Part shown: positions 1-64,000 of the stretch, piece by piece
Layout of the letters: every line of letters begins with the position of its first letter
Numbering within the stretch: the first letter of the stretch is position 1
NCBI GenBank assembly: GCA_963811705.1
Contig: CAWESL010000007.1
Coordinates: forward strand, 218,100-282,099
Direction of reading: 5' to 3'
Source of the DNA: Ignavibacteriota bacterium
Lineage (GTDB): Bacteria; Bacteroidota; Ignavibacteria; UBA10030; UBA6906
Length of the DNA stretch: 64,000 nucleotides
Notes under the pieces: generated by a model
Told to the model about the DNA's origin: nothing
Database searches by the model: none
What the model saw: the letters and a program-made list of their open reading frames with translations, nothing else
Program-made: the position numbers and the translations under genes

Positions 1-238
1 GCGCAGAGAGCATATTCGACCCGATCCCCATGAACAACATGATGGCAACAACATGGCGTGCGGTTCTCATTTTGTCCACAATGGTAGTCTTATGGTGGCA
101 AAAGTGCCCTTCGAAGATACGCTGCGACGAATGCAGAATCAACGTGAATCGAGGATTGCCTTTAAACCCGACGGCCGAAACAAGAGTCTGAGTTAATGGA
201 CCGACGACCGACTAAATGTCCTACCTCAGGGATGGAAT

Positions 239-781
239 GTGATGATTCAATTGGCCCCGTTTCAGCTCCAGGACTTTGAGACGCTTATTTCCTGGATTGA
301 CACGCCCGAGGGATTGGTTCGCTGGGCGGGACCCCGCCGTTTTGTACACCCCATCGACGTCAAACAGTTGACCGTTCAGTTCTATGAAACACTCGGCCCT
401 GAACCCCGGAGCAGGATGTACAAAGCCCTTGCCGATGACGGGCGTGTGGTCGGGCACATCGAATTCGGCGGGATCGATTTAAGAGACGGGATCGCGACCA
501 TCTGCTGCGTCATCGTCGCTCCCGAAGAGCGCGGCAAGCATCTTTGTCTCCCGATGGTGCGGAGCGCCCTGCGCGTCGGTTTCGAAGAGCTCAATTTCCG
601 TCGTATCGAATTAAACGTCTACGACATCAATGATCGCGCAATCGCATGCTATGAGCGGGCGGGCTTTGTCCGAGAAGGGGTTCAACGCGAATCCGTGCAG
701 GTTGGCGGAAGGGTCTGGAATACGATTGTGATGGCGATTCTCCAGAAGGATTGGCACCCGGGACCCGCCGATGTCCTCTAA
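239..781 (+). CDS. GNAT family N-acetyltransferase (RimL/RimJ-like)
   Basis: 180-aa ORF with an acetyl-CoA binding core resembling GNAT motif A (IVAPEERGKHL...) and an ACYERAGF motif near the C-terminus. Confidence 0.7.
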   Translation: MMIQLAPFQLQDFETLISWIDTPEGLVRWAGPRRFVHPIDVKQLTVQFYETLGPEPRSRMYKALADDGRVVGHIEFGGIDLRDGIATICCVIVAPEERGKHLCLPMVRSALRVGFEELNFRRIELNVYDINDRAIACYERAGFVREGVQRESVQVGGRVWNTIVMAILQKDWHPGPADVL

Positions 782-915
782 CAGCGATGAGTAATCGTAT
801 GCGCGCTTACTCGTAGCGCAAGCTTGTGATCGGGTTAGCTGTCGCCGCCCTGAGCGACTGAAAGCTGACGGTAACAACGACAATCACAACATCGACAAGA
901 GCGGCAAGACTATAA

Positions 916-1476
916 TCAAGCACCCCTATTCCGACACGATACGCGAATTGCTTCAACCATTGGTTGATCAGGTAGGTCGCCAGTGGGAAACGAGGTGTTG
1001 GCCCCTTCAGACTCGGTCGACCAGTCTGGTCGACCTACTAAAGTTCGTCGCTTCTGTCGGTCGGCGATATAACTTCCTGATACAAGCCCGATGAACAGAG
1101 CCACCAAGAAAAAGGCCCCGACAAAGCCCACGTTGTGGAAGTATGAATCTGCAATGGTCGTACCCAAAAGCGCGGAGAGATCGCGAAGGAAGAGTTCGAC
1201 CAGAATTACCGCGATCGGTAATGAAATCACTGTCACCACTATTGCCTCCACAAGCGTTTGCGCCAGGAGATCGAAACGGCGGGCTCCAAACACTTTCCGT
1301 ACTCCCACTTCTCTTATCCGCAAACTCGCTCTCCCCAGACTTACGAGAAGGTAATTGACGCACGAAATGAACAGTATCAAAACCGCTACCGCTGTATAAA
1401 TGTAGACATTCGCGATATTCCCCTGTCGAAAGGTATTGTTAATCATGAAGGAGGAATGGAAATAAACATCCCTCAA
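916..1476 (-). pseudogene. FtsX-like ABC transporter permease, C-terminal fragment only (truncated remnant)
   Basis: A 186-aa ORF covers only the last FtsX transmembrane helices (LILFISCVNYLLVSLGRASLRIREVGVRKVFGARRFDL...). The N-terminal 250 aa or more expected for MacB/FtsX permeases are absent. The 3' tail runs into the ~75-bp repeat copy at 988-1064. Confidence 0.5.
988..1064. repeat. ~75-bp repeat, copy A (aaacgaggtgttggccccttcagactcggtcgaccagtctggtcgacctactaaagttcgtcgcttctgtcggtcggc)
   Basis: About 95% identical to copy B at 1657-1731 in direct orientation. It contains two copies of the self-complementary octamer GGTCGACC separated by agtct. Confidence 0.8.
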
Positions 1477-1570
1477 AGGAAAGAGATGAAACGATTCCGT
1501 TCGTGCCGGATCGAGGTGACGCTTTGAAAACTCGATGATATTGGTTTCCAGTTCTTTGACGTTCGCTGAT

Positions 1571-1615
1571 CAGACGGTCGACCAGTGTGGTGGACCTACA
1601 AAAGTCGTGTTCCTG
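1571..1615. repeat. degenerate partial third copy of the same repeat
   Basis: cagacggtcgaccagtgtggtggacctacaaaagtcgtgttcctg aligns to the core of copies A and B at roughly 70% identity. Confidence 0.45.
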
Positions 1616-1656
1616 GCGGATGGCCCAGGCTACCCTCAACAGAGGCGATTGAGAGA

Positions 1657-1731
1657 AACAAGGTGTTGGCCCTTTCAGACTCGGTCGACCAGTCTGGTCG
1701 ACCTACTAAATCGTCGCTTCTGTCGGTCGGC
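1657..1731. repeat. ~75-bp repeat, copy B
   Basis: Direct repeat of copy A. It lies upstream of the truncated FtsX fragment, so the fragment is bracketed by copies A and B. Confidence 0.8.
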
Positions 1732-1793
1732 CCGCCTGCCGCCACACAGATGGCGATCGAGAACAAGCAGCGGGCAAGCTTGCCAGAGCCGAT

Positions 1794-2231
1794 TTAGAGA
1801 AGGTACGGGATGATCCGTTTTGTTTGACGCGCATACTCAGCGTAGTGCGGATACATGTCGAGCAGGAGCTTCTCCTCAGGAAACATTCTCAGTACGGCGC
1901 CGGCGATCACCAGCATACCCAGGAGAACGTTGACAGTTCCGGGGTGCGAAAAGATCCCTGCCCAGGCAAAATAGAGCACGGCGGCATAGATAGGATGGCG
2001 AATATATCGGTAAGGGCCCGACCTCACAATGCCGCCTTCCGTGGGATTCGCAGCGGCATGGAAACTCCTCCACTTGAACGTTGCCCGGGCCCAGAGCATC
2101 AAGAGCACTGCGAGAGTCTGAACCACGATCGGGAGGGGGCTCGAGCCAAACAGTGATTCGCGGAAAATCAAGGCGACCATCGCGGCGACCATCAGGAGAA
2201 GTCCGGCCACTGATATTGTCTTGAAGGACAC
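1794..2231 (-). CDS. isoprenylcysteine carboxyl methyltransferase (ICMT)/phospholipid methyltransferase family membrane protein
   Basis: Hydrophobic 145-aa ORF with the family signature GPYRYIRHPIY and a C-terminal EE..L motif. Confidence 0.7.
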   Translation of the reverse strand: MSFKTISVAGLLLMVAAMVALIFRESLFGSSPLPIVVQTLAVLLMLWARATFKWRSFHAAANPTEGGIVRSGPYRYIRHPIYAAVLYFAWAGIFSHPGTVNVLLGMLVIAGAVLRMFPEEKLLLDMYPHYAEYARQTKRIIPYLL

Positions 2232-2429
2232 GAGGAGACCTCCAGATCCTTTTCCGAACCAGGGGGACTACAAAGCGGCAAATGCCTCAGGCGTAGAACG
2301 CTCTTTCGTGAACGGAGCCCGGACGATTTACAGGATCAACAGCGATCCCCCGCCCACCTCTGGTTTCTTCTACGACCAGACATCTGGGCCGACCAGGAAA
2401 CGTGTGGGAAGTATCGTGTTGGATCGCCT

Positions 2430-5114
2430 TCAAAGAGGGATCGTTAACGTAAACGTTGTCCCGTTCTTTTTCTCGATCCGAACCGTACCGGAAATCTGCT
2501 CCGCAAGGGCATCAATCAGCATCATCCCCATCGTCGCCTTCTGGTTTAACGCCTCCTCGAATGGGAATCCGATGCCGTCATCCTGCACGCGAAGCTCTGC
2601 GCTCGCGTCGCCGACCCGCCTGAGCGAGACCGTGACCGTCCCCTGGCGTCCATCCGGGAATGCGTGTTTCAGCGCGTTGGTGACCAGCTCATTCACGATC
2701 AACCCACAGGGAATCGCCAGATCGATTTGCAGCAGAATCGGTTCCATCGCCATGGCGATCGTCACCCCTGTTTTCCCGTGCGATCGGTAGAGGTCGTCGG
2801 TCATCGTGTTCAGATAATCCCCGAAGTTGATCTTCGACAGATTCTCAGACCGATAGAGCTTCTCGTGTACGAGGGCCATCGCCCGCACGCGCCCCTGGCT
2901 CTCCGCAAGGATGGGTTTCAATTGATCGTCTTTCAGGCGATCGGCCTGGAGGCTCAGCAGGCTGCTGATCACCTGGAGATTGTTCTTGACACGATGGTGA
3001 ACCTCCTTCAGAAGAATCTCCTTCTCGCGGAGCGATGCGACAATCAGTTCTTCCGCGCGTTTCCGCTCCGTGATATCCTCAACGATGGAGACCGTGGACA
3101 GGAGCGCGCCCTGCGAATCACGGATGGCCGATACCGTCAAGCTCGCCCAGAGGATCGAGCCGTCCTTCCGAACATAGCGCTTTTCCATGCGGGCGCTTTC
3201 CGAGACGCCGGCGATCATATTCTTTAACGCGTCCATGCCGATCTCCCGGTCATCCGGGTAGGTGAATTCGTTGAAGGTCATGCGGACCAATTCATCTTCG
3301 CGGTAACCGATAATCCTCTCGAACGCCCGGTTCGATCGGATCACCTTTCCCCGATTGTCCACGCTGAGAATGCCGACCGGAGATGATTCATAGATGACGC
3401 GGAAGCGCTCCTCGCTCTCGCGCAATGCCTCGACTGCTTGGAGCCGATTCTCTTCCACCGCGATCGCAGAGGCAATGATCCCGACTATACGCTGTTGACC
3501 CTTGTTGGGCAGGAAGTCCTTCTGGTACACAAGGCACAACGACCCGACGAATCGGTTTTCGAACCTGACCGCCTGTCCGACGTACGTCTTCAACTGATAG
3601 GGAGCGACGTTGGGGTCACTCTGGAAGTACGGAGTATCCGGAAGGTTCCGAACAATGAACGGATCTTCTTTCCCGAGTGAGATGACATCGTAGCAGATGT
3701 GACCTTCCGGACTGTCTTTGGGATTGTAGCCCGGCGGGGTATGCCATTGTCCCCAGGAGCACAGCATGCCTTCGTCCAGACGATTGTAGAGCGCACAGTC
3801 CGCCTCCAGCAGCTCTCCCGCAAGCGCTGTGAGACGGTTGATGTTCTCCTTCGGATTTGCGCCAAACCCCAGCAGGCACTCATTTAGTTTGGCAAGTTGT
3901 TCCGCGGATTCCTTCCGCTCGGTGATGTCCTGCGCCGTCCCGATCATGAACCGGTCACCAGCCATCTGGATCGATTCCACCGAAATCCGAAGGTCGCGAA
4001 TCTCCCCCGATCTCATGCGGGATCTGATATCCATTTCCCCGATGATCCCCTTCTCGGAAAGTTGCCGGACCATCTCGTCCCGTTGAGTGAAATCCGCCCA
4101 CAGATGAAGTTCCGCCGCAGTGCGGCCTACGATCTCATCCGGCAAGTAGCCGTGCAGTCGGGCGAACGCCTCGTTGACGTCGACAATCGTTCCTTCAGGG
4201 AAATGGGTCAGCACGATGCCCACCGGGCTGTGCCGGAAGATCGCCGAGAGTCGCGCCTCGCTTTCACGCAGCGCGGATTCGGTGGCCAATCGTCCCGTGG
4301 TAATCTCGGAAAAGATGATGATCCCGCCGACGTCGCCGGTGTGGCCGTACCATGGATGAACCTCCCACCGGAGACGGTCGACGCGCCCCCCGGGGTGTTC
4401 AAGGAGATCATCGTCCGAACTCTCCACCGAGCCCGCAAGGCACCTCCGATGGATCTCTTTCCATCGCTCGGGTATTTCCGGAAAGACATCGTAGTGGGAA
4501 CGTCCGATGATGTTTTGGGCGGTGAGTCCGTTCTCCGAGTAGAAACGACGGCTCACGGCAACATAGCGCATGGTCCGATCCAACATCGCAATGGAAGCGG
4601 GAGCATTGTCGACCAGGAGCTTCAGCGTCTGCTCGCTGGCGTGCAGTTCATTCCTGGCGCGCCGGAATCCCGTGACATCCTGGGCAGTGACCAGCAGAGC
4701 GCTCCCACCGTCGGAAGTGATTGCTTGCGCGCTAAGCTCGACGTCAGCGATCGACCCATCCTTCGATCGAAGGCAGGCGTCTTGCAAGGAGAGCGATGCC
4801 AACCCGCCGACTCCGACCTTCCCGGTAACGTGCGCAACGAGCGCCTCCGGATGAAACTCCTTCAGGGGGATGGCAAGAAATTCTTCGCGCGAATAGGCAT
4901 AGCGGTCCGTGGCTGCCCTGTTGACATCGAGACAGGCAAACGTCTGAAGATCGTATACCCACATCGGGATAGGGTGGTGAGAGAAGATCTGTCGAAACAT
5001 TGCGGCATTGGTCACAGGCGACACGCGAAGACCTTCCAGGAAAACCGCTCTTTGTGGGATGCGCTTGGGAAACGATAATCGGGTGCCCGAACGGTAATTC
5101 GTGATAGCCGTCAC
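2430..5114 (-). CDS. cytoplasmic multi-PAS/GAF sensor histidine kinase, HisKA_2 (HWE-like) type
   Basis: 894-aa ORF with several PAS repeats (multiple SxxITERKxAE-type PAS C-ends), a GAF-like segment, the H-box EVHHRVKNNLQVISSLLSLQ and an HATPase_c G-box (DDGIGFP). No TM helices seen. The start could instead be the internal Met near 5000. Confidence 0.85.
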   Translation of the reverse strand: MTAITNYRSGTRLSFPKRIPQRAVFLEGLRVSPVTNAAMFRQIFSHHPIPMWVYDLQTFACLDVNRAATDRYAYSREEFLAIPLKEFHPEALVAHVTGKVGVGGLASLSLQDACLRSKDGSIADVELSAQAITSDGGSALLVTAQDVTGFRRARNELHASEQTLKLLVDNAPASIAMLDRTMRYVAVSRRFYSENGLTAQNIIGRSHYDVFPEIPERWKEIHRRCLAGSVESSDDDLLEHPGGRVDRLRWEVHPWYGHTGDVGGIIIFSEITTGRLATESALRESEARLSAIFRHSPVGIVLTHFPEGTIVDVNEAFARLHGYLPDEIVGRTAAELHLWADFTQRDEMVRQLSEKGIIGEMDIRSRMRSGEIRDLRISVESIQMAGDRFMIGTAQDITERKESAEQLAKLNECLLGFGANPKENINRLTALAGELLEADCALYNRLDEGMLCSWGQWHTPPGYNPKDSPEGHICYDVISLGKEDPFIVRNLPDTPYFQSDPNVAPYQLKTYVGQAVRFENRFVGSLCLVYQKDFLPNKGQQRIVGIIASAIAVEENRLQAVEALRESEERFRVIYESSPVGILSVDNRGKVIRSNRAFERIIGYREDELVRMTFNEFTYPDDREIGMDALKNMIAGVSESARMEKRYVRKDGSILWASLTVSAIRDSQGALLSTVSIVEDITERKRAEELIVASLREKEILLKEVHHRVKNNLQVISSLLSLQADRLKDDQLKPILAESQGRVRAMALVHEKLYRSENLSKINFGDYLNTMTDDLYRSHGKTGVTIAMAMEPILLQIDLAIPCGLIVNELVTNALKHAFPDGRQGTVTVSLRRVGDASAELRVQDDGIGFPFEEALNQKATMGMMLIDALAEQISGTVRIEKKNGTTFTLTIPL

Positions 5115-5353
5115 TCATGACCGAGAGGAAACACCCGATAAGGATCTCAGGAAACGTAAGCAAAGTGACCGCGAAATGAAAGACCGCTTCGGACATCCGC
5201 GCCGGACCACCTCGCCTTCTTCGCTTGTATTTTTCGAATCTCTTTTGCTCCATACAAAGAGAGGATGTCCAGGATTCAATGGTGAAAGTCCAACCGCATC
5301 CTTGCACCCTGCGAGATTTCGTTGACCCTGCTTGAGTTTCCCGCTGCGTTCCC

Positions 5354-8002
5354 ATGGAAGGTTATTTCTTCATGATATCTCGGAACTTCATTGTATTCTT
5401 GTGTACCGTGCTTCCCCTTTGCAGCTTCTCGCTGGCAGAAGAGGATCCGGAGGAGATCGATTCGACACGTTCAGCGACGGTGAAGGCGCCGCGGGCATAT
5501 ACGGCCGCACGCCTTCAGGCTGGAGCTCCGGCGATTGACGGCGTTCTCGACGACTCTTGCTGGACGATGGGCCAATGGTCGGGAGGATTCATCCAATGGA
5601 TCCCGAAGGAAGGGGCACAACCATCCCAGCCAACCGAACTCAAAGTCCTCTACGACGACAAAAACATCTACGTCGCGATTCGGGCCTTCGACAATGAACC
5701 TGAGAAGATCATCCGGAAGGGCGGGAAACGCGATGGTTTTTACGGCGATGTCGTGGGGGTCACCTTCGACAGTTACCACGATCACCGGACGGGGTTTGAG
5801 TTTGATGTGACCGCCGCGGGTCAAAAGATCGACCTGGTCCTGACCAACCCCTCCACCCCGGATTTCAACTGGAACGCTGTCTGGGATGGCGCTGCTGGAA
5901 GCGAGGACTCCGCCTGGACGGCCGAGTTCCGGATTCCCTTGAGCCAGCTTCGCTACAGCGGCGATTCCGAACAGGTCTGGGGCATGCATTGTTGGCGCTG
6001 GATCGATCGGCTGCAGGAGGAAAGCGATTGGGAACCCCAATCCTCGACCGGGCCCGGCATCCTGTATCTGTTCGGTGAGCTTCACGGCATCCGGGATATT
6101 CCTCGCTCCCGCCGCATCGAAATTTTGCCGTACACCCTCGGCAAACTCAAAACATCGCGGGCGGAGCCCGACAATCCGTTCTCCCGGACCGGGACATCGT
6201 GGCTTGGCAACGGGGGCCTGGACGCGAAGATCGGCCTCACGAGCAATTTCACCGCAGACCTCACCATCAACCCCGACTTCGGTCAGGTCGAAGCGGACCC
6301 GTCAGTGATGAACCTGACGGCGTTCGAAACATTCTTCGAAGAGAAACGGCCGTTCTTTGTGGAAGGGAGAAACATTTTCGCGTTCGACTTCGACGACGCA
6401 AACATGTTTTACAGCCGGCGTATCGGCCACACCCCGACGTTTGTGCCCGCACTCTCTGCCGGAGAATACATGTCGTTCCCCGACTACACGACGATCCTCA
6501 GCGCACTCAAGGTGAGCGGGAAGACGTCGGATGGCCTCGCGATCGGCGTCCTCCAGAGTCTTACGAGCAAAGAGAATGCGACAATCAGCGGTCCGGGCTT
6601 CCGACAGAGTGTTGCCGTCGAACCGCTGACGAGTTACACGATTGCCCGGGTGGACCAGGACTTCGAGGAGGGAAATACCGTCGTCGGGGGTATCATGACG
6701 GCAACGGACCGGATGATCCGCGATCCGCAGCTCAGTTTCATGAACCGCGATGCGTTTACCGGGGGGATTGACCTGCTGCACCAATGGAATGACAAAGAGT
6801 ACTTCGTGACTGCCAAAGTCGTCGGGAGCACGATCGCCGGAAGCACCAATGCGATCACCAGCCTGCAAACGGCCCCGGCACGATACTACCAGCGACCCGA
6901 TGCCGGGGATGTTCGGTTCGACAGCACCCGGACGCGGCTCTCCGGCTATGGGGGTCAGCTACGCGTGGGGAAAGGAAGCAAGGGGCTCTGGCGGTATTCA
7001 AGCGAACTCGACTGGCGATCGCCCGGCCTCGATCTCAATGACGTCGGATTCATGCAGATTTCGGATATCATCAAATTCAGGAATTCGGTTTCGTACTTTG
7101 TCAATCAGCCGGAGGGGATCTTCAGGACCTACTCGCTCGGCGCTACGCAGACCAGCAATTGGGATTTCGGCTTGCACTACCTCTCCACCACGTTCGGGAG
7201 CACGGTGTACGGGGAATTTTTGAACAACTGGGCTCTGTCCGTCGGTTTTGCGTATTCCCCGGTAGCGCTTGACCCCCGTCTCTTGCGCGGAGGTCCCGCA
7301 ACACTCGTGCCGTCCACGTGGACGATCAACCTCTACGCGCGCACGGACCCCTCGCGACAAATCATCGTGGAGTGCAGCTACAACGCCGGCGCCTCTGGTG
7401 ACAACATCGGCCGCCTGTCTTCTGTCCAGCCCGCCGTCACCTTCACGCCATTCACGTCATTACGATTGACCGCGAGCGTCAATTATTTTTCGTCGCAGGA
7501 CAACCTGCAGTACGTCGAGGTGCAACCTTCCGGTCCCGACAGGCATGACCTTCTTGCACGGATAACACAGCGCTCTCTCGGCGTCACATTTCGCATCGAC
7601 TACAACATTACACCGGAGCTCTCGGTGCAATATTATGGAAGCCCTTTTGCTTCGGTCGGCCGATATGCCCATTTCAAATCCGTCGTGTCGCCCCGTGCGG
7701 AAGCATACGGCCAGAGGTTCATGGAAGTCGATGCCCTGCTCCGCGGACAAACCTACGATGTCGTCTCAGCGTCACCTTTCTCGTTTGCCAACCCCGATTT
7801 TGCATTCAGCCAGTTCCGGTCGAACCTTGTCCTCCGTTGGGAGTATCTTCCAGGGTCGCAGGTCTATCTTGTCTGGTCGCACGAACGGACGACATACGAA
7901 CAACCGGGGGCGGGAACAGTTGGCGCGGCGTTGGATGGACTTCTCTCCGCCGCACCGGGGAACATATTTCTGGCGAAACTGAGTTACTGGTTCAGTCTTT
8001 GA
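5354..8002 (+). CDS. DUF5916 / CBM9-like domain outer-membrane protein (carbohydrate-binding family 9-like)
   Basis: 882 aa with a signal peptide. The N-terminal region (LKVLYDDKNIYVAIRAFD...GFEFDVTAAGQK) resembles the CBM9-like/DUF5916 family. The long C-terminal part is beta-strand-rich and ends in an aromatic-rich tail (LSYWFSL), as in OM beta-barrels. Confidence 0.5.
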   Translation: MEGYFFMISRNFIVFLCTVLPLCSFSLAEEDPEEIDSTRSATVKAPRAYTAARLQAGAPAIDGVLDDSCWTMGQWSGGFIQWIPKEGAQPSQPTELKVLYDDKNIYVAIRAFDNEPEKIIRKGGKRDGFYGDVVGVTFDSYHDHRTGFEFDVTAAGQKIDLVLTNPSTPDFNWNAVWDGAAGSEDSAWTAEFRIPLSQLRYSGDSEQVWGMHCWRWIDRLQEESDWEPQSSTGPGILYLFGELHGIRDIPRSRRIEILPYTLGKLKTSRAEPDNPFSRTGTSWLGNGGLDAKIGLTSNFTADLTINPDFGQVEADPSVMNLTAFETFFEEKRPFFVEGRNIFAFDFDDANMFYSRRIGHTPTFVPALSAGEYMSFPDYTTILSALKVSGKTSDGLAIGVLQSLTSKENATISGPGFRQSVAVEPLTSYTIARVDQDFEEGNTVVGGIMTATDRMIRDPQLSFMNRDAFTGGIDLLHQWNDKEYFVTAKVVGSTIAGSTNAITSLQTAPARYYQRPDAGDVRFDSTRTRLSGYGGQLRVGKGSKGLWRYSSELDWRSPGLDLNDVGFMQISDIIKFRNSVSYFVNQPEGIFRTYSLGATQTSNWDFGLHYLSTTFGSTVYGEFLNNWALSVGFAYSPVALDPRLLRGGPATLVPSTWTINLYARTDPSRQIIVECSYNAGASGDNIGRLSSVQPAVTFTPFTSLRLTASVNYFSSQDNLQYVEVQPSGPDRHDLLARITQRSLGVTFRIDYNITPELSVQYYGSPFASVGRYAHFKSVVSPRAEAYGQRFMEVDALLRGQTYDVVSASPFSFANPDFAFSQFRSNLVLRWEYLPGSQVYLVWSHERTTYEQPGAGTVGAALDGLLSAAPGNIFLAKLSYWFSL

Positions 8003-8023
8003 CGTGACTGGATGTACGAGGAT

Positions 8024-8383
8024 TCAAGCTGCTACTACAGAGAATGTCTCGCCCCCAGCACCTCGACCGTCGCTTTCGAGGCGGAGTTTCCGAATCTCCA
8101 CTCCCGCGATGGTGAGCGTCATCGCGATGAACGGGCGCACAGCCCCGCGGTGGCATGAAATCACCCGGTGAAATCTCGCCGCGCCGTCGTGCAGCACGAC
8201 GGATTCGAACGGTGTCACGATACGCCCCTCCTCCCTGCCCCCAATCACCCATGGAGAGTGTTCAGCAACCTGGTCCAGCGTTAATCCTTGCCCTTTGAGT
8301 GATGCCTTCGGCACGGATGTCGAGCCGCTGGCAGAGTTGGAATCGATCGCCACGGACATTCTCATTCCTCGGAAAATGGGCAT
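8024..8383 (-). CDS. hypothetical small protein (119 aa), divergent from the MerR regulator
   Basis: ORF only, no confident family match. Transcribed divergently from the MerR-type gene, which is the usual MerR target geometry. Confidence 0.3.
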   Translation of the reverse strand: MPIFRGMRMSVAIDSNSASGSTSVPKASLKGQGLTLDQVAEHSPWVIGGREEGRIVTPFESVVLHDGAARFHRVISCHRGAVRPFIAMTLTIAGVEIRKLRLESDGRGAGGETFSVVAA

Positions 8384-8548
8384 TCTGGTCGAATTAATTA
8401 TTGGATATTTCGGCCGCTACTGCTGGCATGCGATGCGATGTGATTTGTATAAATATCAAGGATGCTGATATGTTGATATCCTGGAATCATGACCGCAGAA
8501 GCGCTTCCATAAACACCTGTTTACACCATCGGAGTCGTCGCACGCATA

Positions 8549-8935
8549 TTGGGCGTCTCCGTTCATACTATTCGTATGTATGAACAGTCAGGACTGCTGA
8601 TTCCATTCAAGGCCAAGAGTGGACAACGGCTCTACTCGACGCGAGACATCGATCGACTTCGGTGCATGCGCAATGCCATCACCCGAGACAAAATCAGCAT
8701 CCAGGGGATCCGCCGGATCCTCTCTCTCTCGCCATGCTGGAAAATCATCCATTGTACTGCTGAGGACCGTGCACAGTGTCCGTACTTCAACAGTCATTCG
8801 GCGCCCTGTTGGACCATGAGAAAACACGCCGACTACTGCGGAGTCCGGGAGTGCCGGTCGTGCATCGTCTATCGTGAGTTCGGCGATTGTCGAAGCATCA
8901 AAGATGTCCTGCTGCAACTCTTGCCTCCGGAATAA
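8549..8935 (+). CDS. MerR-family transcriptional regulator with Cys-rich C-terminal domain
   Basis: The HTH region YTIGVVARILGVSVHTIRMYEQSGLL matches MerR and extends upstream of the tracked TTG start. The open frame begins at 8513 with no ATG/GTG, so the start is unresolved or non-canonical. The C-terminus has 9 Cys (CWKIIHC...CPYF...CW...YCGVRECRSC). Confidence 0.6.
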   Translation: MGVSVHTIRMYEQSGLLIPFKAKSGQRLYSTRDIDRLRCMRNAITRDKISIQGIRRILSLSPCWKIIHCTAEDRAQCPYFNSHSAPCWTMRKHADYCGVRECRSCIVYREFGDCRSIKDVLLQLLPPE

Positions 8936-9008
8936 CCTGACCGCGTGATCGATTGGCCGACTCTGGAGGTCGATCTTCCCCGTTCTTCCTCATTATGGAG
9001 CGAATCCC

Positions 9009-10508
9009 ATGAAGCGCATTGTTCTATTGTTCTGTCTCGCGTTTGTCGCCGCCTCAGCCGCCCTGGCGACAAACGGTGTGAAAATGATTGGGTTCAGCGC
9101 GAAGACCGTTGGCATCGGCGGCGCATCCATCGGTACTTTTGATGGTACGGTTCTTATGATGACGAACCCGGCCGGCCTCGGCTTCATCGATGGCTCTGCC
9201 CTCGATGCGAATTTTTCGTTGATGATCCCTTCGCTGAAGTTCACCAATGTTTCGAACGGCGAGACAAACGGGAAGACGAACTATTTCCCGCTTCCCGGGC
9301 TCGCCTATGCCCACGCGAGTGCGGACAACCCGTTTGCCTGGGGAGTCGGCGCGTTCACGCAGGGAGGGATGGGAGCGGATTTCTCGCTCATCAACCCCCT
9401 CTTCCGGGACCAGACCGGCACCCTCACGCCGCAGGAGTATCATTCTCAACTTGCCGTCATGGAAGGTGGACTGAGCGCGGCCTATCGGTTGACCGACAAC
9501 TTTTCCATCGGCGTGTCGGCCCACCTTGTCTACAGTACCCTCGAATTCACCATGCCCTACAGTCTCTCTCCGTCGATCATGAAGGGGATTGCCCAGCCGG
9601 GGATGACGTTCGGACAGATGTTTGCCGCACCGCCGGCCCAGGGCGGCTTTGGCTACACGGAAGTCACCGCACTTGCGGCGATGACGGATCTGACCGCAAT
9701 CGGCTTTTGCGGCAAGATCGGCGTCGCGTACAAGGTCAGCGACCGGTTTACCATCGGGGCCAGCTACACGTCCGCATCCCCGCTGACCTACAAGAACGGC
9801 AAGGCGACGATGGATATGACCGCCCAGTTGACCGACGCGTTCGGGAAGGCCGTTCAAGGCTACATGGCTTCGAACCCTTCCGCAACTGCGGTCCAGGCGC
9901 AACAAGCCGTTGCCGGGCAGTTCGGTCAAATGGGAATCGATCTGACCAAGGGTGCAGTCGCCAACTACAACCTGCAGACCACACTGACACTCCCCCAGTC
10001 AATCGGGATCGGTGCATCATATTCCGCGACCGATCAACTCCGGTTTGCACTCGATGTCGAATGGGTCAACTGGAGTGCGGCATTCGACAAGATGGGGATC
10101 TCGCTTTCCAACGGCTCGAATGCCAATATCAACACGATGCTGGGAAACAGCGGCGCGTTCTCTCTTGATTTTCCGATGAACTGGAAGGACGCCGTCAATG
10201 TCCGGTTGGGTGCGGAGTATGCGCTCGTACCGGCCGTGCTCGTCCGCGCAGGGTACGCCTACGGAAAGAACCCCGTTCCTCCGTCAACCATTTTCCCTGT
10301 GTTCCCCGCCATCGTCGAAAACCATGCAATGGTCGGCGCTTCATGGAATATCACCAGCATCATCGGTCTCCATGTGGCGTACGAAATCGCGCTCAACAAC
10401 AAGGAGACGGCAAGTACGCCGAGCACAGTCGCCCAGGAGTACAACGGATCCGTGAGCCAACTCCTCGAAAATATCTTCCACGCCTCCATTTCCTGGAGCC
10501 TCAAGTAG
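9009..10508 (+). CDS. FadL/OmpP1/TodX-family outer-membrane hydrophobic-compound transporter
   Basis: Signal peptide, then NGVKMIGFSAKTVGIGGASIG...NPAGLGF resembling the FadL/Toluene_X N-terminal hatch region. 499 aa, alternating beta-strand pattern. Confidence 0.6.
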   Translation: MKRIVLLFCLAFVAASAALATNGVKMIGFSAKTVGIGGASIGTFDGTVLMMTNPAGLGFIDGSALDANFSLMIPSLKFTNVSNGETNGKTNYFPLPGLAYAHASADNPFAWGVGAFTQGGMGADFSLINPLFRDQTGTLTPQEYHSQLAVMEGGLSAAYRLTDNFSIGVSAHLVYSTLEFTMPYSLSPSIMKGIAQPGMTFGQMFAAPPAQGGFGYTEVTALAAMTDLTAIGFCGKIGVAYKVSDRFTIGASYTSASPLTYKNGKATMDMTAQLTDAFGKAVQGYMASNPSATAVQAQQAVAGQFGQMGIDLTKGAVANYNLQTTLTLPQSIGIGASYSATDQLRFALDVEWVNWSAAFDKMGISLSNGSNANINTMLGNSGAFSLDFPMNWKDAVNVRLGAEYALVPAVLVRAGYAYGKNPVPPSTIFPVFPAIVENHAMVGASWNITSIIGLHVAYEIALNNKETASTPSTVAQEYNGSVSQLLENIFHASISWSLK

Positions 10509-10537
10509 GAAGTCGGCAAAAGGGTTTTCACAAAAGG

Positions 10538-10580
10538 CAACGGCGATCCCGAACGAGGTCGCCGTTGTTGTTTTCGTTTA
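10538..10580. terminator. bidirectional rho-independent terminator between convergent FadL-like and lplA genes
   Basis: Hairpin caacggcga-tcccgaacgagg-tcgccgttg followed by ttgttttcgttt. Confidence 0.5.
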
Positions 10581-10604
10581 ATGAGGGCAGCGCCGGAGCG
10601 GGAG

Positions 10605-11690
10605 TTACAGCGCAGGAGGGACGGGGTTCACCGCAGCCAGGAATGCCCGGCCGAAATCCTCTTCCGCCAGGCCAGGCGACGTGATCGGCAAATCGCGATA
10701 GACTTCACGCACGCGGGCGACGACAGAACGATCGTCTGCATGCACACCGCGCAATGCCGTCTCAACACTGCCGAGGCCGAGTGCAGGGAGCATCGTGAAA
10801 TCGCCCGACAGGGAAATATCTTCGATGCGGTCCCCCGTGAGCCGCGCCGTCAGACGGAGAAGTCCCCCGGGAGCCTTCCATGCCCCTTCGACAATTCGTA
10901 CATCTTCATGGATCTTCACTCCCACGGGGCGCAGCCCTCCCCGCTGCAGCATCCATTCCTCCGATTGGAATCGACGATCCACTTCTACCGCCGCCGCCTC
11001 TTCCCGCTCCGTCCACACCCCCGGGAGGATTTCCGCATCAAGCACTTTCTCGCAGTTCCGAACGTAGAGACCCTTGACATCATCACGAGGAGGCGACGAG
11101 CCGAGCTGCTCGGTGATGGTGGTCATGTACTGCTCGAGACCCTCGACGATTTTGTCTCGCATTTTTTCCGACGACACCCTGAGAACCTTCGCCATCGTCT
11201 TCTTGTCGAACGTGAACATGAGACTCCCGACCACGACATCGGCGACGCCGATCTGCGCCGCCCCCGTCCCGCCGATTTTCTTTCCCCCGACATGGATATC
11301 GTTGACCGGTCGATGATAGGCATTGATCCCGAGTGCCTGGTAGGTCTCCACAAGCGGTCGGATATACACGGCGAAGCGCTCGACCAGATCCGCCGGAAGA
11401 TGTCCCGGCTGGAAGATCCATTGCGCGAAGACCTGTCCGCTATCGAGATAGACGGCGCCGCCTCCCACTTCGCGACGGTAGATGGGAAGTCCGCGCGACC
11501 GGCAGTGGTCGACATCGACTTCCTTCCGGAGATCCTGATGGTAGCCGATGCAGACGTAGGGACTGGAGGGACTGGCGAGGATGATGGTGTCCGGAGTTTC
11601 GGGGAGCATCGCATGACCGACCGCGTGGTAGACGGTCTGCGACCGGAGGGGGGAGACGTTCGTAAGATCAAGCAGCCTCACACGCTTCAC
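10605..11690 (-). CDS. lplA: lipoate-protein ligase A family protein
   Basis: 361 aa. N-terminus KRVRLLDL..., the conserved GGKKIGGTGAAQ (LplA GxKIxGsAQ-type motif) and an LplA C-terminal domain. The GTG start overlaps the hypC stop (GTGA). Confidence 0.8.
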   Translation of the reverse strand: MKRVRLLDLTNVSPLRSQTVYHAVGHAMLPETPDTIILASPSSPYVCIGYHQDLRKEVDVDHCRSRGLPIYRREVGGGAVYLDSGQVFAQWIFQPGHLPADLVERFAVYIRPLVETYQALGINAYHRPVNDIHVGGKKIGGTGAAQIGVADVVVGSLMFTFDKKTMAKVLRVSSEKMRDKIVEGLEQYMTTITEQLGSSPPRDDVKGLYVRNCEKVLDAEILPGVWTEREEAAAVEVDRRFQSEEWMLQRGGLRPVGVKIHEDVRIVEGAWKAPGGLLRLTARLTGDRIEDISLSGDFTMLPALGLGSVETALRGVHADDRSVVARVREVYRDLPITSPGLAEEDFGRAFLAAVNPVPPAL

Positions 11691-11959
11691 GGCAATGGCT
11701 CCGAGCCCGGCGGGAGGGTTTCCAGGTCGCGCAACTCATCGTTCATCTTCAGGAAGCCGAAAATCTCCGCCGCCGCTTCTTCGTCGATCTTGCTGAGCGC
11801 GAATCCGACATGGACGACCACATAGTCCCCGACCTGGACATCAGGAACGTAGGCGAGGCTCACGTCTTTGGAGATTCCGCCGAATTCCACCTTGCCGATG
11901 GTCATGCCGAGCGGATTGGTCTCGATGCGCACAACTTTGCCGGGAACACCTAGACACAT
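11687..11959 (-). CDS. hypC: [NiFe] hydrogenase maturation chaperone HypC/HupF
   Basis: N-terminal MCLGVPGKVV signature and a length of 90 aa. Confidence 0.85.
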   Translation of the reverse strand: MCLGVPGKVVRIETNPLGMTIGKVEFGGISKDVSLAYVPDVQVGDYVVVHVGFALSKIDEEAAAEIFGFLKMNDELRDLETLPPGSEPLP

Positions 11960-12002
11960 TTTCGAATTTGGCGTTTGAATTTTGGAAATGGGAATGGCTT
12001 GC

Positions 12003-12491
12003 TTACGATGTTCCTGACTCCCAGTCTTGGAGGATCCGCTTCACCCTGGCCGTCATCTCGTTCGACACGGCTTCCACCGCCGACGTCATGCCGAATCCAA
12101 CCGAGATATCCATCGGCTGTACCCCGATGAGGTGCAGATGTTCCGGCAGTTTTCCCCTGATCTGCGCAAGACCCAGAACCTCCTGAAACGTCACCTGGTG
12201 CTGGGACATTTTCACTCCTGAGAAGAGCGGGATCGCATCTCGGGAAAGCTCGACCACCGTTGCCGGCGGCTTCCCGGCATTGACCGCATCGAGGAGGAGC
12301 AGATGGCTGCACTCCTCCACGAGCGGCAGCAGATTCAGGCCGAGCGTACCGCCATCGACAAACTCGAACGACGTCCGGGATTCCATCTGCTCCCGCAGCC
12401 TGGCGAGCAGATGGACCCCGACACCTTCATCCCGGTTCAGCGTGTTGCCGAGACCGAGCACGATTTTCCTCCCTGCCGCCGGTTCGTTCAT
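12003..12491 (-). CDS. hupD: hydrogenase maturation endopeptidase (HyaD/HybD/HupD family)
   Basis: LGLGNTLNRDEGVGVHLLARL matches the GxGNxxxxDDGxG protease motif. Its ATG overlaps the hynL stop (ATGA). Confidence 0.85.
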   Translation of the reverse strand: MNEPAAGRKIVLGLGNTLNRDEGVGVHLLARLREQMESRTSFEFVDGGTLGLNLLPLVEECSHLLLLDAVNAGKPPATVVELSRDAIPLFSGVKMSQHQVTFQEVLGLAQIRGKLPEHLHLIGVQPMDISVGFGMTSAVEAVSNEMTARVKRILQDWESGTS

Positions 12492-14220
12492 TGCAGAACA
12501 ACGTTCAGCTCGGTGGAGACGTTCCCAACGTCCTTGCCTTCAGCGTCGATCATGTGGATGGCACACGCCATGCACGGATCGAAGGAATGGATGGTGCGCA
12601 AGATTTCGAGTGGCCACTCGGGTTTTTCCATTTTCGTCCCGACAAGAGAGGATTCGTAGGCGCCTTCCTGCCCCTTGTGGTCTCGCGGAGACGCGTTCAG
12701 GTCGTCGGCACGACGAGTTGGTAGTTCGCGATCTTGCCATCGTCGATGACGATCCAGTGTCCGAGCGCGCCGCGGGGTGCCTCCATGAAACCGAACCCCT
12801 CCGCGTGTGACGGCCAGGTGCCGGGATCCCACTTGTCGTTGTGAAGGTCCGAGTGTTCCCGGCCTTGATCTCGGCGATAAGCTCGCCGTAAAACTCGCGC
12901 AGCCAGTCTGCGATGACTTTGGTCTCGATCGCCCGCGCCGCCGTCCGTCCAAGCGTCGAAAACACCGCGCTGATCGGCGCATCGAGTTTCTTGAGCGTCA
13001 GCCGACAAGCTCTCGCGTTTGCTCATGGCCTTTCGCGTACAGCGCAAGGACGCGCGCGAGGGGGCCGACTTCCATCGGCGCTTCATTCCATCGCGGGGAC
13101 TTCAGCCAGGAATACTTCTGTTCGACCTCGAGGTTTTTATACGGCGATTTCGGCCCCGTGAAATTGAGTTCTGTTTCGCCGCGCCAGGGATGAAGACCGA
13201 CCTGGTCGCCACCGCTGTACTTGTACCAGCTATGGGCAATGAATTCCTTCATTTTGTCGAAATCCCGCGGATCTGGCTCGATGATGTTCGCGAGATCCTT
13301 GTTCATGATCGCGACACGGGGGAACAGGTACTTTGACGTGTCTTTCGGATCAACGCCGGGGAATTCTCCCACGTCAGGAAATTGCCGAGCTCACCGCCGA
13401 TGCCCGCGTAGTCTTTATAGTACGGGGCTATGGCGAGGATATCGGGGATGTAGACCTGATCGACGAACTCGACGATCTTGTCGATCGAATCGGCGATGAT
13501 CGCGAGGCGTTCCGCGTTCAATGCGGTGTCGCTGTTGAGATCGATCGGCATCGGGATGCCGCCCACCACGAAATTCGGGTGCGGTTCTTTCCCCCGAAGA
13601 TCGTGTGCATCTTGTCACATGCCGCTGCCAATCAAGGGCTTCGAGGTAGTGCGCGACGGCGAGCAGGTTGATCTCCGCCGGGAGCTTGTACGCCGGGTGC
13701 CCCCAGTAGGCATTCGAGAAGATCGACAGTTGCCCGCTCGTTGCGATGCCTTGCACCTTCTTCTGCACATCGGCGAAGTAGGCGGGAGAAGAATTGCCCC
13801 ACGCGGAAATCGCCTGTTGGATTTCCGAGGTCTTCTTTGGATCCGCCTTGAGCGCGGCGACGACGTCCACCCAATCGAGCGCATGGAGGTGATAGAAATG
13901 CATGACGTGATCGTGGATGTACTGTTGCGCGATCATCATGTTACGGACGATATTCGCCGCCTGGGGAATCCGGATGTCGAGGGCATCTTCGACCGACTGG
14001 ATGGACGCAAACGCGTGCACGGTGGTGCAGACCCCGCAGGCACGCTGGGTGAACGCCACGCTTCCCGCGGGTCCCGCCCTTTCAGGATGATTTCCATTCC
14101 CCGGACTATGGTGCCGGATGAATATGCCTTCGTGATGGTGTTGCTTTCATCCAGTTCGGCTTCGATCCTGAGGTGTCCCTCGATGCGGGAAATCGGATCA
14201 ACGACGATACGATGTGCCAT
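12488..14220 (-). pseudogene. hynL: [NiFe] hydrogenase large subunit (HynL/HyaB-like), interrupted by ~7-8 single-base frameshifts
   Basis: Homologous segments appear in successive frames. First [20 protein letters not shown]..., then [14 protein letters not shown] (the RxCGxC Ni-binding motif), then ...VGGIPMPIDLN..., then ...[10 protein letters not shown]..., then [13 protein letters not shown]..., then [10 protein letters not shown]...VVPTT, then NASPRD...HSFDPCMACAIHMI (the C-terminal DPCxxCxxH motif). Together they are collinear with E. coli HyaB. AGGAG lies upstream of the ATG at 14220. Confidence 0.85.
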
Positions 14221-14230
14221 ACACGTTCTC

Positions 14231-14584
14231 CTATTGGTTGCGGAGCCAGTCGAGGCCCTCGGCTTCATTCTCGAAATTGCGCACCGCGTGGGCGTAGTAA
14301 CTCTCGTCAATATCCAGTGTCCCCGGCGGCAGGATTCCCCCGATGATCGCCGCCACCGGCATCATGGGCCGGAGCTGACGAATGTGCCGCGCGCATTCCA
14401 CGACAGGAGTGCCGGTGAGATCGATGAGGAGTTTTCCCCGATAGTCCCTGAAAAACGTCGCGAGCGATTGGATGTCTTCGGGCGAAAACGTTCCACTATG
14501 CCTGCAGCGCATGATCCCTTTTTCCACTGGTGTCAGATTGAACGATGCCATGCTATCATCTCCGGGAAAAGTTCGGGCAGCCAA
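14231..14584 (-). CDS. hypothetical 117-aa protein inserted between isp2 and hynL
   Basis: ORF whose stop lies 10 nt upstream of hynL. No confident family match. It has weak receiver/STAS-like character ([21 protein letters not shown]). Confidence 0.35.
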
Positions 14585-14587
14585 AGA

Positions 14588-15846
14588 CTATTCCATTGCT
14601 TCCGCCACCATCTGCGACAGTCCCCTGACCTTGATGTCAAGATGGAAGTGTTCAACGCTGTCGGTGTACTGCAGTCTGCAATTGGAACAGGTCATCGTGA
14701 CGGTCTTCGCGCCGACGGCCTGCAGTTGCCGCATCTTCAGCTCGAACACGCCGTAGCGGTTCGCATCGGCTTCTTTGATGGCGATCACCCCTCCGCCACC
14801 GCCGCAGCAGACCGACTGCTCCTTGTTTGGCGTCATCTCCTTGAAGGCATTCGGGGCAAGGATTTGCAGGATCTCGCGGGGCTCCTGGATGTGTGATCGC
14901 GCCGCTGGATCTTGCACGCGTCGTGAAACGTGAGAACGCCGTCCCCGTCGAACGCCCCCTTCTTCAGGGTGAGTCTCCCCGCCTTGATGTAGTCCATGGT
15001 AACACCGACGATGTGAACAATCTCCAGGCCTTCGGGGACTTTCATCATGTTCGCCGCGGTCCACCGGAGGGCGTCGTAGGCATGTCCACATTCCGTGACC
15101 AGCAGCCGCTTCACGCCGAGATCCTTTGCCGCGTCAAAGAGCCGCTGCATGAACAATATGGTCCGCTCGTTGCTTCCTTCAAAGAACCCGAAATTCACCA
15201 CCTCGCGACCGGCGCTGCTGACAGTCCATTTCTCCCCGGCCTTGGTGAGGATCTTCGCAATCGCGGCGATGGTCTCGGGGAACTTCATGATCTCGATGGA
15301 GGTGAACACCACGAGCGTGTCGGAACTCTTGACGTCCGTCGGAATTTCGACCTCCCACTCGTCGGCGATCCACTCCATGCGCTGTTCCCACACCGACTGG
15401 GTGGCGCCGAGCGGACTGCCCTCCTCGACCTGCTTCTTGACCGCTGCCATCAGGTCGGCCGGGACAACCCCGGCATTGGACATCGCTGTCCGCACATCGT
15501 GGATCATTGGACTGAGCTGGATCCCCATCGGACAGACCATCGCGCATTTATTGCAGAGCGTGCACGCTTCATACACGATGGTGCTCCAGTGCGCGATGTC
15601 CTCATCGGTTATTTTCTTATCCATCCCGAGTGCGAGCTTCGCCCGTCCGCCAAGGGTACAACGCTGCTCGTACGCCCGGCGGAGAAGCTCCACTTTCCAC
15701 ACCGGTGCAAACTCCGGGTTATTCATCGCTTCGTAAAAGTGACACGCCTCGGCGCAGATGCCGCACCGAGTGCACGCTTCGAGCTGCGAGGCCAACCATC
15801 CGCCGGTCTCCTCGATGAACGTCGTGAGGGCTTGTTCGGTTGCCAT
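14588..15846 (-). pseudogene. isp2: Isp2: HdrD/GlpC-like Fe-S protein with two CCG domains, one frameshift near 14900
   Basis: MATEQ... contains two CxxCxxCxxxC(P) ferredoxin motifs (CTRCGICAEAC, CTLCNKCAMVCP), a first CCG-type domain (ECGHAYD...TFHDACKIQRR), then a frame switch into the second CCG domain (PREILQ...CCGGGGGVIAIKEADA...CSNCRLQ). A GAGGAGG SD precedes the ATG at 15846. Confidence 0.75.
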
Positions 15847-15860
15847 GACGGGCCTCCTCG

Positions 15861-16538
15861 TTACGGTGTGACGGCGCGTTTGCCGAACTGCGCGCCGTGA
15901 ATGGTCCGGGAAAAGAAATAGAACATGAAATGCGAAATTCTGCTGAACGGAATCCAGAGCAACATGATGTCGACCGAAAGCACATGAAGCGCAAACAGCA
16001 TTTGATACGGCGAGAACAAATGATGCGCCATCAGGTACCCCGTGATCATCGGGAGAAACACCACGAGCCAATTCACGACCTCCGCGACACCGGTCAGGAG
16101 CTTCAATACCGGATCGATGAAGCGGTTGATCAGGAGGGCCGCCATGGCGATGATCGTCACTGCGGCAAGCCAGTCGATGATCGGTACCGGGATCGTCGTC
16201 CAACTGAGCCCCAGGAGACTCTTCCACACGAGCATGTGCGGCGTTCCGAGGAAGACAATCACAAATAGCCCGAGATGGAACAGGCCGCCCGCAAGGTACA
16301 TGACCGGTTTTTTCGAAAACGTGTTCTTCACCCAGGGGATAAACGGCCAGATGACAATCCCCTTGAGGTACGTGATGGCGACCCCTTTCGCCTTGCTCTC
16401 TTTGGACGGGACCCTGTCGCGACTCCATCCCAGCAGAAGGACGCGCATCAGCCGGTACGCCATTCCGCCGACGAACACGATGAGCGCCACGTTAAAGAAG
16501 GGCCCCCGTGCGAATTCAAGTGTTTCATTCCAGTTCAT
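15861..16538 (-). CDS. isp1: Isp1: NarI/DsrM-like dihaem cytochrome b membrane anchor
   Basis: 225 aa, about 5 predicted TM helices with conserved His residues (FHLGL, TPHML, AHHLF, ALHVL). It sits between hynS and isp2, as in Isp-type hydrogenase loci. Confidence 0.65.
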   Translation of the reverse strand: MNWNETLEFARGPFFNVALIVFVGGMAYRLMRVLLLGWSRDRVPSKESKAKGVAITYLKGIVIWPFIPWVKNTFSKKPVMYLAGGLFHLGLFVIVFLGTPHMLVWKSLLGLSWTTIPVPIIDWLAAVTIIAMAALLINRFIDPVLKLLTGVAEVVNWLVVFLPMITGYLMAHHLFSPYQMLFALHVLSVDIMLLWIPFSRISHFMFYFFSRTIHGAQFGKRAVTP

Positions 16539-16547
16539 GGCAGTCTC

Positions 16548-17657
16548 CTATTCAGCAGTGACATGCTTCTTGGAGGCGCGATTGCCTGCGGCCACTCCCG
16601 CGCCAACCACCGCGCCAGCGCCTGCGGCGATCCCGAGGGCGGTGAGTGTCGGCTTGCTGAGCGGCGCCGATTGACCCTGATAAAACCCTCCGCCGTCCCA
16701 GAAATTCGGCTCCGAGCAACCTAGACACGGGTGCCCCGATTGGATCGGGAACGAAAGACCGCGGTCCCATTTGATTGTCGCGCACGCATTGTACGTTGTC
16801 GGACCTTTGCAGCCGAGTTTGTAGAGACACCAGCCTTTTCGCGCTCCTTCGTCGTCGAAGGAAAGTGCGAATTTCCCGGCCTCATAGAATGGCCTGCGCA
16901 GGCAGCGGTCATGGATCGTGTTGCCGTAAAACGTCTTCGGCCGGTTAAGCTCGTCGAGCTCGGGAAGCGTCCCGAACACCAGGAACTGGGCGAGCGTGCC
17001 GGTAAAGACTTCAGGAATCGCGGGACAGCCCGGAATATTCACCACGGGTTTGTCGGTGATGATCTCCGCGATCCCTTTCGCTTCGGTGGGATTGGGCTTC
17101 GCCTTCGGAATCCCGCCAAAGGTCGCGCAATTTCCCGTCGCAACGATCGCCAACGCACCGGCCGCCGCTTCTTTGAGCAGGTCGTTGGCCGACCGGCCGC
17201 CGATCGTGCAATAATCACCGTTGATGCCGAGAGGCACGGAACCTTCTACCACGAGGACATACTTCCCTGCGTACTTCTTCATTGTCTCCATCTTGTTCTC
17301 TTCGAGCTGAAATCCCGAAGCAGCCGAAAGCGTCTCGTGGTACTCAATGGAGATCTTGTTCAGGACGAGATCAATCAGTGTGGGCGATTGTGAGCGCGTG
17401 AGCGCTTCGCTGCATCCTGCACAGTCCTGAAATTCAAGCCAGATGACGGGCACCCGTGGCCGCGACGCAAGCGCTTTTCCCACCACGTCCGCGCCGGTGC
17501 CGTTGGACGCGAGAACAGACTCCGGGAAACCGCTCGCCTTCCACGGGGGAAAAGAATTCAACCCCATCGCTCCTGCCAGGAGACCGCACAGCTTCACAAA
17601 ATCCCGGCGCGTCACGCCTTCACGCCGGAGATGCTGATAGATTGTCTCTTCAGACAT
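16548..17657 (-). CDS. hynS: [NiFe] hydrogenase small subunit with Tat signal and C-terminal membrane anchor
   Basis: RRDFVK Tat motif, PVIWLEFQDCAGCSE and the proximal, medial and distal Fe-S cluster Cys ligands. C-terminal hydrophobic anchor. GGAGG SD upstream. Confidence 0.9.
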   Translation of the reverse strand: MSEETIYQHLRREGVTRRDFVKLCGLLAGAMGLNSFPPWKASGFPESVLASNGTGADVVGKALASRPRVPVIWLEFQDCAGCSEALTRSQSPTLIDLVLNKISIEYHETLSAASGFQLEENKMETMKKYAGKYVLVVEGSVPLGINGDYCTIGGRSANDLLKEAAAGALAIVATGNCATFGGIPKAKPNPTEAKGIAEIITDKPVVNIPGCPAIPEVFTGTLAQFLVFGTLPELDELNRPKTFYGNTIHDRCLRRPFYEAGKFALSFDDEGARKGWCLYKLGCKGPTTYNACATIKWDRGLSFPIQSGHPCLGCSEPNFWDGGGFYQGQSAPLSKPTLTALGIAAGAGAVVGAGVAAGNRASKKHVTAE

Positions 17658-17675
17658 GTGTTCCTCCGCAAGGAT

Positions 17676-18122
17676 TCACTGACATGAGATGCCGTCGGCT
17701 TCGAGCTTGGCCTGATACTTTGCAATGCCTTCGGGTCCGGTGACAAGGGTGCCTTTTTCACCATCCCAATCATTGGCCTTCATCTCCGCGATCCACCCTT
17801 CACCGTAAGGATCGGCGATCGCGATATTCGGATCCTGCGCCAGCTTCTCGTTTGCGCGCTGCAGAATGCCGGTGACCGGCGCCGGCACAGGCCCGACGAA
17901 CTTGCTGCTCTCCACGGTCGCGACACTCTTCCCTTGTTTGACCTCCTGGCCGATGTTTTTCGCCTTTACGGTGATCGCCGCGAGCTTCCCGCCGGACAGC
18001 TTCGCCGCGACTGAGGTCATGCCGATGCGAATGATCCCTCCGTCCATCGGTTTCGCCCAAACGTGCTTCTCGATATTATAGAAGAGATCGTCGGGCAGAT
18101 GACAGCCACGAATCGTCGCCAT
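17676..18122 (-). CDS. GcvH-like lipoyl-carrier protein (stand-alone, LbpA-like)
   Basis: 148 aa collinear with E. coli GcvH: EKHVWAKP..., a lipoyl-lysine motif VESSKFVGPVPAPVTG and DPYGEGWIAEMK near the C-terminus. No gcvT or gcvP nearby. Confidence 0.8.
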   Translation of the reverse strand: MATIRGCHLPDDLFYNIEKHVWAKPMDGGIIRIGMTSVAAKLSGGKLAAITVKAKNIGQEVKQGKSVATVESSKFVGPVPAPVTGILQRANEKLAQDPNIAIADPYGEGWIAEMKANDWDGEKGTLVTGPEGIAKYQAKLEADGISCQ

Positions 18123-18137
18123 GGTTCGTTTTTCTCC

Positions 18138-18527
18138 TTAGAAGGTCAGTGTCGTTTTGGCTTCTTCGGACATTTGCCACATCGCTGCACCGCCCACCAT
18201 CTTTATTCCATCAAGCAAATCGGATGGTTGGAGGTCGTGCAGTTCCGTCGAGGCGGTGCAAGCGGTAAACTTCACCCCTGCGTCCATGGCGTCCTTGAGA
18301 AAGTCCGACACCGGCTTGCCGCCGGCCTTCGGATAGACGGTTTCCGCCATTCCCTTCTTCAGGAGCAGCGTTCCGTCGATGGTAAAGAACATGGTGACGT
18401 CATATTCCATGGCCGCTGCAAGCGTGGCGAAAAAGAACGGCGTCGCACACCGCCGGGGTGTGTCGGGACCGCTGGTCATAATAATGAGAATCTTGTCATC
18501 CATGATAACAGTCCTCGAAGAGCACAT
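18138..18527 (-). CDS. DsrE/DsrF-like sulfur-relay family protein
   Basis: About 120-129 aa (a likely start at MDDKILIIM near 18503), YchN/DsrE fold pattern and a conserved Cys in GVKFTACTAS. Confidence 0.6.
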   Translation of the reverse strand: MCSSRTVIMDDKILIIMTSGPDTPRRCATPFFFATLAAAMEYDVTMFFTIDGTLLLKKGMAETVYPKAGGKPVSDFLKDAMDAGVKFTACTASTELHDLQPSDLLDGIKMVGGAAMWQMSEEAKTTLTF

Positions 18528-18608
18528 CAGGAATTTGAGTGGAATGGAAAGAACGGAACCGCGGGAGAAGAGTCAAAGAGCGTTCAGCGAAATCGAACAG
18601 CGTTGCGT

Positions 18609-19085
18609 TCAGAACGTCAGCGTGATGGCATTCCTGCTGGCAAACTCCAGGAATGTCGCGGCTCCGCCGATCTGGAGACCGTCCATGAGTTCTTCCTTCT
18701 TGATGCCCATGACGTCCATGGTCATCTGACAGGCAATCAGTTTGACGCCGGATTCCACGGCGATGTCCAGCAGCTCGCTCAGCTTGGCCACCTTGGCTTT
18801 CGACATCCAGCTGTTCATCATCATGGTGGCCGCCGCGGTCATGCCGGGGAGCATTCCGATGATGTTCGGCATCGGGACCGGCATCGCGGGGTTTCCGATC
18901 GGGGCGACTTTCAGATGGTCGGCTTTTCCCTTCTTGATGATTTCGAGTCCGTAAAACGTGAAGAAGATCGCCGCCTCCATCTCCATCGCCGCGGCAGCCG
19001 TGGCGAGAATAAGCGGCGGGTACGCCGCGTCAAGAGAGCCGTGCGAGGCAATGATTGCAATGCGTTTGCTTGATTCTTCAGGCAT
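18609..19085 (-). CDS. DsrE/DsrF-like sulfur-relay family protein (longer, DsrE3-like)
   Basis: 158 aa: RIAIIASHGSLD...FFTFYGLEIIKKG...GVKLIACQMTMDVMG. Conserved active-site-type Cys. Confidence 0.65.
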   Translation of the reverse strand: MPEESSKRIAIIASHGSLDAAYPPLILATAAAAMEMEAAIFFTFYGLEIIKKGKADHLKVAPIGNPAMPVPMPNIIGMLPGMTAAATMMMNSWMSKAKVAKLSELLDIAVESGVKLIACQMTMDVMGIKKEELMDGLQIGGAATFLEFASRNAITLTF

Positions 19086-19108
19086 GGGGTTGTTCTCCGG
19101 CAGAAATC

Positions 19109-19345
19109 TTATTTGGTCTTCTTGATGTAGAACGTAAACGTCCCACTGTTTTCTTCATGACTCAGCAACTGGTGTCCGGTCTTTTGCGTCCACGCCGTGA
19201 CATCCGGCACCGAGCCGGCATCGGTGGCGATCATCTTGAGGACCTGACCGACCTGAAGGCTGTCGACCGCCTTCTTCGTCTTCAAAATCGGCATCGGACA
19301 TGCCAGGCCGGTGCAATCGAGCGTCTGATCTGCATTCGTGGCCAT
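19109..19345 (-). CDS. tusA: TusA-like sulfurtransferase
   Basis: 78 aa with LDCTGLACPMPILKTKKA (CPxP motif). Confidence 0.8.
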   Translation of the reverse strand: MATNADQTLDCTGLACPMPILKTKKAVDSLQVGQVLKMIATDAGSVPDVTAWTQKTGHQLLSHEENSGTFTFYIKKTK

Positions 19346-19370
19346 GATCTGCTCCTGAGGAGTGATTGAT

Positions 19371-20117
19371 TCATTCGTTGGGTAAGGTACTCATGTGCGC
19401 GATGGAGCGGAGACGATTGATTAACTCGGCCCGCTCGTGCGCAACCTGTTCAAACGTCATCGCGACCTTTTCGAGCCAGAGGCCGAGCTGGTCCTCGTAA
19501 CGGCGATCGATACGGCGGATGTGTTTGGCGGCCGTGTGGAGATCGTCCGCAGGGATGTCGTGCATTGCGGCCAGCTTCTCAATCCGGGCGCTCTCTTCCT
19601 CGGGATCGGGGGCGTCATCATAGAATTGGCCTGCGATAACCATCGCAACAGGAGCTCCGTTGAGTTCAATCCGGGAGCGCGCGTATTGCAGGCCGGCATG
19701 ACAGGTCACAAATTTCGGGACCTTCTCCGATTGTTGCGCAAGCTTCTCCCACGACCCGAGACATGCCTTTTTGCCGGATGGGCTTTTGAGGATCAGCGAG
19801 CAAAAATCACACGAGTTACTGATCTCGGTAAGCGGTTCCCCCGTCGGCGATGTGGTCAGGGAGCCCACCTGGGCAATCTCGGCAAACACTTGTTGAATCG
19901 GAAGAACACAATGGATGGGAAGTGGGTCACTTGGCAAGGTTTCAAGGTCAGGGCGAACCGCGCCTCCGACGAGCGCGTCTACTTCGTCCTTCGAAAACCT
20001 CCATTGCCCTCCCACCCTGACACCGGTAATGCGGCCGTCCTTCAACATCCTGTAGATCGTCGTTCGATCAATCTTCAGAAGTCCCTGCAGTTCCTTCGTC
20101 GTAAGAAGGTTGGCCAC
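19371..20117 (-). CDS. HTH (excisionase/MerR-like) DNA-binding regulator with C-terminal Cys-containing sensory domain (PocR-like)
   Basis: The N-terminal LTTKELQGLLKIDRTTIYRMLKDGRITGVRVGGQWRF is an excisionase-family HTH. The C-terminal ~170 aa contain conserved Cys and His (CDFCSLIL...CLGSW...CHAGL). First gene of the sulfur-carrier/hydrogenase array. Confidence 0.5.
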   Translation of the reverse strand: MANLLTTKELQGLLKIDRTTIYRMLKDGRITGVRVGGQWRFSKDEVDALVGGAVRPDLETLPSDPLPIHCVLPIQQVFAEIAQVGSLTTSPTGEPLTEISNSCDFCSLILKSPSGKKACLGSWEKLAQQSEKVPKFVTCHAGLQYARSRIELNGAPVAMVIAGQFYDDAPDPEEESARIEKLAAMHDIPADDLHTAAKHIRRIDRRYEDQLGLWLEKVAMTFEQVAHERAELINRLRSIAHMSTLPNE

Positions 20118-20129
20118 AATCCGTCCAGA

Positions 20130-20185
20130 TCTGTTACGTTGCTATAGTTTGCTACAACTTGCCATAGCATATTATTGAAATTGAT
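20130..20185. promoter_or_regulatory. imperfect triple direct repeat TTGCTATAG / TTGCTACAAC / TTGCCATAGC immediately upstream of the HTH regulator
   Basis: gttacgttgctatagtttgctacaacttgccatagcatatt lies in the 235-bp intergenic region upstream of the regulator start at 20117. Confidence 0.3.
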
Positions 20186-20352
20186 CGGAATTGTCAAGAA
20201 AAATCTTTTCCATGGTTTGCTTGTTCGGGCAATTTTTGGGAGCCAGGACTATCAGGGAGGGGGGCGCCGAGCTTCAAGAAAAGAGCGATTAGGGAAGCAG
20301 GATTCGCGCTTGGCGCGACTTGGAGGGGTGGGAATCTGTAAAGACGGAGATG

Positions 20353-20973
20353 CTACGTTCGATTCGTCGAAGTTTCAGCAAGGACAAAGTGGCTGTAGAC
20401 TCCGACGAAACCCGAGTCCAGGATCTTCCAGCCGTTCGATTCGAGCGTCTGTATCACCGATGCCAGGGCCACGCGATGCGCGGCTGGTGGACCAGGAGGA
20501 GAAGCCATGTCTGCACGCCAGTCGACAATTGCAAGTCTGCCATCCTGGCGGAGGACCCTCGCCGCCTCGGAAAGCACCGACGGGAGTTCATCCAGTTCAT
20601 GCCAGAGATTTGCCATGAAAACCATGTCGACACTTTTCGCCTGCAGCGTTGTCGACGTTGCTGAACCCGAGACAAGCTCGACATTTGTCAGTCGCTGATA
20701 TGCATCGAGTTTTGCTTTGATCTTTCCGAGCATCGCAGATTGGAAATCGACCGCCACGACCTTCCCTCGTGAGCCGACCATCTCCGCAAACGGGATGGCG
20801 AAATACCCTGTCCCCGCTCCGATGTCCGCGACAACGGAATTTTCTTTGAGTCTGATTTTTGCAATCACATGATCCGCCGACAGCCAGGTTGGCCTGTTGG
20901 GGTCATCAAGGACATGGGCCCTGTCCGCGTGAAATGTGCGTTCGTTCATTGCTCCTTTGTGTTCCGGCTCCAT
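20353..20973 (-). CDS. class I SAM-dependent methyltransferase
   Basis: Motif I VADIGAGTGYFAIPFA and post-I VVAVDFQSAML. 206 aa. Confidence 0.7.
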   Translation of the reverse strand: MEPEHKGAMNERTFHADRAHVLDDPNRPTWLSADHVIAKIRLKENSVVADIGAGTGYFAIPFAEMVGSRGKVVAVDFQSAMLGKIKAKLDAYQRLTNVELVSGSATSTTLQAKSVDMVFMANLWHELDELPSVLSEAARVLRQDGRLAIVDWRADMASPPGPPAAHRVALASVIQTLESNGWKILDSGFVGVYSHFVLAETSTNRT

Positions 20974-21057
20974 CGACGCCTCTCGGTGATGATTCAGGTA
21001 TTTATGAGATGCACTGCATGAACTGAACGGGTCTCTCGATCGATGCCAACGGCCCGC

Positions 21058-22320
21058 TTAATCGAATCGATGAGGATTCAGCAGCGACACATCGTGCGAT
21101 GGTTTCTCCCCACGGATCATCTCCGTCACAAGCTTCCCGGTCACCGTCGCGAGCGAAATCCCGAGCATCGCATGACCTGTGGCCGCCAGCAGGTTCGCAT
21201 ATTGCCGGAACCGACCGATGTATGGCATGCCATCCGGGCTGACAGGCCGAAGACCTGCCCACAACGTTGGCTCGCCGGATCCCGTGAGGGCAACGTTCCG
21301 GAAATACCGTGGCACTGCGTCGAGGATCGCCTGGACCCGAAGGTGATTGATCGACGTACTCATTCCGGAGAGTTCCATCGTTCCCGCCAACCGAAGGCTC
21401 TCCTGAAACGGCGTGACCGCAACGCGGCGTTCCACAAGAATGTAGGGGTGGACGGGCTTCACCGGCGGGTTGCGGTAGGTGATGCTGTACCCTTTTCCGG
21501 GCTGCATGAGGATCCGGAGCCCCAGGTGTCGCGCGATCGCCGGAGACCAGGCGCCTCCTGCGAGAACAAACTCCCCGGCACGAATCTCCCCTTGCGACGT
21601 CACAACGGACGTCACGCGATTTCCGTTCACGGCAAACGTTTGGACTTCGCACTGACGCAGGATCGTTGCGCCCGAACGCTCCAGGAAGAGAGCCATGTCA
21701 CGTACCAGCGTCGCGGGGACAAGGTGTGCGTCGCCCGGGTAGAAAACACCACCCCTTGCGCAAAAGTCGACTCCGGGATCCAGGACCTGGAGGTCTTCCC
21801 GGTTTAGAACCCGCGCCTCCATCTTCAATTCGTCAGCAAGCGCCGCTTCGTGCAAGGCCGAACGTCTCCCCGCCTCCGACTGGAAGAGCATGCAGAGTCC
21901 CTGACGGGTAAAGTGAAAATCCATTCCCGGCTCGTGCGACAGCGATTCCATAAGTCGCGATCCATCGAGAAGCAGGTCACGGAGGACGGGCATCGCCCGC
22001 CGCATCGTCTGCTCATCCGAGGACCGCCTGAACTCCCACGCCCATGCGATCAATTCCCTGCTCACCCGGGGTTTGACATAAAAAGGACTGCGGGGATTGA
22101 ACATCCATTTTACCGCCTGCCCGAACACGCCCGGTGCGGCAAGCGGAACGAAGTGACTGGGGCAAATGTATCCCGCGTTATGGAGCGAGCTCCCATGCCC
22201 CATCTCGCCTTTGTCCACCACCGTGACGGAAGCGCCGGCCTTCAACAGATAATATGCGGCGCACAGACCGATGGCGCCGCCGCCGACAATCAAGACATCC
22301 GTTTGGCTATCCACAGACAT
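21058..22320 (-). CDS. FAD-dependent oxidoreductase (DadA/D-hydroxyproline dehydrogenase-like)
   Basis: DVLIVGGGAIGLCAAYYL Rossmann dinucleotide motif. The start was chosen at the internal Met MSVDSQTD; the tracked ORF extends upstream to 22473. Confidence 0.7.
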   Translation of the reverse strand: MSVDSQTDVLIVGGGAIGLCAAYYLLKAGASVTVVDKGEMGHGSSLHNAGYICPSHFVPLAAPGVFGQAVKWMFNPRSPFYVKPRVSRELIAWAWEFRRSSDEQTMRRAMPVLRDLLLDGSRLMESLSHEPGMDFHFTRQGLCMLFQSEAGRRSALHEAALADELKMEARVLNREDLQVLDPGVDFCARGGVFYPGDAHLVPATLVRDMALFLERSGATILRQCEVQTFAVNGNRVTSVVTSQGEIRAGEFVLAGGAWSPAIARHLGLRILMQPGKGYSITYRNPPVKPVHPYILVERRVAVTPFQESLRLAGTMELSGMSTSINHLRVQAILDAVPRYFRNVALTGSGEPTLWAGLRPVSPDGMPYIGRFRQYANLLAATGHAMLGISLATVTGKLVTEMIRGEKPSHDVSLLNPHRFD

Positions 22321-22348
22321 TCCCCGACCCGATTTTGCCGAAGGCATA

Positions 22349-23349
22349 TCACTGCACCTGAAATCCGTGGGCATACGGGTCGCGGTCGTCGATAAAGATC
22401 GTATTGAATCCTGTGACGCGCGCCCATCCTTCGATGCTCGGGATGATTCCGTCTTTTTCTCCGACCCTGACAAGATCCTCGACGCGTCCGGTGAACAGGC
22501 TTCCGATGATGCTCTCGTGGATGAACTGATCCCCCTTCTTCAGGCGTCCTTTCGCCGTCAACTGCGCAAGCCGGGCTGACGTCCCCGTGCCGCAGGGGGA
22601 TCGGTCGATGGCGTTGTCGCCATAGAATACGGCGTTCCGCCCATCGGCCTGAGGATGCCGCGGCTTCCCCGTCCACTGGACATGACTGCACCCTCGGATG
22701 GTTGGATTGTGAGGATGCACAAAAGAATATTTCGCGTTAATCTCCCGGCGGACGACGGGACTGAGCCGAAGCACATCCGAGGCAGTCAGCTGGTCCAGGC
22801 TGTTGAACCCGTCGCGCGGATCGACAATCGCGTAGAAATTCCCTCCGTACGCGACATCGAAGTGCAGTGGACCGAGGCCGGGAACATCGACGGTCAGATC
22901 GGAGGAATCAAGATAGGATGGAACGTTGCGCAATCGAACGGATTCGACGAAGCCATGCTCCTCCCGGTATTCGGCCTCGACGACCCCGGCGGGCACTTCG
23001 AGTCGGAGACGGCCGGGCGTTCGCGGCTTCACCAGTCCGTGTTCGATCATCACGACCACCGTCCCGATGGTCCCATGTCCGCACATCGGCAGACACCCGC
23101 TCGTCTCGATGAAAAGGAGAGCGGCGTCAGTATCGTCGCGGATCGGGTCGTAGAGAATGCTCCCGGACATCATGGCATGGCCGCGGGGCTCGAACATGAG
23201 GCCCGTTCGAATCCAATCATACTCGGCAAGGAAATGCTGACGCCGCTCGCTCATTGTCGCGCCGTGAAGCGTCGGCGCGCCGCCGGCGACGACGCGCACC
23301 GGGTTTCCGCAGGTGTGGGCATCGATGCAGAGAAACGTGTTCCGCGCCA
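22349..23349 (-). CDS. proline racemase / 4-hydroxyproline epimerase family protein
   Basis: MARNTFLCIDAHTCGNPVRVV...FEPRGH... are proline racemase family signatures. Start set at the internal Met (about 333 aa); the tracked ORF has an N-terminal extension overlapping the upstream gene. Confidence 0.8.
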
Positions 23350-23403
23350 TGGTCGTGTTTCCGCCTCCGTGACACCGTTGGATGGTTTGCGATTGCACAC
23401 CCG

Positions 23404-24837
23404 TCAGCCGGGAGCCGTGTAGCAGGTCTTGACCGACGTGTAGAATTCGATCGCATACCTTCCCTGCTCCCGAGTGCCGTAACTCGATCCTTTGCGCCCC
23501 CCGAACGGAACATGGTAATCGACCCCGGCGGTCGGGAGGTTCACCATCACCATCCCCGCTCCCGCATGGTCCCGGAAATGACTCGCATGCTTCAACGACG
23601 TCGTGCAAATCCCCGCCGAAAGGCCGAACCGCGTATCGTTGGCGGCGGCGAGCGCCTCCTCGTAGTCCTTTACCGCAACGATCGCCGCAACCGGGCCAAA
23701 GACCTCCTCGCGGTTGATCCGCATGGCATTCGTTGTCTCGGTGATCAAGGCAGGTGACATGTAGAATCCTTTCTTCCGCCGCACGAGGCGCTCACCGCCA
23801 AACGCCAGCCGCCCTCCCTCCTTCTGCGCAACGGCTACATATTCCAGGTCTTTCTCCAGTTGTGCCGCGTCGACAACAGGGCCCATCTCGGTCCCTTCCG
23901 CGAGCGCATCGTCCACCTTCAGGGCGCGAAGTCGGTCGACGACGGCCTTTTCAAACCGCGAACGAATCCCGGAGGTGACGATGATCCGGCTCGACGCGGT
24001 GCAGCGTTGACCGGTCGAAAAGTACGAGCCGTTGACGGCGGCATTGACGGCGACATCGAGATCAGTGTCATCCAGAACCACGAGGGGGTTTTTCCCTCCC
24101 ATCTCCAGCTGCACCCGTTTCATCCCTGCTCCGCATTGTGCGGCGATCTGTCGGCCGATTTCCACCGAGCCCGTGAAACTGATCCCATCAACCGCGGGGT
24201 GAGAAACGAGGGCTTTCCCGACCGTCCCGCCGGAACCCATCACAAGGTTGAAGACGCCGTGAGGGAGTCCCGATCGCAAAATGATCTCGGCAAGCGCCCA
24301 GGAGCAACCCGGAGCGAGTTCGGCCGGTTTGAACACGACGGCATTTCCAAAAGCAAGCGCCGGTGCGATTTTCCATGACGGAATCGCAATGGGATAATTC
24401 CAGGGCGCAATCAGGCCGACGATCCCCAGCGGATGCCGCAAGACATCGATGTCGATTCCGGGACGAACGGATTTCAGATGATCGCCCGGTTGCCGGAGCG
24501 CCTCTCCCGCAAAGAATTTGAAAATGTATCCTGCACGAACAACCTCGCCGATCGCTTCCGGCAGAATCTTCCCCTCCTCTCTCGCCAGCAATGTGCCCAA
24601 CTCGGCCTTGCGCGTGAGGATCTCGGTGCCAATCGTGTCCAGGACATCGAACCGCTGCTGTGGTGTACTCGACGCCCACCCCCGTGCGGCGCGTTCTGCG
24701 GCCTCGACCGCGAGGTGAACCTGTTCCGCGTCGCCCTGTGCGTACGTCCCGATGATGTCGTCGGTGTCCGACGGGTTGACATTCGGGCGTTCACTTCCCG
24801 ATTCCACCCATGCCCCGCCGATGAGATTCTTGAACAT
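23404..24837 (-). CDS. NAD(P)-dependent aldehyde dehydrogenase (alpha-ketoglutarate semialdehyde dehydrogenase-like)
   Basis: 477 aa with ALDH family motifs (ELGGKNP, FxxxGQxCTA-like GQRCTASS). Confidence 0.8.
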   Translation of the reverse strand: MFKNLIGGAWVESGSERPNVNPSDTDDIIGTYAQGDAEQVHLAVEAAERAARGWASSTPQQRFDVLDTIGTEILTRKAELGTLLAREEGKILPEAIGEVVRAGYIFKFFAGEALRQPGDHLKSVRPGIDIDVLRHPLGIVGLIAPWNYPIAIPSWKIAPALAFGNAVVFKPAELAPGCSWALAEIILRSGLPHGVFNLVMGSGGTVGKALVSHPAVDGISFTGSVEIGRQIAAQCGAGMKRVQLEMGGKNPLVVLDDTDLDVAVNAAVNGSYFSTGQRCTASSRIIVTSGIRSRFEKAVVDRLRALKVDDALAEGTEMGPVVDAAQLEKDLEYVAVAQKEGGRLAFGGERLVRRKKGFYMSPALITETTNAMRINREEVFGPVAAIVAVKDYEEALAAANDTRFGLSAGICTTSLKHASHFRDHAGAGMVMVNLPTAGVDYHVPFGGRKGSSYGTREQGRYAIEFYTSVKTCYTAPG

Positions 24838-24840
24838 GGG

Positions 24841-25776
24841 CTACCTCCTTGGAAGTTCGATTTCCGGCAACGCCGGGCGGGATGCTAGCGCATTCTGCAC
24901 CAGCCCCTCGATATGGCGACGTTCTTCGCCGGTCAGAACGAGGCGCGGCGCCCGCACAAATTCAGTCCCGACACCGATAAGGGATTCGACCAGCTTGATG
25001 TAGTGAACAAATTTGATTGACGCATCGAGATGGAGCAACGGCATGAACCAACGGTACAGAGGGAGCGCCTCATCGATCCGCCCGGCCTGCACAAGACGGA
25101 ATAACGCGACCGCTTCCCGGGGAAACGCGCAGACCAGACCGGCAACCCACCCGACAGCACCAAGGATGATGCTTTCGAGGGCAAGATCGTCCACGCCGAT
25201 GAACAGCTCATAGCGATCGCCGACCAGATTTCGGATGTCAGTCAGCCGGCGGACGTTCTCGGAGGACTCCTTTATCGCGACAAACCGGGGTTCGTCAGCA
25301 AGCTCTGCAAACATCTCAGGAGTAACATCGACGCGGTAGGCAACGGGGTTATTATAGAGCATGATCGGCAATCCGGAGGCGGCGGCTATTGCCCTGAGAT
25401 GGGCGATGGTTTCTTGCCGGTCGGACACGTATTGCATCGGGGGAAGAGCCATAAAGCCACTGAGTCCCAGCGTGGATGCCTGATCGACAAACCGGCACGC
25501 GCGTGCTGTGCTGCTCTCGGCGACTCCCGAAAGGACCGGGATTTTCCCGCCAGCAACTTCAACTGCGATTTTCACCAGTTCAAGTTTCTCTTCGGGTTCC
25601 AGTGCCCCATTTTCACCGAGGGAACCGTTCACGACGAGTCCATCGACGCCGCTGTTTACTTGCCAGGCGTAGTGCTTTTTGAGCGCCTCCACGTCCAGAG
25701 ATCCGTCGCGTCGGAACTTCGTTGTCAGCGCGGGGAATACCCCGGTCCAACGGGGCTGCGGAATTGTTGGAGACAT
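24841..25776 (-). CDS. DapA/NAL-family lyase (likely 1-pyrroline-4-hydroxy-2-carboxylate deaminase)
   Basis: 311 aa dihydrodipicolinate-synthase-family fold (GVDGLVVNGSLGE...). Context with a proline-racemase-like gene, an FAD oxidase and an ALDH. Confidence 0.75.
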   Translation of the reverse strand: MSPTIPQPRWTGVFPALTTKFRRDGSLDVEALKKHYAWQVNSGVDGLVVNGSLGENGALEPEEKLELVKIAVEVAGGKIPVLSGVAESSTARACRFVDQASTLGLSGFMALPPMQYVSDRQETIAHLRAIAAASGLPIMLYNNPVAYRVDVTPEMFAELADEPRFVAIKESSENVRRLTDIRNLVGDRYELFIGVDDLALESIILGAVGWVAGLVCAFPREAVALFRLVQAGRIDEALPLYRWFMPLLHLDASIKFVHYIKLVESLIGVGTEFVRAPRLVLTGEERRHIEGLVQNALASRPALPEIELPRR

Positions 25777-25805
25777 GCATGTGTTCCTTTGGCTGAGGAC
25801 GTCTC

Positions 25806-26584
25806 ATGAAAGATACGTACCGGGGGATTTTGATGGTTGTCCTGACAGCCCTCATAGCTGCAGGGACGGCGCCCGCCCAATGGGTGAACACCAACGCGCC
25901 GAACGGAGTTCAGAATAAGACGTCATTCTTCGCGACAAGCTCTGCACTATACGTGACGTGTAATGCCGGGATCTTTCGGACCACGGATTTCGGCGCGACT
26001 TGGGCTCCATGCGATTCCGGGCTCATGTCGCTCTTCGAGAATTGCAGGGACCTTTACGCTCGGAACATTCCGCGCGAACGACCCGGCAGGGTTCTGGACC
26101 ATGGCCGGAACCGGATTCTTCTGAAATGACGGCGTATGGCATCAACAACCTGCAACTGGACAAGAACGATTTCTATGCCGGGACCGGTGGCGGAGTTTAT
26201 CGATCAACGGCAACAATCTCTTCGCTGCTGTGTACGGATCAGTTGTTACCTCCATCCCCGCTGCAAACGATCACGTTCCATCCGGATTCGTCCTGTCGCA
26301 ACACTATCCGAATCCCCGCCCGCCTGACTAAGCATGGGCCCAGGGCAGGCGGTCGGGCGGGCGTTCAATCCAAAAACAGTCATCGGCGGACAGGGGACAG
26401 TGAGGTTCGGCTCGAGGTATTCGACATCCTCGGACGCAAAGTGGCGACCATTGCTAATGGCAGGTACTCGGCGGGGAAATATACGTTTGCCTTTGACGGG
26501 ACGAACCTTGCGAGTGGGGTGTACCTTTGCAGACTCACAGCAGGTTCATACTCTGCTCTTCGGACGATGTTGTTGATCCGTTGA
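25806..26584 (+). pseudogene. BNR/Ycf48-like repeat protein with T9SS C-terminal sorting domain, fragmented across 3 frames
   Basis: Signal peptide followed by BNR-like [12 protein letters not shown] and [10 protein letters not shown] in different frames. The terminal [63 protein letters not shown] is intact. No single continuous ORF. Confidence 0.5.
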
Positions 26585-26725
26585 TGGGAGCATGCTTCTT
26601 TCCCATTGCCTCAGAGTCACAAAGTCCCCGAGTCCCGTCATCTTCGGGCTCACGTTCCTTGACGCTGACAGAACTAAGAATTCCGAATTCTTCATTCTTC
26701 ATTCCTCCGGCCCCGTCTATTCCCC

Positions 26726-27142
26726 TCACGGGTTCACTACGGTCTTGTCGTGATAGCCGCCCTGGGCGTCATACCACCAGAGGTAGTACACTGCCTGGTC
26801 ATATTCATTGTGATTTTGAATCTCCGTAAAGAGGATGGTAACGCGGCGCGCCTCATTCGACTCCAGCATTCCGATTCCCACCCCGGATTCATCGACAATG
26901 AGATTCCCGCTCTTCAACTTCACGCTGCAATTCACATCGATGGCAGTGCCGCCGGACCCGGAATTTGCCACCGTCATGTCGACTTCGGCGAATGCTCCGG
27001 GGGCTGCATTGTAACGATGGACGTCCGAGATCGAACAATCCGGAGGATCAAACAGAACACCGAGGGCTGAGTCGGGGCTGCATCCCACGAGCGCTGTGGC
27101 TGAAAGAACGCCGACGATGAGTGGTACCTTCAGGGAGTTCAT
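26726..27142 (-). CDS. hypothetical lipoprotein
   Basis: Signal peptide with lipobox LVGCSP. 138 aa, no family recognised. Confidence 0.45.
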   Translation of the reverse strand: MNSLKVPLIVGVLSATALVGCSPDSALGVLFDPPDCSISDVHRYNAAPGAFAEVDMTVANSGSGGTAIDVNCSVKLKSGNLIVDESGVGIGMLESNEARRVTILFTEIQNHNEYDQAVYYLWWYDAQGGYHDKTVVNP

Positions 27143-27393
27143 GGTGCCTCCTGATATTCTATTGACTAACGGGCAAAACCGATGCCAGATATTTCGCCGG
27201 ACAATTCTAACATTATGCAGTCCAGGAACGATTCAACGTCTTTGTGACTAGACGGAATCCGAAGGGTTGATCAGATTACTCGACACCATCGATGCGACAA
27301 AGCGATGTCAACGCAATCCAGATTTGATTACCTTTATCGTGCAGGGTCATGAGTGAAGCATTGAGACAAGCACAATCGAAATAGGAAGACATT

Positions 27394-28431
27394 ATGAAAG
27401 CGATGGTTTTGCGTGCCATTGCGGATATTGAAAAAGAACATCAGCCACTTGCACTGGAGGATGTCCCCGCGCCAACTCCGGCCGGCGACGAAATCCTCGT
27501 CAAAGTTGCCGTCTGTGCAGTGTGCCACACCGAACTGGACGAAATTGAAGGGAGGATGCCGCCCACCCGATTGCCGATTATCCCCGGGCATCAGGCAGTG
27601 GGAAAGATCGTTGAGATGGGAAAGAGCGTGAGCGGGTTTTCGGAAGGAGACCGTGTGGGTGTCGCATGGATTTTCTCTGCATGCGGAACCTGCAGCTTTT
27701 GCCTGGAGGGGCGCGAGAACTTGTGCGAGAATTTCAGGGCGACGGGCCGGGATGCGAATGGCGGGTACGCCGAGTACATGGTGGTTCCGGGGTTGTTCGC
27801 CCACCGGATTCCCGATGCCTTTTCTGATGTCGAGGCGGCTCCCCTCCTCTGCGCGGGAGCGATAGGTTATCGCTCCCTCTCGCTGACAGGCCTCTCCGAC
27901 GGAGAAAACCTCGGCCTCACGGGGTTCGGTGCATCGGGACACCTCGTGATGAAGCTGGTCCGGAATCGGTATCCGAACAGCAACGTCTTCGTCTTTGCAC
28001 GCGGAGAAACTGAACAGGCGTTCGCACGCAGCCTCGGTGCCGCGTGGGCCGGCGACATCACGGATTCCTCCCCGGAGAAACTCCACAGCATCATCGACAC
28101 AACGCCCGCATGGAAAACGGTCGTTGCATCACTCAGGAACCTTCGGCCGGGGGGACGTCTGGTAATCAATGCGATCCGAAAAGAAGAAAAGGACAAGGAA
28201 GAACTCATCAGTCTCGACTACCCTGTCCATCTATGGATGGAAAAGGAAGTAAAGAGTGTCGCCAACGTAACTCGGAACGATGTGAGAGAATTTCTGCAGA
28301 TCGCTTCCGCGATTCGACTGAAACCTGAAATCGAGGAGTTTCCGCTGCCTGATGCAAACCGGGCACTCCTCGAGCTCAGGCAACGGAGAATCCGTGGAGC
28401 AAAGGTCCTGCGCATTGCAGACGGGCATTGA
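27394..28431 (+). CDS. zinc-dependent alcohol dehydrogenase family oxidoreductase
   Basis: The GHQAVGKIVEMG and CAVCHTELD zinc-ligand region and the GxGxxG-like GFGASGH NAD site. 345 aa. Confidence 0.8.
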   Translation: MKAMVLRAIADIEKEHQPLALEDVPAPTPAGDEILVKVAVCAVCHTELDEIEGRMPPTRLPIIPGHQAVGKIVEMGKSVSGFSEGDRVGVAWIFSACGTCSFCLEGRENLCENFRATGRDANGGYAEYMVVPGLFAHRIPDAFSDVEAAPLLCAGAIGYRSLSLTGLSDGENLGLTGFGASGHLVMKLVRNRYPNSNVFVFARGETEQAFARSLGAAWAGDITDSSPEKLHSIIDTTPAWKTVVASLRNLRPGGRLVINAIRKEEKDKEELISLDYPVHLWMEKEVKSVANVTRNDVREFLQIASAIRLKPEIEEFPLPDANRALLELRQRRIRGAKVLRIADGH

Positions 28432-28875
28432 TGCGGCACAAACACCTGTAACGAATCCCGGTCGGACCGGGCTGTTATGGACCCCCAGTTGTAGAATATC
28501 GCGCACTCTCGTTCACGCGTCGATGCCTCTCCGGCCCTCCTGCCTTCTCCCCTTCGATCACCACCGTGAAGAATCGCCCGTTTTTCACGGGGGTCCCAAC
28601 GCCTCTCGGCTGGGCAGTTCCTGGATTGACACCAATCGCTGGTGCCCGGCTATCTGGCACCCGTCTTGCAACTACGGTCTTGCTACGGATTCCTCTGGCG
28701 AGTCGCCGAACCGTGAGGCCGAAAATACGGTCTCACGCCGGGTACGTGCTGATGCAGGTCTTCTTCCTTCGGACTCTCTGTCCCGCAACGTTGCCGGGTA
28801 CACCATTCGCGAATAGGTTCCATGCACTGGAATTCGATGCGCAACGAATCATCCACGAGTCGGAAAGTCCATACC

Positions 28876-30237
28876 ATGAATGAACGGCACGGTTTTGTCG
28901 GCGCTTCGGTGCGCCTCCCCTTGCTTTGCGCTTTCGTTCTCATTGCGGTCCTCCCCTTGTCGCTGCATGCGCAAGGCGGTTGGGCGCTTGGGTTCAACGG
29001 TTCCAGTGATCTCGTGACGATCACGGACAATTCGATCGATCTCTCCGGGGATTTTACTGTCGAGTTCTGGGTGAAGTTCAATGACGTCTCCAGCGGTCAA
29101 ATGATTATGTCAAAAAACCGAGGGGGGCAGTCTCACTCCTATGAATGGGAACTCGGCGTCAGTATGGACGGGGACGGGCTTATACGGTTCGAGGTCGGCT
29201 CTTCAACTCCCTGGGCGTTCCAGCAGCTGGCGAGCACGACGGTGTTGACCGCAGGAACCTGGTATCATGTCGCTGCCACGTTCGAGGGGACCGCGATGTC
29301 GTTGTACATCAACGGGACCTTGGATAACGGCTTGTCCAATGGTCTCACCCGCTGGACCGACAATGTCAACCCTCCCCTGGTTCTTGGGGCTCCGACGCTT
29401 GGTTCAAGCGACGGGTATTTCAATGGCGTTCTTGATGAGGTACGGATATGGAATGTTGCCCGATCGGCGTCCGATATTCAGTCCACGATGAATGCGGAGT
29501 TGACAGGGAATGAGACAGGCCTCATGGCATATTACAGCATGAATGCCGGAAGCGGCTCTGCTCTTTCGGACGATCAGTCGAATGGAACGGGAAATTCCGG
29601 GATCATCAGCGGGGCGACCTGGCTTTCATCGACGGCACCGCTTCCCATTCAGCTCGCAACCTTTGCGGCAACGGCATCCCCCGCAGAGAGGAGCGTCAGC
29701 CTTGCCTGGACGACAAAAAGTGAGGTGGACAATTACGGGTTCGAAGTGCAGCGCTCAACCGACGCGAAGAGCGGATTCACAAGCGTCTCTCCTTTGATCC
29801 CCGGGCATGGAACGAGTGCGAGCGGATTCAGCTATTCATACTCCGATGACAACGTGCCTGCAGGGCTTCATTTTTACCGGTTGAAACAGATCGACCTGGA
29901 CGGATCCGCCCATTTTACCGAACCGGTGATTGTGCAATCGTTGACCGGCGTCGACGCGAGCAACCCGGTACCGACCGTGTTTTCTTTGAACCAAAATTAT
30001 CCAAATCCTTTTAACCCAACGACGACGATATCGTACGGGCTTCCGAAGGCAACAACGATGACCCTCTCGGTCTACAACGCCATCGGACAACACGTGGCAA
30101 CGCTCGTCGAGGGGCAACAGTCCGCGGGATACCATCAGGCAACATTTGACGGCTCACAGCTTTCTTCGGGGGTCTATCTGTATCGTCTCGAGGCGGGAAC
30201 GTTCGTCGCAACACGAACGCTCGTCATGGTGAAATGA
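28876..30237 (+). CDS. LamG/concanavalin-A-like lectin domain protein with T9SS C-terminal sorting domain
   Basis: Signal peptide, then a LamG-type domain (LSGDFTVEFWVKFNDV...WYHVAATFEGTAMSLYINGT). CTD FSLNQNYPNPFNPTTTISY...VYLYRLEAGTFVATRTLVMVK. Confidence 0.7.
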   Translation: MNERHGFVGASVRLPLLCAFVLIAVLPLSLHAQGGWALGFNGSSDLVTITDNSIDLSGDFTVEFWVKFNDVSSGQMIMSKNRGGQSHSYEWELGVSMDGDGLIRFEVGSSTPWAFQQLASTTVLTAGTWYHVAATFEGTAMSLYINGTLDNGLSNGLTRWTDNVNPPLVLGAPTLGSSDGYFNGVLDEVRIWNVARSASDIQSTMNAELTGNETGLMAYYSMNAGSGSALSDDQSNGTGNSGIISGATWLSSTAPLPIQLATFAATASPAERSVSLAWTTKSEVDNYGFEVQRSTDAKSGFTSVSPLIPGHGTSASGFSYSYSDDNVPAGLHFYRLKQIDLDGSAHFTEPVIVQSLTGVDASNPVPTVFSLNQNYPNPFNPTTTISYGLPKATTMTLSVYNAIGQHVATLVEGQQSAGYHQATFDGSQLSSGVYLYRLEAGTFVATRTLVMVK

Positions 30238-30313
30238 ATCTTGTCAATCAGCAGCCGACAGACGACAACGCGTCGTCTGTCGACTGCGTTGTCCTTTGTT
30301 CCCTGTCCCCTGA

Positions 30314-31666
30314 CTATTCCCCGCCCCGGAGCGACTCCGCTGCGAGAACGAGCTCCACATAGCTCACCCCCAGGTTCACGACGTACTCATTCTCTCCCCA
30401 GAGGAACGGCCAGTCCTCCTTGTTTTCGGGGAAGTCCGGCTTGACGATCAGTACCCCCGGGACGACCCCGCCCGGAATGGAGGTAAAATCCGCACGGTTG
30501 TTTCCGTACACGACGCGTTTGGAGCGCGATCCCACACCGGAGACGAAGGAGATGTCGGAACCGGGGTGGCAACCAAAGAGATAGTCCAGTCCGCGGAAGA
30601 CAGACTCTCTGTCAATAATGTCCGGGAAGGCCCTGGGCAACGAAAAGTTGTTCAGGGAGAAATCGAACAGCGAATAGTCGTAGCGGAGATACCTCCCCCA
30701 CCGATGCAGCGTTGCATGATAGACATCGACGAGCCGGCCATCCTCTTCGACTTGCAGGAGTCTCGCAGCTTCTTGGGTCCGATCGTTCGGGTCGAGCTCA
30801 ATGACTGCGACCTTTTCGGCTTCGGGCAAATATCCGACCTGCGAATGGGCTATGACCGGCAGTCTGGTCCAACCGGGCACCGTCCCTGCCTCCAGGTACC
30901 ACTCGACGACGGTACCGGTTTTGTTGGAGGGCAGAAGGGTCCGGACTACGTACCACCCGTTCTGGGCAATGTCGCGGCCGTCATAAAGAAGGAGATCGCC
31001 CTTCAACGATTGAATGTGAATTCTTCGTTCAGGTTCCTCGGGCGCAAGGACGAGGTTCTTCCCCTTCCCCAATGGTGCGGGTTCGATGTCCTGTCCAGGC
31101 GTTGTGACCATCGGTCCTCCCGCGGAAAGCGGAAACACTCCGCCCCTCCCGTCGATGAGATACCCCTTTCCCCAGTACGCCGGGGGGAGGAACTCCAAAT
31201 TGAATCCCGCACGTCCTGCCAAATCATGGGGAAGAGGACGTTCAAGGGCGACCCGGACGAGTATCCCCCGCCCCTGCGCTTCGGCGTGCACGGTGTACGA
31301 AAAGTCGTGACCGGGGTACTCGAGTTCGACATCAACCCGTTGGGAATCCCGGACGACAGTCCGTCGGACCAGCCGGGGGATCGGGTCCCACTGCGCCGGG
31401 GTCGGACTCAGGCGCACATCGCCGTTGGTCGCGGTTCGGACTCCATGATGGATGATCTCCACTCCGCTCATCTTGGCGTCGCTGAAGTTGCCGTCGTACC
31501 AGTTGTTGAAGACGAGGACGTCACAACCGCGTTCTTCAAAGTAGCCGGCGCTGTTCAGGGAGAACCCGGACTTTGCCTGCCGGGCTTCGACCGAAACGCC
31601 GTACACAAGAACAACGATCAGCGACACGATGGATGACCACCGGGATAGTCGGCGCTTATGCTGCAT
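30314..31666 (-). CDS. secreted hypothetical protein (possible Ig-like domain, carbohydrate-active context)
   Basis: 450-aa ORF with signal peptide. No confident family call. Its 5' end overlaps the 3' end of the next gene by 11 nt. Confidence 0.35.
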   Translation of the reverse strand: MQHKRRLSRWSSIVSLIVVLVYGVSVEARQAKSGFSLNSAGYFEERGCDVLVFNNWYDGNFSDAKMSGVEIIHHGVRTATNGDVRLSPTPAQWDPIPRLVRRTVVRDSQRVDVELEYPGHDFSYTVHAEAQGRGILVRVALERPLPHDLAGRAGFNLEFLPPAYWGKGYLIDGRGGVFPLSAGGPMVTTPGQDIEPAPLGKGKNLVLAPEEPERRIHIQSLKGDLLLYDGRDIAQNGWYVVRTLLPSNKTGTVVEWYLEAGTVPGWTRLPVIAHSQVGYLPEAEKVAVIELDPNDRTQEAARLLQVEEDGRLVDVYHATLHRWGRYLRYDYSLFDFSLNNFSLPRAFPDIIDRESVFRGLDYLFGCHPGSDISFVSGVGSRSKRVVYGNNRADFTSIPGGVVPGVLIVKPDFPENKEDWPFLWGENEYVVNLGVSYVELVLAAESLRGGE

Positions 31667-32699
31667 GGACGGGAAACTCCTTCACTGTTTGAAGAAATGC
31701 CCGGATATTCTCGGAGCTGACTCCGGGCGGCATGCCGCCGCCGCAGGAAAGAATGACGCGTGACCGATCGTCCAACGATGTCAGGAGTCGCATGGTTGCT
31801 TCCACAACCTGAGCGGGATTCCCGGCGGCGAGCACATCGCGGGGAGGGATGTTCCCCAAGAGCGTCACCGTGTTTCCCGTGAGACGCTTGATCTCGTTGA
31901 GGGTCACATCGAACCCCATGTTGAACAGGTTGACGCCGATCTCCGGGAGGAACGGCGCAGAGACTTTGCACGGGGCGTCATTATGAAGAAATCGCACCGA
32001 GACGTCCGTCCCAAACAGTTCCTTGAAGTACGGCAGGCCGAATGTCCGAAATTGTGCTGCACCGATAAACCCGATGATGTCGTCAAGGAGGAAGATCCCG
32101 TCAATGGTCGGAAACGCTTCCCGCTGGACCTCGATCCACTCTTTCAGGTACGTCGTGATCTTTGTCAGGAGAAGCTCGGTCTTCTCCGGCTCGAGCATCA
32201 TGGCTGTCAGGAACTCCGTCGTTCCCATAAGGTAGCTCGCGATATTCAGGGGCCCGCGGGCAACCGCGAAACGGATCCGGTGCCCTGCAGCCTCGATGTG
32301 CGGCCGGGCAAGTTTGAGCCGGTTGATCACGAATGGCAACAGTCCGTCTTTCCTGGGGTTCGGCGTTGGAAGCGAGGCGATGTCGTCCACGGAATCGATG
32401 ATCTTGTGGGCATAAGGAAATTCGTCGGGGGGAAACGTGCACCGGACGCCGAAGGCCGAGGGCTCCGTACACATGCCGAATTCCGACCAGAACCCGGGAA
32501 GGAACATCGCGTCCGGAAATTCCCGGATCGTCCTAAGGTTCGCTTCCAACCAAATCGCGTCGTTTGAAAAATAGTCGAGGATCTTCGCCCCGTGCCAATT
32601 CGGGAGCCAGGGAGAATCGATGATAAAGCCGGAGGGAAGTGTATCGGCAGGTTCGCCGCGGATGGTCGAGAGGAGAACATTCCATTGTGCATCGGTCAT
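31656..32699 (-). CDS. uroporphyrinogen decarboxylase (URO-D) family protein, MtaA/CmuA-like methyltransferase type
   Basis: 347-aa URO-D fold, collinear with MtaA-type corrinoid methyltransferases and HemE. Confidence 0.65.
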   Translation of the reverse strand: MTDAQWNVLLSTIRGEPADTLPSGFIIDSPWLPNWHGAKILDYFSNDAIWLEANLRTIREFPDAMFLPGFWSEFGMCTEPSAFGVRCTFPPDEFPYAHKIIDSVDDIASLPTPNPRKDGLLPFVINRLKLARPHIEAAGHRIRFAVARGPLNIASYLMGTTEFLTAMMLEPEKTELLLTKITTYLKEWIEVQREAFPTIDGIFLLDDIIGFIGAAQFRTFGLPYFKELFGTDVSVRFLHNDAPCKVSAPFLPEIGVNLFNMGFDVTLNEIKRLTGNTVTLLGNIPPRDVLAAGNPAQVVEATMRLLTSLDDRSRVILSCGGGMPPGVSSENIRAFLQTVKEFPVHAA

Positions 32700-32744
32700 G
32701 GGCTGGGTCTTTCGGATGGTGTACAGTCGTCGATGCCGGAGAAA

Positions 32745-33605
32745 TCAGTGATCCCCGGTGTGTCGGGTGGAGGCATTCCTGGCGACGGGGCGCTTCCTGA
32801 CGGAACGATACGTACAGTCCTTCATCCCGCATGCATCACAATGATATCGTGCCCAGGATACGGCAGGACCGATCCCGATCACCCCGCTGATGGATTTCAA
32901 CGGAACCATCAAGGCGGATTCCAGAAGCGTGATGCCGCAGAAGTCTTCCGGGAAGAGGCCAAACACAAGGTGTTGATCTCCCACCGACCAATCGCAGTAC
33001 CCCGGGCTGTAGCGGTTCGTGATCTTCATTCCCCGGTGGCCCATTGATCGGCCGACATGGTCATGCAGCATGTTCGCCGCATTCTCGACGGCGAGGGACG
33101 CCACGGTGTCAATCAGGAACGCTCCCACAAGATCGCCGTGCTTCTTTGTCTCTTCCGCCCAGCTTTCCATTCCCGGACCGATCGTGCAGACAAAGAACGC
33201 CAGTTTTTCCGCCTTCCGCAAAAGGCGGGTCACAATCTTCTGCATCCGGAAGAACGATCCCCCGGCAGAGAGTCCGTCGGACCGAAGAGGGTCATACCGG
33301 ACATCGAGAATCCGGAAGCCGGCCCTGATCATGCAATGCTGTGGAACGTCGGCGAGAATCCTTTCGATCTCGGGTCGAAGGTGTGCGGGGACCGCACGTG
33401 CGGGATACCCGAGCGTCCGTTCGACCTCCTCGGCGTCAATGCGTAGATGCGACGCCGGAATGTCGACTTCAAAAACATCGCGCGGGAAACCCCGTTCAAC
33501 AAGAAGCGAGCGCGCGCTTTCGCCCCGGGGGTTTTCAGAGAAGTCGATCATGGGAAACCACGGATTGATCCGGCACAACGGCCGTATGAAATACTCCCCC
33601 GTCAA
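32745..33605 (-). CDS. vitamin-B12-dependent methionine synthase activation-domain-like protein
   Basis: 286 aa resembling the Met_synt_B12 (AdoMet-binding reactivation) domain. Adjacent and co-directional to the URO-D-like gene. Confidence 0.5.
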   Translation of the reverse strand: MTGEYFIRPLCRINPWFPMIDFSENPRGESARSLLVERGFPRDVFEVDIPASHLRIDAEEVERTLGYPARAVPAHLRPEIERILADVPQHCMIRAGFRILDVRYDPLRSDGLSAGGSFFRMQKIVTRLLRKAEKLAFFVCTIGPGMESWAEETKKHGDLVGAFLIDTVASLAVENAANMLHDHVGRSMGHRGMKITNRYSPGYCDWSVGDQHLVFGLFPEDFCGITLLESALMVPLKSISGVIGIGPAVSWARYHCDACGMKDCTYRSVRKRPVARNASTRHTGDH

Positions 33606-34363
33606 AACCCGATGGAATTCCCGCCGTCGACAGGGAGGACAATTCCCGTGATAAATTTCGCCTGGGATGAGGCAAGGAACAACGCAGCACTGGCGACATC
33701 GCCGGGTTCGCCCAGGGTGCCCATCGGCGTGCGCGAGAGCACCCTCTTTTTCCGTTCAGGATCATCATCCAGGGCACGGGACGACATTGCCGTCGCGATA
33801 AATCCGGGTGCGATGCAATTGACGCGCACTCCGTGCGCGGACCACTCAACGGCGAGCGCCCGGGTCATCCCTTCCACCGCGGACTTCGTGGCCGTATATC
33901 CGACAACGTTCGGAATGCCGTAGTGTGAGGCCATCGAACTGATCATGATGATGTTTCCGGACTTTCGGGCGACCATTCCTTTCGCGACTTCCCGGGTCAA
34001 AGCGAACACCGCAGTCTGGTTTGTCAGAACGACGTCCTGAAAATCCTGATCCGACACCGACAGCGCCTCGCGCTTCAGGTTGATTCCGGCGTTGTTCACC
34101 AGCACATCGGGATCGCCAACCTGCTGGTGGATCTGTTGAACCAGATCACGCAACGCTCCGATTTCATTCAAATCGAAATTCAGTGGATGGACAGTAGTGC
34201 CGAGATCCCTCGCGGCCCGGTCGAGCTTCGCTTTGTCCCGGCCGACGATCACGACGTTTGCCCGCTCACGCGCAAATGCCTCAGCGATGGCGAAGCCAAT
34301 GCCGCTCGACCCTCCTGTCACGATGACGTTCTTCCCTGTGAGGTCGGAGTACATGTTGGTCAT
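33602..34363 (-). CDS. SDR family oxidoreductase
   Basis: TGGSSGIG and YxxxK SDR motifs. 253 aa. Confidence 0.8.
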   Translation of the reverse strand: MTNMYSDLTGKNVIVTGGSSGIGFAIAEAFARERANVVIVGRDKAKLDRAARDLGTTVHPLNFDLNEIGALRDLVQQIHQQVGDPDVLVNNAGINLKREALSVSDQDFQDVVLTNQTAVFALTREVAKGMVARKSGNIIMISSMASHYGIPNVVGYTATKSAVEGMTRALAVEWSAHGVRVNCIAPGFIATAMSSRALDDDPERKKRVLSRTPMGTLGEPGDVASAALFLASSQAKFITGIVLPVDGGNSIGF

Positions 34364-34777
34364 TTCGGATTCACCGTCAAACGCAATCTGGTCATAGAAG
34401 ATCGGAAGTTGTCTCCATACTTACAGCGATTTCAGGCTCCGCTGAAACCATTGCTCGCCCATCATTTCTTGTTTCATGACCGGAACGGTTACCAATCCGG
34501 TCTTTGCATTAACAAAGGTAGACGTCGATGGCAAAGAAATGTCAAGAAGAACTTCGATCATGGTATGCACCGCTCCACTCAGTCGAAATCTCCCTTGACT
34601 TTTGAGGAAAAATTGAACTGATTTGAATGTCATTGAATCGCTTTAATAAATATAGGCCGAGTCGCAGGACATAAGCAAGAGCGTTCCGGATTCCTTCTAT
34701 TCGCTGAACATTCGACTTTTTCTCTGCGATGAACCCTCCAACTTCGACGATCAGCCTCCACCATTCGCCTATCAATC

Positions 34778-36277
34778 ATGCTCAGCATTGGATTTGACCT
34801 TGGAAGTTCCTCCATCAAGTGTTCCATCTGGGATGTTGCCAACGGTGTTGTTGTCGCTTCAGGCCAGCATCCCGCGACGGAAATGGAGATGCGGGCACCG
34901 AAGCCCGGCTGGGCGGAACAAGACCCCGACGTATGGTGGGACTATGTTGTCCTTCTGACCCGGAAGCTCCTGCGGGAATCCAACGCCGCCGCGGACCAGA
35001 TCCGAGCGATTGGTATCGCCTATCAGATGCACGGCCTGGTGATCGTCGACGCATCGGGGAAAGTTCTCCGGCCGTCCATCATCTGGTGTGACAGCCGGGC
35101 GGTGGAAACCGGTGAGGCGGCTGCACGCGCACTCGGCGCAGAATATTGCAGGACTCACCTGCTGAATGCTCCCGGGAATTTTACCGCTTCAAAATTGCGA
35201 TGGGTGAAGGACCACGAGCCGGAAACGTACAGGAAAATTCACAAGATCATGTTACCGGGTGACTATATCGCAATGAAAATGACCGGCGATGTCACCACGA
35301 CAGTCAGTGGCCTGACAGAGGGGATCTTTTGGGACTTTGCTCGCGGAGAGATCAGCAAGGAGCTGCTGGAATATTACGGTATCAATTCCGGACTGCTTGC
35401 CGAGGTGAAACCGACGTTTGGCACCCAGGGTGTTCTTTCTCGTGCCGCGGCGACGGAACTGGGCCTGGGAGCAGGGATCCCGGTTGCGTATCGTGCGGGC
35501 GACCAGCCCAATAACGCTTTGTCTCTGAACGTTCTCGAACCCGGGGAAGTGGCAGCCACAGCCGGCACCTCGGGCGTCGTGTTCGCCGTTACGGAGTCCG
35601 TGGTCACCGACCCCGAATCCCGCGTCAACGTTTTTGCCCACGTGAACCACTGCAAGGATCGGACCCGGCTGGGGATGCTCCTGTGCATCAACGGGACCGG
35701 CATCCTGAACTCGTGGCTCAGGAAGAACGTCGCTGCAGACCTTACGTATGACGCGATGAACGCCCTCGCCGCGACCTCCCCTGTAGGGGCAGGCGGCCTC
35801 AAATGTCTGCCTTTCGGAAACGGGGCTGAGCGCATGCTCGGGAATGCGTCGATTGGTTGTCATTTTGCCGACGTCGACTTCCAGCGCCACACTCGCGCCG
35901 ACGTCCTGCGTGCTTCGCAGGAAGGCCTCGCGTTCTCGTTCCGGTACGGCACCGATATCATTCGATCGCTTGGAATTCCGATTTCCGTTGTCCGCGCAGG
36001 AACGGCGAATCTGTTCCTGAGCCCGCTGTTCAGCCAAACCGTGGCGACGGTTCTCGGTGCGTCTGTTGAACTTTTTAAGACGGACGGCGCTCAGGGAGCA
36101 GCGCGCGGCGCGGCAATCGGCGCCGGCCTCTACCCATCGACGTCCGATGCGTTTACATCACTCACCCGTACTGCGACCATTGACCCCGTACCGCAGGCGG
36201 CGGAGCGGACCGCCGAGGCGTACGCCGAATGGTTGCGTCATCTCGAGCTCCTGCTTGAACGCAGGGGCGCAGTCTGA
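34778..36277 (+). CDS. xylB: xylulokinase (FGGY carbohydrate kinase)
   Basis: N-terminal FGGY signature IGFDLGSSSIKCSIWD, 499 aa, immediately upstream of xylA. Confidence 0.8.
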   Translation: MLSIGFDLGSSSIKCSIWDVANGVVVASGQHPATEMEMRAPKPGWAEQDPDVWWDYVVLLTRKLLRESNAAADQIRAIGIAYQMHGLVIVDASGKVLRPSIIWCDSRAVETGEAAARALGAEYCRTHLLNAPGNFTASKLRWVKDHEPETYRKIHKIMLPGDYIAMKMTGDVTTTVSGLTEGIFWDFARGEISKELLEYYGINSGLLAEVKPTFGTQGVLSRAAATELGLGAGIPVAYRAGDQPNNALSLNVLEPGEVAATAGTSGVVFAVTESVVTDPESRVNVFAHVNHCKDRTRLGMLLCINGTGILNSWLRKNVAADLTYDAMNALAATSPVGAGGLKCLPFGNGAERMLGNASIGCHFADVDFQRHTRADVLRASQEGLAFSFRYGTDIIRSLGIPISVVRAGTANLFLSPLFSQTVATVLGASVELFKTDGAQGAARGAAIGAGLYPSTSDAFTSLTRTATIDPVPQAAERTAEAYAEWLRHLELLLERRGAV

Positions 36278-36304
36278 TCACTAGAGCATTGCAAGGAGCA
36301 CTCT

Positions 36305-37636
36305 ATGACCGTGCGTACGTCTGGAACGAAGGAATACTTTCCTGGCATCGGAAAAATCCCATTTGAGGGGAACGATTCAAAGAACCCGCTGGCCTACCGC
36401 TGGTACGACGGAAATCGGATGATCGGCGGCAAGACCATGAAAGACTACTTCCGCTTTGCGGTGGCGTACTGGCATAGCTTTGGCGCCACAGGGAAGGATC
36501 CTTTCGGCGATGAAACGCGGGACCTGCCATGGAACCATGCCGCGGACGCGGAGTCGAAAGCGAAAGCCAAGATGGACGGCGCGTTCGAGTTCATCACGAA
36601 GCTCGGCCTCCCCTTCTATTGCTTTCATGATTTCGATGTGGTCGAGGAGGGCGAGTCTATTCCCGAGTCCGACAAACGCCTTCAGATGATGGTCGATCAT
36701 GCCAAACAACTGCAGCAGAGCACCGGCGTGCGGTTGCTCTGGGGGACGGCGAACCTTTTTTCGCATAAGCGGTACATGAACGGCGCAGCGACAAATCCCG
36801 ATTTTGCAGTGCTGACCTATGCCGGGACCCAGGTGAAGCGCGCGCTCGACACGACCATTGCCCTTGGCGGGACCAACTACGTCTTCTGGGGCGGAAGAGA
36901 GGGTTACAACACCCTCCTAAACACGAACATGAAGAGAGAGAAGGACCACATGGCCCGGTTTCTCTCAATGGCGAGGGACTATGCCCGGCAGCATGGGTTC
37001 AAGGGGACGTTTCTGATTGAGCCGAAACCGATGGAGCCGACGAAACACCAATACGACTACGACGCCGAAACGGCAATCGGATTCCTCCGCCACTACGGAC
37101 TCGACAAGGATTTCAAGCTCAATATCGAAGTGAACCACGCAACGCTGGCAGGCCACACGTTCCAGCACGAAATTCAATGTGCGATCGACGCGGGGCTGTT
37201 CGGCAGCATTGATGCCAACCGGGGCGACCCGCAAAATGGATGGGACACCGATCAATTCAGCGTCAACCTGTACGAAATGGTCGAGGCGCTGCTGGTAGTT
37301 CACGAGGCGGGGGGGTTCGGCAACGGCGGCGTCAACTTCGATGCAAAGATCCGGAGACCCTCGACCGATCCGGAAGACCTGTTTATCGCACATATCACTG
37401 CAGTCGATCTCTTCGCACGCGCTTTGCTCGTGGCAGACGCCATCCTCCGGGACTCGGCGTATCTCAAGTTCCGAAAGGAACGCTATTCTTCCTTTGATGC
37501 GGGGGAAGGGAAGCGTTTCGAGCGCGGCGAACTGACGCTGGATGACTTGCGGAAGATTGCTCTCGCCCAGGGAGAACCCCGTCAGATCAGCGGCAAGCAG
37601 GAACTCTACGAGCAGATCCTTACGATGTTTACCTGA
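36305..37636 (+). CDS. xylA: xylose isomerase
   Basis: 443 aa with clear XylA conservation ([16 protein letters not shown]...WGGREGY...FLIEPKP). Confidence 0.9.
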
Positions 37637-37657
37637 CAGAACGCAATCGGCAAAAGC

Positions 37658-37694
37658 GCAAAGGCCTGGAGGACATCCGGGCCTTTGTTGTTTC
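37658..37694 (+). terminator. rho-independent terminator after xylA
   Basis: Hairpin caaaggcctgg-aggacat-ccgggcctttg followed by ttgtttcc. Confidence 0.5.
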
Positions 37695-37794
37695 CTCCCC
37701 ACCTGGCGGACCAGAAGCATCCCCTCGTCGCCCTTCATTCCGCCATCGGGTGTTCATCGAATCAGGACCATCGACCGTGTTGCCGTGAATCCAT

Positions 37795-37965
37795 TGACAT
37801 TTAAGCGGTACATGTAGACACCGCTGGACAATCCTGCACCATCAAATGTGAAATCGACCGTACCCGCTGGATATCTTCCATCAGCCAGAACCGCCACCTA
37901 TCGTCCGAGCACATCGTACACCACCAACCTCACCCGACTGTTCCCTGTCCACTGTACCACGCTCT
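37795..37965 (-). repeat. decayed T9SS CTD-coding remnant (contains in-frame stop) directly adjacent to the intact CTD of the GH10 gene
   Basis: The reverse-complement encodes a VRLVVYDVLGR*VAVLADGRYPAG...GVYMYRLN-like sequence. It is roughly 70% identical in nucleotides to the neighbouring intact CTD (38060-38225). Confidence 0.5.
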
Positions 37966-38017
37966 CCCCACCGCGCGATAGGGAGATGGGGAGAACGGGA
38001 GACGTGGAGATTAATCG

Positions 38018-39571
38018 TCAACGGATCAACAACATCTTCCGTATTGCAGTGTACGAGCCTGCGGTGAGTCTATAAAAGTACACGCCACTTGCAAGGTCCG
38101 TCCCGTCAAAGGCAAACGTATATTTCCCCGCGGGGTACCTGCCATTGGCCAGCGATGCCACCTGACGACCGAGAACGTCGTAGACCACCAGGCGAACATC
38201 ACTGCCCCCTGTCCACTGTCCACTGATGACTGTTTTCGGATTGAACGGGTTCGGGTAGTTTTGGAACAGGTCAAAGGCGAGTGGCGTTTCATCCGACGCA
38301 TCCACAGAAAGGATCTGATCTCCTGTCGTGAAGCTTCCGGTCAGCGAGTACGAACTTGTGCCGCTGTCGTTCACTGCAGAAACGTGCCAGAAGAATTGCG
38401 TATTCGACGCCAGGGGGCTGAGCCTGGCAACGGTATCAGGAACGGTTGTGTCTGCCACGAGCGATGCAAACTGCCCGTCGGTTGCTACCTGGATGCGATA
38501 CGTAAGCGCAATCTTCGAGGGATGCCACTGGAGAACCGCATTTCTCTGGATCCCGCTGGTGCCGAGTGGCGACGCCAGGACCGGTTTTATGGGAGAAGCC
38601 AGATATCGGCGCAGCCATTGGAGTGCCGGTCGTTCCGTTCCATTTGACCGGAGAAGATATCCGTTTGTCTGCCAAATATACCCCTGTTCATATCCCCACA
38701 ACGTGATCCCGGCGACGCCTGGATTCTCCCAAAATATCGGGAAGTATGTCTGATAGTTCTGCAATTGAATCGAGTCCACCGGTTCATTGATATCGAATTC
38801 GGAGATATACACCGGCAAGCCAAGTGCCGTCAGTCTGTTGAGATTGCTTTGGATTGTGCTGATCGGGTAGATATATCCGCCCGATGTGGCCGCAGGGCTC
38901 CTGAATTCGAAATAGTGCCCTTGAATTCCGATGCCGTCGATAAGGTGCCTGACCTTCAGCGTATCAATGATCCGAATGTAGGTATCGGTAGTCGAATTGC
39001 TCTGGAGGATGTTATAGTCGTTGATCAGCAGCTTCACGCTGGGAAAGAACGCATGCCGGGCCATCGCAAACGAGGCGACGACCCAATCCCAGCCGGTCGC
39101 GCCGGCTCCGCCGAGGGCTGCGGAATACGCCGGCACAGCGTGGAGAGGTTCGTTGACGACGTCAACCAACGAGGTCGATCCGTATCGCGCCCCAATCGTG
39201 TCGATCCATTTCTTGACCTCGGCCCGCTGACTCGCTGTATCCAGCGACGCGATCCATGACGGCTGTTGGTTTCCCCAGACGAGGTTGTGGTGTTTGTACG
39301 GAAACGAGTTGTTCACAGAGAATTGGTAGATGTTGTCAAGCGCGGAGAATGAAAAATTCCCCTGGACTCCTTCGACGCTCCCCCATTTCCCGTCGTTCTC
39401 GGGAGTGACCTGATTGAAGTAGTTCAAGAACGTGGGCCGCATGGTCCCGAGGCTGGAGCCAAGGAATTTCGGTTGCCCCTTCGCAAGCTGCGCAATCGAC
39501 GGGGTGGATACTCCAACCATGAACCACCCGAACAGGATTGCTTTCACAATTGTACTGGATGCCTTCACCAT
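38018..39571 (-). CDS. GH10 endo-1,4-beta-xylanase with T9SS C-terminal sorting domain
   Basis: GH10 motifs HHNLVWGNQQPSW, VDVVNEP and ISEFDI, Fn3-like region, [63 protein letters not shown]. Start set at the internal Met MVKASST (signal peptide); the tracked ORF extends to 39853. Confidence 0.8.
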   Translation of the reverse strand: MVKASSTIVKAILFGWFMVGVSTPSIAQLAKGQPKFLGSSLGTMRPTFLNYFNQVTPENDGKWGSVEGVQGNFSFSALDNIYQFSVNNSFPYKHHNLVWGNQQPSWIASLDTASQRAEVKKWIDTIGARYGSTSLVDVVNEPLHAVPAYSAALGGAGATGWDWVVASFAMARHAFFPSVKLLINDYNILQSNSTTDTYIRIIDTLKVRHLIDGIGIQGHYFEFRSPAATSGGYIYPISTIQSNLNRLTALGLPVYISEFDINEPVDSIQLQNYQTYFPIFWENPGVAGITLWGYEQGYIWQTNGYLLRSNGTERPALQWLRRYLASPIKPVLASPLGTSGIQRNAVLQWHPSKIALTYRIQVATDGQFASLVADTTVPDTVARLSPLASNTQFFWHVSAVNDSGTSSYSLTGSFTTGDQILSVDASDETPLAFDLFQNYPNPFNPKTVISGQWTGGSDVRLVVYDVLGRQVASLANGRYPAGKYTFAFDGTDLASGVYFYRLTAGSYTAIRKMLLIR

Positions 39572-39579
39572 GAGCCACC

Positions 39580-41532
39580 TTATTGATTCTTTGTTGATTG
39601 CTCCGACGATATTGCCGGAGGGTACGCGCCGACGTAGCCGTTGATGGACGCGGGGGAACGCAACAGCCCCTTGATCTCCGCGGGGATCGCCGCGCCTGCA
39701 GTCGAAGCGGAGAACGTCCCGACCGTTCCGAAGTTGCCGAGCTGACGGCTTCTGAACAATGGGCCGTCGTAGTCCAGCATCGTACGATTCTCGTGTGCGA
39801 AGTCCGGTACGGCCTTTTGTAACTCGGCGAAAGTCCCAAAGCCCGATTGGCATCGGCCGTTCGGCGCAGGGCTCCAGAACATCAGGGGGTACGCACAGTG
39901 CGCAGCCTCGCGCACGGCGATGTTGTTGTCTATCGCCCGAACCTGAGGCCGCGGCAGCCGATCACAAAGCATCGCCAGTTGCCATACAAAGAGGAGCGGG
40001 CGCTGATACGAAGCGTCCCCTGTCAGAAGGTTGTTGACGAATTCGTGCCCATCCCTCTGCTCGACGTCCGGCCCAGTGCTTGCATGCCAGCCGAACCGAT
40101 CCCCGGCGGCAACCCGGGCATTCCTCCCAATGCACGCCGTGCTATTGACGAACGTGTTCTGATAGATGCGGACATTTGAACTGTTCAATACCAACATGCC
40201 GTGATCGCAATTCACAAACACGTTGCCGGCACAAATGGCCCCTTTGGAGATTTCGAAAAAGAACCCGTTGTCGCTCGGCCACAGTTGGTCAGTGGCGATG
40301 ACGGGTGTCTTCCTGCCGACATCCTGTACCCAATTGTTCGTGAAGACGCCGTCTACCTCCCCGACGTCGTACCAGATCCCGTTCGAGTGCGGCAGATCGA
40401 TGATCAGATTATCGTTGCAGGTGGCCCGATGACATTGATCGAAAATCTTCACTGCGGCAGGAAAGTATCCGGTGATGTTTTCAATGTTGTTCCGGGTGAA
40501 AATATTCCCTTCCAGCAACACGTCGGCTGAGCCAATGATATAAACCCCCTCGGTACTCGTGTCGCTTACTTTGCAATGACGCATGGTAAAATGATCGCCG
40601 CGAAAGTACCCGGCGACACGCGAGCAGTAGGATATCGTGCAGTTATCCAGCGTTGCTCCAACGACATCCTTTCCAAAGGTGGATGGGTCGGACAATCCGA
40701 CGGGCTCTTTCCCCTCGATTTCAAGGGCCCGATAGGCATACTGCGTGAAAGTGATACCCCGGATGGTGTACCCCTTGCGATCGGACTGTACGCCGTGACA
40801 ATCCTTCGTCGTCCTGAGTATTGCGCAGTCGTGCGCCGTGAGTTCCACGAGATGCGTTGTCGGGTCAACTCCGATGTACACGTTCCCCGAATCATAATCG
40901 ATGCAGTACGTGTTCGAATCGACTTCTCCTTCCCATCCCACGGCCTGCAGAAACCGTCCGTCGGCGAACACCATGTCGTTGTTGAACCGATAGAGCGGTG
41001 TTGTCTTCCCTTCCCGTTTCCGTGGCCACCAGTCCGCCGGCGACGAAGGGAAAAGGTGCTTCCATTTTGTAACCCATAACCCGTTTCCCAGATTTTCCCA
41101 GTTGGTCGCAACCTCCGTCCCTTTCAGAATCGGTTCTTCATCCGCGTACGGCTGAATCGTGACTCCCTGGTTGAGCTCGAGATTCCCGGTCCGATAGATC
41201 CCTCCCCGCATGACAATGACGTCGCCTGTGCGTACCCTTGCGATCGCGGATGCAATGGAGGTCGGCTTCTCGAGCGATTCACCCGATTGATCTGCCAGCC
41301 CGTCGACGGCGACGTAATAGACCGTCCCTGCCCCCGCGGGAAGCGAGTACGTCTGCCGGACCGGCCCGTACGGTCCTCCCGAGGGTTGAGCGGAAGAGGA
41401 GTCTGCGATCAGGCATGCAACCAGGAACGACACTCGAACCGTTGAGGCGAATCTGGTTTTTAACCAATTCGGAGTTGGAGCGATCATAGCGTGGCCTAGA
41501 GATGTTGCGTTAGTCCCGGCAGGGAACTTCAC
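39580..41532 (-). CDS. right-handed parallel beta-helix repeat protein (pectate/polysaccharide-lyase-like fold), secreted
   Basis: 650 aa with signal peptide and repeated NxxI/VxxC beta-helix-type segments (NNWVQD, NVFVNC, NTFVNS). Confidence 0.5.
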   Translation of the reverse strand: MKFPAGTNATSLGHAMIAPTPNWLKTRFASTVRVSFLVACLIADSSSAQPSGGPYGPVRQTYSLPAGAGTVYYVAVDGLADQSGESLEKPTSIASAIARVRTGDVIVMRGGIYRTGNLELNQGVTIQPYADEEPILKGTEVATNWENLGNGLWVTKWKHLFPSSPADWWPRKREGKTTPLYRFNNDMVFADGRFLQAVGWEGEVDSNTYCIDYDSGNVYIGVDPTTHLVELTAHDCAILRTTKDCHGVQSDRKGYTIRGITFTQYAYRALEIEGKEPVGLSDPSTFGKDVVGATLDNCTISYCSRVAGYFRGDHFTMRHCKVSDTSTEGVYIIGSADVLLEGNIFTRNNIENITGYFPAAVKIFDQCHRATCNDNLIIDLPHSNGIWYDVGEVDGVFTNNWVQDVGRKTPVIATDQLWPSDNGFFFEISKGAICAGNVFVNCDHGMLVLNSSNVRIYQNTFVNSTACIGRNARVAAGDRFGWHASTGPDVEQRDGHEFVNNLLTGDASYQRPLLFVWQLAMLCDRLPRPQVRAIDNNIAVREAAHCAYPLMFWSPAPNGRCQSGFGTFAELQKAVPDFAHENRTMLDYDGPLFRSRQLGNFGTVGTFSASTAGAAIPAEIKGLLRSPASINGYVGAYPPAISSEQSTKNQ

Positions 41533-43229
41533 TTGGTCTCGATCGCAGTTCCCTTGTATGAAAACCGGTCAAACGATGCCCTGTTTGTGCTCGGCGTTCC
41601 GGCGGACGTGGCATACAACGCGTACATGCACCCTACAAATCCGCCCGCGGTCTTTGTGCTGAGAAACGTAGCGTCGACGTCGGCTTTCAATGTCTCCCAC
41701 GTCGTTCCATCGAGGGACCAGAGGAAGGAATAGGTAGCGTCGTGAGACTCAATCCGAAGGTGAAGTGGGTGATCAGCTTTCGTGTCGCTCAGATCATGCG
41801 ATGCAAGAAGCGCAAGATTTGCAGGAGGCTCGGCCGCCTTGAAGAGCTGCACAACCTGCCTGCCGTTCACTTCCGACTTGCAGAGGTAGTAGAAATGCGT
41901 TTCATTCTGGAACACCAGCAAGCCCGCCTTCTCTTTTTCGCCGCGCGGCATGAAGTCCAGCACCGTCTGTGCGGAACTCCGCGCATGCGCCTGCCGCCGT
42001 CCAACGAAGCTCGGATTCTCTTTTCCATTGCACGTTTCAGGACGCAACTTCAGCGTAAGGAACCCGGGTCTTTCCTGAAGGCTGTACCATCGCGTGCGAG
42101 GAGCTCTCAGGAATTCCCAGTTCAGATCGAGCCGGGTTTCGTTGAAGTTGTCCGTGTACGCAAAACTCCCGCCATACGGCTGTGACCCGCGTTCGCGACT
42201 GGCAGGGAGAGGATACGGTGACGTCCGGGGAACGACTTCGCCCTTGGGAATGATGAACGGCCACCCGTCTTTCCATGTCACGGGCGCGAGAAACGTTTCC
42301 CTTCCCGTGTTGAAGAAGTCGTGCGCGTAAGGCTGACACCCGAGAAAGACCGCCCACCACGTCCCGTGTTGCGTCTCAACAAAATCCGCGTGTCCGGTGC
42401 AGGTAATCGGATCAGCTCTTTCCGGGCTCAGGTCCCTCTGCGTCAGGATCGGGTTCTGAGCGTACGGCGTGTAAGGGCCTTCGACGCGCTCGCTCCGGAA
42501 CACCACTTCCGAGTGATCCTCCGCCGTTCCCCCTTCCGCCGCGATCAGGTAGTACCGACCATCGACCTTGAAGATATGGGGGCCTTCAATCCAGACGGGC
42601 TTCATCGCGATGTTCGTCCCCCCGTTGACCAGGATTCGCTCGTCATCCCGTACCGTCGCCTTCGCCATGTCGAACCCCCTCATCCGGATCGTTCGATGTC
42701 CGGGATACAACGGGGTATTCTCGGGCGCCTCACTGTTGTAGACAATGTATGCCTTCCCGTCGTCGTCAAAGAAGAGCGACGGATCGATTCCTGATACCTG
42801 GGGAAGCCACACAGGTTTTGACCAGGGGCCGGCAGGATTGGCGCTGGTCACGACGAAATTGCCACCCCCGTCGACAAAGGTGCACGTAACATAGAAGAGT
42901 CCGTTGTGGTATCGTATTGCTGGCGCGAAGATTCCGCGCGACACGCCAAGACTGTCATACTTCAGCTCGTCCGGTTTGTCGATGCAATATCCGATGAGCC
43001 GCCAGTGAACAAGATCTCTACTGTGGAATACCGGAATGCCCGGATAGTATGCGAACGTGGAATTCACCAGATAATAGTCGTCGTTCACCCTGCAAATGCT
43101 CGGGTCCGGATAAAATCCTGCAAGGATGGGGTTCGTGTATTCCTCCTGTGGCTCCATCGACTTCGCCTGCATGGGAAGCATAAGCGAAAGGACAGACGAG
43201 AGCATTGCAACCACTATCAGCATGATCAA
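41529..43229 (-). CDS. GH43 beta-xylosidase/alpha-L-arabinofuranosidase with C-terminal beta-sandwich
   Basis: YTNPILAGFYPDPSICRV.DDYYLVNSTF...HW is the classic GH43 N-terminus. 566 aa. Confidence 0.8.
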   Translation of the reverse strand: MIMLIVVAMLSSVLSLMLPMQAKSMEPQEEYTNPILAGFYPDPSICRVNDDYYLVNSTFAYYPGIPVFHSRDLVHWRLIGYCIDKPDELKYDSLGVSRGIFAPAIRYHNGLFYVTCTFVDGGGNFVVTSANPAGPWSKPVWLPQVSGIDPSLFFDDDGKAYIVYNSEAPENTPLYPGHRTIRMRGFDMAKATVRDDERILVNGGTNIAMKPVWIEGPHIFKVDGRYYLIAAEGGTAEDHSEVVFRSERVEGPYTPYAQNPILTQRDLSPERADPITCTGHADFVETQHGTWWAVFLGCQPYAHDFFNTGRETFLAPVTWKDGWPFIIPKGEVVPRTSPYPLPASRERGSQPYGGSFAYTDNFNETRLDLNWEFLRAPRTRWYSLQERPGFLTLKLRPETCNGKENPSFVGRRQAHARSSAQTVLDFMPRGEKEKAGLLVFQNETHFYYLCKSEVNGRQVVQLFKAAEPPANLALLASHDLSDTKADHPLHLRIESHDATYSFLWSLDGTTWETLKADVDATFLSTKTAGGFVGCMYALYATSAGTPSTNRASFDRFSYKGTAIETK

Positions 43230-43283
43230 TTCCTTTCGTGTGACTATCGTTCCGATTCGAAGGGTGATGCGGACAGCACCTCT

Positions 43284-44741
43284 CTATTTGAATTGGCTTG
43301 CGGCAAAATCCAAAAAATACGGCCAGTTCGGCCCCACCGTGTGTCCGTCAGAATGCTGGCGAAAGGCGAGAGTTCCGCTGACGAGAGACGTCTCGATCGG
43401 CGGCATCGTTCCGGTCCCCAGGTCGCGCCGGCCCAATAAGGAATAGACCGGCCCGGCCGCCACCGCTGCCATGAATTGCCCACGATCATCTACCCATCGA
43501 CCTTCGACTTCGGGCGAACCACAGCTGATGAACACCGGCCGCGGAGCACACAGGGCGATGAGTTCATGCGAATCCACATGGAGCGCCTCCGGAGACGAAG
43601 CATACTTCATGAAGTTGCCCGCGAACCAGTGGTATTCACCCGAGGAGCAGATATTCCCCATCGATTCACCGAAGTCTCTTCGATAGAGAGCCGCTCCGCC
43701 TTTGCCTGAGGACGCGACAAGAACAATGGCGAACCGGAGCTCGCTGGCCATGGTCAGCAGAACCGCCTTCCCGTACCGGGAAACGCCTTCGATTGCCACT
43801 CTCCGGGCGTCAATGGAATGGTCGGTCTCGAAATAGTCCAGTACCCGACTTGCCCCCCAAGCCCACGCCCGCAACGCGCCCCAATCATCCGGCTTCGGAA
43901 CTCGGCCCTTGTTGACAAGGCCGATAATTCCTTCCGTAAGCCCTGCCGCATTATCGGGTTGTACCGAAGTCGGGACATAGACAGCGTACCCCCATCCTTT
44001 TTGAAGGACCTGTTCCTGCCAGGTCGGGCCCTGGGATTTGGGCATTCCCGGGAAAGTGAATCCGGGCGGAAAGACGAAGCCGAATTCCATGATGATCGGG
44101 ACGGGATGCGCGGCGACAGCCGGAACCGTGACGGTCAATTGAATGTCCACCGTAATGTTCGGATCGGAGGAGTTGTCAACGTGACCGTTGACATCCTTCA
44201 CGACAACGCGCGTAGTGCCGACAGTGGTGTCTTTGGAACTCACGACGGTCCAATGGACCGGAGGAACCCTTTCCGGCACCTTCCCAAAGATCTCGTCGTC
44301 AAATTGACGTTGGAGCTCCGGTCGTCGCGCGCCCCACCACATCGCCGAGTCGGCAACCCTCCGCCCATCTTCCATTCGGAGCGGATCGGGCAAATTGGAA
44401 TGCGGATTCGCGCGCGCTTCATCGTAGTTGTTCCAGGTCCCCCAGGGCGATCTGACGTACGTGTTCCCCGCACTGTCGTTCCAATTGGAAGATCCTTTCT
44501 TCTGAAACGTGTCCCGCGGACGATTGGGATCATCAGCAGTGGGAGGCAATGCGGACGGGAGTTTGATCCCGAGAAGCTCAATCATCTGTTTCCAGTGCTC
44601 ATCCGATTCCCGTCCAATTCGCGTGAAGTATGCGGTACGCTCTTCCGCAGTCATCTGAAAAGGATTTTTCGACTGACCATACCCCTCCCGACCCATCAGG
44701 ATCAAGAGTATGAACAGCAGGGGTGGGCTCTTTTTCATCAT
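43284..44741 (-). CDS. CE15 family glucuronoyl esterase-like protein
   Basis: Signal peptide (MMKKSPPLLFILLIL), a conserved GVSRYGK segment matching the CE15 GCSRxGK nucleophile motif, and xylan-cluster context. Confidence 0.6.
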   Translation of the reverse strand: MMKKSPPLLFILLILMGREGYGQSKNPFQMTAEERTAYFTRIGRESDEHWKQMIELLGIKLPSALPPTADDPNRPRDTFQKKGSSNWNDSAGNTYVRSPWGTWNNYDEARANPHSNLPDPLRMEDGRRVADSAMWWGARRPELQRQFDDEIFGKVPERVPPVHWTVVSSKDTTVGTTRVVVKDVNGHVDNSSDPNITVDIQLTVTVPAVAAHPVPIIMEFGFVFPPGFTFPGMPKSQGPTWQEQVLQKGWGYAVYVPTSVQPDNAAGLTEGIIGLVNKGRVPKPDDWGALRAWAWGASRVLDYFETDHSIDARRVAIEGVSRYGKAVLLTMASELRFAIVLVASSGKGGAALYRRDFGESMGNICSSGEYHWFAGNFMKYASSPEALHVDSHELIALCAPRPVFISCGSPEVEGRWVDDRGQFMAAVAAGPVYSLLGRRDLGTGTMPPIETSLVSGTLAFRQHSDGHTVGPNWPYFLDFAASQFK

Positions 44742-44742
44742 T

Positions 44743-47739
44743 TCATTTACTCCTTTCCAACCGATGATAGCTTTCCGGCGGGCCGAGATAGCTCGGGCGG
44801 ACATTCCCGACGCTCACGACCACCTTTTCGAGCACGACCTCAGGATCCACCATCCAGATCTTCAAGGTGTGATAGCCGGGCGTTGTGATCCGATGTGTTG
44901 AACGGCTGATCTGGCCATTGTTCTCCACAAGTCGCTCCCAGATGCTGTTTCCGTTCTGGGCGCTGAACGACTTCGGAAGAAGAGAGACAACCTGAGGGTG
45001 TTCCGCGTCAAAGGAGACTCCGTATCGGACACCTCTGTCGGGGTCGAAGTTCAGCGAGGGACCGAAATACCCCTGCACGTCGACGTTCCCTGTGTCGAGC
45101 AGATACATGCGATATTCGAGGCACGAACAGTTTCTTCCGGGCTCTAAGGGTGGAGAATTGATGGGAAGTGTGGCTCGCATCCCGGAGAGTGTGTGTCCAT
45201 AGCCCTCGACTTTGATCCATCTGCCTGGGCCGATTTCCGATCTTTTGGTGAAGTGTTCCGCCGCCATTGACACGTAACCTTCACCCTCGAGGAATCCGCG
45301 CAATGTGGCCGTCACAGCAGATGGCGGAAGAGAGGTCTTCACAAGAACCGCGACTTCTTTGTCAGCTCCCTTGATAACGACCGTCCCGATCTCACCACTG
45401 CTTCGCACTTTAGCCCAATCGATGCTCACCCAGATTCGGTTCTGGAGATTGACGGTCCCCGCCGGCTGGTCGATCCTCATCCAGGGTCGATCACCAACGG
45501 CGATGTAGGAAAACGGTTTCTTTCCCCTGTTGAATATTTCGATCGAATGACGGCGACCATTGAACGGATCGAACAACGGAAGCGCGGGGACCTGTTCAGA
45601 GCCCGGCCAGGAATCCTGCGACCCTTCCACGGCCACGCCCATCGCCGCCGAATCGGGCACGGTCAAATCCACGAGGGGGATTGCCTGAAGGCTGTTTGTC
45701 GGTGGATCGGCCCACGTAGTATAGCCGAGATGTGTTTGGTCCATGAAATGATCCCACTTCCCCCCGGCCAACGTGCGATTGAAATAACCCATAAGTGCCG
45801 TATCGCTCGAGAAGAGCGCCCGTGTCCGGTCTGCCATCGATGTGGTGATCGCCCTCCCCTGCTTCGCATACAATGCATTCAATCCTGCAGAATAATAGAG
45901 CTCGTTCACGATGGACGAGGCCTGCGTTGGAAACAGGACAAGCTCGAAGAATGCGTCTTGTTGATTCTTCGGCAGGTCCGCTGAGATCGTCTCCGCTTTG
46001 CTGGTCAGGGCTGCGAAATCCTTCACCACCCTTTCCGCTTCCTGATAGTTGACGAGACTATAGGTGTTTGGACTCAGGAGTTCAGGTTTCCGTCTGCCAT
46101 TGTATTTGGTATACGACTCAAGGATTTGTGCGATCCCGTCGGCGTGTTTGCCTCCAAATTCTCTTGCCGCCCACTGCCGCGTGTAATCGTCGATGTTCGA
46201 ATTCGTCCATCGACCTGTATTCCAGGCCAGGTCCATGAAATATTCCATCGGCAGCTCATATCCCTTGAAATGGCCGACGTTGACAATCCAGATGCGGTCC
46301 GCGCCGTATTTCTTGGCGAGCGACATTTGTTCCCAGATCTTGGGCAGCGGATTGGTATTGACCCATTGATAGCTCCTGGGTCCCCCGTGGTAGTCAAAAT
46401 GATAGTAGATGCCGGCACCGCCGCTCCGCTTGCGTTCATCAGCCGTCGGCAGCCGCCGGATGTTACCCCAATTGTCGTCGGGCCACAGGATGGTAACATC
46501 ATCGGGGACGCGCATACCGGCATTGTAGAAGTCAAGCACCTCCTTATACGGGCACCAGAGCTGGGGAATCTTCGTCGCATCCGGATTCATTTCTTCCGAC
46601 AGGATCTTTCGTTGCACCGTAACGATATCCTTCAGGAGCGCCATGTTTTCTTCCGGCCCACCGGGGGCCATCGGCGTATCGTTTGCCCCTCGGAGCCCTA
46701 TCGTGATGATGCTTTCATAGCGTTTGTTCCGCCGGATCCCTTCGCGCCAGAAATTCTGCAGGGTGTCCGGGTATTTGGCGTAGTTCCAGGTGCCGAGCGA
46801 GCTCAGGTATCTCCTGTCCCACTCCTTTTGCGCGCGCAACATCGGCTCCTGGTGCGAGGTCCCCATGACAATCCCCAGTTCGTCCGCGAGGCGTGCGTTG
46901 AGCGAATCGTCCTCGTTGAACGCATTGTTCCACATGGCCGGCCAGAGATAGTTCGCCTTGAGCCGGAGGAGGAGCTCGAAGATCCGCCCATAGAAGACAT
47001 GGCCATAGTTGGCGACGTCGGGAGGAACAGGCGGGTCTGTACGCACCGTGGCGGACCCGTATTTTGCCGCGACCCATTTTGTCAGGGCCGGGTATTCGTC
47101 GTTCAGAAAAATCCCGCGGTATTTCACGGAGGGAGGGCCATCACGGTGAGAGCCCGGCGTTATGCAAAGGTCGGAATGATGTTTGACCGGCACGTCGGCC
47201 CACCAATACCACGGCGATACACCGATGCGTTCTGAAATGCGAAAAAGCGCATACATGGTCCCGCGCTTGTCGCTCCCGACAACAACAAGAGCGCGATCAA
47301 CCCCGGGAACCGGGTTCGCAACCTGCACGATGAGAGACGATTCCCATTTCCCCGCGATCCCTGAGACGTCGATCTTCTTCCTTCGGACCAGAGCGTCAAT
47401 GACCGGGTTCCTCCCGAGCGTGCCAACCAGAACCACCGCTTTCGCGTCGGGCACAACGTCGATGCAGATTTCCGGACGGCTGCCGCAGACGGAATCAAGG
47501 TCGTTTTGAAACAGCGAAAGCACCCGGAGGACGCCCGGGTAATCCCCGGCGCTCGCGCACAGGGGGACAGGCTTTCCCGAGGCCGCGAGAGGGAATCCTC
47601 CATGGGAAATCTCGAAGCGCACAAATGGTTCACCACCGATGGCGAAGGCCTTCCCGGCATATGCCGAGAAAAGGAGAACCAGCGAAACGACGAATGGCAA
47701 ATACGGTGCCGGGGGTCGGGAGGGGCTTGGACGATTCAT
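44743..47739 (-). CDS. GH115 family xylan alpha-1,2-glucuronidase
   Basis: 998 aa, signal peptide, Trp-rich GH115-like core (SPWYWWADVPV, HFDYHGGPRSYQW). Confidence 0.65.
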   Translation of the reverse strand: MNRPSPSRPPAPYLPFVVSLVLLFSAYAGKAFAIGGEPFVRFEISHGGFPLAASGKPVPLCASAGDYPGVLRVLSLFQNDLDSVCGSRPEICIDVVPDAKAVVLVGTLGRNPVIDALVRRKKIDVSGIAGKWESSLIVQVANPVPGVDRALVVVGSDKRGTMYALFRISERIGVSPWYWWADVPVKHHSDLCITPGSHRDGPPSVKYRGIFLNDEYPALTKWVAAKYGSATVRTDPPVPPDVANYGHVFYGRIFELLLRLKANYLWPAMWNNAFNEDDSLNARLADELGIVMGTSHQEPMLRAQKEWDRRYLSSLGTWNYAKYPDTLQNFWREGIRRNKRYESIITIGLRGANDTPMAPGGPEENMALLKDIVTVQRKILSEEMNPDATKIPQLWCPYKEVLDFYNAGMRVPDDVTILWPDDNWGNIRRLPTADERKRSGGAGIYYHFDYHGGPRSYQWVNTNPLPKIWEQMSLAKKYGADRIWIVNVGHFKGYELPMEYFMDLAWNTGRWTNSNIDDYTRQWAAREFGGKHADGIAQILESYTKYNGRRKPELLSPNTYSLVNYQEAERVVKDFAALTSKAETISADLPKNQQDAFFELVLFPTQASSIVNELYYSAGLNALYAKQGRAITTSMADRTRALFSSDTALMGYFNRTLAGGKWDHFMDQTHLGYTTWADPPTNSLQAIPLVDLTVPDSAAMGVAVEGSQDSWPGSEQVPALPLFDPFNGRRHSIEIFNRGKKPFSYIAVGDRPWMRIDQPAGTVNLQNRIWVSIDWAKVRSSGEIGTVVIKGADKEVAVLVKTSLPPSAVTATLRGFLEGEGYVSMAAEHFTKRSEIGPGRWIKVEGYGHTLSGMRATLPINSPPLEPGRNCSCLEYRMYLLDTGNVDVQGYFGPSLNFDPDRGVRYGVSFDAEHPQVVSLLPKSFSAQNGNSIWERLVENNGQISRSTHRITTPGYHTLKIWMVDPEVVLEKVVVSVGNVRPSYLGPPESYHRLERSK

Positions 47740-47751
47740 CGTGGACCTCGT

Positions 47752-49038
47752 TCATTCAGGACATGCTTCAACCACATGGCCTGTGGGATCATAGATTCTG
47801 AAATTGCCGCTCACCTGGAGCATTCCGAGCAGATACAGCATCCCGTCGTAGTACCGATACAATCCGGACGGGGTATTCGCATCCCAAAGTTGACGCACGA
47901 ATGTTCTCCTGATATCGAGAGTCGACGCGAGACAGGCCGAGGCATTCATCGCCACAAGCCCGGTGCTATGGTCGTTGCTGAGTTTCGTGCCGCCTAACGA
48001 GTACTGGTTGCCATAACTCTCCTCTCCCTGAGAGTGAAAGAAGGAGAGCAGCCGGTTCGACCGATTCACCTCTCCCCGGTCTTTCGCAAACCAGACCCAG
48101 TCGATGGCCTGATTCATTCCCACGCGCCACGCGTCGAAGCGGAAATCGTTGTGCTGCCCCGGCCAGGACACCACTGGAGTCCCGTCAAAGTTGCAATAGT
48201 CCGGCGAGAGCCCGGTTGCGGTATCGGCGGTCCTGTTCAGGAGGGTCCGGCTCGCAGATGCTGCGTCGCACCAGAACCCGTTGTCCAGGGCGGCCCAACG
48301 GGCCCACAACTCATAGAAGTGGGGAGTCTGATAGGACGGGTCGGAGAAATGATCGGCGTTTTTCGATGGAACAAAGGCGACGAGATGATGTCGGGCATTG
48401 AACATGTTGGAGACCGATCCATGACCGGGCTCGGATTCTTTGTGGAGCATCGTCTGCAGGATGGACTCCGCTTCGTGCCGGTAGTCGTAAATTCCCTGCC
48501 CGTCCCCCCACCGCGCAGAGGCGAAGAACAACGACATCACAAACCACTCTTCCCCGTCGGATGCAGCCGTCGAATCCAGAATTGCCCCTTCGTTGGTGCA
48601 GTGCCATGCAAAATACCCTCTGTGCGGGCCTTCCTTCATCTGCATGTACGTTGTCGCCCACTTCCACAACCGGTCAAAAACATCCCGCCTGCCCAGCTGA
48701 ACGGCGATCATCATTCCATACGACATGCCCTCGGTGCGGACATCTTTGTTGGCGACATCGAGAACGTAGGCCATATCCTGCCCGGCCGGATAGTACACCC
48801 GCTGGGTACGGTCGTCGCCGAAGAACAACTGCTCGAATGCCGAATCAATCTTTTCGTTCACTTGGGCGGAACGCATTCCCAGCAGTTCGACGAACAAATT
48901 GGGATAGCTTCGGGTATAGTACGCGCCCTGCGCCTTCGCCTGCGGGAACGTTCGGAGCGAATCCTGTCCGAGAGCCGTCCCGGTATGTCCGGCGGCAAGG
49001 AGGAGGACACCAATGCAAAAGATCGCTGAGATCTTCAT
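47752..49038 (-). CDS. GH8 family glycoside hydrolase (reducing-end xylose-releasing exo-oligoxylanase-like)
   Basis: GH8 signature TEGMSYGMM and an (alpha/alpha)6 pattern. Signal peptide. Confidence 0.7.
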   Translation of the reverse strand: MKISAIFCIGVLLLAAGHTGTALGQDSLRTFPQAKAQGAYYTRSYPNLFVELLGMRSAQVNEKIDSAFEQLFFGDDRTQRVYYPAGQDMAYVLDVANKDVRTEGMSYGMMIAVQLGRRDVFDRLWKWATTYMQMKEGPHRGYFAWHCTNEGAILDSTAASDGEEWFVMSLFFASARWGDGQGIYDYRHEAESILQTMLHKESEPGHGSVSNMFNARHHLVAFVPSKNADHFSDPSYQTPHFYELWARWAALDNGFWCDAASASRTLLNRTADTATGLSPDYCNFDGTPVVSWPGQHNDFRFDAWRVGMNQAIDWVWFAKDRGEVNRSNRLLSFFHSQGEESYGNQYSLGGTKLSNDHSTGLVAMNASACLASTLDIRRTFVRQLWDANTPSGLYRYYDGMLYLLGMLQVSGNFRIYDPTGHVVEACPE

Positions 49039-49113
49039 GAGAGTATGCCTGTGCGTTGTTCCTGAAGGAGGACTTCTGCAGGAAGAAGAAACTCGTCGGT
49101 GTGACGTTTGTCC

Positions 49114-50871
49114 TTATTTCATTAAAATCATGGAGCGCGTTGCAGCAATGCCACCGGAGGTCAATTGATACACATAGATGCCACTCGCGAGTCTCGTTCC
49201 GTCGAAACGGATTTGATACGTGCCGGCGGCCTGCGTTTCGTTGACCAGCGTTGCTACTTCCCGGCCGAGAACATCATAAACAACAAGCCGCACGCTCCTG
49301 GCGCCTGTCGCCCGAAGGCTCATCGCCGGAACGGTATATCGAATGACTGTCGTCGGATTGAACGGGTTTGGATAATTCTGGTCGAGCACGAACGTCAACG
49401 GGGCGTCGTCTCCTGCGCCCGGTATGCCATTCACCGTTTTCGTCAACCCGTTGATCGCCGCCTGGAGGCTGTCCACGGCTTTCCCCAGGGCGGTATCCGC
49501 CGAAACAGAGACGGAATATGCGCTGTCGCGCGCAGCCGTGGATGCGGTGAGCATGGTTGCGAAGTGTGACCAGGAATCTGTCGTATAGTCGCTCTGCTTC
49601 AACGTATCGGCGAAGGTGATCAGGGAGTCGAGCGTATTGTAATGCATCCCCACGTCGACCACCGCGAAGAATGCCGGTTTGCATTTGTTCTGCGCGTCCC
49701 ACAGCGACGTAGCCTGATTCGCAACAAAGGTGTAGGCATCGTTCAAGCCGTCTTTTGAGACGCTGATGATCTTTCCCCGCCCCGAGAGCGCGCTGCGTTC
49801 GACGAAACACTTGAAGAGCATCCCGTATTGATTCGCCTGCCGGGCGAGCACGGCGCTCGATGGATTGGCAACGCCGGTCGCGACATCCAGCTCCGTGACA
49901 GACATTTCGCTGCAGATCGGAGCAAATTTGTTATAGGTGGCGATGAATGCCTGGGCGGTCGGATAGGAGAGACTGTTATGCTCCTGCATGCCGATTCCGT
50001 CAAGCAACCCGGCTTGAAAGATCGGAGTGCAAAGCCGGACGATCCCATCGGCCTTCTTCGGCGTGTCCGTATTGTAGTCGTTGTAATATAGTTTGATCTG
50101 GTTCTCGCCATACTGGAGAGTGTACTTGCGGGCGATTTCAAATGCCTTCATAACATATGTTGTGTCGCCAAATGTCGTGTACCAGTCGTTCCCCGACCTT
50201 CTCACCATGCCCGTGTTATCGTCGATCGCTTCATTCACGACATCCATCGCCACGAGCAGGCCTGGCCAGCCTTCATGAATGAGCCGGAACACTTCATGCA
50301 TGTAGTTGTCCATTCGCAGGATCATCGTGTCTTTCGACACCCGGCCTCCGGAAGCGGAGTATCCTGTCAGGAAGAATGCCGCCGGTGTCTGATTATGCCA
50401 GACGAGCGTATGCCCCCGAAAGGTAAATCCCTGACGTGCCGCCCAGTTGAGCTGGGCGATCATGTCGCCGTTGAACGCCACGATGGGGTGAATATTGATG
50501 GAGTCCTTCGCTGGCTGTGTTGTTGCGGCGGCATAGGCTGCGGCGGAACTCGTGATATTCACCGTGTACATCGGCTTCATATTGTTGCCCGGGGACATAT
50601 TATTCATGTGGAACTTGATCAGGTACCCGCCGTTCGGCGTAGCGACGGCCGACTGGCCGGGGACGGGCGGATCGGTCGGGAACCCGATATTCCTGTAGGA
50701 AAGAAGGCAGCCGATTCTGAAATCCTTTGCAAAGACATTCTTGAGTTGCGGCACAGTGGTCTGAATGGTGTCCGATTGGGCGAACCCCTGGACAACTGCT
50801 CCTCCCACGAAGGCGAGTGCAAGAAGGAAGGCGAGGGAAACTCGAACGGAGCGAACGAAAGTGTTTTTCAT
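49114..50871 (-). CDS. GH10 endo-1,4-beta-xylanase with T9SS C-terminal sorting domain
   Basis: HTLVWHNQTP, MDVVNEA and VTELDV GH10 motifs. CTD FVLDQNYPNPFNPTTVIRY...VYVYQLTSGGIAATRSMILMK. Start set at the internal Met MKNTFVRS (signal peptide). Confidence 0.8.
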   Translation of the reverse strand: MKNTFVRSVRVSLAFLLALAFVGGAVVQGFAQSDTIQTTVPQLKNVFAKDFRIGCLLSYRNIGFPTDPPVPGQSAVATPNGGYLIKFHMNNMSPGNNMKPMYTVNITSSAAAYAAATTQPAKDSINIHPIVAFNGDMIAQLNWAARQGFTFRGHTLVWHNQTPAAFFLTGYSASGGRVSKDTMILRMDNYMHEVFRLIHEGWPGLLVAMDVVNEAIDDNTGMVRRSGNDWYTTFGDTTYVMKAFEIARKYTLQYGENQIKLYYNDYNTDTPKKADGIVRLCTPIFQAGLLDGIGMQEHNSLSYPTAQAFIATYNKFAPICSEMSVTELDVATGVANPSSAVLARQANQYGMLFKCFVERSALSGRGKIISVSKDGLNDAYTFVANQATSLWDAQNKCKPAFFAVVDVGMHYNTLDSLITFADTLKQSDYTTDSWSHFATMLTASTAARDSAYSVSVSADTALGKAVDSLQAAINGLTKTVNGIPGAGDDAPLTFVLDQNYPNPFNPTTVIRYTVPAMSLRATGARSVRLVVYDVLGREVATLVNETQAAGTYQIRFDGTRLASGIYVYQLTSGGIAATRSMILMK

Positions 50872-50888
50872 GGGCGATAGGACTCTTT

Positions 50889-52778
50889 TTAGTTTGAGAC
50901 GAATGTCGTAATGCTCGACGGGTCGAGCGTAGCCTGGAAGCTTCCGTGGACAGTCGGGATGTCGGTTCCCCGGGTGCAGTTTTTCGCGATCGACGTTGTA
51001 TAAGACGAAAACGACGCCGCGGGCCCGTTTGCCATGACAAAGCCTTGTTGGATCGGCGACGACCCGGTGTTTATCGCGACGATGACAATCTTCGAAGTGG
51101 TGCCGTCTCGGTATGCCGAGATCCAGACATTCCGCTGGGGAGTGGCGAAGCAGCCGATCCTCGTATATCCCGGGCGTACGAACTTCGCGAATTGCGACAT
51201 AACATAACCGCGCTTGGTCACGGTCCCGTCCTCGGCGATCGGTCCATAGTACCTCACGATGTACCACCAGACGTACGCATTCATGCCGGCGTTCAGGCAA
51301 TCATGGATTTCCTTCCCGGTTGCGAGGACCGCCGACCAGCTCGTGTCAAGCACCAGATGTTCCGTCATCCAGAAGTCTTTTCCTTTGCTGACGGCAAGAG
51401 GATACGGACCGAGCCCTCCGCCGTAGATATGTCCGGCGATGATGGATAAATTCGCTGCTGCCGCAGAATCATTCAGCGTCGGGTCAGACAATGCGTGGAC
51501 GAAATTCTGGGATTCCGGCATCATCACCCTGGTCCCGATGGACCCGGCATTATTCTTGGTGAACTTCAGGAACTGCGCGCCATTCCAACTGCACGACTCG
51601 TACGTGACGTTGGCGTCCGGTTCATTCTGCAGCGATACGGCATACAAGGGCACGCCATTCCCTGCCATGTAGTCGGCGAAGTTCCTGAGGTGCGCGGCAT
51701 AGGATGCGTAGGACGAATCGTTGAGCACCCCCGCAACGATACTGTCACTGCTTTTCATCGCCGGCGGAGGGGTCCACGGCGTCGCGAAAACAATGGCGCC
51801 GAGCGATTGCGCAAGCGTCGCCGTCGGCAGGTTTGCACTGAACTCGCTCACGTTATCCGTGAAGGGGATCCGCAGGCGAAGGATCGTCAGCCCGATCTGA
51901 CCGGGCCCTGTCCCGAATGCCGTTTGAACCTGGGCGGAGGTCATGTCGGGCCGCCAGGGCAGAATATTCGCTCCTCCAAATCCCCGGATCGTCTGGAGCA
52001 CGCTGTCCAGCACCACTCGCGAAGTCGGTATCGCGACCTGTGCATTCACAACGAAGTCCAATGTGGTATCGCTTTCGACGACAACATTGTCAAATTCGGC
52101 GGGAAGCACATTTGGCGAAGTTCCGACCGCCGTGTCTATGCGCACGGAGAATGCCGTCGCTGACACTGTCCGCAGGATTCCTGGGGCCGTGTTTGGTGCC
52201 GGCAACCCAAGGGGGATTTGCAGCGAGGGGACACCGCCGTTTCCTTCGCCGAAGACCATCTTCCTTGTCTGCATTTCGTTCCCTGCCTGCAGACTATAGA
52301 AATAGACACCGGCAGCCACCCGGTGCCCGCTGCCATTGTTGCCGTCCCAAAGAACGCTATGCGTGCCCGGTGACTGGGTCCCGGAACGCATTGAACGTAT
52401 CACCCTCCCGAGAATGTCATAGATCGTGACTTTGATATCCTCTTGCGTCTTGAGCTTGTATGGGATGGCCGTCGACGTCATAAACGGGTTCGGATAGTTC
52501 TGCTCGAGTTCAAATTTGGCCGGCAGAGTATTGGCAGGCATAACGGAAGTGAGGGAGAGTTGCATCTGGTATTTTCCCGTCGAGTCCGTACGCACAGAAG
52601 TAGCGTTCGTCGGATTCGCGGTCTGCGCAAAGGTGATAGAGGCATTTCGCACTGGTGCAGTCGACGTCGTCACGCTGCCTTCCACGACGACAGTCTGGGC
52701 GGAGACGATGGCGGGAGGCAGTGCCAGGCCAAGGCAAAGGGCCATGAGGATCAGGCGGCCGAAGGAAAGCTTTGTCAT
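50889..52778 (-). CDS. GH30 (subfamily-8-like glucuronoxylanase) fused downstream of an N-terminal Ig-like domain and an internal T9SS-CTD-like domain
   Basis: Signal peptide, then a CarbopepD_reg-like beta-sandwich, then a CTD-like block (KFELEQNYPNPFMTSTAIPYKL...VTIYDILGRVIRSM...GVYFYSLQAGNEMQTRKMVF), then GH30 motifs GFGGANI, SLQNEPD and WMTEH. Single continuous ORF. Confidence 0.6.
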   Translation of the reverse strand: MTKLSFGRLILMALCLGLALPPAIVSAQTVVVEGSVTTSTAPVRNASITFAQTANPTNATSVRTDSTGKYQMQLSLTSVMPANTLPAKFELEQNYPNPFMTSTAIPYKLKTQEDIKVTIYDILGRVIRSMRSGTQSPGTHSVLWDGNNGSGHRVAAGVYFYSLQAGNEMQTRKMVFGEGNGGVPSLQIPLGLPAPNTAPGILRTVSATAFSVRIDTAVGTSPNVLPAEFDNVVVESDTTLDFVVNAQVAIPTSRVVLDSVLQTIRGFGGANILPWRPDMTSAQVQTAFGTGPGQIGLTILRLRIPFTDNVSEFSANLPTATLAQSLGAIVFATPWTPPPAMKSSDSIVAGVLNDSSYASYAAHLRNFADYMAGNGVPLYAVSLQNEPDANVTYESCSWNGAQFLKFTKNNAGSIGTRVMMPESQNFVHALSDPTLNDSAAAANLSIIAGHIYGGGLGPYPLAVSKGKDFWMTEHLVLDTSWSAVLATGKEIHDCLNAGMNAYVWWYIVRYYGPIAEDGTVTKRGYVMSQFAKFVRPGYTRIGCFATPQRNVWISAYRDGTTSKIVIVAINTGSSPIQQGFVMANGPAASFSSYTTSIAKNCTRGTDIPTVHGSFQATLDPSSITTFVSN

Positions 52779-52959
52779 CTGGTTGCAGTCGCCGCTGAAC
52801 AGGCAGGATTCATGGCGGGGAGTCATGTTCACAATGTCCTTTGCGCATCTCCAATGGTTTTTCAATTCCCCTGTTTCAATGATGCCATGGGGCAGAACTT
52901 TTCGATTTGGTTTCTGAGATGACGAGGGTGGGATGGGGAATGCCTCCTCCGCACTCGCC

Positions 52960-54648
52960 TTATTTGTATGTATAGAGTCGCACCTTTTGAATGCCGAACG
53001 TGCTCCCGGGAAGATTGAGATGTCTTCCCTGATGGTCTTCATCGCCGTTCAAGCGACGTCCCGCACTCCATCTTCCGTTTATGATGTTCCCTTCCTCGAT
53101 GCTCTCGATCCCTGCGGTTGAGCCGTCAGCGGAAGAGGGCCTGAACGTGACCACCACGCCGCTTCCCGCAACATAGTACTCGTTGCTTCCCGTCATGATA
53201 ATCAGCCCGCCGTATCGGGGGACGCTCCCTTCGACCCTCGCCGCATAAGGCCAGGAGTATTCGTGTTTCACCGTAAAGGTGAACTTCCCGAGAGTGATTT
53301 CCTCCGTCTGGGCAGCGCTGTCGAGGAGAAACCCGGCCATTGTCCCCGTGCCCTGGTGCTCGAGGATCAGCGGCGTGAGGGAGCGCAGAATACCGTATGC
53401 GCGGCCGATATGTCGGACCAGGACGCTGTCCGCTGATTCGATGGAGAATGGATCGTACCCCATGGCATTGTGCGCGCCAAAAGCGAAGAAGGCATTGGTA
53501 AGACTCTGATGGCGGTCCACCTCGGGGACAAAGACGGCGTTCCCGTCACGATCATATTTCCCCAGCCATTCGGCAAAGCTCGGGAAATAGATGTCGGGAG
53601 CAAGAAAGTCGATACGCGGTGCAGCCGCTCGCCACACGTCCATCAGGTGAGGAAGCGGACCGGCACTGGGATATTGCCCGGGTCTGTAATTGGGACGAAT
53701 CAGGGCGGCGTTGACATACATCGGGAGCGGGTATTCTGCTTTTCCCGCTGCCGCGACAGAATCTGTATAGACGGCAAAGCTCCACGCCATGAAAATTTCG
53801 TCAGTCGCCAGCCCGGTACCGAAGACCTGTTCCCACGTCCCCGTCGTCTTCATCCCCTGACTGGCCCAGGCCTTTCCTACTGCTTCATTCATCGCACTCT
53901 TGTTGTTTTGAAGATCGGCCAGGAGCTGTTGCGGAACCGGTTGCCCGAACGCGTGTTCGGCCTCCACACAATAGTCACGTGCCTGGGGAATCATCCCGAT
54001 TTCGTTCTCCACCTGGACCATGATGACGGTATTTTGCACCGCATCGACGGCGCGGAGATGCTTCATCAAAGCGGAGAACGCCCTTGCATCGGCATTCCTG
54101 TTTGCGGCGCTGAAGGGGGTGAGAATCTCCAGTGCGCGCCCTTCCTTCGTCCGCGCACGCGGAAACCGCTCCTGGTTGGTTTTCACCCAGGATGGAGCGT
54201 AGCAGGACATGCTGTTTTTCCACGAACCAAACCAGAGGACGACGATCTTCAAGTCGTAGTGCCGGGCGGACGCGATCAGCTTGTCCAGGAGCGCGAAGTC
54301 AAATCTGCCCTCCCGCGGCTCGATGAGCTCCCAGTACACGGGCATCAGGATGGTGTTGAGGTTCATCGCCCTGAGCTTCGGCCACATCGGTTCGATGTAC
54401 TTCGTATCCGACGCGCTCGAATTTCCAAGCTCGCCGCCGATGATGAGATAAGGCTTGTTATGGACGATCAGCTGGGTCGCCGTTCCTTGCTTCTGCAAAT
54501 GAGGGAGTGCGAGCGAAGATTGTGCCAGAGCGGACGAAACCGAGAGCGCAACCGCCAGGAACGCCGCAATGCCGATCCGGCCTGCGTGCAAACCCGGGGG
54601 CACCCTTCCCCATCCGAGGACTCTCCGGAAGATTCTCATCGCGGGCAT
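52960..54648 (-). CDS. GH-A clan glycoside hydrolase, GH35/GH42-like with DUF5597-type C-terminal domain
   Basis: N-terminal TIM-barrel region NTILMPVYWELIEPREGRFDF...VQVENEIG resembling GH35/42. Start chosen at an internal Met with signal peptide. Confidence 0.45.
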   Translation of the reverse strand: MPAMRIFRRVLGWGRVPPGLHAGRIGIAAFLAVALSVSSALAQSSLALPHLQKQGTATQLIVHNKPYLIIGGELGNSSASDTKYIEPMWPKLRAMNLNTILMPVYWELIEPREGRFDFALLDKLIASARHYDLKIVVLWFGSWKNSMSCYAPSWVKTNQERFPRARTKEGRALEILTPFSAANRNADARAFSALMKHLRAVDAVQNTVIMVQVENEIGMIPQARDYCVEAEHAFGQPVPQQLLADLQNNKSAMNEAVGKAWASQGMKTTGTWEQVFGTGLATDEIFMAWSFAVYTDSVAAAGKAEYPLPMYVNAALIRPNYRPGQYPSAGPLPHLMDVWRAAAPRIDFLAPDIYFPSFAEWLGKYDRDGNAVFVPEVDRHQSLTNAFFAFGAHNAMGYDPFSIESADSVLVRHIGRAYGILRSLTPLILEHQGTGTMAGFLLDSAAQTEEITLGKFTFTVKHEYSWPYAARVEGSVPRYGGLIIMTGSNEYYVAGSGVVVTFRPSSADGSTAGIESIEEGNIINGRWSAGRRLNGDEDHQGRHLNLPGSTFGIQKVRLYTYK

Positions 54649-54777
54649 TGTCCCTCCGGGGAGACCGATTTCTTGAGAGTTGTGATCCGGTTGTGCCACA
54701 CCGTTCTTTCGGGAGACAGGAATAAAAATGCGGCCCGCCCAGAGTGGCAGACGGGCCGCATTTCTCGGGTTACGAGA

Positions 54778-57700
54778 TTACTTCATCAACAGCAGCTTCT
54801 TCACGGAGGTGTAGTTGGCCGAGCCATCCGCACTCTTCGCGGTCAACCGGTAGAAGTAGACACCGGTACTGACATTTGTCGCATTCCATACGACACGGTA
54901 TCTGCTTGCCGACTGCACGCCGTCGACCAATGTCGCCACCACGCGACCAAGAACGTCATAGATGACGAGTTTCACCTTGGCGGCCTTGGGAACGTCATAG
55001 CTGATTGTCGTCGTCGGGTTGAACGGGTTCGGATAGTTCTGCGCGAGATTGAACACGCTCGGGAGCACTTCCGTCGGTTCAACGGCAAGCAACGTTCCGG
55101 TCGTGAACAGCCTCGCGGTCGAATACGCGCTCGCACCGCCGATATTCTGGGCATTCATGCGCCAGTAGTAATCCGTATTCTCCAACAGGGGAGCACTGAG
55201 GGTTACCACTGTATCGAGGGCGACCGTGGTATCGGCCACCACCGTGGCGAAGGCATTGTCTGTCGCGACCTGAACACGATATTTCGTCGCATTCAGGACA
55301 GGACCCCAGACAAATCGCGTCAGACGGTTGACGCTGACCGCAGCACTTGCGGGCAACACCGCCGAAGGCACCGCAGGAGCAGCCACGACGGTCGTGAACG
55401 TATTGGCGCCGGTGAAGTAGCTCGTCCCACCAGCGTTGATGGCCTCGACCTTCCAGGTGTAGTTGGTGAGTCGCGCGAGGTTCCTGACGAGGTACGTCGT
55501 GTCCGAGATTCCGGAATAGGTGACTGTGGAGTTGACGGTTGAGAGCTGCAGATTATAGGTTGCCGCAGTGTTCACCATTCTCCAGGCAAAGAGAACGCTA
55601 TCCGTAATCACGTTCTGCGCACTGTTCGCCGGCGCAACGAGCGTCGTTCTCGCGGGCGGAGTCATGATCGTGAACGTATCGATGGCAGAGAACGCAGACT
55701 GTCCGAGATCGTTCATTCCGCGCACGCGCAAATAGAACGTCTGACCACCCGTGAACTGCCCCGGGTAAGTCGTGTCTGCCGTTGAATCGTTCGTGAAGAA
55801 CGTCGCGAAGGATGGAAACGTCGAAACCTGCCACTGGTAACGGGATGCATCAGCCGTCTTATTCACCACCAGGGTAAGATTCGACGGCCAACCTGTGGCG
55901 CCGCCCGAAAGCGGGTCTTTGACAACCACAGATTGAATGTCGGAGGCAGCCCAGCCAATGTGACTTATTGCCGCTCCGACCCCATAACCTTCGAAGTTCT
56001 CCGACGGACCCATACCACCCGTTGTGTCGACAAGTGTTACGTTGTCGGCATACCAGATCGTCGGGACTCCGGTACCACCGACGTTCCCCGTCCCCGCACA
56101 ATTGAAGCCAAAGTCAACATAGATGGTATCATGCAGTGTGGTGGCGTTCTTGATATCGACCGTAATATTCTCCCACCCTGTGGAACCCATGAGGGAACGG
56201 GTATACGCGCCAAGACGATTGCTCGTGTTATCATAGGCGTGACCTGTCGGCATTGTCTGGAACGCTTCCACAACAATGTCCTTATAGCCAACGTCTCCCT
56301 GCGCAAAGTAACCCCTGAACGTCAGGGAGCCGTAATACGACAGCGGTTTTCCAGCCGGGAGGATAAATCGTAGAACCGGCGCGGCATTATAGTTGCCGAC
56401 TGTATTTTTCAGGACCTTGGAAACAGAAGAAGGCGTAACAATGGTGGGAACTTCCGCTGCCGCGGCACCTGCCGTCGTGAAATTGTCGGCAGTGGTGTAG
56501 TCGCTGGTGAAACCACCGTTGACCGCTGCGACACGCCAGTAGTACTTTGTGGCGGCGCCAAGGGAATAGGCATAGCTGGTGCCGGACACCATGGCATCGA
56601 CTGCCATAAGCTTCTTGTTCGCAAATGTCGGATCCATGGATACCTGGACATTATATCCCAGGGCATCCGTGGCCGCATCCCACTTCAACGTATCCATCGC
56701 TGCGACAGAGGTCGCGCCATTGGCCGGGGATTGGAGGGTCGGCATGTTCGGAATGGCCGAACCTTCCTTGACCGTCCAGTAGCGGTCGACAGCGAGTCCT
56801 GTGTAGCTTGCGGTCGTGCCATCAGGCCACTTCACATCAACCCGGTCGATGGACGTATTGATTCCGGTGCCGAAGAGGGCCCGCATTTCGCCGTGCCCCG
56901 CAGCGTTCCCTTCGCCCTTGATGTAGCGGGTCTGTTTGAAGGTACCACCCTGGGTATACAGGGTGAAGACGGCCCCGATGGCGTTCATATTATGACCCGT
57001 ACCGACTGGCGTGAAACCAATCCAGTGATTCGAGTTGCCACTGTTTTTCTGCAGCACCGAATTGAGCCCGGTGTAATTGTAAATATCCAGGAAGCCGTCG
57101 TTGTTATAGTCCACAAAGCCTCCCGCGCGCCCGCCCCCGGCGGTCGCAACGTAATCCTGTGTTGTAACCTCCGTGTACGTGCCATTGCCGTTCCCCCGGA
57201 ACAACCGTGTGGTCCCGAAGGTCGTGCTTGCGTAGACATCCGGGATTCCGTCGTTGTTGTAGTCGCCGATGTCCCATGCCCGGATGCTGCCTGAGGTCGG
57301 CAGTCCCGAGTCAACGACGTTTGTCCCGTTCCACTTGTACGTGAATGTGCCGTCTCCCTTTCCGTACACAACTACGATACCGACGGCACGGCCCAGGCCA
57401 TCAATGTTTCTGGCCTCTGTGCCGGTCAGAATCAGATCCACGTTGCCGTCGTTGTTGAGATCTCCCCAAGTGCTGCCGATGGCATTGAAGTGACGCACGG
57501 TATCATCAACGATGATACCCGTATCGGCCACTGCTCTGCTGTACATGACTCCGGCCGCTGAGATAGAATCGATGTTGTAGAGGGTTCGGCCGACGGTTGC
57601 TGCGTTCGGAACGTAGAATTTACCGGTCCCGTCGTTCAAATACAGAATGCATCCCTTGCGGGCGCCGATGGTGTCAACCTGAATGTCAAACGCGTTATAC

Positions 57701-58434
57701 CCATGGCGGAAACTCGGCATGAACAGATCCTGATAGCCATCATTATTCGCATCGAGGAAGTGAACATCCCAGGTCTCAAAGGCACGGGTGGTATCGATGG
57801 CAAGATTGCCCGCCGTTGCGCCCTTTCCTGCTCGCGTGAAGCCGGAGGGACCGCCCTTCAGCAACTCGATACCGGTGTTCTTCGGGAGAATGGCGCCATC
57901 AGCCCAGGTTCCCGATCCAAAATAGGCCCATGCAGCGCTCAGGTAGTTGCTGTGATCGATGTCTGCAACTGCCATGCCCTGGAAGACGCTCCCCGTCGCT
58001 CCTGCGCTCGCAAGGTCGCCTGTCCCGGTCGGGACAACAAAGACTCCGGCGCTGTCATAAAAGAGACCCGTTTGCGGTGCGCCGTTATTCGTCGACCACA
58101 GATCAGGCACGCCATCGCCATTGATATCCGCGAAGAGGCCGCCGACTGAGTTCACACTCCCTGTCAGAGGTGCCACCGCTGTGGACGCTATCGGAGTAAA
58201 AAACGTGAGGTGATTCAGCAACACATTGTTCGGCGGAATGAAAACATCCTGCGTGCCGTCGCCGTTGATATCCAGCCATGCGAACCCGCCGTTTGAAGCG
58301 CCGTTCGGCGGAGTAACGGCAGGTCCAGCAGAGAACACGACTTCCTGGGCAACCAGAGAGGTTACCCCCAGGAAGAGGAGAAGTGCCCCTGCTAAACCAA
58401 GAGAGAAGAACTTGCTCATAAGACCTCCGCTCAT
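54778..58434 (-). CDS. FG-GAP/VCBS repeat plus ASPIC/UnbV domain protein with Fn3 repeats and T9SS CTD
   Basis: 1218 aa. Repeated DxNGDGxxD FG-GAP-like calcium-binding motifs, an UnbV_ASPIC-like segment (VDVKWPDGTTASYTG), several Fn3-like repeats and the CTD VFNLAQNYPNPFNPTTTISY...VYFYRLTAKSADG. Confidence 0.6.
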   Translation of the reverse strand: MSGGLMSKFFSLGLAGALLLFLGVTSLVAQEVVFSAGPAVTPPNGASNGGFAWLDINGDGTQDVFIPPNNVLLNHLTFFTPIASTAVAPLTGSVNSVGGLFADINGDGVPDLWSTNNGAPQTGLFYDSAGVFVVPTGTGDLASAGATGSVFQGMAVADIDHSNYLSAAWAYFGSGTWADGAILPKNTGIELLKGGPSGFTRAGKGATAGNLAIDTTRAFETWDVHFLDANNDGYQDLFMPSFRHGYNAFDIQVDTIGARKGCILYLNDGTGKFYVPNAATVGRTLYNIDSISAAGVMYSRAVADTGIIVDDTVRHFNAIGSTWGDLNNDGNVDLILTGTEARNIDGLGRAVGIVVVYGKGDGTFTYKWNGTNVVDSGLPTSGSIRAWDIGDYNNDGIPDVYASTTFGTTRLFRGNGNGTYTEVTTQDYVATAGGGRAGGFVDYNNDGFLDIYNYTGLNSVLQKNSGNSNHWIGFTPVGTGHNMNAIGAVFTLYTQGGTFKQTRYIKGEGNAAGHGEMRALFGTGINTSIDRVDVKWPDGTTASYTGLAVDRYWTVKEGSAIPNMPTLQSPANGATSVAAMDTLKWDAATDALGYNVQVSMDPTFANKKLMAVDAMVSGTSYAYSLGAATKYYWRVAAVNGGFTSDYTTADNFTTAGAAAAEVPTIVTPSSVSKVLKNTVGNYNAAPVLRFILPAGKPLSYYGSLTFRGYFAQGDVGYKDIVVEAFQTMPTGHAYDNTSNRLGAYTRSLMGSTGWENITVDIKNATTLHDTIYVDFGFNCAGTGNVGGTGVPTIWYADNVTLVDTTGGMGPSENFEGYGVGAAISHIGWAASDIQSVVVKDPLSGGATGWPSNLTLVVNKTADASRYQWQVSTFPSFATFFTNDSTADTTYPGQFTGGQTFYLRVRGMNDLGQSAFSAIDTFTIMTPPARTTLVAPANSAQNVITDSVLFAWRMVNTAATYNLQLSTVNSTVTYSGISDTTYLVRNLARLTNYTWKVEAINAGGTSYFTGANTFTTVVAAPAVPSAVLPASAAVSVNRLTRFVWGPVLNATKYRVQVATDNAFATVVADTTVALDTVVTLSAPLLENTDYYWRMNAQNIGGASAYSTARLFTTGTLLAVEPTEVLPSVFNLAQNYPNPFNPTTTISYDVPKAAKVKLVIYDVLGRVVATLVDGVQSASRYRVVWNATNVSTGVYFYRLTAKSADGSANYTSVKKLLLMK

Positions 58435-58620
58435 AGATGTTGATGGAGTTCTGGAAGTTGAAGGTGCTGCGTCGTGCTTTACGGAAAGTCAGACGTCGGA
58501 CAGAATCACCTCCTTCCGGGTCGATCGTCAATGGAATTAACCGTCACGGAACTGAGACTCTTCGCCCAGGAACACTGGGCGCCGTGCCGATCCCTTTTCC
58601 GGGATCGGCACGGCGGTTGA

Positions 58621-60411
58621 CTACTTCATCAGAACCAGCTTTTTCGTGAGAGAATTGGCACCCGCCTGCAGCGTGTAGAAATAGACGCCGCTGGCGAGGC
58701 TCGCGCCATTGAACGTCACCGAATGCTGTCCGGCGCTCTGCGTGCCTTCGAACAACGTCGCCACTTCCTGGCCGAGAATATCGTACACCTTGAGTGAAAC
58801 GGTTCCCGCTTTTCCGAGAGAGTATTCGATATTGGTAACAGGATTGAACGGATTCGGATAATTCTGACTCAGGGCATAGCTGGCCGGGGCAGACGACTGG
58901 TTCGGCACGCCCGTAAGCCCGTGTTCAAGATAGTCCTGAATCTTTGCGTCCTCTGATGCGCGCTGGGCCTTCCACCCCGAGTAGTAGGTGGGAATATTGT
59001 TCCACCATCGAGACAGATCTCCGAGAGGGAATCCGCCCATGGCGGCGGTCTTCAGCGTTGCGTTGGTGTACCGCATCTGTTCATTCGTCGGCCAGACCTG
59101 GTTGACGTCCGAATGGGGGTCAAACGCCCAGGTCGTATCCGAGTTGTCCGTCCATTTCCGCAGGAGGAAGCTCTTGATGCCATCCTGGTTTGTCGGCGGA
59201 ATGAGGAACCCCGGGTTCGTCGAGTCATAGATATTTCCCATCGAGATGTAGGGCCAGGTGTTCTTGTCCTGGAAGAACACCATCGTCTTCGCACTCATGA
59301 TGGGCTGAGGTCGCGGTACGCTGTCGGGATACGCAGAAAAAACCCGATTGCTGTAGGGGTTGCCTCCTGTGGGGTTGGTCGTTGCGTCGTAGGGCGCCAT
59401 ATAGTTGATCAGCCACTGATCGTACGAGTAGCTGTTGTTGGAAAAGAGTATGTGTCTATCGGCCTCGGTAAAGGGGACGGAAAAACTAAAGTTTGCCGAC
59501 CCGATGGTGTCGATATTCACTGCTCCGCCGACAGGAGTTGTACCGTCGGTCGCCGGAATATACCCGAACATGAAGGGGTTCACAAAAACCGAATTGGTCA
59601 CGGAAAGCCAGTGCCACCAACCGGATTCCAGAGCGTACATGACGACGTTCAGGAAGGTGCAATGGTTGAACTTCACGTAGTCGGCGTACTCGGCGCCTTC
59701 CTGCATATACACATATCCCATATTCGCGAACGTCGTATTGACGAAGGAGAGACTGTCAATATGCCACCCCGAAGTGTTGAACGTAAAAGACACGGCTCTT
59801 CCATAATACCGGAAGTGCGTGTCTGTGCAGTTACGGAAGTAGCAATTCTCAAACGACAGCCGGGCATGGCTTGCCGAGACGGTCACCGCTCCACCCCCGC
59901 CCCCTATCGGCGCATAATCGAAGATTACATTCTGGAACACGCCGTTGTTCACATTATCGGTCGTGTCCTGGTCGATGTTCAATGCTGTGCCGACCTGTGT
60001 CCCAACGCCATCCGTATTGGTGGTGGCATACAGAAGCCAGATGTTCTTCATGTAGATATCACCATAACAATCGAAGTTCCACGTCGTGGTGACCCCACTT
60101 GCCGGAGTCCAGCAGATCATCGGCGGTGCAGTTTCCTGCGTTGTTCCCGGGTCCGGAGCGACGATCGTCAGCTTCGATCCGGCGGGGACGGTGATCGTGG
60201 CGCTCAGGACATAAATACCCCACGGCTTCAACCGAAAGACCGTGTTGGAGAGAGTTCCGGCCGTGATCTTGGCAGAAACTGCTGCGTTGAGGCTCCCTTC
60301 ACCGCCGGTCGGGTCAAGAAAATCCGGGACATCCACCGTATCGGTCTGTGCAAAAAGTAGAGCGGGCCAAAGGACCGCGAACAAAGCAAAAGCGTATGCA
60401 CATTTCTTCAT
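58621..60411 (-). CDS. secreted parallel beta-helix-like protein with T9SS CTD
   Basis: Signal peptide, repeated N/C-x-x-F beta-helix-like segments, CTD YALSQNYPNPFNPVTNIEY...VYFYTLQAGANSLTKKLVLMK. Confidence 0.5.
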   Translation of the reverse strand: MKKCAYAFALFAVLWPALLFAQTDTVDVPDFLDPTGGEGSLNAAVSAKITAGTLSNTVFRLKPWGIYVLSATITVPAGSKLTIVAPDPGTTQETAPPMICWTPASGVTTTWNFDCYGDIYMKNIWLLYATTNTDGVGTQVGTALNIDQDTTDNVNNGVFQNVIFDYAPIGGGGGAVTVSASHARLSFENCYFRNCTDTHFRYYGRAVSFTFNTSGWHIDSLSFVNTTFANMGYVYMQEGAEYADYVKFNHCTFLNVVMYALESGWWHWLSVTNSVFVNPFMFGYIPATDGTTPVGGAVNIDTIGSANFSFSVPFTEADRHILFSNNSYSYDQWLINYMAPYDATTNPTGGNPYSNRVFSAYPDSVPRPQPIMSAKTMVFFQDKNTWPYISMGNIYDSTNPGFLIPPTNQDGIKSFLLRKWTDNSDTTWAFDPHSDVNQVWPTNEQMRYTNATLKTAAMGGFPLGDLSRWWNNIPTYYSGWKAQRASEDAKIQDYLEHGLTGVPNQSSAPASYALSQNYPNPFNPVTNIEYSLGKAGTVSLKVYDILGQEVATLFEGTQSAGQHSVTFNGASLASGVYFYTLQAGANSLTKKLVLMK

Positions 60412-60461
60412 ATGACACCTCCTGGTGTTCTGATGATTTGATATGCGAAGAGGACTATTGT

Positions 60462-63400
60462 CTACATGGTATACCTCACCCCGAAATTCGCTGTGAGGCC
60501 ATAATATTGCTGGGATGTGAAACCACCGATCGAAGCCTGCGCCGCGTCATTTCTTCGATTGTTGAGATTGCTGATATCCAGGAACAGCTGGAGGCCGGTC
60601 CAGGGAAGCCTCTGCCGCACTGACGCATCGATGCGGAAATAGTCTTTGGTAAAGCCGTCTTGCTCTGCAAAGGCTCCGATTGTGCTCACGGAATTCCCCT
60701 GGAACAGGAAGGAGAGTCGACCTGAAAACCCCTCGTAGTCGTAGCCGATGTATGCGTTCAGAACATCGTCAGGCTGGTTGAGTAATCGTCCGGAACGCGT
60801 GCTGTCAACCGTGACGACTTTCAGCGTGCGGGGAGGGATGATAATGGTTTTGTCATTCCTCCAGGGATAAGTCGCACTCGACGAGATATGAGTGTAATTG
60901 ATTCCGAACACGATTCCGTCCAACGGTGCGGGCAAATACCAGAACCTCGTTTGGAGGTCAATCTCAAATCCTCGTATGTACGCTTTGTAGGGACTGTTCA
61001 TGTACGTGTAGAGTTGCGCACCATCCTTGGGATGGACTATTCCGCTGCCAGTGCTTACCGCGAATGAATTGATGGAATCAAGTCCTGGCGGAGCAGTAGG
61101 GTGTAACGCATACTGGGTGTAGAACGCAAAATTCCTGACTTCCTTATAGAAACCCCCGATCGACAGGAGTCCCAGCTCATTACTGTGGAAAGTAAGGAAG
61201 ATATCGTGATTGATTGCCTCAGCCGGCACCAACTTCGGGTTCCCCGCCCAGACATTGAACTGGGTATAATCCATATTGAAGTGCGGTGAAAGCTGCGAAT
61301 AATCAGGTCGTGCAAGGGTCTTCGTGTAGGAGTAACGCAGATCGGCCCAATCCACCATGCTCCATCTTGCCTGGACCATGGGGAGCAAATAGCGATTGCC
61401 GGGATGAGCAAAAACCGTATCAACGGTCTGATGCGTTGCATCACGCCCATCAGCCAGGTTGAAGGCATCAAAGTATCCCTTGACTTCCTCCCACCGGACG
61501 CCTCCCACGACCATTACATTTTCCAAGAAGTGGAGCTCGGACATCAAATACCCGGCATAGTACCTCTCGATATATTTGTACTGGTTCGGCAAGCGCTGGT
61601 ACGGCGAGTCAAACCACCCGCCGGCGTTGGTCCCGGTGCTGTTAATTGCGCTTACCGACGGGTCGGTCCGCAAGAGATCCACGATTCCGTTCAAATTGGT
61701 CGGATCACTGGCCCAAAGAACACTTCCGAATCCGTTGTTGAGGAAGGAGCTTGTAAGTTTCGAATCTGTTGAGGTAAAATCCTCCCCTGTAAAATTCGCT
61801 CCGGTTTGATTATCAACGACGAACCATGGGTAATGCTGCAATATCAACGCCTGCATTTGATTCGTGATCGGAGAGCCTGCGCGAAGGCCCGCATAGGGAG
61901 TACCCTGAGTATTCGTGTGGTAATTGTAGCGAAACTCGCCGCCGAACTTGAGGAACCCCGAGGTGAGGTTTTCCAGGTTGAAGGGGACTTTGAAGTCGCC
62001 TTTGTAGACCTGGTCGTTTTCCTTATAGTCGGCGCTGAACAAGCTGACATTCGTGAGATATGTCCACGACGGATCCTTGTACTTGACGGAAGGAATGAGA
62101 GCCTCTGGCACCGTGTTCACCTCTGTCTGCCCTGGGATTCCCCCGGTTTGGGTGAAATCAAACTGCGGGGATGCGGGAGCAAAATTCCGGGAATACGTAT
62201 TGGCGGCTTCAAGCTCTATAGAAAGAAATCCCAGATCGTTCTCATAGCTAAGGGAGTTGAGTGCCGCGTCTGTCTTGGTGTTCCCCCCCCGGTACCTGAA
62301 GTTGATATTGTGAAATTGATAATCGTAGATGGTCCGGTAATCCTGCGCGTCGGAACTCAACCGGCTGAGAACATTGACCGATTTGAGGGAACCCGAACCC
62401 AGTTTGTAGTCAAGAATCAGATTCCCTCCATATCGGCTCCTGGTTTCCAGATGGCGATCGAGCGTCACATTCGTCACAATGACGGGTCTGAATCCGTCCG
62501 GTTGAGGAATACTCCCCTGGGGTGAATAGGAGGCATTCATGTTGTCCGCATCCCGGTCATATTTCTCAGCGTTACCCAGGACGTAGACGCCCAGGGCACC
62601 GTCAAGGAACCGATCGCTGGCGGAAGCAATGAACCTGTAGTTTCCATATTTGCCGCTCTTCTGTGTGTAGCCGGACTGCCCCAAAATGTCAGAATGGAAA
62701 CCCTCGGGGGCCTCTCTGAGTTGCATATTCACATACCCGCCAATCGCGTTTGCATCCATGTCCGGCGTGAGCGACTTATAGACCTCCACTGTTTTGATCA
62801 TGTACGGGGTGATCATCGAAAGGTCGACGCTTCGGTCGGTATTGATAGACCCAGAGGTGCCGCCCTGGGAGGCGGCCCCGATCTGCGTGCTCCCCGTTGA
62901 TGCGAGCGTGATCCCGCCTACGGCAACCGCGTTAAATTGAGGAGCCAATCCTCTGATGACGACCTTGTTCGCTTCTCCGGAACTCTGAAGCGTTGATACC
63001 CCCGGCAATCGGCCGATCGCCGCTGCCGCATTGAAGTCCGGCAGTTCCTGAATCCTCGCCTCCGAAACGATGCTCGCGATTTTATCCGAAGAAAGCTGCT
63101 GGTTGATCGCCTGCATCTGCCCTTTCGCCTGCCCGGTCACCACGATCGTCTGGCCTTCGATGACCTGCGCGACAAGCGATCCGTCGGCGATCACATCCTG
63201 GTTATCCTTGACCGTGACCTGTTTCTTGATCGTGACATACCCGACGAACGAAATCTGCAGTGACTGCGCTCCGACCGGGACGTTGTAGATGATATAATTG
63301 CCGTTGAGATCGGTCGCAGCACCCAGGCCGGTTCCCACCACGATCACATTCGCCCCCGGCAACGCGTCCTTGCTGTCCCGATCCGTGATTTTTCCCTTGA

Positions 63401-63524
63401 GGGTTCCTGTCCCGGCCGCAAGCAGCGTCTGCGCGGCGAACAGGACGAGGACCGCCATCCGAGCTCCCACCCTGATCCCCTGCCTCCCGAATGTACTGTT
63501 CAGGAATCGTAACGAGTTGCCCAT
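60462..63524 (-). CDS. TonB-dependent outer-membrane receptor with N-terminal carboxypeptidase-regulatory-like domain
   Basis: CarbopepD_reg-like GKITDRDSKDALPGANVIVVGT...DLNGNYII, a plug region, a long beta-barrel and a terminal aromatic-containing strand GVRYTM. Start chosen at the internal Met with signal peptide. Confidence 0.7.
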   Translation of the reverse strand: MGNSLRFLNSTFGRQGIRVGARMAVLVLFAAQTLLAAGTGTLKGKITDRDSKDALPGANVIVVGTGLGAATDLNGNYIIYNVPVGAQSLQISFVGYVTIKKQVTVKDNQDVIADGSLVAQVIEGQTIVVTGQAKGQMQAINQQLSSDKIASIVSEARIQELPDFNAAAAIGRLPGVSTLQSSGEANKVVIRGLAPQFNAVAVGGITLASTGSTQIGAASQGGTSGSINTDRSVDLSMITPYMIKTVEVYKSLTPDMDANAIGGYVNMQLREAPEGFHSDILGQSGYTQKSGKYGNYRFIASASDRFLDGALGVYVLGNAEKYDRDADNMNASYSPQGSIPQPDGFRPVIVTNVTLDRHLETRSRYGGNLILDYKLGSGSLKSVNVLSRLSSDAQDYRTIYDYQFHNINFRYRGGNTKTDAALNSLSYENDLGFLSIELEAANTYSRNFAPASPQFDFTQTGGIPGQTEVNTVPEALIPSVKYKDPSWTYLTNVSLFSADYKENDQVYKGDFKVPFNLENLTSGFLKFGGEFRYNYHTNTQGTPYAGLRAGSPITNQMQALILQHYPWFVVDNQTGANFTGEDFTSTDSKLTSSFLNNGFGSVLWASDPTNLNGIVDLLRTDPSVSAINSTGTNAGGWFDSPYQRLPNQYKYIERYYAGYLMSELHFLENVMVVGGVRWEEVKGYFDAFNLADGRDATHQTVDTVFAHPGNRYLLPMVQARWSMVDWADLRYSYTKTLARPDYSQLSPHFNMDYTQFNVWAGNPKLVPAEAINHDIFLTFHSNELGLLSIGGFYKEVRNFAFYTQYALHPTAPPGLDSINSFAVSTGSGIVHPKDGAQLYTYMNSPYKAYIRGFEIDLQTRFWYLPAPLDGIVFGINYTHISSSATYPWRNDKTIIIPPRTLKVVTVDSTRSGRLLNQPDDVLNAYIGYDYEGFSGRLSFLFQGNSVSTIGAFAEQDGFTKDYFRIDASVRQRLPWTGLQLFLDISNLNNRRNDAAQASIGGFTSQQYYGLTANFGVRYTM

Positions 63525-63638
63525 AGGAGTATCTCCTTGATTGATCATGCGGTCAGACTCCGTGATCCGATGGCGTCCGGTCGTCCGTGCTATCCGGATT
63601 GTCCTTCGACCTGAGACCACGGGCGACCTCAGAGTGCG

Positions 63639-64000
63639 TTAAGCGAAACTCTTCCGGCGTTCTGCCAGTTCATCCTGGATCTGCAGATTCATTTTCTTGT
63701 CGATGCTGTAAAACGTCAATGCGATAACGCCGATAAAGAACGTTATCGCCGGATAAATACTCGCCGTCATGCGGATGCCGAAGAGCGCCTGCTCTGACTG
63801 GGCCGCGTTGGGAACATAACTGTACGCAGAGAGCAGCCAACCGCCGATCGCTCCTCCGAGTCCCAGGCCCGCCTTGAGCGCGAAGACGATCCCCGCAAAC
63901 ACCACTCCCGTGGCCCGCCGCCGCGTTTGCCATTCGGCGAAATCCGCAACATCGGCCATCATGGCCCAGAGCAGGGGGATCGTCGGCCCGTACGCAAGGG
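63639..64000 (-). CDS. GPH-family (MelB/XylP-like) glycoside:cation symporter, C-terminal part (gene continues beyond the window)
   Basis: C-terminal TM helices and a cytoplasmic tail typical of sugar-cation symporters. The ORF is open at the window edge. Confidence 0.5.
   Translation of the reverse strand, partial: LAYGPTIPLLWAMMADVADFAEWQTRRRATGVVFAGIVFALKAGLGLGGAIGGWLLSAYSYVPNAAQSEQALFGIRMTASIYPAITFFIGVIALTFYSIDKKMNLQIQDELAERRKSFA

Follow-up and report, generated by a model that had tools for sequence, protein, structure and literature searches.

An operon joining an Isp-type [NiFe] hydrogenase to a lipoate-binding protein and sulfur carriers that may serve H2-dependent reduction of protein-bound sulfur

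Thirteen closely packed genes, all on the minus strand between positions 10605 and 20117 of a 64-kb window (the whole stretch of DNA analysed), bring together an Isp-type [NiFe] hydrogenase, an LbpA-type lipoate-binding protein with a ligase, and sulfur carriers of the TusA and DsrE families. In our best reading, to which we assign a probability of about one half, these genes form one functional operon in which electrons from H2 would pass through HynSL, Isp1 and Isp2 to a lipoyl or persulfide group on LbpA that is fed by TusA and the DsrE proteins; this electron path is inferred from topology and homology. The preliminary description of this DNA had taken the architecture to be new, and no description of a hydrogenase/LbpA/TusA/DsrE operon was found in the searchable literature.

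Gene organisation

The genes, identified by Pfam and NCBIfam profile matches, are given here from the regulator to the ligase, followed by two candidate signals at the ends of the array.

19371..20117, minus strand: transcription regulator, 248 aa; N-terminal HTH_17 (excisionase-type) domain PF12728 and PocR sensor domain PF10114
19109..19345, minus strand: TusA sulfur carrier, 78 aa; Pfam TusA 95.5 bits; CPxP cysteine C16
18609..19085, minus strand: DsrE2-like sulfurtransferase, 158 aa; Pfam DrsE_2 168 bits
18138..18503, minus strand: DsrE3A-like sulfurtransferase, 121 aa; Pfam DsrE; alternative upstream start at 18527
17676..18122, minus strand: LbpA-type lipoate-binding protein (GcvH fold), 148 aa; Pfam GCV_H; K74, Cys7 and penultimate Cys147
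16548..17657, minus strand: HynS, [NiFe] hydrogenase small subunit, 369 aa; Pfam Oxidored_q6 and NiFe_hyd_SSU_C; TIGR00391 423 bits
15861..16538, minus strand: Isp1, membrane b-type cytochrome-like subunit, 225 aa; NCBIfam TmcC/HmcE family
14588..15846, minus strand: Isp2, cytoplasmic DsrK/HdrD-like iron-sulfur protein; 419 aa once a single-base deletion near 14898 is repaired
14231..14551, minus strand: small STAS-fold protein, 106 aa; invariant C16, H18 and C53; fold by Foldseek
12488..14220, minus strand: HynL, [NiFe] hydrogenase large subunit, ~576 aa; broken by seven single-base deletions
12003..12491, minus strand: HycI/HynD-type maturation endopeptidase, 162 aa; Pfam HycI 91.8 bits
11687..11959, minus strand: HypC/HupF chaperone, 90 aa; Pfam HupF_HypC 92.8 bits
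10605..11690, minus strand: fused lipoate-protein ligase Lpl(AB), 361 aa; Pfam LplA-B_cat and an LplB-like C-terminal domain
10536-10569, no strand: hairpin with a 13-bp stem (terminator scan), in the gap between lplA and a FadL-type gene, whose stops converge
20169..20197, minus strand: sigma-70-like promoter match (10/12), upstream of the regulator gene

The preliminary description had named these genes in the right order, although it counted twelve instead of 13. Neighbouring genes are separated by -1 to 108 bp; for the TusA/DsrE genes, which had been assigned to the same unit as the hydrogenase, a gap to the next gene of at most 108 bp and the conserved order make a separate transcription unit unlikely. 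The hairpin after the last gene, the sole strong one in the terminator scan, likely marks the end of the operon. The match at 20169..20197 is weak evidence for a promoter of the regulator gene, sigma-70-like matches being no more numerous in the region than in shuffles. Within the regulator, conservation is 95% or higher at C70, C106, C119, C139 and H140 (26 sequences). The small open reading frame has no Pfam match (read as 117 aa from the alternative start at 14584) and no NCBIfam match, PF11964 being present in some of its homologs; its AF2 model (pLDDT 86.6) finds STAS/RsbS/SpoIIAA proteins as best Foldseek matches, at E~1e-3 (none <=0.001) and TM~0.6. Apart from the operon's own genes, the window holds no Hdr-like, TusA, DsrE or LbpA gene, which agrees with the earlier view of Isp2 as the only Hdr-like component.

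Recurrence across genomes

The order reg-tusA-dsrE2-dsrE3-lbpA-hynS-isp1-isp2-(small)-hynL-hycI-(hypC)-lpl was found in 31 independent loci with unrelated flanks, which include 27 GTDB species representatives as well as further metagenome assemblies. The hosts span at least five phyla, with Bacteroidota (Ignavibacteria-type), Chloroflexota, Calditrichia, Acidobacteriota and Actinomycetota represented, and because the same order recurs in this way the arrangement is far beyond chance. Wherever the GcvH-like protein is at least 54% identical, the hydrogenase adjoins it in the same order (27/27 species-representative genomes), and the linkage of gcvH-like gene, hydrogenase and lplA to which the preliminary description had drawn attention is thus conserved beyond this one genome.

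Some members of the cassette are less constant. The regulator lies upstream of tusA in 25/31 loci, the small STAS-like gene occurs in 17/31, and, besides the window, just the closest relatives, L002 and L008, have hypC at this place. The ligase gene is kept in 24/28 loci with contigs long enough, the exceptions being L018 and L021-L023, which show no lpl within 10 kb; tusA and dsrE2 are also absent from L018, an Oscillochloris isolate, so that only lbpA and one dsrE are universal partners of the hydrogenase. The Lpl proteins encoded at the same 3' position belong to two to three lineages that have diverged (36% identity), LplA-radical-SAM genes are added in two loci, and a pyridine-nucleotide-disulfide oxidoreductase lies near the cassette in one, L003. 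The hosts of the cassette look like anaerobic or facultative heterotrophs.

The lipoate-binding protein, its ligase and the sulfur carriers

The carrier encoded upstream of hynS falls below both NCBIfam GcvH cut-offs (91.6 against 117 and 65.8 against 115.85). Its K74 lines up with the lipoyl-lysine of solved GcvH structures and is invariant among cassette homologs together with C7 and C147, and judged by these residues the protein belongs to LbpA as published, that is, with a lipoyl-lysine and two conserved cysteines, the C-terminal one of which has been likened to the sulfur-binding cysteine of SoxY (Cao et al. 2018). The hydrogenase-linked LbpAs form one clade in 286/300 neighbour-joining bootstraps (95%), and nearest to it lie LbpA-type proteins with two cysteines whose loci have TusA, DsrE and Lpl genes but no hydrogenase (one of these loci, L040, proved to be a type II sHdr cluster), while canonical GcvHs group apart; the carrier's placement among LbpA-type proteins, raised in the preliminary description, is borne out. 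The AF2 model of LbpA (pLDDT 61) is too poor to place the cysteines relative to K74. The C-terminal part of the ligase matches LplB (NCBIfam NF053749; PDB 3r07_C), its K138 in a GxKxxG motif and R72/R73 are conserved (24 sequences), and its identity to the counterpart in the type II sHdr cluster of Alicyclobacillus tolerans is 44%.

Source annotations label the carrier 'glycine cleavage system H protein', as would fit a hydrogenase whose neighbours, a standard glycine-cleavage GcvH and a housekeeping LplA, are there by accident. This chance neighbourhood is refuted by the synteny and membership tests and deserves almost no credence: the gene order is kept in 31 loci across phyla, the carrier scores under the GcvH cut-offs and has the LbpA-defining cysteines, canonical GcvHs form a separate group, and no call for gcvT or gcvP adjoins the cassette, be it in the window or in four relatives with gene tables.

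TusA, with its C16 invariant in 29 sequences, is 49% identical to TusA of the A. tolerans type II sHdr cluster. The DsrE2-like protein reaches 174.6 bits against NCBIfam DsrE2 (cut-off 210), has an invariant C119 and matches PDB entries 3pnx and 2qs7, the latter a DsrE2B (Tanabe et al. 2024), whereas the top PDB match of the DsrE3A-like protein, in which C19 and C82 are invariant (30 sequences), is 3mc3, a DsrE3A (Tanabe et al. 2024).

Hydrogenase subunits and topology

HynS carries the Tat motif TRRDFVK (with a TAT signal model match) and a C-terminal anchor with a transmembrane segment at 338-356. Isp1 matches the TmcC/HmcE family at 128/112 bits, below the NCBIfam cut-offs, and has 5 predicted transmembrane helices and seven conserved His. 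Isp2 scores 202-208 bits against NCBIfam DsrK/TmcB/HmcF, again below cut-offs; invariant in it are two CX2CX2CX3C motifs, TECGH (C253) and one CCG motif (C311/C347C348/C387xxC390), and as judged from these residues it carries the catalytic signature of the DsrK/HmcF/TmcB type, TECGH plus a single CCG motif (motif meaning from PMC10861901). The cassette Isp2 proteins make up a discrete family, with scores of 566 and 393 bits and then at most 259. In HynL the N-terminal RIEGH/CGVC and C-terminal DPCMACAIH motifs are visible, and an intact ortholog, from L005, matches 3MYR_B at 825 bits; the placement of the large subunit in group 1e holds, HynL being closest to the Allochromatium vinosum enzyme of that group.

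Predicted membrane segments or export signals occur only in HynS (Tat and anchor) and Isp1, while for LbpA, TusA, the DsrE proteins, Lpl and Isp2 a hydropathy scan gives no transmembrane segment and inspection no signal peptide. Isp2 is thus the sole soluble, signal-less redox subunit that, on these predictions, could meet LbpA.

Reading frames of isp2 and hynL

Both genes are present, as had been described, yet the frameshifts in them had been overlooked. As read, isp2 is split into two frames by one single-base deletion (~14898), and hynL lies in pieces spread over three frames, with single-base deletions at 14055, 13613, 13584, 13370, ~13000, ~12845 and 12698, placed by comparison with L008, L002 and L001. 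Eight frame-breaking deletions packed into 2.2 kb (12698-14898), in a window whose long open reading frames are unbroken elsewhere, might mean that hynL is a decaying pseudogene and the cassette non-functional here, whatever its role elsewhere, and the deletions at 13584 and 13370 are common to L001, a second assembly of the same organism (99.6% identical). The missing base is, however, present in L001 at 6/8 sites, the 15 deletions of its own falling in other genes, and isp2 has an intact frame once merged with L001. Most of the eight sites are shortened short same-base runs, neither gene has in-frame stops or larger indels, and both assemblies resemble error-prone long-read contigs from metagenomes (MFD-type sample names). 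Aligned with L002, the pieces of HynL show 92-93% identity for the greater part of the protein, as do intact genes beside it, and 65% in the last ~85 residues, where L002's own hynL call is short. Because six of the deletions are absent from L001 and the HynL pieces show no decay, long-read consensus error is most likely, and decay of hynL is improbable.

A possible mechanism and its alternatives

In the favoured reading, a periplasmic, Tat-exported, group-1e-like HynSL would be wired to the DsrK-type Isp2 in the cytoplasm by way of Isp1, a membrane cytochrome b. The substrate of Isp2 would be the dedicated LbpA encoded directly upstream. The operon's own Lpl(AB) would lipoylate LbpA on K74, and TusA and the DsrE2-like and DsrE3A-like proteins would then load the reduced carrier with sulfane sulfur (a persulfide, or a thiosulfonate derived from thiosulfate or polysulfide), with dihydrolipoamide or Cys147/Cys7 as acceptor. 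Loss of sulfide would leave an oxidised lipoamide disulfide (or a carrier-bound tri-/persulfide), which the noncubane [4Fe-4S]/TECGH site of Isp2 would re-reduce with two electrons from H2, so that H2 and protein-bound S(0) would yield H2S. Protons would be released outside and consumed inside, a redox loop like that of methanogen Vho-HdrED or DsrMK-DsrC, through which energy may be conserved. The literature links Isp-type enzymes to H2-dependent sulfur reduction, consistent with the tie to sulfur metabolism drawn earlier, and regards the acceptor of Isp2 as unknown. A parallel that supports this reading is found in L047 and L048, where the order is tusA-dsrE2-dsrE3-NarI-like cytochrome b-DsrK-like-lbpA and no hydrogenase is present.

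Some points count against it. Redox potentials are about -414 mV for H2, about -290 mV for lipoamide and about -270 mV for S0/HS-, and the span from H2 to either acceptor is small for moving two charges against the membrane potential. LbpA of sHdr systems works in sulfur oxidation, the opposite direction; L018 and L021-L023 lack lpl within 10 kb, L018 being without tusA and dsrE2 as well, and the window's hynL and isp2 are not intact as read.

LbpA might instead act like DsrC, with Isp2 reducing a persulfide or trisulfide on Cys147 with Cys7 or a lipoyl thiol, and lipoate being auxiliary. The DsrK-type make-up of Isp2, with TECGH and one CCG motif, would suit this, since what DsrK reduces is a trisulfide that DsrC carries on its C-terminal arm (PMC10861901), and so would the invariant Cys7 and the invariant, penultimate Cys147, given the SoxY comparison made for the C-terminal cysteine (Cao et al. 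2018). The lipoyl-lysine is, however, equally invariant and a dedicated ligase is kept in 24/28 long-enough loci, which argues that lipoate is essential and makes this alternative rather doubtful.

Lipoyl-LbpA as a mere electron shuttle, from Isp2 via dihydrolipoamide and dihydrolipoamide dehydrogenase to NAD(P)+ so that H2 would supply reductant, with TusA and DsrE serving cofactor sulfur supply or regulation and not substrate transfer, appears unlikely. In the sHdr model, dihydrolipoamide on LbpA is re-oxidised by such a dehydrogenase with reduction of NAD+ (Cao et al. 2018), others have proposed a low-potential cytoplasmic acceptor of Isp2 (NAD+ or ferredoxin), and L003 has its oxidoreductase nearby. 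Yet no such oxidoreductase is conserved in the cassette, the three sulfur-carrier genes, with invariant active-site cysteines, are kept in nearly all loci, and most cassettes lack a lipoyl synthase that would need a sulfur donor. Electron transfer from lipoamide to NAD+ is, besides, slightly uphill.

Every characterised LbpA system is sulfur-oxidising, and those of the nearest LbpA, Lpl and TusA kin that were looked at closely belong to a type II sHdr cluster, so the system could also run oxidatively. TusA, DsrE and LbpA would feed sulfane sulfur to Isp2, and electrons would leave via Isp1, either to quinone or, Hyn-type enzymes being described as reversible, to HynSL as an H2-evolving valve, with the hydrogenase as another donor at the same Isp1 site. 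Sulfur-driven H2 evolution is, however, thermodynamically unfavourable, the window and L002-L005 lack sHdrA, B1 and C1, which are the proposed oxidising core of sHdr, and the hosts have the look of anaerobic or facultative heterotrophs. A single DsrK-type site is, moreover, known for two-electron disulfide/trisulfide reduction and not for four-electron oxidation to sulfite (PMC10861901), and we hold the oxidative direction to be quite improbable.

Relation to known systems

With the classical group 1e hydrogenases of Thiocapsa, Allochromatium and Thermochromatium, which have a physiological link to sulfur reduction, the cassette shares the order hynS-isp1-isp2-hynL, the Tat-exported small subunit, a membrane cytochrome b-like Isp1 and a CCG-domain Isp2, and its HynL is 63-65% identical to theirs (best PDB match A. 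vinosum 3MYR). In contrast, HupH lies upstream in the classical operons L088 and L089, which lack TusA, DsrE, LbpA and Lpl within 8 kb. The cassette Isp1/Isp2 share just 30-38% identity with their classical counterparts and make up a family of their own, and the cassette hosts are non-proteobacterial, heterotroph-like lineages.

Type II sHdr clusters consist of shdrC1B1AHB3-etfAB-emo with lbpA, slpl(AB), tusA and dsrE3A. The two-cysteine LbpA, dedicated fused Lpl(AB), TusA and DsrE2/DsrE3A-type carriers are common to both systems (39-49% identity to the A. tolerans cluster), as are radical-SAM (LipS-like) genes adjoining some loci, whereas the cassette lacks sHdrA, sHdrB1/C1, EtfAB and EMO, has as its sole CCG protein a membrane-tethered Isp2 in a hydrogenase operon, and likely works reductively.

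DsrMK(JOP)-DsrC (menaquinol:DsrC-trisulfide oxidoreductase), like HmcEF and TmcBC, pairs a membrane b-type cytochrome with a cytoplasmic DsrK-type subunit that has two cubane clusters, one CCG noncubane site and a T/GECGH cysteine, and here too the presumed substrate is a small carrier protein whose C-terminus has a penultimate cysteine. The cassette differs in its donor, an attached hydrogenase instead of the quinone pool, in the absence of DsrAB, in a carrier that is predicted to be a lipoylated GcvH fold and not DsrC, and in NCBIfam scores that all lie under the equivalog cut-offs. L047 and L048 likewise set the sulfur-relay and LbpA genes beside a membrane cytochrome b and a DsrK-like protein, but their donor, with no hydrogenase, is presumably quinol, and their LbpA is 40% and their DsrK-like protein 31-41% identical.

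In Methanosarcina, VhoGAC and HdrED (H2:heterodisulfide oxidoreductase) combine an outward-facing [NiFe] hydrogenase, membrane b-type cytochromes, cytoplasmic disulfide reduction by an HdrD-type CCG protein and a proton gradient built by a redox loop. The overall logic is the same as in the cassette, although there two separate complexes are joined by methanophenazine, the substrate is the free cofactor CoM-S-S-CoB, and HdrD has two CCG motifs against one in the cassette Isp2 (HdrED homology: PMC10861901).

All in-silico tests proposed in the preliminary description came out in favour of its interpretation, which as a whole is supported. The operon joins a membrane H2-oxidising enzyme to LbpA and sulfur carriers otherwise known only from sulfur-oxidising systems, and suggests an undescribed way of using H2 to reduce protein-bound sulfur or disulfide.

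Operon layout and gene identities

The cassette comprises thirteen co-directional genes running along the minus strand from 20117 to 10605, as read from the three frames of 10400-20400 together with the ORF list, with gene identities taken from Pfam and NCBIfam scans. The preliminary description of this DNA placed these genes correctly, in coordinates as well as in order, and fell one short in counting twelve of them.

Genes of the cassette in reading order (identities from Pfam and NCBIfam)
19371-20117, minus strand: regulator with HTH_17 and PocR domains
Minus strand: TusA
Minus strand: DrsE_2/DsrE2-like protein
Minus strand: DsrE protein; best solved relative 3mc3, named a DsrE3A by Tanabe et al. 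2024
Minus strand: GCV_H-fold protein, the lipoate-binding protein LbpA
Minus strand: HynS, [NiFe] hydrogenase small subunit, with Tat motif
Minus strand: Isp1, TmcC/HmcE membrane-anchor family
Minus strand: Isp2, DsrK/TmcB/HmcF family
14231-14551, minus strand: small ORF of 106 aa, between isp2 and hynL
Minus strand: HynL, hydrogenase large subunit
Minus strand: HycI-type endopeptidase
Minus strand: HypC
10605-11690, minus strand: lipoate-protein ligase Lpl(AB), its C-terminal third resembling the archaeal LplB subunit

Intergenic gaps in the cassette range from -1 to 108 bp. The sole strong hairpin, a GC-rich 13-bp stem at 10536-10569, lies between the convergent stops of lplA and a FadL-type outer-membrane gene (9009-10508, plus strand) and is probably a bidirectional terminator. 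A scan for sigma-70 promoters was uninformative, returning 4 sites with 3.1 expected; Bacteroidota promoters are, besides, of a different kind. In the PocR domain of the regulator, C70, C106, C119, C139 and H140 are invariant in 26 orthologs, which suggests sensing of a metal, an Fe-S cluster or persulfide. The small ORF, found in 17 of 31 cassette loci, has no NCBIfam match in its 106-aa reading and no Pfam match in an alternative reading of 117 aa. A structure model built from an alignment of database homologs predicts a STAS/SpoIIAA-like fold (AlphaFold2 pLDDT 86.6; Foldseek TM ~0.6, best E 1.4e-3), its residues C16, H18 and C53 are invariant, and going by the model the product could be a redox or partner-switching accessory.

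Around the cassette, the region 34733-63638 encodes a GH10 xylanase, several large Por_Secre_tail (T9SS) proteins, xylulokinase, xylose isomerase and a TonB-dependent receptor, a content that indicates a polysaccharide-utilisation context in a heterotrophic host of the FCB group. Directly beside the cassette, genes at 21058-25803 (minus strand) for a DAO-type FAD oxidoreductase, a proline-racemase-family protein, an aldehyde dehydrogenase and a DHDPS-family protein look like a hydroxyproline catabolic cluster. Judged by its gene content, the host is a heterotrophic Bacteroidota/Ignavibacteria-like organism and not a classical sulfur lithotroph.

Sequence quality of hynL and isp2

Neither hynL nor isp2 is open as read, a point missed in the preliminary description. 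Alignment with the related cassette loci L008 and L002 reveals seven single-base deletions in hynL (14055, 13613, 13584, 13370, ~13000, ~12845 and 12698), and comparison with L001, a second assembly of the same organism, places one more in isp2 at ~14898; tblastn with intact orthologs recovers Isp2 in two frames and HynL in several. Most of the eight deletions shorten a short run of the same base, and neither in-frame stops nor larger indels occur in the two broken genes of the window. L001 comes from another sample and is 99.6% identical across 11.5 kb; at six of the eight sites it contains the base that the window lacks, and the deletions at 13584 and 13370 occur in both assemblies. A further 15 single-base deletions, in isp1, isp2, hynL, lplA and the flank, are peculiar to L001. 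Combined, the two assemblies give an uninterrupted Isp2 of 419 aa, with hynL still split into three. For most of the protein, the HynL pieces share 92-93% identity with L002, intact neighbour genes being at 87-95%, and the identity is 65% over the last ~85 residues, where the hynL call of L002 is itself short. Relatives bear the 'MFD' names of long-read MAGs. We conclude that the deletions are most likely long-read consensus errors. Genuine decay of the hydrogenase in this strain, an alternative to be weighed with the confinement of all eight deletions to 2.2 kb (12698-14898) while the remaining ~9 kb of the cassette reads through, as do ORFs of 888-1236 aa in other parts of the window, is improbable. 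Selenocysteine or programmed frameshifting was rejected as the cause of the broken hynL, the seven single-base deletions being scattered, mostly run-shortening and mostly absent from L001. Between the two assemblies, 14 of the 23 substitutions in 9000-21500 have A in the window and G in L001 on the coding strand, mostly preceding a G; this one-way pattern looks like a base-calling artefact, perhaps of modified bases, rather than strain variation.

The hydrogenase and its electron-transfer subunits

The HynL of L005, an intact ortholog from a related cassette locus, scores 825 bits to Allochromatium vinosum 3MYR_B, the next solved chain being Salmonella Hyd-5 at 710, and is 63-65% identical to the HynL of Thermochromatium and Thiodiazotropha. 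In the gene order hynS-isp1-isp2-(small ORF)-hynL, isp1-isp2 are inserted between the structural genes, the feature by which group 1e has been defined in the literature. Similarity to solved chains, pairwise identity and gene order therefore place the cassette hydrogenase with group 1e. HynS retains a Tat motif, FeS cysteines and a C-terminal anchor, while the HynL of the window is the protein interrupted by the seven deletions. In Chloroflexota loci a divergent tatA lies just upstream of the cassette regulator (L003:7382-7561, L005:7727-7894, L007:7079-7246), an arrangement that fits Tat export of HynSL.

In two classical group 1e operons, used as a control, the order is HupH-HynS-Isp1-Isp2-HynL, with no GcvH-like, TusA, DsrE or Lpl gene within 8 kb. 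A role for TusA, DsrE and LbpA in hydrogenase maturation was set aside on this account, since both operons do without them. Identity between the cassette and classical types is 51-55% for HynS and drops to 30-38% for Isp1 and 34-38% for Isp2, so that the electron-transfer subunits are far more diverged than the catalytic ones. Within the cassette clade, Isp2 is 54-89% identical across phyla. When its N-terminal 323 residues were compared with 1.84 billion cluster representatives, two full-length clusters matched (566 and 393 bits), followed by scores of at most 259 bits and identities of at most 43%, a drop from which it follows that the cassette has an Isp2 family of its own.

The residues of Isp2 that are 100% conserved in 30 sequences are C25/28/31/35 and C95/98/101/105 (two cubane clusters), TECGH (C253, H255), C311, C347C348 and C387xxC390. 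This is an exact match to the signature of DsrK, HmcF and TmcB, namely two cubane motifs, a single CXnCCGXnCX2C and a conserved T/GECGH cysteine (PMC10861901). In those proteins, the single noncubane cluster and the T/GECGH cysteine perform thiol/disulfide chemistry, DsrK reducing a trisulfide bound to the protein DsrC with electrons from the hemes of DsrM (PMC10861901). Isp2 lies below the DsrK, HmcF and TmcB equivalog cut-offs, at 208, 208 and 202 bits against 400, 735 and 750, and Dsr, Hmc and Tmc partners are absent from the window. Five helices are predicted in Isp1, and seven of its histidines are conserved. A hydropathy scan found no membrane segment, and inspection no signal peptide, in LbpA, TusA, both DsrE proteins, Lpl or Isp2; by this predicted topology, Isp2 would be the only soluble, signal-less redox subunit able to meet LbpA.

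Two Chloroflexota loci without a hydrogenase (L047:4860-8791 and L048:6663-10441) carry tusA-dsrE2-dsrE3, a NarI-like cytochrome b (PF02665), a DsrK-like protein (Fer4+CCG) and lbpA. As an independent parallel they support the pairing of Isp2 with LbpA, and by analogy they are a possible quinol-driven counterpart of the cassette.

The predicted lipoyl carrier, its ligase and the relationship to sHdr systems

The defining features of LbpAs are a lipoyl-lysine and, unlike in GcvH, a strictly conserved cysteine close to either end of the protein (Cao et al. 2018). K74 of the carrier aligns with the lipoylated lysine of solved GcvH structures and, like Cys7 and the penultimate Cys147, is invariant in 31 sequences, while canonical GcvHs of 127-130 aa in the same scan have neither cysteine. 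Identification as the glycine-cleavage H protein was rejected: the carrier falls below both GcvH cut-offs (91.6 against 117 bits for NF002270; 65.8 against 115.85 for TIGR00527), and no gcvT or gcvP adjoins its gene in the window or in the gene tables of L002-L005. Among 103 GcvH-fold proteins of the loci compared, placed in a neighbour-joining tree, the hydrogenase-linked carriers form one clade in 286 of 300 bootstraps, from which the canonical 127-130-aa GcvHs stand apart. The nearest neighbours of this clade are two-cysteine proteins of hydrogenase-free TusA/DsrE/Lpl loci, mostly from actinomycete MAGs, as well as from Alicyclobacillus tolerans, and in 191/300 replicates the smallest enclosing clade adds LbpA-type proteins with two cysteines only. 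The whole two-cysteine group is monophyletic in just 91/300 replicates and the deep nodes are weak, as they also were in the original LbpA paper (Cao et al. 2018). By sequence, the carrier groups with LbpAs and not with bona fide GcvH.

An AlphaFold2 model of LbpA from 31 close homologs (pLDDT 61, lipoyl hairpin <50) is too poor to place Cys7 and Cys147 relative to K74. That these invariant cysteines would themselves play the part that DsrC takes opposite DsrK is a rather unlikely alternative.

LbpAs are further characterised by location in an shdr (hdr-like) cluster and by lipoylation through a ligase of their own and not by housekeeping enzymes (Cao et al. 2018). Such a location is not seen here, as no homolog of sHdrA/B/C other than Isp2 occurs in the 64-kb window or in L002-L005; the partner of the window's LbpA is the hydrogenase. 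The ligase corresponds, by its sequence, to the definition of sLpl(AB), a fusion of LplA catalytic and LplB-like domains that retains the catalytic lysine: it has PF21948 and, at residues 269-353, NF053749 (LplB), its two halves match PDB 3r07_A and 3r07_C, and K138 is conserved, with all NCBIfam scores under their cut-offs. In two cassette loci, L013 (16207-20447) and L020 (10107-12803), there are added genes for an LplA-radical-SAM fusion, a second radical-SAM protein and a GcvH-like protein without cysteines; they bring to mind the genes for lipoate assembly, sLpl(AB)-LipS1/S2, found in shdr clusters.

The A. tolerans locus L040, the one locus for which a type II sHdr context is documented, contains a Fer4+CCG protein, EtfBA, a 716-aa Fer4+CCG protein and two GCV_H genes; it is a type II sHdr cluster, the layout matching the published shdr...B3-etfAB-emo. 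Its proteins are 44% (ligase), 49% (TusA), 46% (DsrE3-like) and 39% (DsrE2-like) identical to those of the window. In tblastn with all ORFs of this cluster, the sHdr core (sHdrA, sHdrB1/C1, B2/C2 or B3-EtfAB-EMO) was absent from the window, the search returning only homologs of LbpA, Lpl, TusA and DsrE and weak matches to Isp2 (22-24% identity). Homology to sHdr systems thus extends to the accessory half of the cassette, while their core is missing from the window. Oxidative operation as in sHdr, to which the shared accessory half would lend itself, is quite unlikely beside a hydrogenase in place of that core.

Conservation of the linkage

A search with the GcvH-like protein gave 1219 relatives at E<=1e-5; identity is 75-100% for the best 120 of them. 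The gene tables of five relatives contain the same arrangement of regulator, TusA, DsrE2, DsrE, GcvH-like protein, HynS, Isp1, Isp2, HynL, protease and Lpl, and in L002-L005, which include an Anaerolineaceae genome, the cassette genes are intact and the flanks unrelated. A survey of 185,579 species, with one genome per species and tblastn with all cassette proteins, found that wherever the GcvH-like protein is at least 54% identical to that of the window, the hydrogenase lies directly downstream in the same order (L008-L032, L035 and L067; 27 species). These species belong to the Bacteroidota (Ignavibacteriaceae, Melioribacteraceae), in many cases to the Chloroflexota (Anaerolineae, Thermoflexales, Caldilineaceae, Herpetosiphon and the isolate Oscillochloris sp. 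ZM17-4), and to the Calditrichia, Acidobacteriota and Actinomycetota. Matches below ~52% identity come from loci that lack the hydrogenase and encode TusA, DsrE, Lpl and CCG proteins of weak relatedness. All 31 cassette loci have the DsrE3-like gene, 28-29 have TusA and DsrE2, and of the 28 with a sufficiently long contig 24 have a ligase gene at the 3' end. Two or three ligase lineages occupy this 3' position, the window type (10605-11690) and the L005 type (L005:15954-17000) being 36% identical, and such exchange of the ligase at one fixed position points to selection on function rather than an inherited neighbourhood. Mere chance adjacency of carrier and hydrogenase is barely conceivable.

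The cassette of the cultured Oscillochloris sp. ZM17-4 (L018, NZ_JAIEWN010000031.1) is reduced to regulator-dsrE-lbpA-hynS-isp1-isp2-hynL-hycI; tusA, dsrE2 and lpl are all absent from the surrounding 10 kb, and this isolate is a possible experimental entry point.

Proposed mechanism

In the mechanism we favour, about as likely as not to be right, H2 would be oxidised outside the cell and the electrons conveyed across the membrane via Isp1 to Isp2, which would reduce the oxidised carrier, be it a lipoamide disulfide or a persulfide or trisulfide on Cys147, Cys7 or the lipoyl thiols. The reduced carrier would then accept sulfane sulfur from the TusA/DsrE relay and free sulfide, with Lpl(AB) making the holo-carrier, and the PocR-type regulator with its four invariant cysteines may sense sulfur or redox state. 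By analogy, the DsrE3A-like carrier hints at thiosulfonate substrates (thiosulfate or tetrathionate). A weakness of this mechanism is the small redox span from H2 to lipoamide or sulfur. The scheme resembles DsrMK-DsrC and the methanogen Vho/HdrED, and fits the role in H2-dependent sulfur reduction that has been reported for Hyn-type enzymes.

A paper of 2024 considers the cytoplasmic acceptor of Isp2 still open and suggests NAD+ or ferredoxin. In the cassette, a candidate partner of Isp2 is encoded beside the enzyme and kept with it across phyla. A pure electron shuttle to NAD+, in keeping with the published suggestion, is an unlikely reading of the cassette.

Significance

No paper on this arrangement was found in the openly accessible full-text literature, and hydrogenases do not come up in this connection in the sHdr papers; the cassette is a new combination of two known kinds of system. 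Until now, sulfur oxidation by sHdr has been the only process linked with LbpA, its private ligase and the TusA/DsrE relay, and a hydrogenase in the place of sHdr implies a portable unit for handling protein-bound sulfur or disulfide, attachable to different redox engines. A more far-reaching reading, a tentative one with a probability of about 0.35, is that of a distinct Isp1/Isp2 family with protein-bound lipoamide, carried by LbpA, as its dedicated physiological electron acceptor. Should this reading be true, the cassette would be a self-contained, horizontally mobile H2:lipoyl-protein (persulfide) oxidoreductase, with the first lipoyl protein to serve as terminal carrier of a respiratory chain and the first reductive role for the LbpA/TusA/DsrE module; it would give a concrete answer to what Isp2 reduces, and its quinol-driven equivalent would be the DsrMK-like/LbpA loci that lack a hydrogenase. 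Outside the complex, the components are small, soluble proteins. H2-dependent reduction of lipoyl-LbpA, the key assay, is feasible. The hosts belong to abundant, poorly understood lineages of soil, sediment and digesters (Anaerolineae, Ignavibacteria, Calditrichia, Acidobacteriota), in which the cassette may mark hidden H2-driven sulfide formation or cryptic sulfur cycling that surveys of dsr, psr and phs markers miss.

Follow-up and report, generated by a model that had tools for sequence, protein, structure and literature searches.

A lipoate:protein ligase gene closes a predicted operon of a sulfur-linked hydrogenase, a lipoyl protein and sulfur carriers in an Ignavibacteriota genome

Introduction

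A lipoate:protein ligase gene (lplA) lies at the end of a series of [NiFe]-hydrogenase genes on an Ignavibacteriota contig, its start codon overlapping the stop codon of the maturation gene hypC, which raises the question of what a lipoate ligase does in such company. A first-pass annotation had read the overlapping stop and start codons as a sign that the ligase is co-translated with hydrogenase maturation factors and is no chance neighbour. From an analysis of the window (the whole 64,000-nt stretch of DNA) and of related loci, we consider it probable that positions 10605-20117 of the minus strand form one 13-gene operon, that its ligase serves the operon's own LbpA-type lipoyl protein, and that the encoded proteins would link H2 to sulfur or lipoyl chemistry. 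The weight of this reading lies in the conserved association of hydrogenase, lipoate and sulfur-carrier genes, not in the overlaps, and no description of this combination was found in the literature.

Results and discussion

Layout of the predicted operon

From 5' to 3', the operon encodes a PocR regulator, TusA, two DsrE-family proteins, the LbpA-type protein, HynS, Isp1, Isp2, a 106-aa ORF product, HynL, an endopeptidase, HypC and an Lpl(AB)-type ligase (Table 1). All 13 genes are co-directional, with gaps in series of 25, 23, 105, 15, 18, 9, 14, 36, 10, -4, 43 and -4 nt, so that the spacing of 10-25 nt first reported is roughly right, apart from two larger ones. The start of dsrE_b was placed at the ATG of MDDKILII, following the orthologue in the related locus L001 and the gene call in L081, a separate contig with 99.6% identity to the window. 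The shared direction, short gaps, preserved gene order and lack of an internal terminator all fit a single operon. A terminator scan of the operon strand found only short, weak stems inside it and a sole strong hairpin 3' of lplA, whose flanking T-runs make it a likely bidirectional terminator. Because hypC and lplA overlap, no intergenic terminator is possible between them. A promoter scan confined to the sigma-70 consensus returned four sites against 3.8 expected; any internal promoters might lie ahead of dsrE_b, in the gap of 105 nt, or ahead of hypC, in that of 43 nt. The tusA gene, the 106-aa ORF and the broken hynL and isp2 frames were absent from the first-pass annotation.

Table 1. Features of the predicted operon and its 3' flank, in window coordinates
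Feature	Position	Strand	Product or description	Supporting evidence
pocR	19371..20117	-	Regulator with HTH_17 DNA-binding and PocR sensory domains	Pfam PF12728, PF10114
tusA	19109..19345	-	Sulfur-carrier protein, 78 aa	CPxP motif LACPMP; PF01206 in L081 and L082-L085 gene calls; NCBIfam TusA 60.8 bits, under cut-off of 78
dsrE_a	18609..19085	-	DsrE2/DsrE3-like sulfurtransferase, 158 aa	Pfam DrsE_2 1.8e-49; NCBIfam DsrE2 174.6 bits, under cut-off of 210
dsrE_b	18138..18503	-	DsrE-family protein, 121 aa	Pfam DsrE and DrsE_2
lbpA	17676..18122	-	LbpA-type lipoate-binding protein, 148 aa, GcvH fold	Pfam GCV_H 1.9e-26
hynS	16548..17657	-	[NiFe]-hydrogenase small subunit	Pfam Oxidored_q6 and NiFe_hyd_SSU_C
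isp1	15861..16538	-	Membrane subunit related to TmcC/HmcE	NCBIfam TmcC 2.4e-37, HmcE 4e-32, both under cut-offs
isp2	14588..15846	-	HdrD/DsrK-like iron-sulfur protein	NCBIfam TmcB, DsrK, HmcF about 1e-60
106-aa ORF	14231..14551	-	No function by profile	Two conserved cysteines; ends WLRNQ
hynL	12488..14220	-	[NiFe]-hydrogenase large subunit	Best solved structure 3MYR_B, 800 bits
Endopeptidase gene	12003..12491	-	HyaD/HybD-type hydrogenase maturation endopeptidase, 162 aa	Pfam HycI 4e-26; NCBIfam hydrog_prot 130 bits, over cut-off of 47
hypC	11687..11959	-	Chaperone for hydrogenase large subunit, 90 aa	Pfam HupF_HypC; TIGR00074 80.9 bits, over cut-off of 48
lplA	10605..11690	-	Lpl(AB)-type lipoate:protein ligase, 361 aa, last operon gene	Pfam LplA-B_cat 6.4e-36
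ATGA overlap	12488..12491	-	hynL stop/protease start	Plus strand TCAT; protease ATG 12491-12489, hynL TGA 12490-12488
GTGA overlap	11687..11690	-	hypC stop/lplA start	Plus strand TCAC; lplA GTG 11690-11688, hypC TGA 11689-11687
hynL 1-nt deletions	near 14057, 13613, 13584, 13366, 13000, 12842, 12698	-	Restored product 579 aa	
isp2 1-nt deletion	near 14900	-	Restored product 419 aa	L081 has the missing base
Hairpin	10536..10569		13 pairs, between convergent lplA and FadL-like genes	Terminator scan; T-runs on both sides

Overlapping junctions

Both overlaps were read directly from the minus strand as first described, and both are identical in L081, which shows no difference between 12509 and 11450. 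The same hynL/protease ATGA occurs in L001, L042 and L028, a 4-nt overlap was computed in five further loci, and the hypC/lplA GTGA is also found in L001; outside close relatives the overlaps are not kept. The Shine-Dalgarno sequences named earlier are all present (GGAGG ahead of hynS, AGGAG ahead of both the gcvH-like gene and hynL, GAGGAGG ahead of isp2), and a GGAG lies 8 nt 5' of the lplA GTG. No Shine-Dalgarno sequence precedes hypC, and no GGAG-like motif was found within 30 nt upstream of the protease gene. The N-terminal alignment suggested by the first-pass annotation bears out GTG 11690 as the true lplA start: 15 orthologues begin at this very position of the alignment, with MxxIRLLDL, and the next in-frame ATG would cost 27 conserved residues.

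Four-nucleotide overlaps are the commonest type of gene overlap in bacteria. The ORF list of the window also hints at overlaps of this length at 33602-33605 and 41529-41532, both of them between unrelated genes and involving candidate start codons. The overlap pattern is thus genuine yet ordinary, and, since overlaps of this kind are common and that of lplA is not kept in most relatives, the overlaps alone are weak evidence of a link and cannot serve as its proof. Translation of the protease probably depends on HynL termination, as its start lies in an ATGA overlap with no ribosome-binding site; the locus shares the 4-nt overlap and a downstream gene without a Shine-Dalgarno sequence with ATGA-type translational coupling, and nothing here is unusual in that respect. 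The lplA gene differs in having its own GGAG, so coupling is optional for its translation, and the GTGA overlap is compact operon packing. As the overlaps are unconserved beyond close relatives, the system can do without translational coupling, and 'co-translated' is better replaced by co-transcribed and possibly translationally coupled.

Conservation of the gene cluster

In a sample collected through lplA, the order pocR-tusA-dsrE-dsrE-lbpA-hynS-isp1-isp2-(orf)-hynL-protease-(hypC)-lplA was found in metagenome-assembled genomes of Chloroflexota, Ignavibacteriota and Acidobacteriota. The pocR gene is the first of the conserved cluster and lies 5' of tusA in nearly all related loci, while Prodigal-style gene calls in L082-L085 give PocR-TusA-DsrE-DsrE-GCV_H-HynS-Isp1-Isp2-HynL-HycI-LplA between differing flanking genes. 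The 106-aa ORF has no Pfam or NCBIfam match, and orthologues 54-84% identical to it occur in 16 loci, always just 5' of hynL.

Loci were also selected through the GcvH-like/LbpA-like protein, that is, through a gene other than lplA. A ligase gene lies within the cluster in 20 of the 22 informative loci of this sample (16 of 18 without duplicates); the two exceptions, L120 and L130, carry hyp genes but no ligase 3' of the protease. The position of lplA varies among relatives: it follows the protease gene after a gap of 1-30 nt, separates that gene from hynL, or stands 5' of pocR, and in L117 a further LplA-like gene follows an extra gcvH-like gene. Between the protease gene and lplA, hypC is present only in the window, L081 and L001, a trait of one lineage. 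The proposed tie of the ligase to maturation factors is therefore not supported, whereas the claim that lplA is no chance neighbour is: a ligase gene ends the cluster in most related loci, and, on gene order and homology, it is the conserved last gene of a widespread operon that joins a sulfur-linked hydrogenase, its own lipoyl protein and sulfur carriers.

The LbpA-type protein and its probable ligase

The LbpA-type protein carries its lipoyl lysine in the motif VESSKFVGP, together with Cys7 and Cys147. Among 57 unique homologues the lysine (ESSK) is invariant, Cys7 is found in 56 and Cys147 in all; conserved cysteines near the N- and C-terminus are the hallmark that sets LbpA apart from GcvH (PMC6067878). 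The protein scores under both NCBIfam GcvH cut-offs (91.6 against 117 bits; 65.8 against 115.85) and, judged by these sequence features, is not a canonical GcvH. LbpA proteins are also recognised by a place in or beside an sHdrABC-type shdr cluster, and here the neighbours are hynS-isp1-isp2-hynL, with the HdrD-like Isp2 as the only Hdr-related protein. Since the protein also clusters apart from the sHdr-type LbpA1 and LbpA2, we class it as LbpA-like, in a new hydrogenase-linked subfamily.

The ligase consists of an LplA catalytic domain (PF21948, residues 31-207) fused to an LplB-like C-terminal domain, the latter matching NCBIfam LplB over residues 269-353 and PDB 3R07 chain C over residues 270-350; further matches are to NCBIfam LplA_large and to PDB 1VQZ and 3R07 chain A. 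Type II sHdr clusters of Chloroflexota encode ligases 58-67% identical to it directly 3' of lbpA genes in tandem, exemplified by L004, where HdrA-like, CCG/Fer4, EtfBA and second CCG/Fer4 genes precede two lbpA genes and lplA. LbpA proteins are reported to be modified by ligases encoded in or near their own clusters and not by the canonical machineries (PMC6067878), and by analogy with these systems the LbpA-type protein would need a dedicated ligase. Neither lipS1/lipS2, genes of the radical-SAM lipoyl synthases with which sLpl(AB) ligases work, nor lpdA was found in the 64-kb window or in the flanks inspected. The presence of the ligase in the operon is best explained by the lipoyl protein encoded there, and this protein, not the maturation factors, is its likely functional partner.

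Proposed mechanism and alternatives

The small subunit HynS carries the twin-arginine motif TRRDFVK as its signal and a hydrophobic anchor at the C-terminus, and Isp2 combines two ferredoxin motifs with a CCG domain. The second-best structure match of HynL scores 679 bits, below 3MYR_B, a structure of the Allochromatium vinosum enzyme. By gene order, membrane Isp1, HdrD-like Isp2 and nearest structure, the hydrogenase is predicted to be of the Isp type (group 1e). HydDB assigns Isp-type enzymes to sulfur respiration. For the Thiocapsa enzyme, whose Isp1 is the basis for taking the present one as a cytochrome b, PMC10892978 gives sulfur reduction with H2 as the sole major role known.

In the mechanism that we propose, HynSL would oxidise H2 on the periplasmic side and Isp1 would carry the electrons across the membrane to the HdrD/DsrK-like Isp2 in the cytoplasm. 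Isp2 might then reduce the lipoamide disulfide on LbpA or, with LbpA in a DsrC-like role, sulfane sulfur loaded onto it by TusA and the DsrE proteins; H2S would be released, and the redox loop would conserve energy. The path from Isp2 to LbpA is suggested by gene association and by analogy.

An unlikely alternative makes LbpA a pure two-electron carrier: HynSL, Isp1 and Isp2 would pass electrons from H2 to lipoamide, NADH would be made by a dihydrolipoyl dehydrogenase whose gene lies elsewhere, and TusA and the DsrE proteins would serve a side function or sensing. With standard potentials of about -414 mV for H2 and -290 mV for lipoamide, the transfer is exergonic, and the HdrD/DsrK family, of which Isp2 is a member, reduces disulfides. 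PMC6067878 also discusses how the cofactor might be reoxidised as NAD+ is reduced. This scheme, however, leaves little place for tusA and the two dsrE genes, which are conserved in the cluster as strongly as lbpA, or for the SQR-like flavoprotein and SLAC1/TehA-type channel genes inserted in some relatives, which point toward sulfur chemistry, and it has to contend with the lack of lpdA in the window and in the flanks inspected.

It is more doubtful still that the system runs in the oxidative direction, as sHdr-LbpA does, with sulfane sulfur from TusA and DsrE oxidised on LbpA and Isp2 and the electrons leaving through Isp1, either to quinone or to HynSL, as H2. TusA, DsrE, LbpA and Lpl(AB) do make up the accessory set of sulfur-oxidising sHdr systems (PMC11094781), and Isp-type enzymes are physiologically reversible according to HydDB, but the cluster has no sHdrA/B/C-type catalytic subunits, Isp2 resembles reductive or bidirectional DsrK/HdrD enzymes, and H2 formation from sulfane oxidation would be thermodynamically unfavourable without extra input.

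Chance adjacency and gene decay as improbable readings

That lplA is a housekeeping ligase gene that came by chance to lie beside hydrogenase genes, its overlap reflecting the usual compaction, is highly improbable. The frequency of four-base overlaps, with possible further examples in the window, the GGAG of lplA itself and the absence of its overlap from most relatives would all suit such a neighbour. Against this stand the recurrence of a ligase, across several phyla and between differing flanks, in loci selected through another gene, the LbpA-type acceptor encoded in the operon, and a score of 111 bits against NCBIfam canonical LplA, far under the cut-off of 280. In addition, two diverged ligase lineages occupy the same slot, one sharing 36% and the other about 60-70% identity with the ligase of the window. 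In other genes, L083 and L113 have diverged from the window to the same degree (LbpA 77% and 77%; HynL 74% and 77%), yet the L083 ligase is 36% and the L113 ligase 65% identical to that of the window.

As assembled, hynL has seven 1-nt deletions that split it over three frames and isp2 has one, and intact ORFs of far greater length occur elsewhere in the window, as might be expected of a decaying hydrogenase pseudogene whose junctions now have no function. All eight events, however, are 1-nt deletions, and filling them gives stop-free products. At six of the eight sites the base is present in L081, which in turn lacks single bases at other places, three times in lplA; the two remaining sites fall in a G4 and a C3 run. 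Identity of the hynL fragments to L001 is 92-93%, a conservation equal to that of the neighbouring genes, and the L001 hynL is itself frameshifted at another place; the L001 contig name suggests another long-read assembly. Sequence comparison with the independent L081 contig shows the deletions to be assembly errors, which leaves gene decay very little probability. The stop at 12488, that of the last hynL fragment, is also the genuine end of hynL in the repaired frame.

Comparison with known systems

The operon shares features with several known systems. The GcvH-L/LplA2 operons of Staphylococcus and Streptococcus (PMC4518038; PMC12440151) likewise pair a GcvH-like carrier with a dedicated ligase outside glycine cleavage, but encode a sirtuin and a macrodomain protein, act in oxidative-stress defence and include neither a hydrogenase nor sulfur transferases. 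Isp1 and Isp2 resemble the DsrM and DsrK modules of DsrMK(JOP)-DsrC, a membrane cytochrome b with a cytoplasmic CCG protein, and lipoyl-LbpA might act as a substrate in the manner of DsrC, through either its dithiol arm or the cysteine at its C-terminus; the cluster differs in having no DsrC or DsrAB and in its electron donor, a hydrogenase and not the quinol pool.

With the Isp-type hydrogenases (HydDB group 1e) of Thiocapsa and Allochromatium (PMC10892978; PMC5037454; PDB 3MYR), the operon shares the order hynS-isp1-isp2-hynL, a Tat-signal small subunit, a membrane Isp1, an HdrD-like Isp2 and a proposed link to sulfur reduction. The accessible parts of the published descriptions of those operons mention no tusA, dsrE, lbpA or lplA, genes that are conserved members here; the present operon ends with the endopeptidase and ligase genes.

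The sHdr-LbpA clusters of sulfur oxidation (Cao et al. 2018, PMC6067878; Tanabe et al. 2023, PMC10332631; Tanabe et al. 2024, PMC11094781) have in common with the window an LbpA-type protein with its lipoyl lysine and N- and C-terminal cysteines, an in-cluster Lpl(AB)-type ligase, TusA and DsrE-family carriers, and a CCG-domain (HdrB/HdrD-like) iron-sulfur protein. They differ in the LbpA motif (ESGKWVGP, against ESSKFVGPVP in the window), in carrying two lbpA copies, against one here with lipS1/lipS2 not nearby, and in their sHdrA, sHdrB1/B2, sHdrC1/C2 and EtfAB/EMO proteins, in whose place the window has Isp1, Isp2 and a [NiFe] hydrogenase that is bound to the membrane and faces the periplasm.

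Architecture and boundaries of the hydrogenase operon

Thirteen co-directional genes make up the operon, in the order pocR-type regulator, tusA, dsrE_a, dsrE_b, the gene for a GcvH-like protein, hynS, isp1, isp2, a 106-aa ORF, hynL, endopeptidase (protease), hypC and the Lpl(AB) ligase gene lplA. Gaps between successive genes are 25, 23, 105, 15, 18, 9, 14, 36, 10, -4, 43 and -4 nt. Two of the genes were absent from the list in the first-pass annotation: tusA, which is kept in nearly all related loci, and the 106-aa ORF, which about half of the related clusters contain. This ORF had no match in Pfam or NCBIfam, and its single-sequence AlphaFold2 model (pLDDT 53, pTM 0.35) was too poor for a fold search.

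Features of the operon, of the remaining window and of related loci (positions refer to the window unless a related locus, L followed by a number, is named)
Feature	Position	Strand	Description
tusA	19109-19345	minus	78 aa, CPxP motif; between regulator and first dsrE gene
hynS			Tat signal
isp1			membrane subunit, TmcC/HmcE-like
isp2			DsrK/TmcB/HmcF/HdrD-like, CCG domain
Conserved ORF	14231-14551	minus	106 aa; directly 5' of hynL; two conserved cysteines, C-terminal WLRNQ
Endopeptidase			HyaD/HybD type
ATGA junction	12488-12491	minus	TCAT on plus strand; protease ATG 12491-12489, hynL TGA 12490-12488 (sequence reading)
GTGA junction	11687-11690	minus	TCAC on plus strand; lplA GTG 11690-11688, hypC TGA 11689-11687 (sequence reading)
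Hairpin	10536-10569		13 pairs, GC-rich, T-runs on both sides; after lplA stop, between convergent lplA and FadL-like genes
Hydroxyproline-catabolism-like set	21058-25776	minus	DAO flavoprotein, proline racemase family protein, aldehyde dehydrogenase, DHDPS-like protein
Xylan-degradation cluster	38018-60411	minus	large; GH10, GH43, GH115, GH8, glucuronyl esterase; T9SS sorting domains
SQR-like FAD flavoprotein	L108 7588-9057; L111 16515-17984		between hynL and protease
SLAC1/TehA-type channel	L125 15326-16498; L131 7083-8270		between hynL and protease
Formate-dehydrogenase-like molybdoenzyme with FdhE- and FdhD-like genes	L126 10938-15987		between isp2 and hynL
Repeat-rich insert	L059 8382-9660; L111 18560-19039		between protease and lplA; translations repetitive in several frames

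The first-pass annotation had reported two stop/start overlaps, and both are present: ATGA joins hynL to the protease gene and GTGA joins hypC to lplA. The Shine-Dalgarno sequences named with them were likewise found (GGAGG before hynS, AGGAG before the gcvH-like gene and hynL, GAGGAGG before isp2); a search upstream of the protease gene and of hypC detected no such sequence, and GGAG lies 8 nt 5' of the lplA GTG. Four-base overlaps are the commonest kind between bacterial genes, and the ORF list suggests two further examples, based on putative start codons, between unrelated genes of the window; the stop/start overlaps are an ordinary pattern, not a rare one. Both junctions are the same in L081, a closely related contig. 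The ATGA overlap was also found in L001, L042 and L028, and a 4-nt overlap was computed at this junction in five further loci, while recurrence of the GTGA overlap was confined to L001. Since the ATGA junction has no ribosome-binding site of its own, the protease may plausibly be coupled to HynL by termination-reinitiation.

The N-termini of 15 LplA orthologues were aligned together with the upstream in-frame translation. All 15 start at one aligned position, with the pattern M-x-x-(I/V)-R-L-L-D-L (ATG in 12, GTG in three), which places the lplA start at the GTG at 11690. Sequence 5' of this position is unconserved and contains stop codons in several loci. The second GTG (codon 4) corresponds to a conserved Val/Ile position, and a start at the first in-frame ATG (codon 28) would remove the conserved block RLLDL...RSQTVYHA; the alignment thus speaks against an lplA start at a downstream ATG.

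The hairpin that follows lplA is likely a bidirectional terminator. Terminator-like matches numbered 20 against 10.4 expected, mostly 5-8-pair stems within coding sequence, and among them this hairpin alone is convincing; no comparable structure lies inside the gene array. An Rfam search over 9500-21000 gave no match. No promoter was assigned, since the promoter scan, which covered sigma-70 sites only, returned background numbers (four found, 3.8 expected).

Pfam annotation identified no hyp, lipS or lpd genes in the remainder of the 64-kb window, the content of which is unrelated to the hydrogenase cluster. It includes a hydroxyproline-catabolism-like gene set, a large xylan-degradation cluster and a PAS kinase gene, and the host looks like a heterotroph of the Ignavibacteriota/Bacteroidota group. 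This gene content and the best relative, L001 (Ignavibacteriota), point to an Ignavibacteriota-like host.

Interrupted hynL and isp2 reading frames

The reading frame of hynL is broken in this assembly, a point missed in the first-pass annotation; ORFs elsewhere in the window that are much longer are intact. When aligned with orthologues that are intact in short-read MAGs, hynL showed seven 1-nt deletions (near 14057, 13613, 13584, 13366, 13000, 12842 and 12698) and isp2 one (near 14900), and placing an N at each deletion gave stop-free HynL and Isp2 proteins of 579 and 419 aa. The contig L081 (ENA ERZ25039489) is an independent 11.7-kb assembly that is 99.6% identical to the window. Five of the seven hynL deletions are absent from it, as is the isp2 deletion, and it has 1-nt deletions of its own at other sites, three of them within lplA. 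Because the base is thus present at six of eight sites in a contig with different deletions, we conclude that those in hynL and isp2 are consensus errors of a long-read-style assembly and not pseudogenisation; a pseudogene status for hynL was rejected after this comparison. The two hynL sites that L081 leaves unsettled are in G4 and C3 runs. The reconstructed hynL fragments are 92-93% identical to the orthologue in L001, a similarity like that of the neighboring genes. This MAG should not be counted as being without a functional hydrogenase.

Between 12510 and 16399, the window and L081 differ by 23 mismatches, 13 of which are one-way: the window has A where L081 has G, in an NGG context. Orthologues side with L081 at all three positions that were checked (14107, 13998 and 13391), and systematic G-to-A errors seem to affect the window consensus here too. 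Elsewhere, the minus-strand ORF 50889..53042 features a T9SS sorting domain in mid-protein (residues 183-263) and overlaps the end of a GH35/42-like ORF (52960..54699, minus) that has no T9SS tail, an overlap that may represent a further assembly frameshift.

The GcvH-like protein is the candidate ligase substrate

Among 57 unique homologues of the GcvH-like protein, the lipoyl lysine (ESSK) is invariant, and Cys7 and Cys147 of the window protein are kept in 56 and 57 of them, respectively. LbpA proteins are distinguished by two cysteines that are absent from GcvH, one near each terminus (PMC6067878). Judged by its sequence, the window protein matches this published definition of an LbpA; it also scores under both NCBIfam GcvH cut-offs and groups separately from LbpA1 and LbpA2 of loci encoding the sHdr sulfur-oxidation complex. 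The subfamily is abundant, with 1211 proteins at E <= 1e-20; identity to the window protein is 75% or more in each of the best 120 clusters. Many LbpAs of Chloroflexota type II sHdr loci (e.g. L004, 9070-9972) end in C(F/L)RC(V/I/A)(D/E/G), so that two cysteines lie at the very C-terminus; members of the hydrogenase-linked subfamily have a single one, in penultimate position.

LbpAs depend for their modification not on canonical machineries but on LplA-like ligases whose genes lie within or close to their clusters (PMC6067878). Most simply, the terminal ligase would serve the LbpA of its own operon. Its functional tie would therefore be to the 5' part of the operon and not to the adjoining maturation genes.

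The ligase is a conserved part of the hydrogenase cassette

Related loci were collected in two ways: 80 were chosen via lplA from species-representative genomes, and a second sample, blind to lplA, was chosen via the GcvH-like protein and consisted of 59 metagenome loci and four from exact-protein look-ups. An exact-sequence look-up with the window LplA gave no match; that with the LbpA-like protein led to L081. Members of the ligase family in the first sample are encoded either beside lbpA genes arranged in tandem within type II sHdr clusters or at the end of a hydrogenase cluster of the window type. The locus L004 is an example of the former, where Pfam identified an HdrA-like flavoprotein, a CCG/Fer4 protein, EtfB, EtfA, a 675-aa CCG/Fer4 protein, two lbpA genes and lplA, an arrangement that agrees with the published type II sHdr cluster (PMC11094781). 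The latter context was found in MAGs labelled Ignavibacteriota, Chloroflexota (several orders) and Acidobacteriota.

Every locus of sufficient length in the second sample shows the same gene order, and 20 of the 22 informative loci (16 of 18 after removal of duplicates) include a ligase gene in the cluster. In the other two, L120 and L130, the protease gene is followed by hyp genes. The genes flanking the cassette differ from locus to locus, so it moves as a unit. The ligase gene usually follows the protease gene with a gap of -4 to 30 nt, but lies between hynL and the protease gene in L090 and L109 and upstream of pocR in L027, L028 and L134; hypC intervenes between protease gene and lplA in the window, L081 and L001 only. 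This one slot holds two ligase lineages: two loci with similar LbpA (77% identity to the window in both) and HynL (74% in L083, 77% in L113) have ligases that are 36% (L083) and 65% (L113) identical to that of the window. Since the ligase has been replaced while its slot was kept, these comparisons provide strong evidence that selection favors a ligase in the hydrogenase operon. A further locus, L117, encodes another LplA-like protein 3' of an extra gcvH-like gene.

The recovery of the ligase in loci sampled via the GcvH-like protein and the two lineages in its slot uphold the earlier claim that lplA belongs to the operon and is not a chance neighbor. The argument from overlaps alone was weak, and the maturation factors were the wrong choice of partner. 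It is the hydrogenase-LbpA-ligase cassette, not the overlaps, that is of interest.

Some relatives carry inserted genes within the cassette (see table). The insert between isp2 and hynL in L135 is similar in size to that in L126, and the repeat-rich insert of L059 encodes a putative REP-associated tyrosine transposase, as judged by eye.

A possible role in hydrogen-dependent sulfur reduction

By eye, HynS has a Tat signal, and TusA, DsrE and LbpA have no signal peptides. HynSL would oxidize H2 on the periplasmic side, and electrons would pass through the membrane via Isp1 to the cytoplasmic Isp2. Lipoyl-LbpA would be the target of Isp2, acting as an HdrD/DsrK-type disulfide or trisulfide reductase. 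LbpA may in turn be fed with sulfane sulfur by the TusA and DsrE proteins, so that the net reaction, H2 + S(0) -> H2S, would be tied to a proton-motive redox loop. The scheme fits with the assignment of Isp-type enzymes to sulfur respiration in HydDB, with the Thiocapsa Isp-type enzyme, whose sole known major role is H2-dependent sulfur reduction (PMC10892978), and with sHdr systems, in which an LbpA-dependent CCG-protein complex is fed by TusA/DsrE networks (PMC11094781). The SQR-like flavoprotein, SLAC1/TehA-type channel and formate-dehydrogenase-like molybdoenzyme set inserted in relatives point to sulfur chemistry.

Alternatively, LbpA could serve purely as an electron carrier toward NAD+, or the module could operate in the oxidative direction. 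Our tentative proposal, to which we give somewhat less than even odds, is that, in this widespread subgroup of Isp-type hydrogenases, lipoylated LbpA is the cytoplasmic partner of Isp2, is loaded with sulfane sulfur by TusA/DsrE and is reduced by Isp2 with electrons from H2, which would make the cassette a lipoate-dependent, energy-conserving H2:sulfur oxidoreductase in which LbpA is to Isp2 what DsrC is to DsrMK. If true, this would be the first LbpA system without a tie to sHdr.

Comparison with known systems

LbpA and its dedicated ligases have been called 'inevitably associated' with the sHdr sulfur-oxidation complex (PMC6067878). A link between Isp-type hydrogenases and sulfur metabolism was still awaiting confirmation in a recent genome paper (PMC10892978). 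A search of full-text literature, which covered few subscription journals and is not proof of novelty, found no paper joining LbpA, GcvH-like proteins or lipoate ligase with Isp-type hydrogenases; in two key LbpA papers, hydrogenase is named in a reference title only. The cassette joins these two topics and supplies testable candidates for the Isp2 substrate. It is present in several phyla and may matter for hydrogen and sulfur cycling in sediments, wetlands, groundwater and sludge. Its core is like that of Isp-type hydrogenases, with 3MYR_B as the best PDB match (800 bits versus 679 for the next). The accessory set of TusA, DsrE, LbpA and ligase is the same as in sHdr-LbpA clusters, but HynS-Isp1-Isp2-HynL stands in place of sHdr.

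Follow-up and report, generated by a model that had tools for sequence, protein, structure and literature searches.

The large-subunit gene hynL of a [NiFe]-hydrogenase is broken by single-base deletions in the window, the whole stretch of 64,000 nucleotides that we analysed. We demonstrate that these frameshifts are very probably consensus errors in a locally under-polished long-read metagenome assembly and that the gene is intact in the organism. We conclude this because independent assemblies contain an intact operon, the lesions have the signature of sequencing errors, the accompanying residue changes are unseen in homologues, the restored gene displays no decay, a second and unrelated gene is damaged in the same way, and related loci are intact. 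Judging from its sequence, the underlying locus is an unremarkable operon for a [NiFe]-hydrogenase of the Isp type (group 1e).

The hynL gene (14220..12488, minus strand; Isp-type, group 1e) lacks seven single bases and is thereby divided into eight pieces. When the minus strand is translated in three frames, the HynL pieces fall collinearly in frames 0,2,1,0,2,1,0,2, which corresponds to seven successive -1 shifts, each within a short homopolymer; below, bases are those of the coding strand and positions those of the plus strand. A preliminary description of this DNA had reported about seven to eight frameshifts at 12488-14220. Seven of them are real in hynL, whereas the eighth lies outside these coordinates, at position 14898 in isp2 (14588..15846, minus strand), where GG is reduced to G and the restored protein has 419 residues. 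The first hynL deletion (14056-14057, GGG to GG) interrupts the restored EAW-AFT, where all 120 homologues have W55 and A56. The second (13612-13613, AAA to AA) removes the frame of HVT-K-MHT, with K204 present in 117 of 120 homologues, and the third (13583-13584, CCC to CC) that of GGKN-P-HPN, with N213, P214 and H215 invariant in all 120. For these two sites, a missing base in an AAA run near 13612 and another in a CCC run near 13583 had been proposed by eye, correctly to the base. The fourth deletion (13368-13370, GGGG to GGG) affects FLTW-G-EFP, including the residues W285, G286 and E287 that are invariant in the 120 homologues. Correction of the fifth (13002-13003, GGG to GG) restores ELV-G-LTL, of the sixth (12842, AA to A) RTF-N-NDKW with N462 found in 106 of 120 homologues, and of the seventh (12698, GG to G) PTT-W-NASP with T509, W510 and N511 again invariant in 120 homologues.

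Insertion of the seven bases yields an ORF of 1740 nt encoding 579 aa with zero internal stops, where about 20 would be expected in a random frame. The best homologues of HynL are 579 aa long as well, the top match being 89% identical. Restored HynL contains the N-terminal nickel-binding motif RxCGxCxxxH at residues 60-69 (14015-14044) and the C-terminal nickel-binding motif DPCMACAIH (DPCxxCxxH) at residues 550-558 (12554-12580), which bears out the earlier observation that the conserved blocks are present. Its best solved structure is 3MYR_B, the membrane-bound hydrogenase of Allochromatium vinosum (E = 3.9e-245, 818 bits), while E. coli Hyd-1-type structures score lower (658-697 bits). Compared with the nearest relative (L082), hynL has a dN/dS of 0.055. 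The segments between the frameshifts show dN of at most 0.15 and dS of about 0.7-1.7, and the ratio is low throughout, although this measure is blind to a very recent inactivation. As signs of decay, stops, larger indels and a relaxed dN/dS were sought in restored hynL, and none were seen.

Three contigs of ERR11594405 (Logan; 2567, 2012 and 5531 nt), which were assembled independently, tile the operon. In a comparison based on gene coordinates, gene lengths and exact matches of the flanking proteins, HynS (369 aa), the product of the small gene orf106, HynD (162 aa) and FadL (499 aa) are identical, as are the intergenic distances to those of the window. In these contigs isp2 is a complete gene of 419 aa and hynL is uninterrupted, consisting of an N-terminal piece of 23 aa and a frame of 565 aa that runs to a stop overlapping hynD; therefore none of the seven deletions is present there. 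These contigs support the alternative already offered in the preliminary description, a poorly polished stretch with an intact gene. The comparison with orthologous loci that had been suggested as a check was also carried out and found hynL uninterrupted at all of the best 80 related loci listed, all of them from other species. None of the eight window sites is shifted in the closest relative or at these 80 loci. The hynL gene of a sister genome (L083) does carry one frameshift, an unrelated +1 insertion at a different position. Exact-sequence look-ups of restored HynL (579 aa, and its C-terminal part of 565 aa) and of restored Isp2 in 11 variants mixing window and L001 residues gave no match in the collection, and the homology search with Isp2 returned nothing closer than 88%. 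Likewise, exact look-ups of LplA from the hyn cluster and of three proteins encoded further away (aldehyde dehydrogenase, SDR, lipoprotein) were without match; the called starts probably differ, and these look-ups are uninformative either way. Accession numbers sought in papers and supplements were not found.

A further assembly, ENA ERZ25039489 contig_125023 (L001), is 99.6% identical to the window over positions 8751-20486. At six of the eight deletion sites in hynL and isp2 it retains the base that the window lacks: an additional G at the first, fifth and seventh hynL sites, an additional A at the second and sixth, and the base lacking from isp2. L001 has 17 deleted bases of its own, which break lplA, fadL, isp1, isp2 and hynL. 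Since lplA, fadL and isp1 are intact in the window, such data demonstrably yield -1 errors. The error sets of the two assemblies differ; near the third hynL site L001 carries another error, displaced by 2-4 nt, and one of the eight window deletions is shared (13368-13370). This common deletion counts against an artefact and has to be explained by a systematic error or by true variation; its site is spanned by the open frame of 565 aa in the ERR11594405 contig.

The deletions are part of a low-quality patch (patch A, 12510..16399) that comprises eight single-base deletions, some 13 G>A changes when read along the coding strand, and two other substitutions relative to L001. Each of the eight indels removes one base from a run of 2-4 (P = 1e-3 for eight of eight deletions falling in runs of 2 or more), and the clustering of eight events within 2.2 of 64 kb has a probability of P = 4e-10. 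The 13 GC>AT transitions without exception read G>A along the same strand (P = 2e-4), and in 12 of them the altered G precedes a second G (GG>AG, P = 2e-6). The patch extends roughly from isp1 to hynL and leaves hynS and hynD untouched. Repeats flanking it were sought as a structural cause and none were found. That the errors are clustered here agrees with the preliminary description, which had regarded them as confined to hynL in clean surroundings; this confinement does not hold, as isp2 is hit as well and about four -1 shifts disrupt a further gene at 25806-26584.

Such a one-sided spectrum could also be read as a true and very recent pseudogenisation, in which a localised, strand-coordinated burst of GG>AG changes and -1 deletions inactivated isp2 and hynL in one sub-population, the operon staying intact in sister cells. 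Possible causes would be a cytosine deaminase attacking single-stranded DNA that had become exposed, or a patch of error-prone repair. The lesions are physically in the deposited sequence, their strand bias (GG>AG, equal to CC>CT on the other strand) resembles enzymatic deamination clusters, and they spare hynS and hynD. In addition, one frameshift is shared with L001 and the hynL of L083 has a frameshift too. Still, we consider this scenario very unlikely: the independent assembly has an intact operon between identical flanking proteins, deamination does not explain deletions in A and C runs, an unrelated gene 10 kb away contains the same -1 clusters, and L001 displays comparable deletions in genes whose integrity is beyond doubt. 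Uniform neutral decay is ruled out, with no window-assignable coding substitution in the flanking 7.8 kb versus about 0.4% in patch A. The frameshift-only inactivation formerly proposed as the second alternative is contradicted by the roughly 13 G>A changes in 12510-16399, the damage to isp2 and the similar damage to a second, unrelated gene. Genuine frameshift pseudogenes share with hynL the multiple frameshifts in a still recognisable gene. However, hynL differs from them in having no stops, no larger deletions, no relaxed dN/dS, a one-sided spectrum and an intact copy between identical flanks elsewhere.

It is exceedingly unlikely that a kataegis-like burst really took place in one sub-population of this wild bacterium, killing isp2 and hynL over a 4-kb stretch by deaminase-like activity or error-prone repair synthesis. 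The 12 of 13 GG>AG changes on one strand within about 4 kb presumably resemble APOBEC3G-type GG>AG hypermutation and kataegis clusters, but the window also has single bases missing from runs of G, A and C, and independent assemblies contradict the lesions. To our knowledge, no process of this type acts in this way on a bacterial chromosome locus. If the lesions were true, they would be a record of localised strand-specific hypermutation in nature; the evidence is strongly against it.

The substitutions also bear on a different kind of artefact. Reads of related populations could have cross-mapped onto the conserved hydrogenase genes, so that a mixture of strains or species rather than low depth would be the cause. 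Proteins of other uncultured populations match HynL and Isp2 at 84-89% identity, and the cluster recurs in different phyla. Moreover, the short ERR11594405 contigs break off within the operon (near 16.16 kb and 14.15-14.18 kb), as expected of a branching assembly graph. However, the residues of the window do not point to relatives. HynL departs from the homologue consensus by M38I, R75Q, I205M, G278E and G573E, Isp2 by G112S and G174S, and Isp1 by G47E; L001 keeps the consensus residue in each case. Several of the substitutions change invariant residues, R75Q and G278E among them. Q75, E278, E573 and I38 are absent, or nearly so, from 120 homologues and were not imported from relatives, and on this ground we rejected cross-mapping from related hydrogenases as their origin. 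HynS, which is equally conserved, is error-free, and the second broken gene of the window is poorly conserved, with best homologues of 30-40% identity. We therefore regard cross-mapping as highly improbable.

The product of this second gene (patch B, 25806..26584, plus strand) is a short BNR beta-propeller protein bearing a T9SS sorting domain. Collinear matches occur in frames 2>1>3>2>1, indicative of about four -1 shifts. Two of these can be read directly, AAA to AA at 26206-26207 and GGGGG to GGGG at 26393-26396, and both joins give sensible sequence. Stitching the frames extends the coverage of the sorting-domain profile from positions 19-70 to positions 2-70. Because this unrelated gene is broken likewise, the errors are not specific to the hydrogenase. 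Further frameshifts had been suspected at overlapping long ORFs (21-25, 38-41 and 49-53 kb), but the Pfam domains there are full length and the overlaps are due to upstream alternative start codons.

Programmed recoding, by which ribosomal frameshifting or transcriptional slippage would restore the frame in vivo, has a negligible probability. The position of each shift within a short homopolymer is compatible with it, and nothing beyond that. Eight shifts spread over two genes would be required, slippery heptamers and long runs are absent, and the sites are unshifted at the best 80 related loci listed, in L082 and, for six of the eight, in L001.

In our preferred reading of a consensus artefact, the sequence between about 12.5 and 16.4 kb would be no better than a single read or a handful of reads, all from the same strand; the one-strand bias of the G>A changes lends this indirect support. 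Within the patch, short homopolymers would lose bases and a G before another G would be read as A. The technology was most likely Nanopore with Flye and Medaka, which we infer from the contig names only. Names of the form contig_NNNNN and the ERZ2503xxxx assemblies resemble the Microflora Danica long-read genomes (PMC12313526), a project link that comes from naming only. In Nanopore assemblies, homopolymer deletions fragment gene calls and strand-specific errors occur, especially below about 40x (PMC9262707, PMC11927395, PMC11610603). The window resembles metagenome-assembled genomes with such homopolymer-deletion errors (Flye/Medaka) in its fragmented gene calls, its strand-specific substitutions, the involvement of more than one unrelated gene and the absence of the lesions from an independent assembly. 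In contrast to the usual errors of this kind, those of the window lie in very short runs (2-4 bases) and in patches of 0.4-4 kb in an otherwise clean contig. The shortness of the runs counts against the artefact, as current Nanopore chemistry at good depth normally resolves runs of 2-4 bases.

The main value of these findings is a quality flag. The public record annotates the catalytic subunit of the only hydrogenase in the window as fragments; therefore, metabolic reconstructions would mistakenly class the genome as incapable of H2 use or report a pseudogene. More generally, long-read metagenome contigs can contain short patches of read quality amid clean sequence, and the 64 kb analysed here have at least two of them. 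They can mimic recent gene inactivation and carry false changes at catalytic positions, for example R75Q.

Apart from these lesions, the operon has the gene order hynS-isp1-isp2-orf106-hynL-hynD-hypC, all on the minus strand. The small-subunit gene hynS (16548..17657, 369 aa) matches TIGR00391 and a TAT signal model, with the Tat signal RRDFVK at 17592-17609. It is followed by isp1 (15861..16538, 225 aa) for a membrane b-type cytochrome-like anchor (TmcC/HmcE-like) and by isp2 for an HdrD/DsrK-like Fe-S protein with a CCG domain, which has NCBIfam matches to DsrK/TmcB/HmcF and homologues of 418-420 aa. Between isp2 and hynL sits orf106 (14231..14551; 117 aa if the start is 14584), an intact gene for a small conserved protein whose family is unassigned. 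It had zero matches in an NCBIfam profile search, is found at 29 of the best 80 related loci listed and has a dN/dS of 0.11. Downstream, hynD (12003..12491, 162 aa) encodes a maturation endopeptidase of the HyaD/HybD family, and its ATG overlaps the hynL stop (ATGA), a 4-nt overlap that is also present in the ERR11594405 contig. Last in this order is an intact gene for a hypC/hupF-type chaperone (11687..11959). As initially described, the frames of hynS, isp1, hynD and hypC are intact; isp2, by contrast, is broken. Identical copies of hynS, orf106 and hynD exist both in L001 and in an ERR11594405 contig.

The assignment to group 1e is consistent with both Ni-binding motifs, the placement of isp1 and isp2 between the small- and large-subunit genes (kept in 69-71 of 74-76 related loci listed), 3MYR_B as the nearest structure, and a small subunit with a Tat signal together with an endopeptidase. 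From what is known of the family, HynSL is predicted to be exported by the Tat pathway and to oxidise H2 in the periplasm, and electrons would pass to the membrane protein Isp1 and on to the cytoplasmic HdrD-like Isp2. The order hynS-isp1-isp2-hynL is like that of the Isp-type HynSL-Isp1-Isp2 enzymes of purple sulfur bacteria (A. vinosum, 3MYR; Hyn of Thiocapsa roseopersicina). The window shares with them the Tat-signal HynS, the TmcC/HmcE-like Isp1, the DsrK/HdrD-like Isp2 and both Ni motifs. Unlike the operons of purple sulfur bacteria, that of the window has the additional conserved orf106 between isp2 and hynL and is flanked by tusA-dsrE-dsrE-lbpA and lplA genes, and its host is an uncultured bacterium with secreted enzymes that carry T9SS (type IX secretion) sorting domains.

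The large-subunit gene hynL (14220..12488, minus strand) is broken in the window, as the preliminary description had it, by single-base frameshifts, yet this break is not a real biological feature; the gene is very probably intact in reality and lies in a poorly polished stretch. Three-frame translation of the minus strand breaks HynL up into eight collinear stretches (frames 0,2,1,0,2,1,0,2), the longest open one comprising 214 codons, and this series requires seven successive -1 shifts. Each sits within a short homopolymer of the coding strand: GGG is reduced to GG at 14056-14057, AAA to AA at 13612-13613, CCC to CC at 13583-13584, GGGG to GGG at 13368-13370, GGG to GG at 13002-13003, AA to A at 12842 and GG to G at 12698; the two sites near 13612 and 13583 had been read by eye exactly. 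Seven one-base additions produce a 1740-nt ORF of 579 aa with zero internal stops, where a random frame would hold about 20. The top database homologues of HynL are also 579 aa long (the best 89% identical), the junction residues that the additions recreate do not vary across 120 homologues, and both nickel-binding motifs are found, so that the N- and C-terminal conserved blocks are indeed present. The seven to eight shifts are not confined to 12488-14220: the eighth, GG to G at 14898, belongs to isp2 (15846..14588, minus strand).

A near-identical second assembly (L001, ENA ERZ25039489 contig_125023, 11.7 kb), found by exact-protein look-up with HynS and HynD, aligns to 20486..8751 with 99.6% identity. 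According to a base-by-base difference list, six of the eight bases missing from the window are present in L001, which carries a different error alongside the seventh site (13583) and shares the deletion at 13368-13370. This shared GGGG>GGG site lies immediately between ACGT and GAATTC; one might speculate about a methylation-linked systematic miscall. L001 has 17 deleted bases of its own, which break lplA, fadL, isp1, isp2 and hynL at sites where we count these genes as intact in the window, and one extra base at 19930 breaks an HTH/PocR regulator that is intact in the window. The L001 deletions lie mostly outside homopolymers, all between window positions 8923 and 16064 with none in the 4.4 kb beyond 16064; the quality of L001 varies along the contig. 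Separate sets of -1 errors in the two assemblies are the pattern of consensus noise, unlike that of inherited mutations.

The damage is not restricted to frameshifts, contrary to what had been proposed. Of the 23 substitution differences between the window and L001, 20 fall inside 12510..16399 (patch A, covering the isp1, isp2 and hynL lesions), and in 13 of these the window has A where L001 has G on the coding strand. Judged from homologue profiles, the window departs from invariant or near-invariant residues, which L001 keeps, in HynL (M38I, R75Q, I205M, G278E, G573E; residue 75 is R in 120/120 homologues), Isp2 (G112S, G174S) and Isp1 (G47E), and L001 seems to carry the wrong base at three or four other sites. 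Cross-mapping of reads from related hydrogenases could have corrupted patch A but is unlikely, as the wrong residues are absent from all homologues. Every one of the 13 GC>AT transitions reads G>A on the same strand (P ~2e-4), 12 of the 13 sites have G next (P ~2e-6), and five of the eight deletions shorten a G run on that strand. Patch A thus has about 23 lesions over 3.9 kb (0.6%), in essence a single error mode. One or a few reads would give such a density, from which we conclude a consensus of very few reads. No repeats flanking patch A were found.

In the 7.8-kb flanks shared with L001 no coding-sequence difference is assignable to the window, and the only substitutions are intergenic (20291 and 20293) or adjoin an L001 deletion (11068). 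Uniform neutral decay is excluded by this contrast with about 0.4% substitutions in patch A, and a real event would require a localised, strand-specific burst. A pseudogene is conceivable solely as such a burst of hypermutation, which we regard as very improbable given three short contigs, assembled independently from run ERR11594405 (Logan collection), that hold the operon intact with identical flanking proteins. They were found by exact look-ups with HynS, HynD, orf106 and FadL and compared by gene tables. The first (2567 nt) encodes DsrE, LbpA, an exact 369-aa HynS and the beginning of Isp1. The second (2012 nt) resumes with the last part of Isp1 and continues through an entire Isp2 of 419 aa and an exact orf106 to codon 23 of HynL. 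The third (5531 nt) begins with an open frame of 565 codons, truncated at the contig end, whose stop overlaps the hynD start by 4 nt; HynD (exact, 162 aa), HypC (90 aa), LplA (361 aa) and an exact FadL of 499 aa follow. Throughout, the genes are spaced exactly as in the window, and the gene-table lengths match our restorations exactly (Isp2 419 aa; HynL 14 + 565 = 579 codons). Exact flanking proteins, equal spacing and open isp2 and hynL frames imply a population with the whole operon intact. The breakpoints of the contigs inside the operon, at ~16.16 kb and 14.15-14.18 kb, hint that strains vary or coverage changes at these places. The preliminary description of hynS, isp1 and the maturation genes as intact holds; isp2 is broken.

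Comparison with orthologous loci agrees: hynL is one uninterrupted match in 80/80 of the best related loci listed. Relative to L082 (JGI 3300057049), the closest relative for which DNA is available and one with an intact 579-aa HynL, restored hynL has a dN/dS of 0.055, low in every segment between frameshifts, and isp2, isp1 and orf106 have 0.07-0.12. These tests show no sign of decay; a very recent event could escape them. In a sister genome (L083, ERZ25039554 contig_21384, 800 kb) hynL (11973-13713) is also broken, by a single +1 insertion of G after AAGAAA at gene position ~1239, probably another consensus error; its orf106-hynL spacer is 354 nt versus 10 nt in the window.

The errors are also not peculiar to the hydrogenase. 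Thirty long ORFs in other parts of the window have full-length Pfam domains. A coding-potential scan for coding segments that break off well ahead of their stop codon and resume in a different frame flagged four places: patch A, a boundary at ~39.6 kb that fits two genes overlapping in the ordinary way, an FtsX-domain fragment (916..1476) and a gene at 25806..26584 on the plus strand (patch B). The product of the latter is a short BNR beta-propeller protein that bears a type IX secretion (T9SS) sorting domain, annotated at the source only as a 152-aa fragment (P0244). Its homologues are collinear in frames 2>1>3>2>1, about four -1 shifts in ~400 nt, two being directly readable (AAA to AA at 26206-26207; GGGGG to GGGG at 26393-26396). 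The sorting-domain profile is covered from 19 to 70 in the raw ORF, below the Pfam threshold, and from 2 to 70, above it, once stitched. Like clustered deletions in two unrelated genes indicate a problem of sequence quality and not selection acting on hydrogen metabolism. Overall, the intact ERR11594405 contigs, the separate L001 errors and patch B support a poorly polished stretch, whereas substitutions, the hit in isp2 and the second damaged gene speak against a recent frameshift-only inactivation.

Both patches would be short stretches of consensus resting on very few reads, probably of one strand. The window is part of an 885-kb contig recorded at NCBI and ENA. The names of L001 and L083 are Flye-style, and several of the best related loci listed come from Microflora Danica long-read genomes, a like kind of study. 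Those were produced with Nanopore R10.4.1, metaFlye and one Medaka round without short-read polishing (PMC12313526), and we infer a like origin for the window. The literature on Nanopore-type data documents gene calls fragmented by homopolymer deletions, a depth requirement of ~40x and strand-specific miscalls (PMC9262707, PMC11927395, PMC11610603).

Elsewhere, an ~80-nt direct repeat (987-1065, 1655-1731, 1548-1603; 96-100% identical, plus one diverged copy) with the palindromic core GGTCGACCAGTCTGGTCGACC looks like a REP or MITE element; its copies flank the lone C-terminal FtsX permease domain (916-1476), apparently a gene remnant. A large xylan-utilisation locus (38000-63600) holds two GH10, GH43, GH115, GH8, glucuronyl esterase-like and GH35/42-like genes, an FG-GAP/ASPIC protein and a TonB-dependent receptor. 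Type IX sorting domains on many proteins of this locus suggest a host from the Fibrobacteres-Chlorobi-Bacteroidetes (FCB) group. A GH30-like xylanase (50889-52860, minus strand) has a type IX (Por_Secre_tail/FlgD_ig) sorting-domain-like module directly after the signal peptide, an N-terminal position for a module that is usually C-terminal; the continuous ORF rules out a frameshift as the cause. The host is an uncultured bacterium with type IX sorting domains on many secreted glycoside hydrolases.

The operon lies, on the minus strand, inside a larger conserved cluster (20117-10605; L082 3825-13568; L083 5485-15613) ordered HTH/PocR regulator, tusA, two dsrE-type genes, lbpA, hynS-isp1-isp2-hynL-hynD and lipoate-protein ligase. 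LbpA is a GcvH-like lipoate-binding protein with the lipoyl-lysine motif VESSKF (17898-17915). Among the best 80 related loci listed, those with enough flank have lbpA in 43/68, tusA in 38/61 and lplA in 35/62, and the loci span Chloroflexota, Ignavibacteriales and Aminicenantes. No sHdr genes adjoin the cluster in the window. The arrangement hints at possible electron exchange of the HdrD-like Isp2 with lipoyl-LbpA or sulfane-sulfur carriers; a brief look through the literature brought up no paper that ties LbpA to Isp hydrogenases.

Judged by sequence, the locus belongs to a known kind, the Isp-type (group 1e) uptake hydrogenases, the nearest match of restored HynL being the membrane-bound hydrogenase of Allochromatium vinosum (3MYR_B, E = 3.9e-245). 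All its genes are on the minus strand: hynS (17657..16548) has a Tat signal, isp1 (16538..15861) resembles the TmcC/HmcE/DsrM membrane anchors, isp2 resembles DsrK/HdrD with a CCG domain, and hynD (12491..12003) and hypC (11959..11687) encode maturation factors. Between isp2 and hynL lies the small orf106 (14551..14231), which matches no Pfam or NCBIfam family, is kept in 29 of the best 80 related loci listed and, with a dN/dS of ~0.11 versus L082, is under purifying selection. The classical purple-bacterial hyn operon is without a counterpart of orf106.
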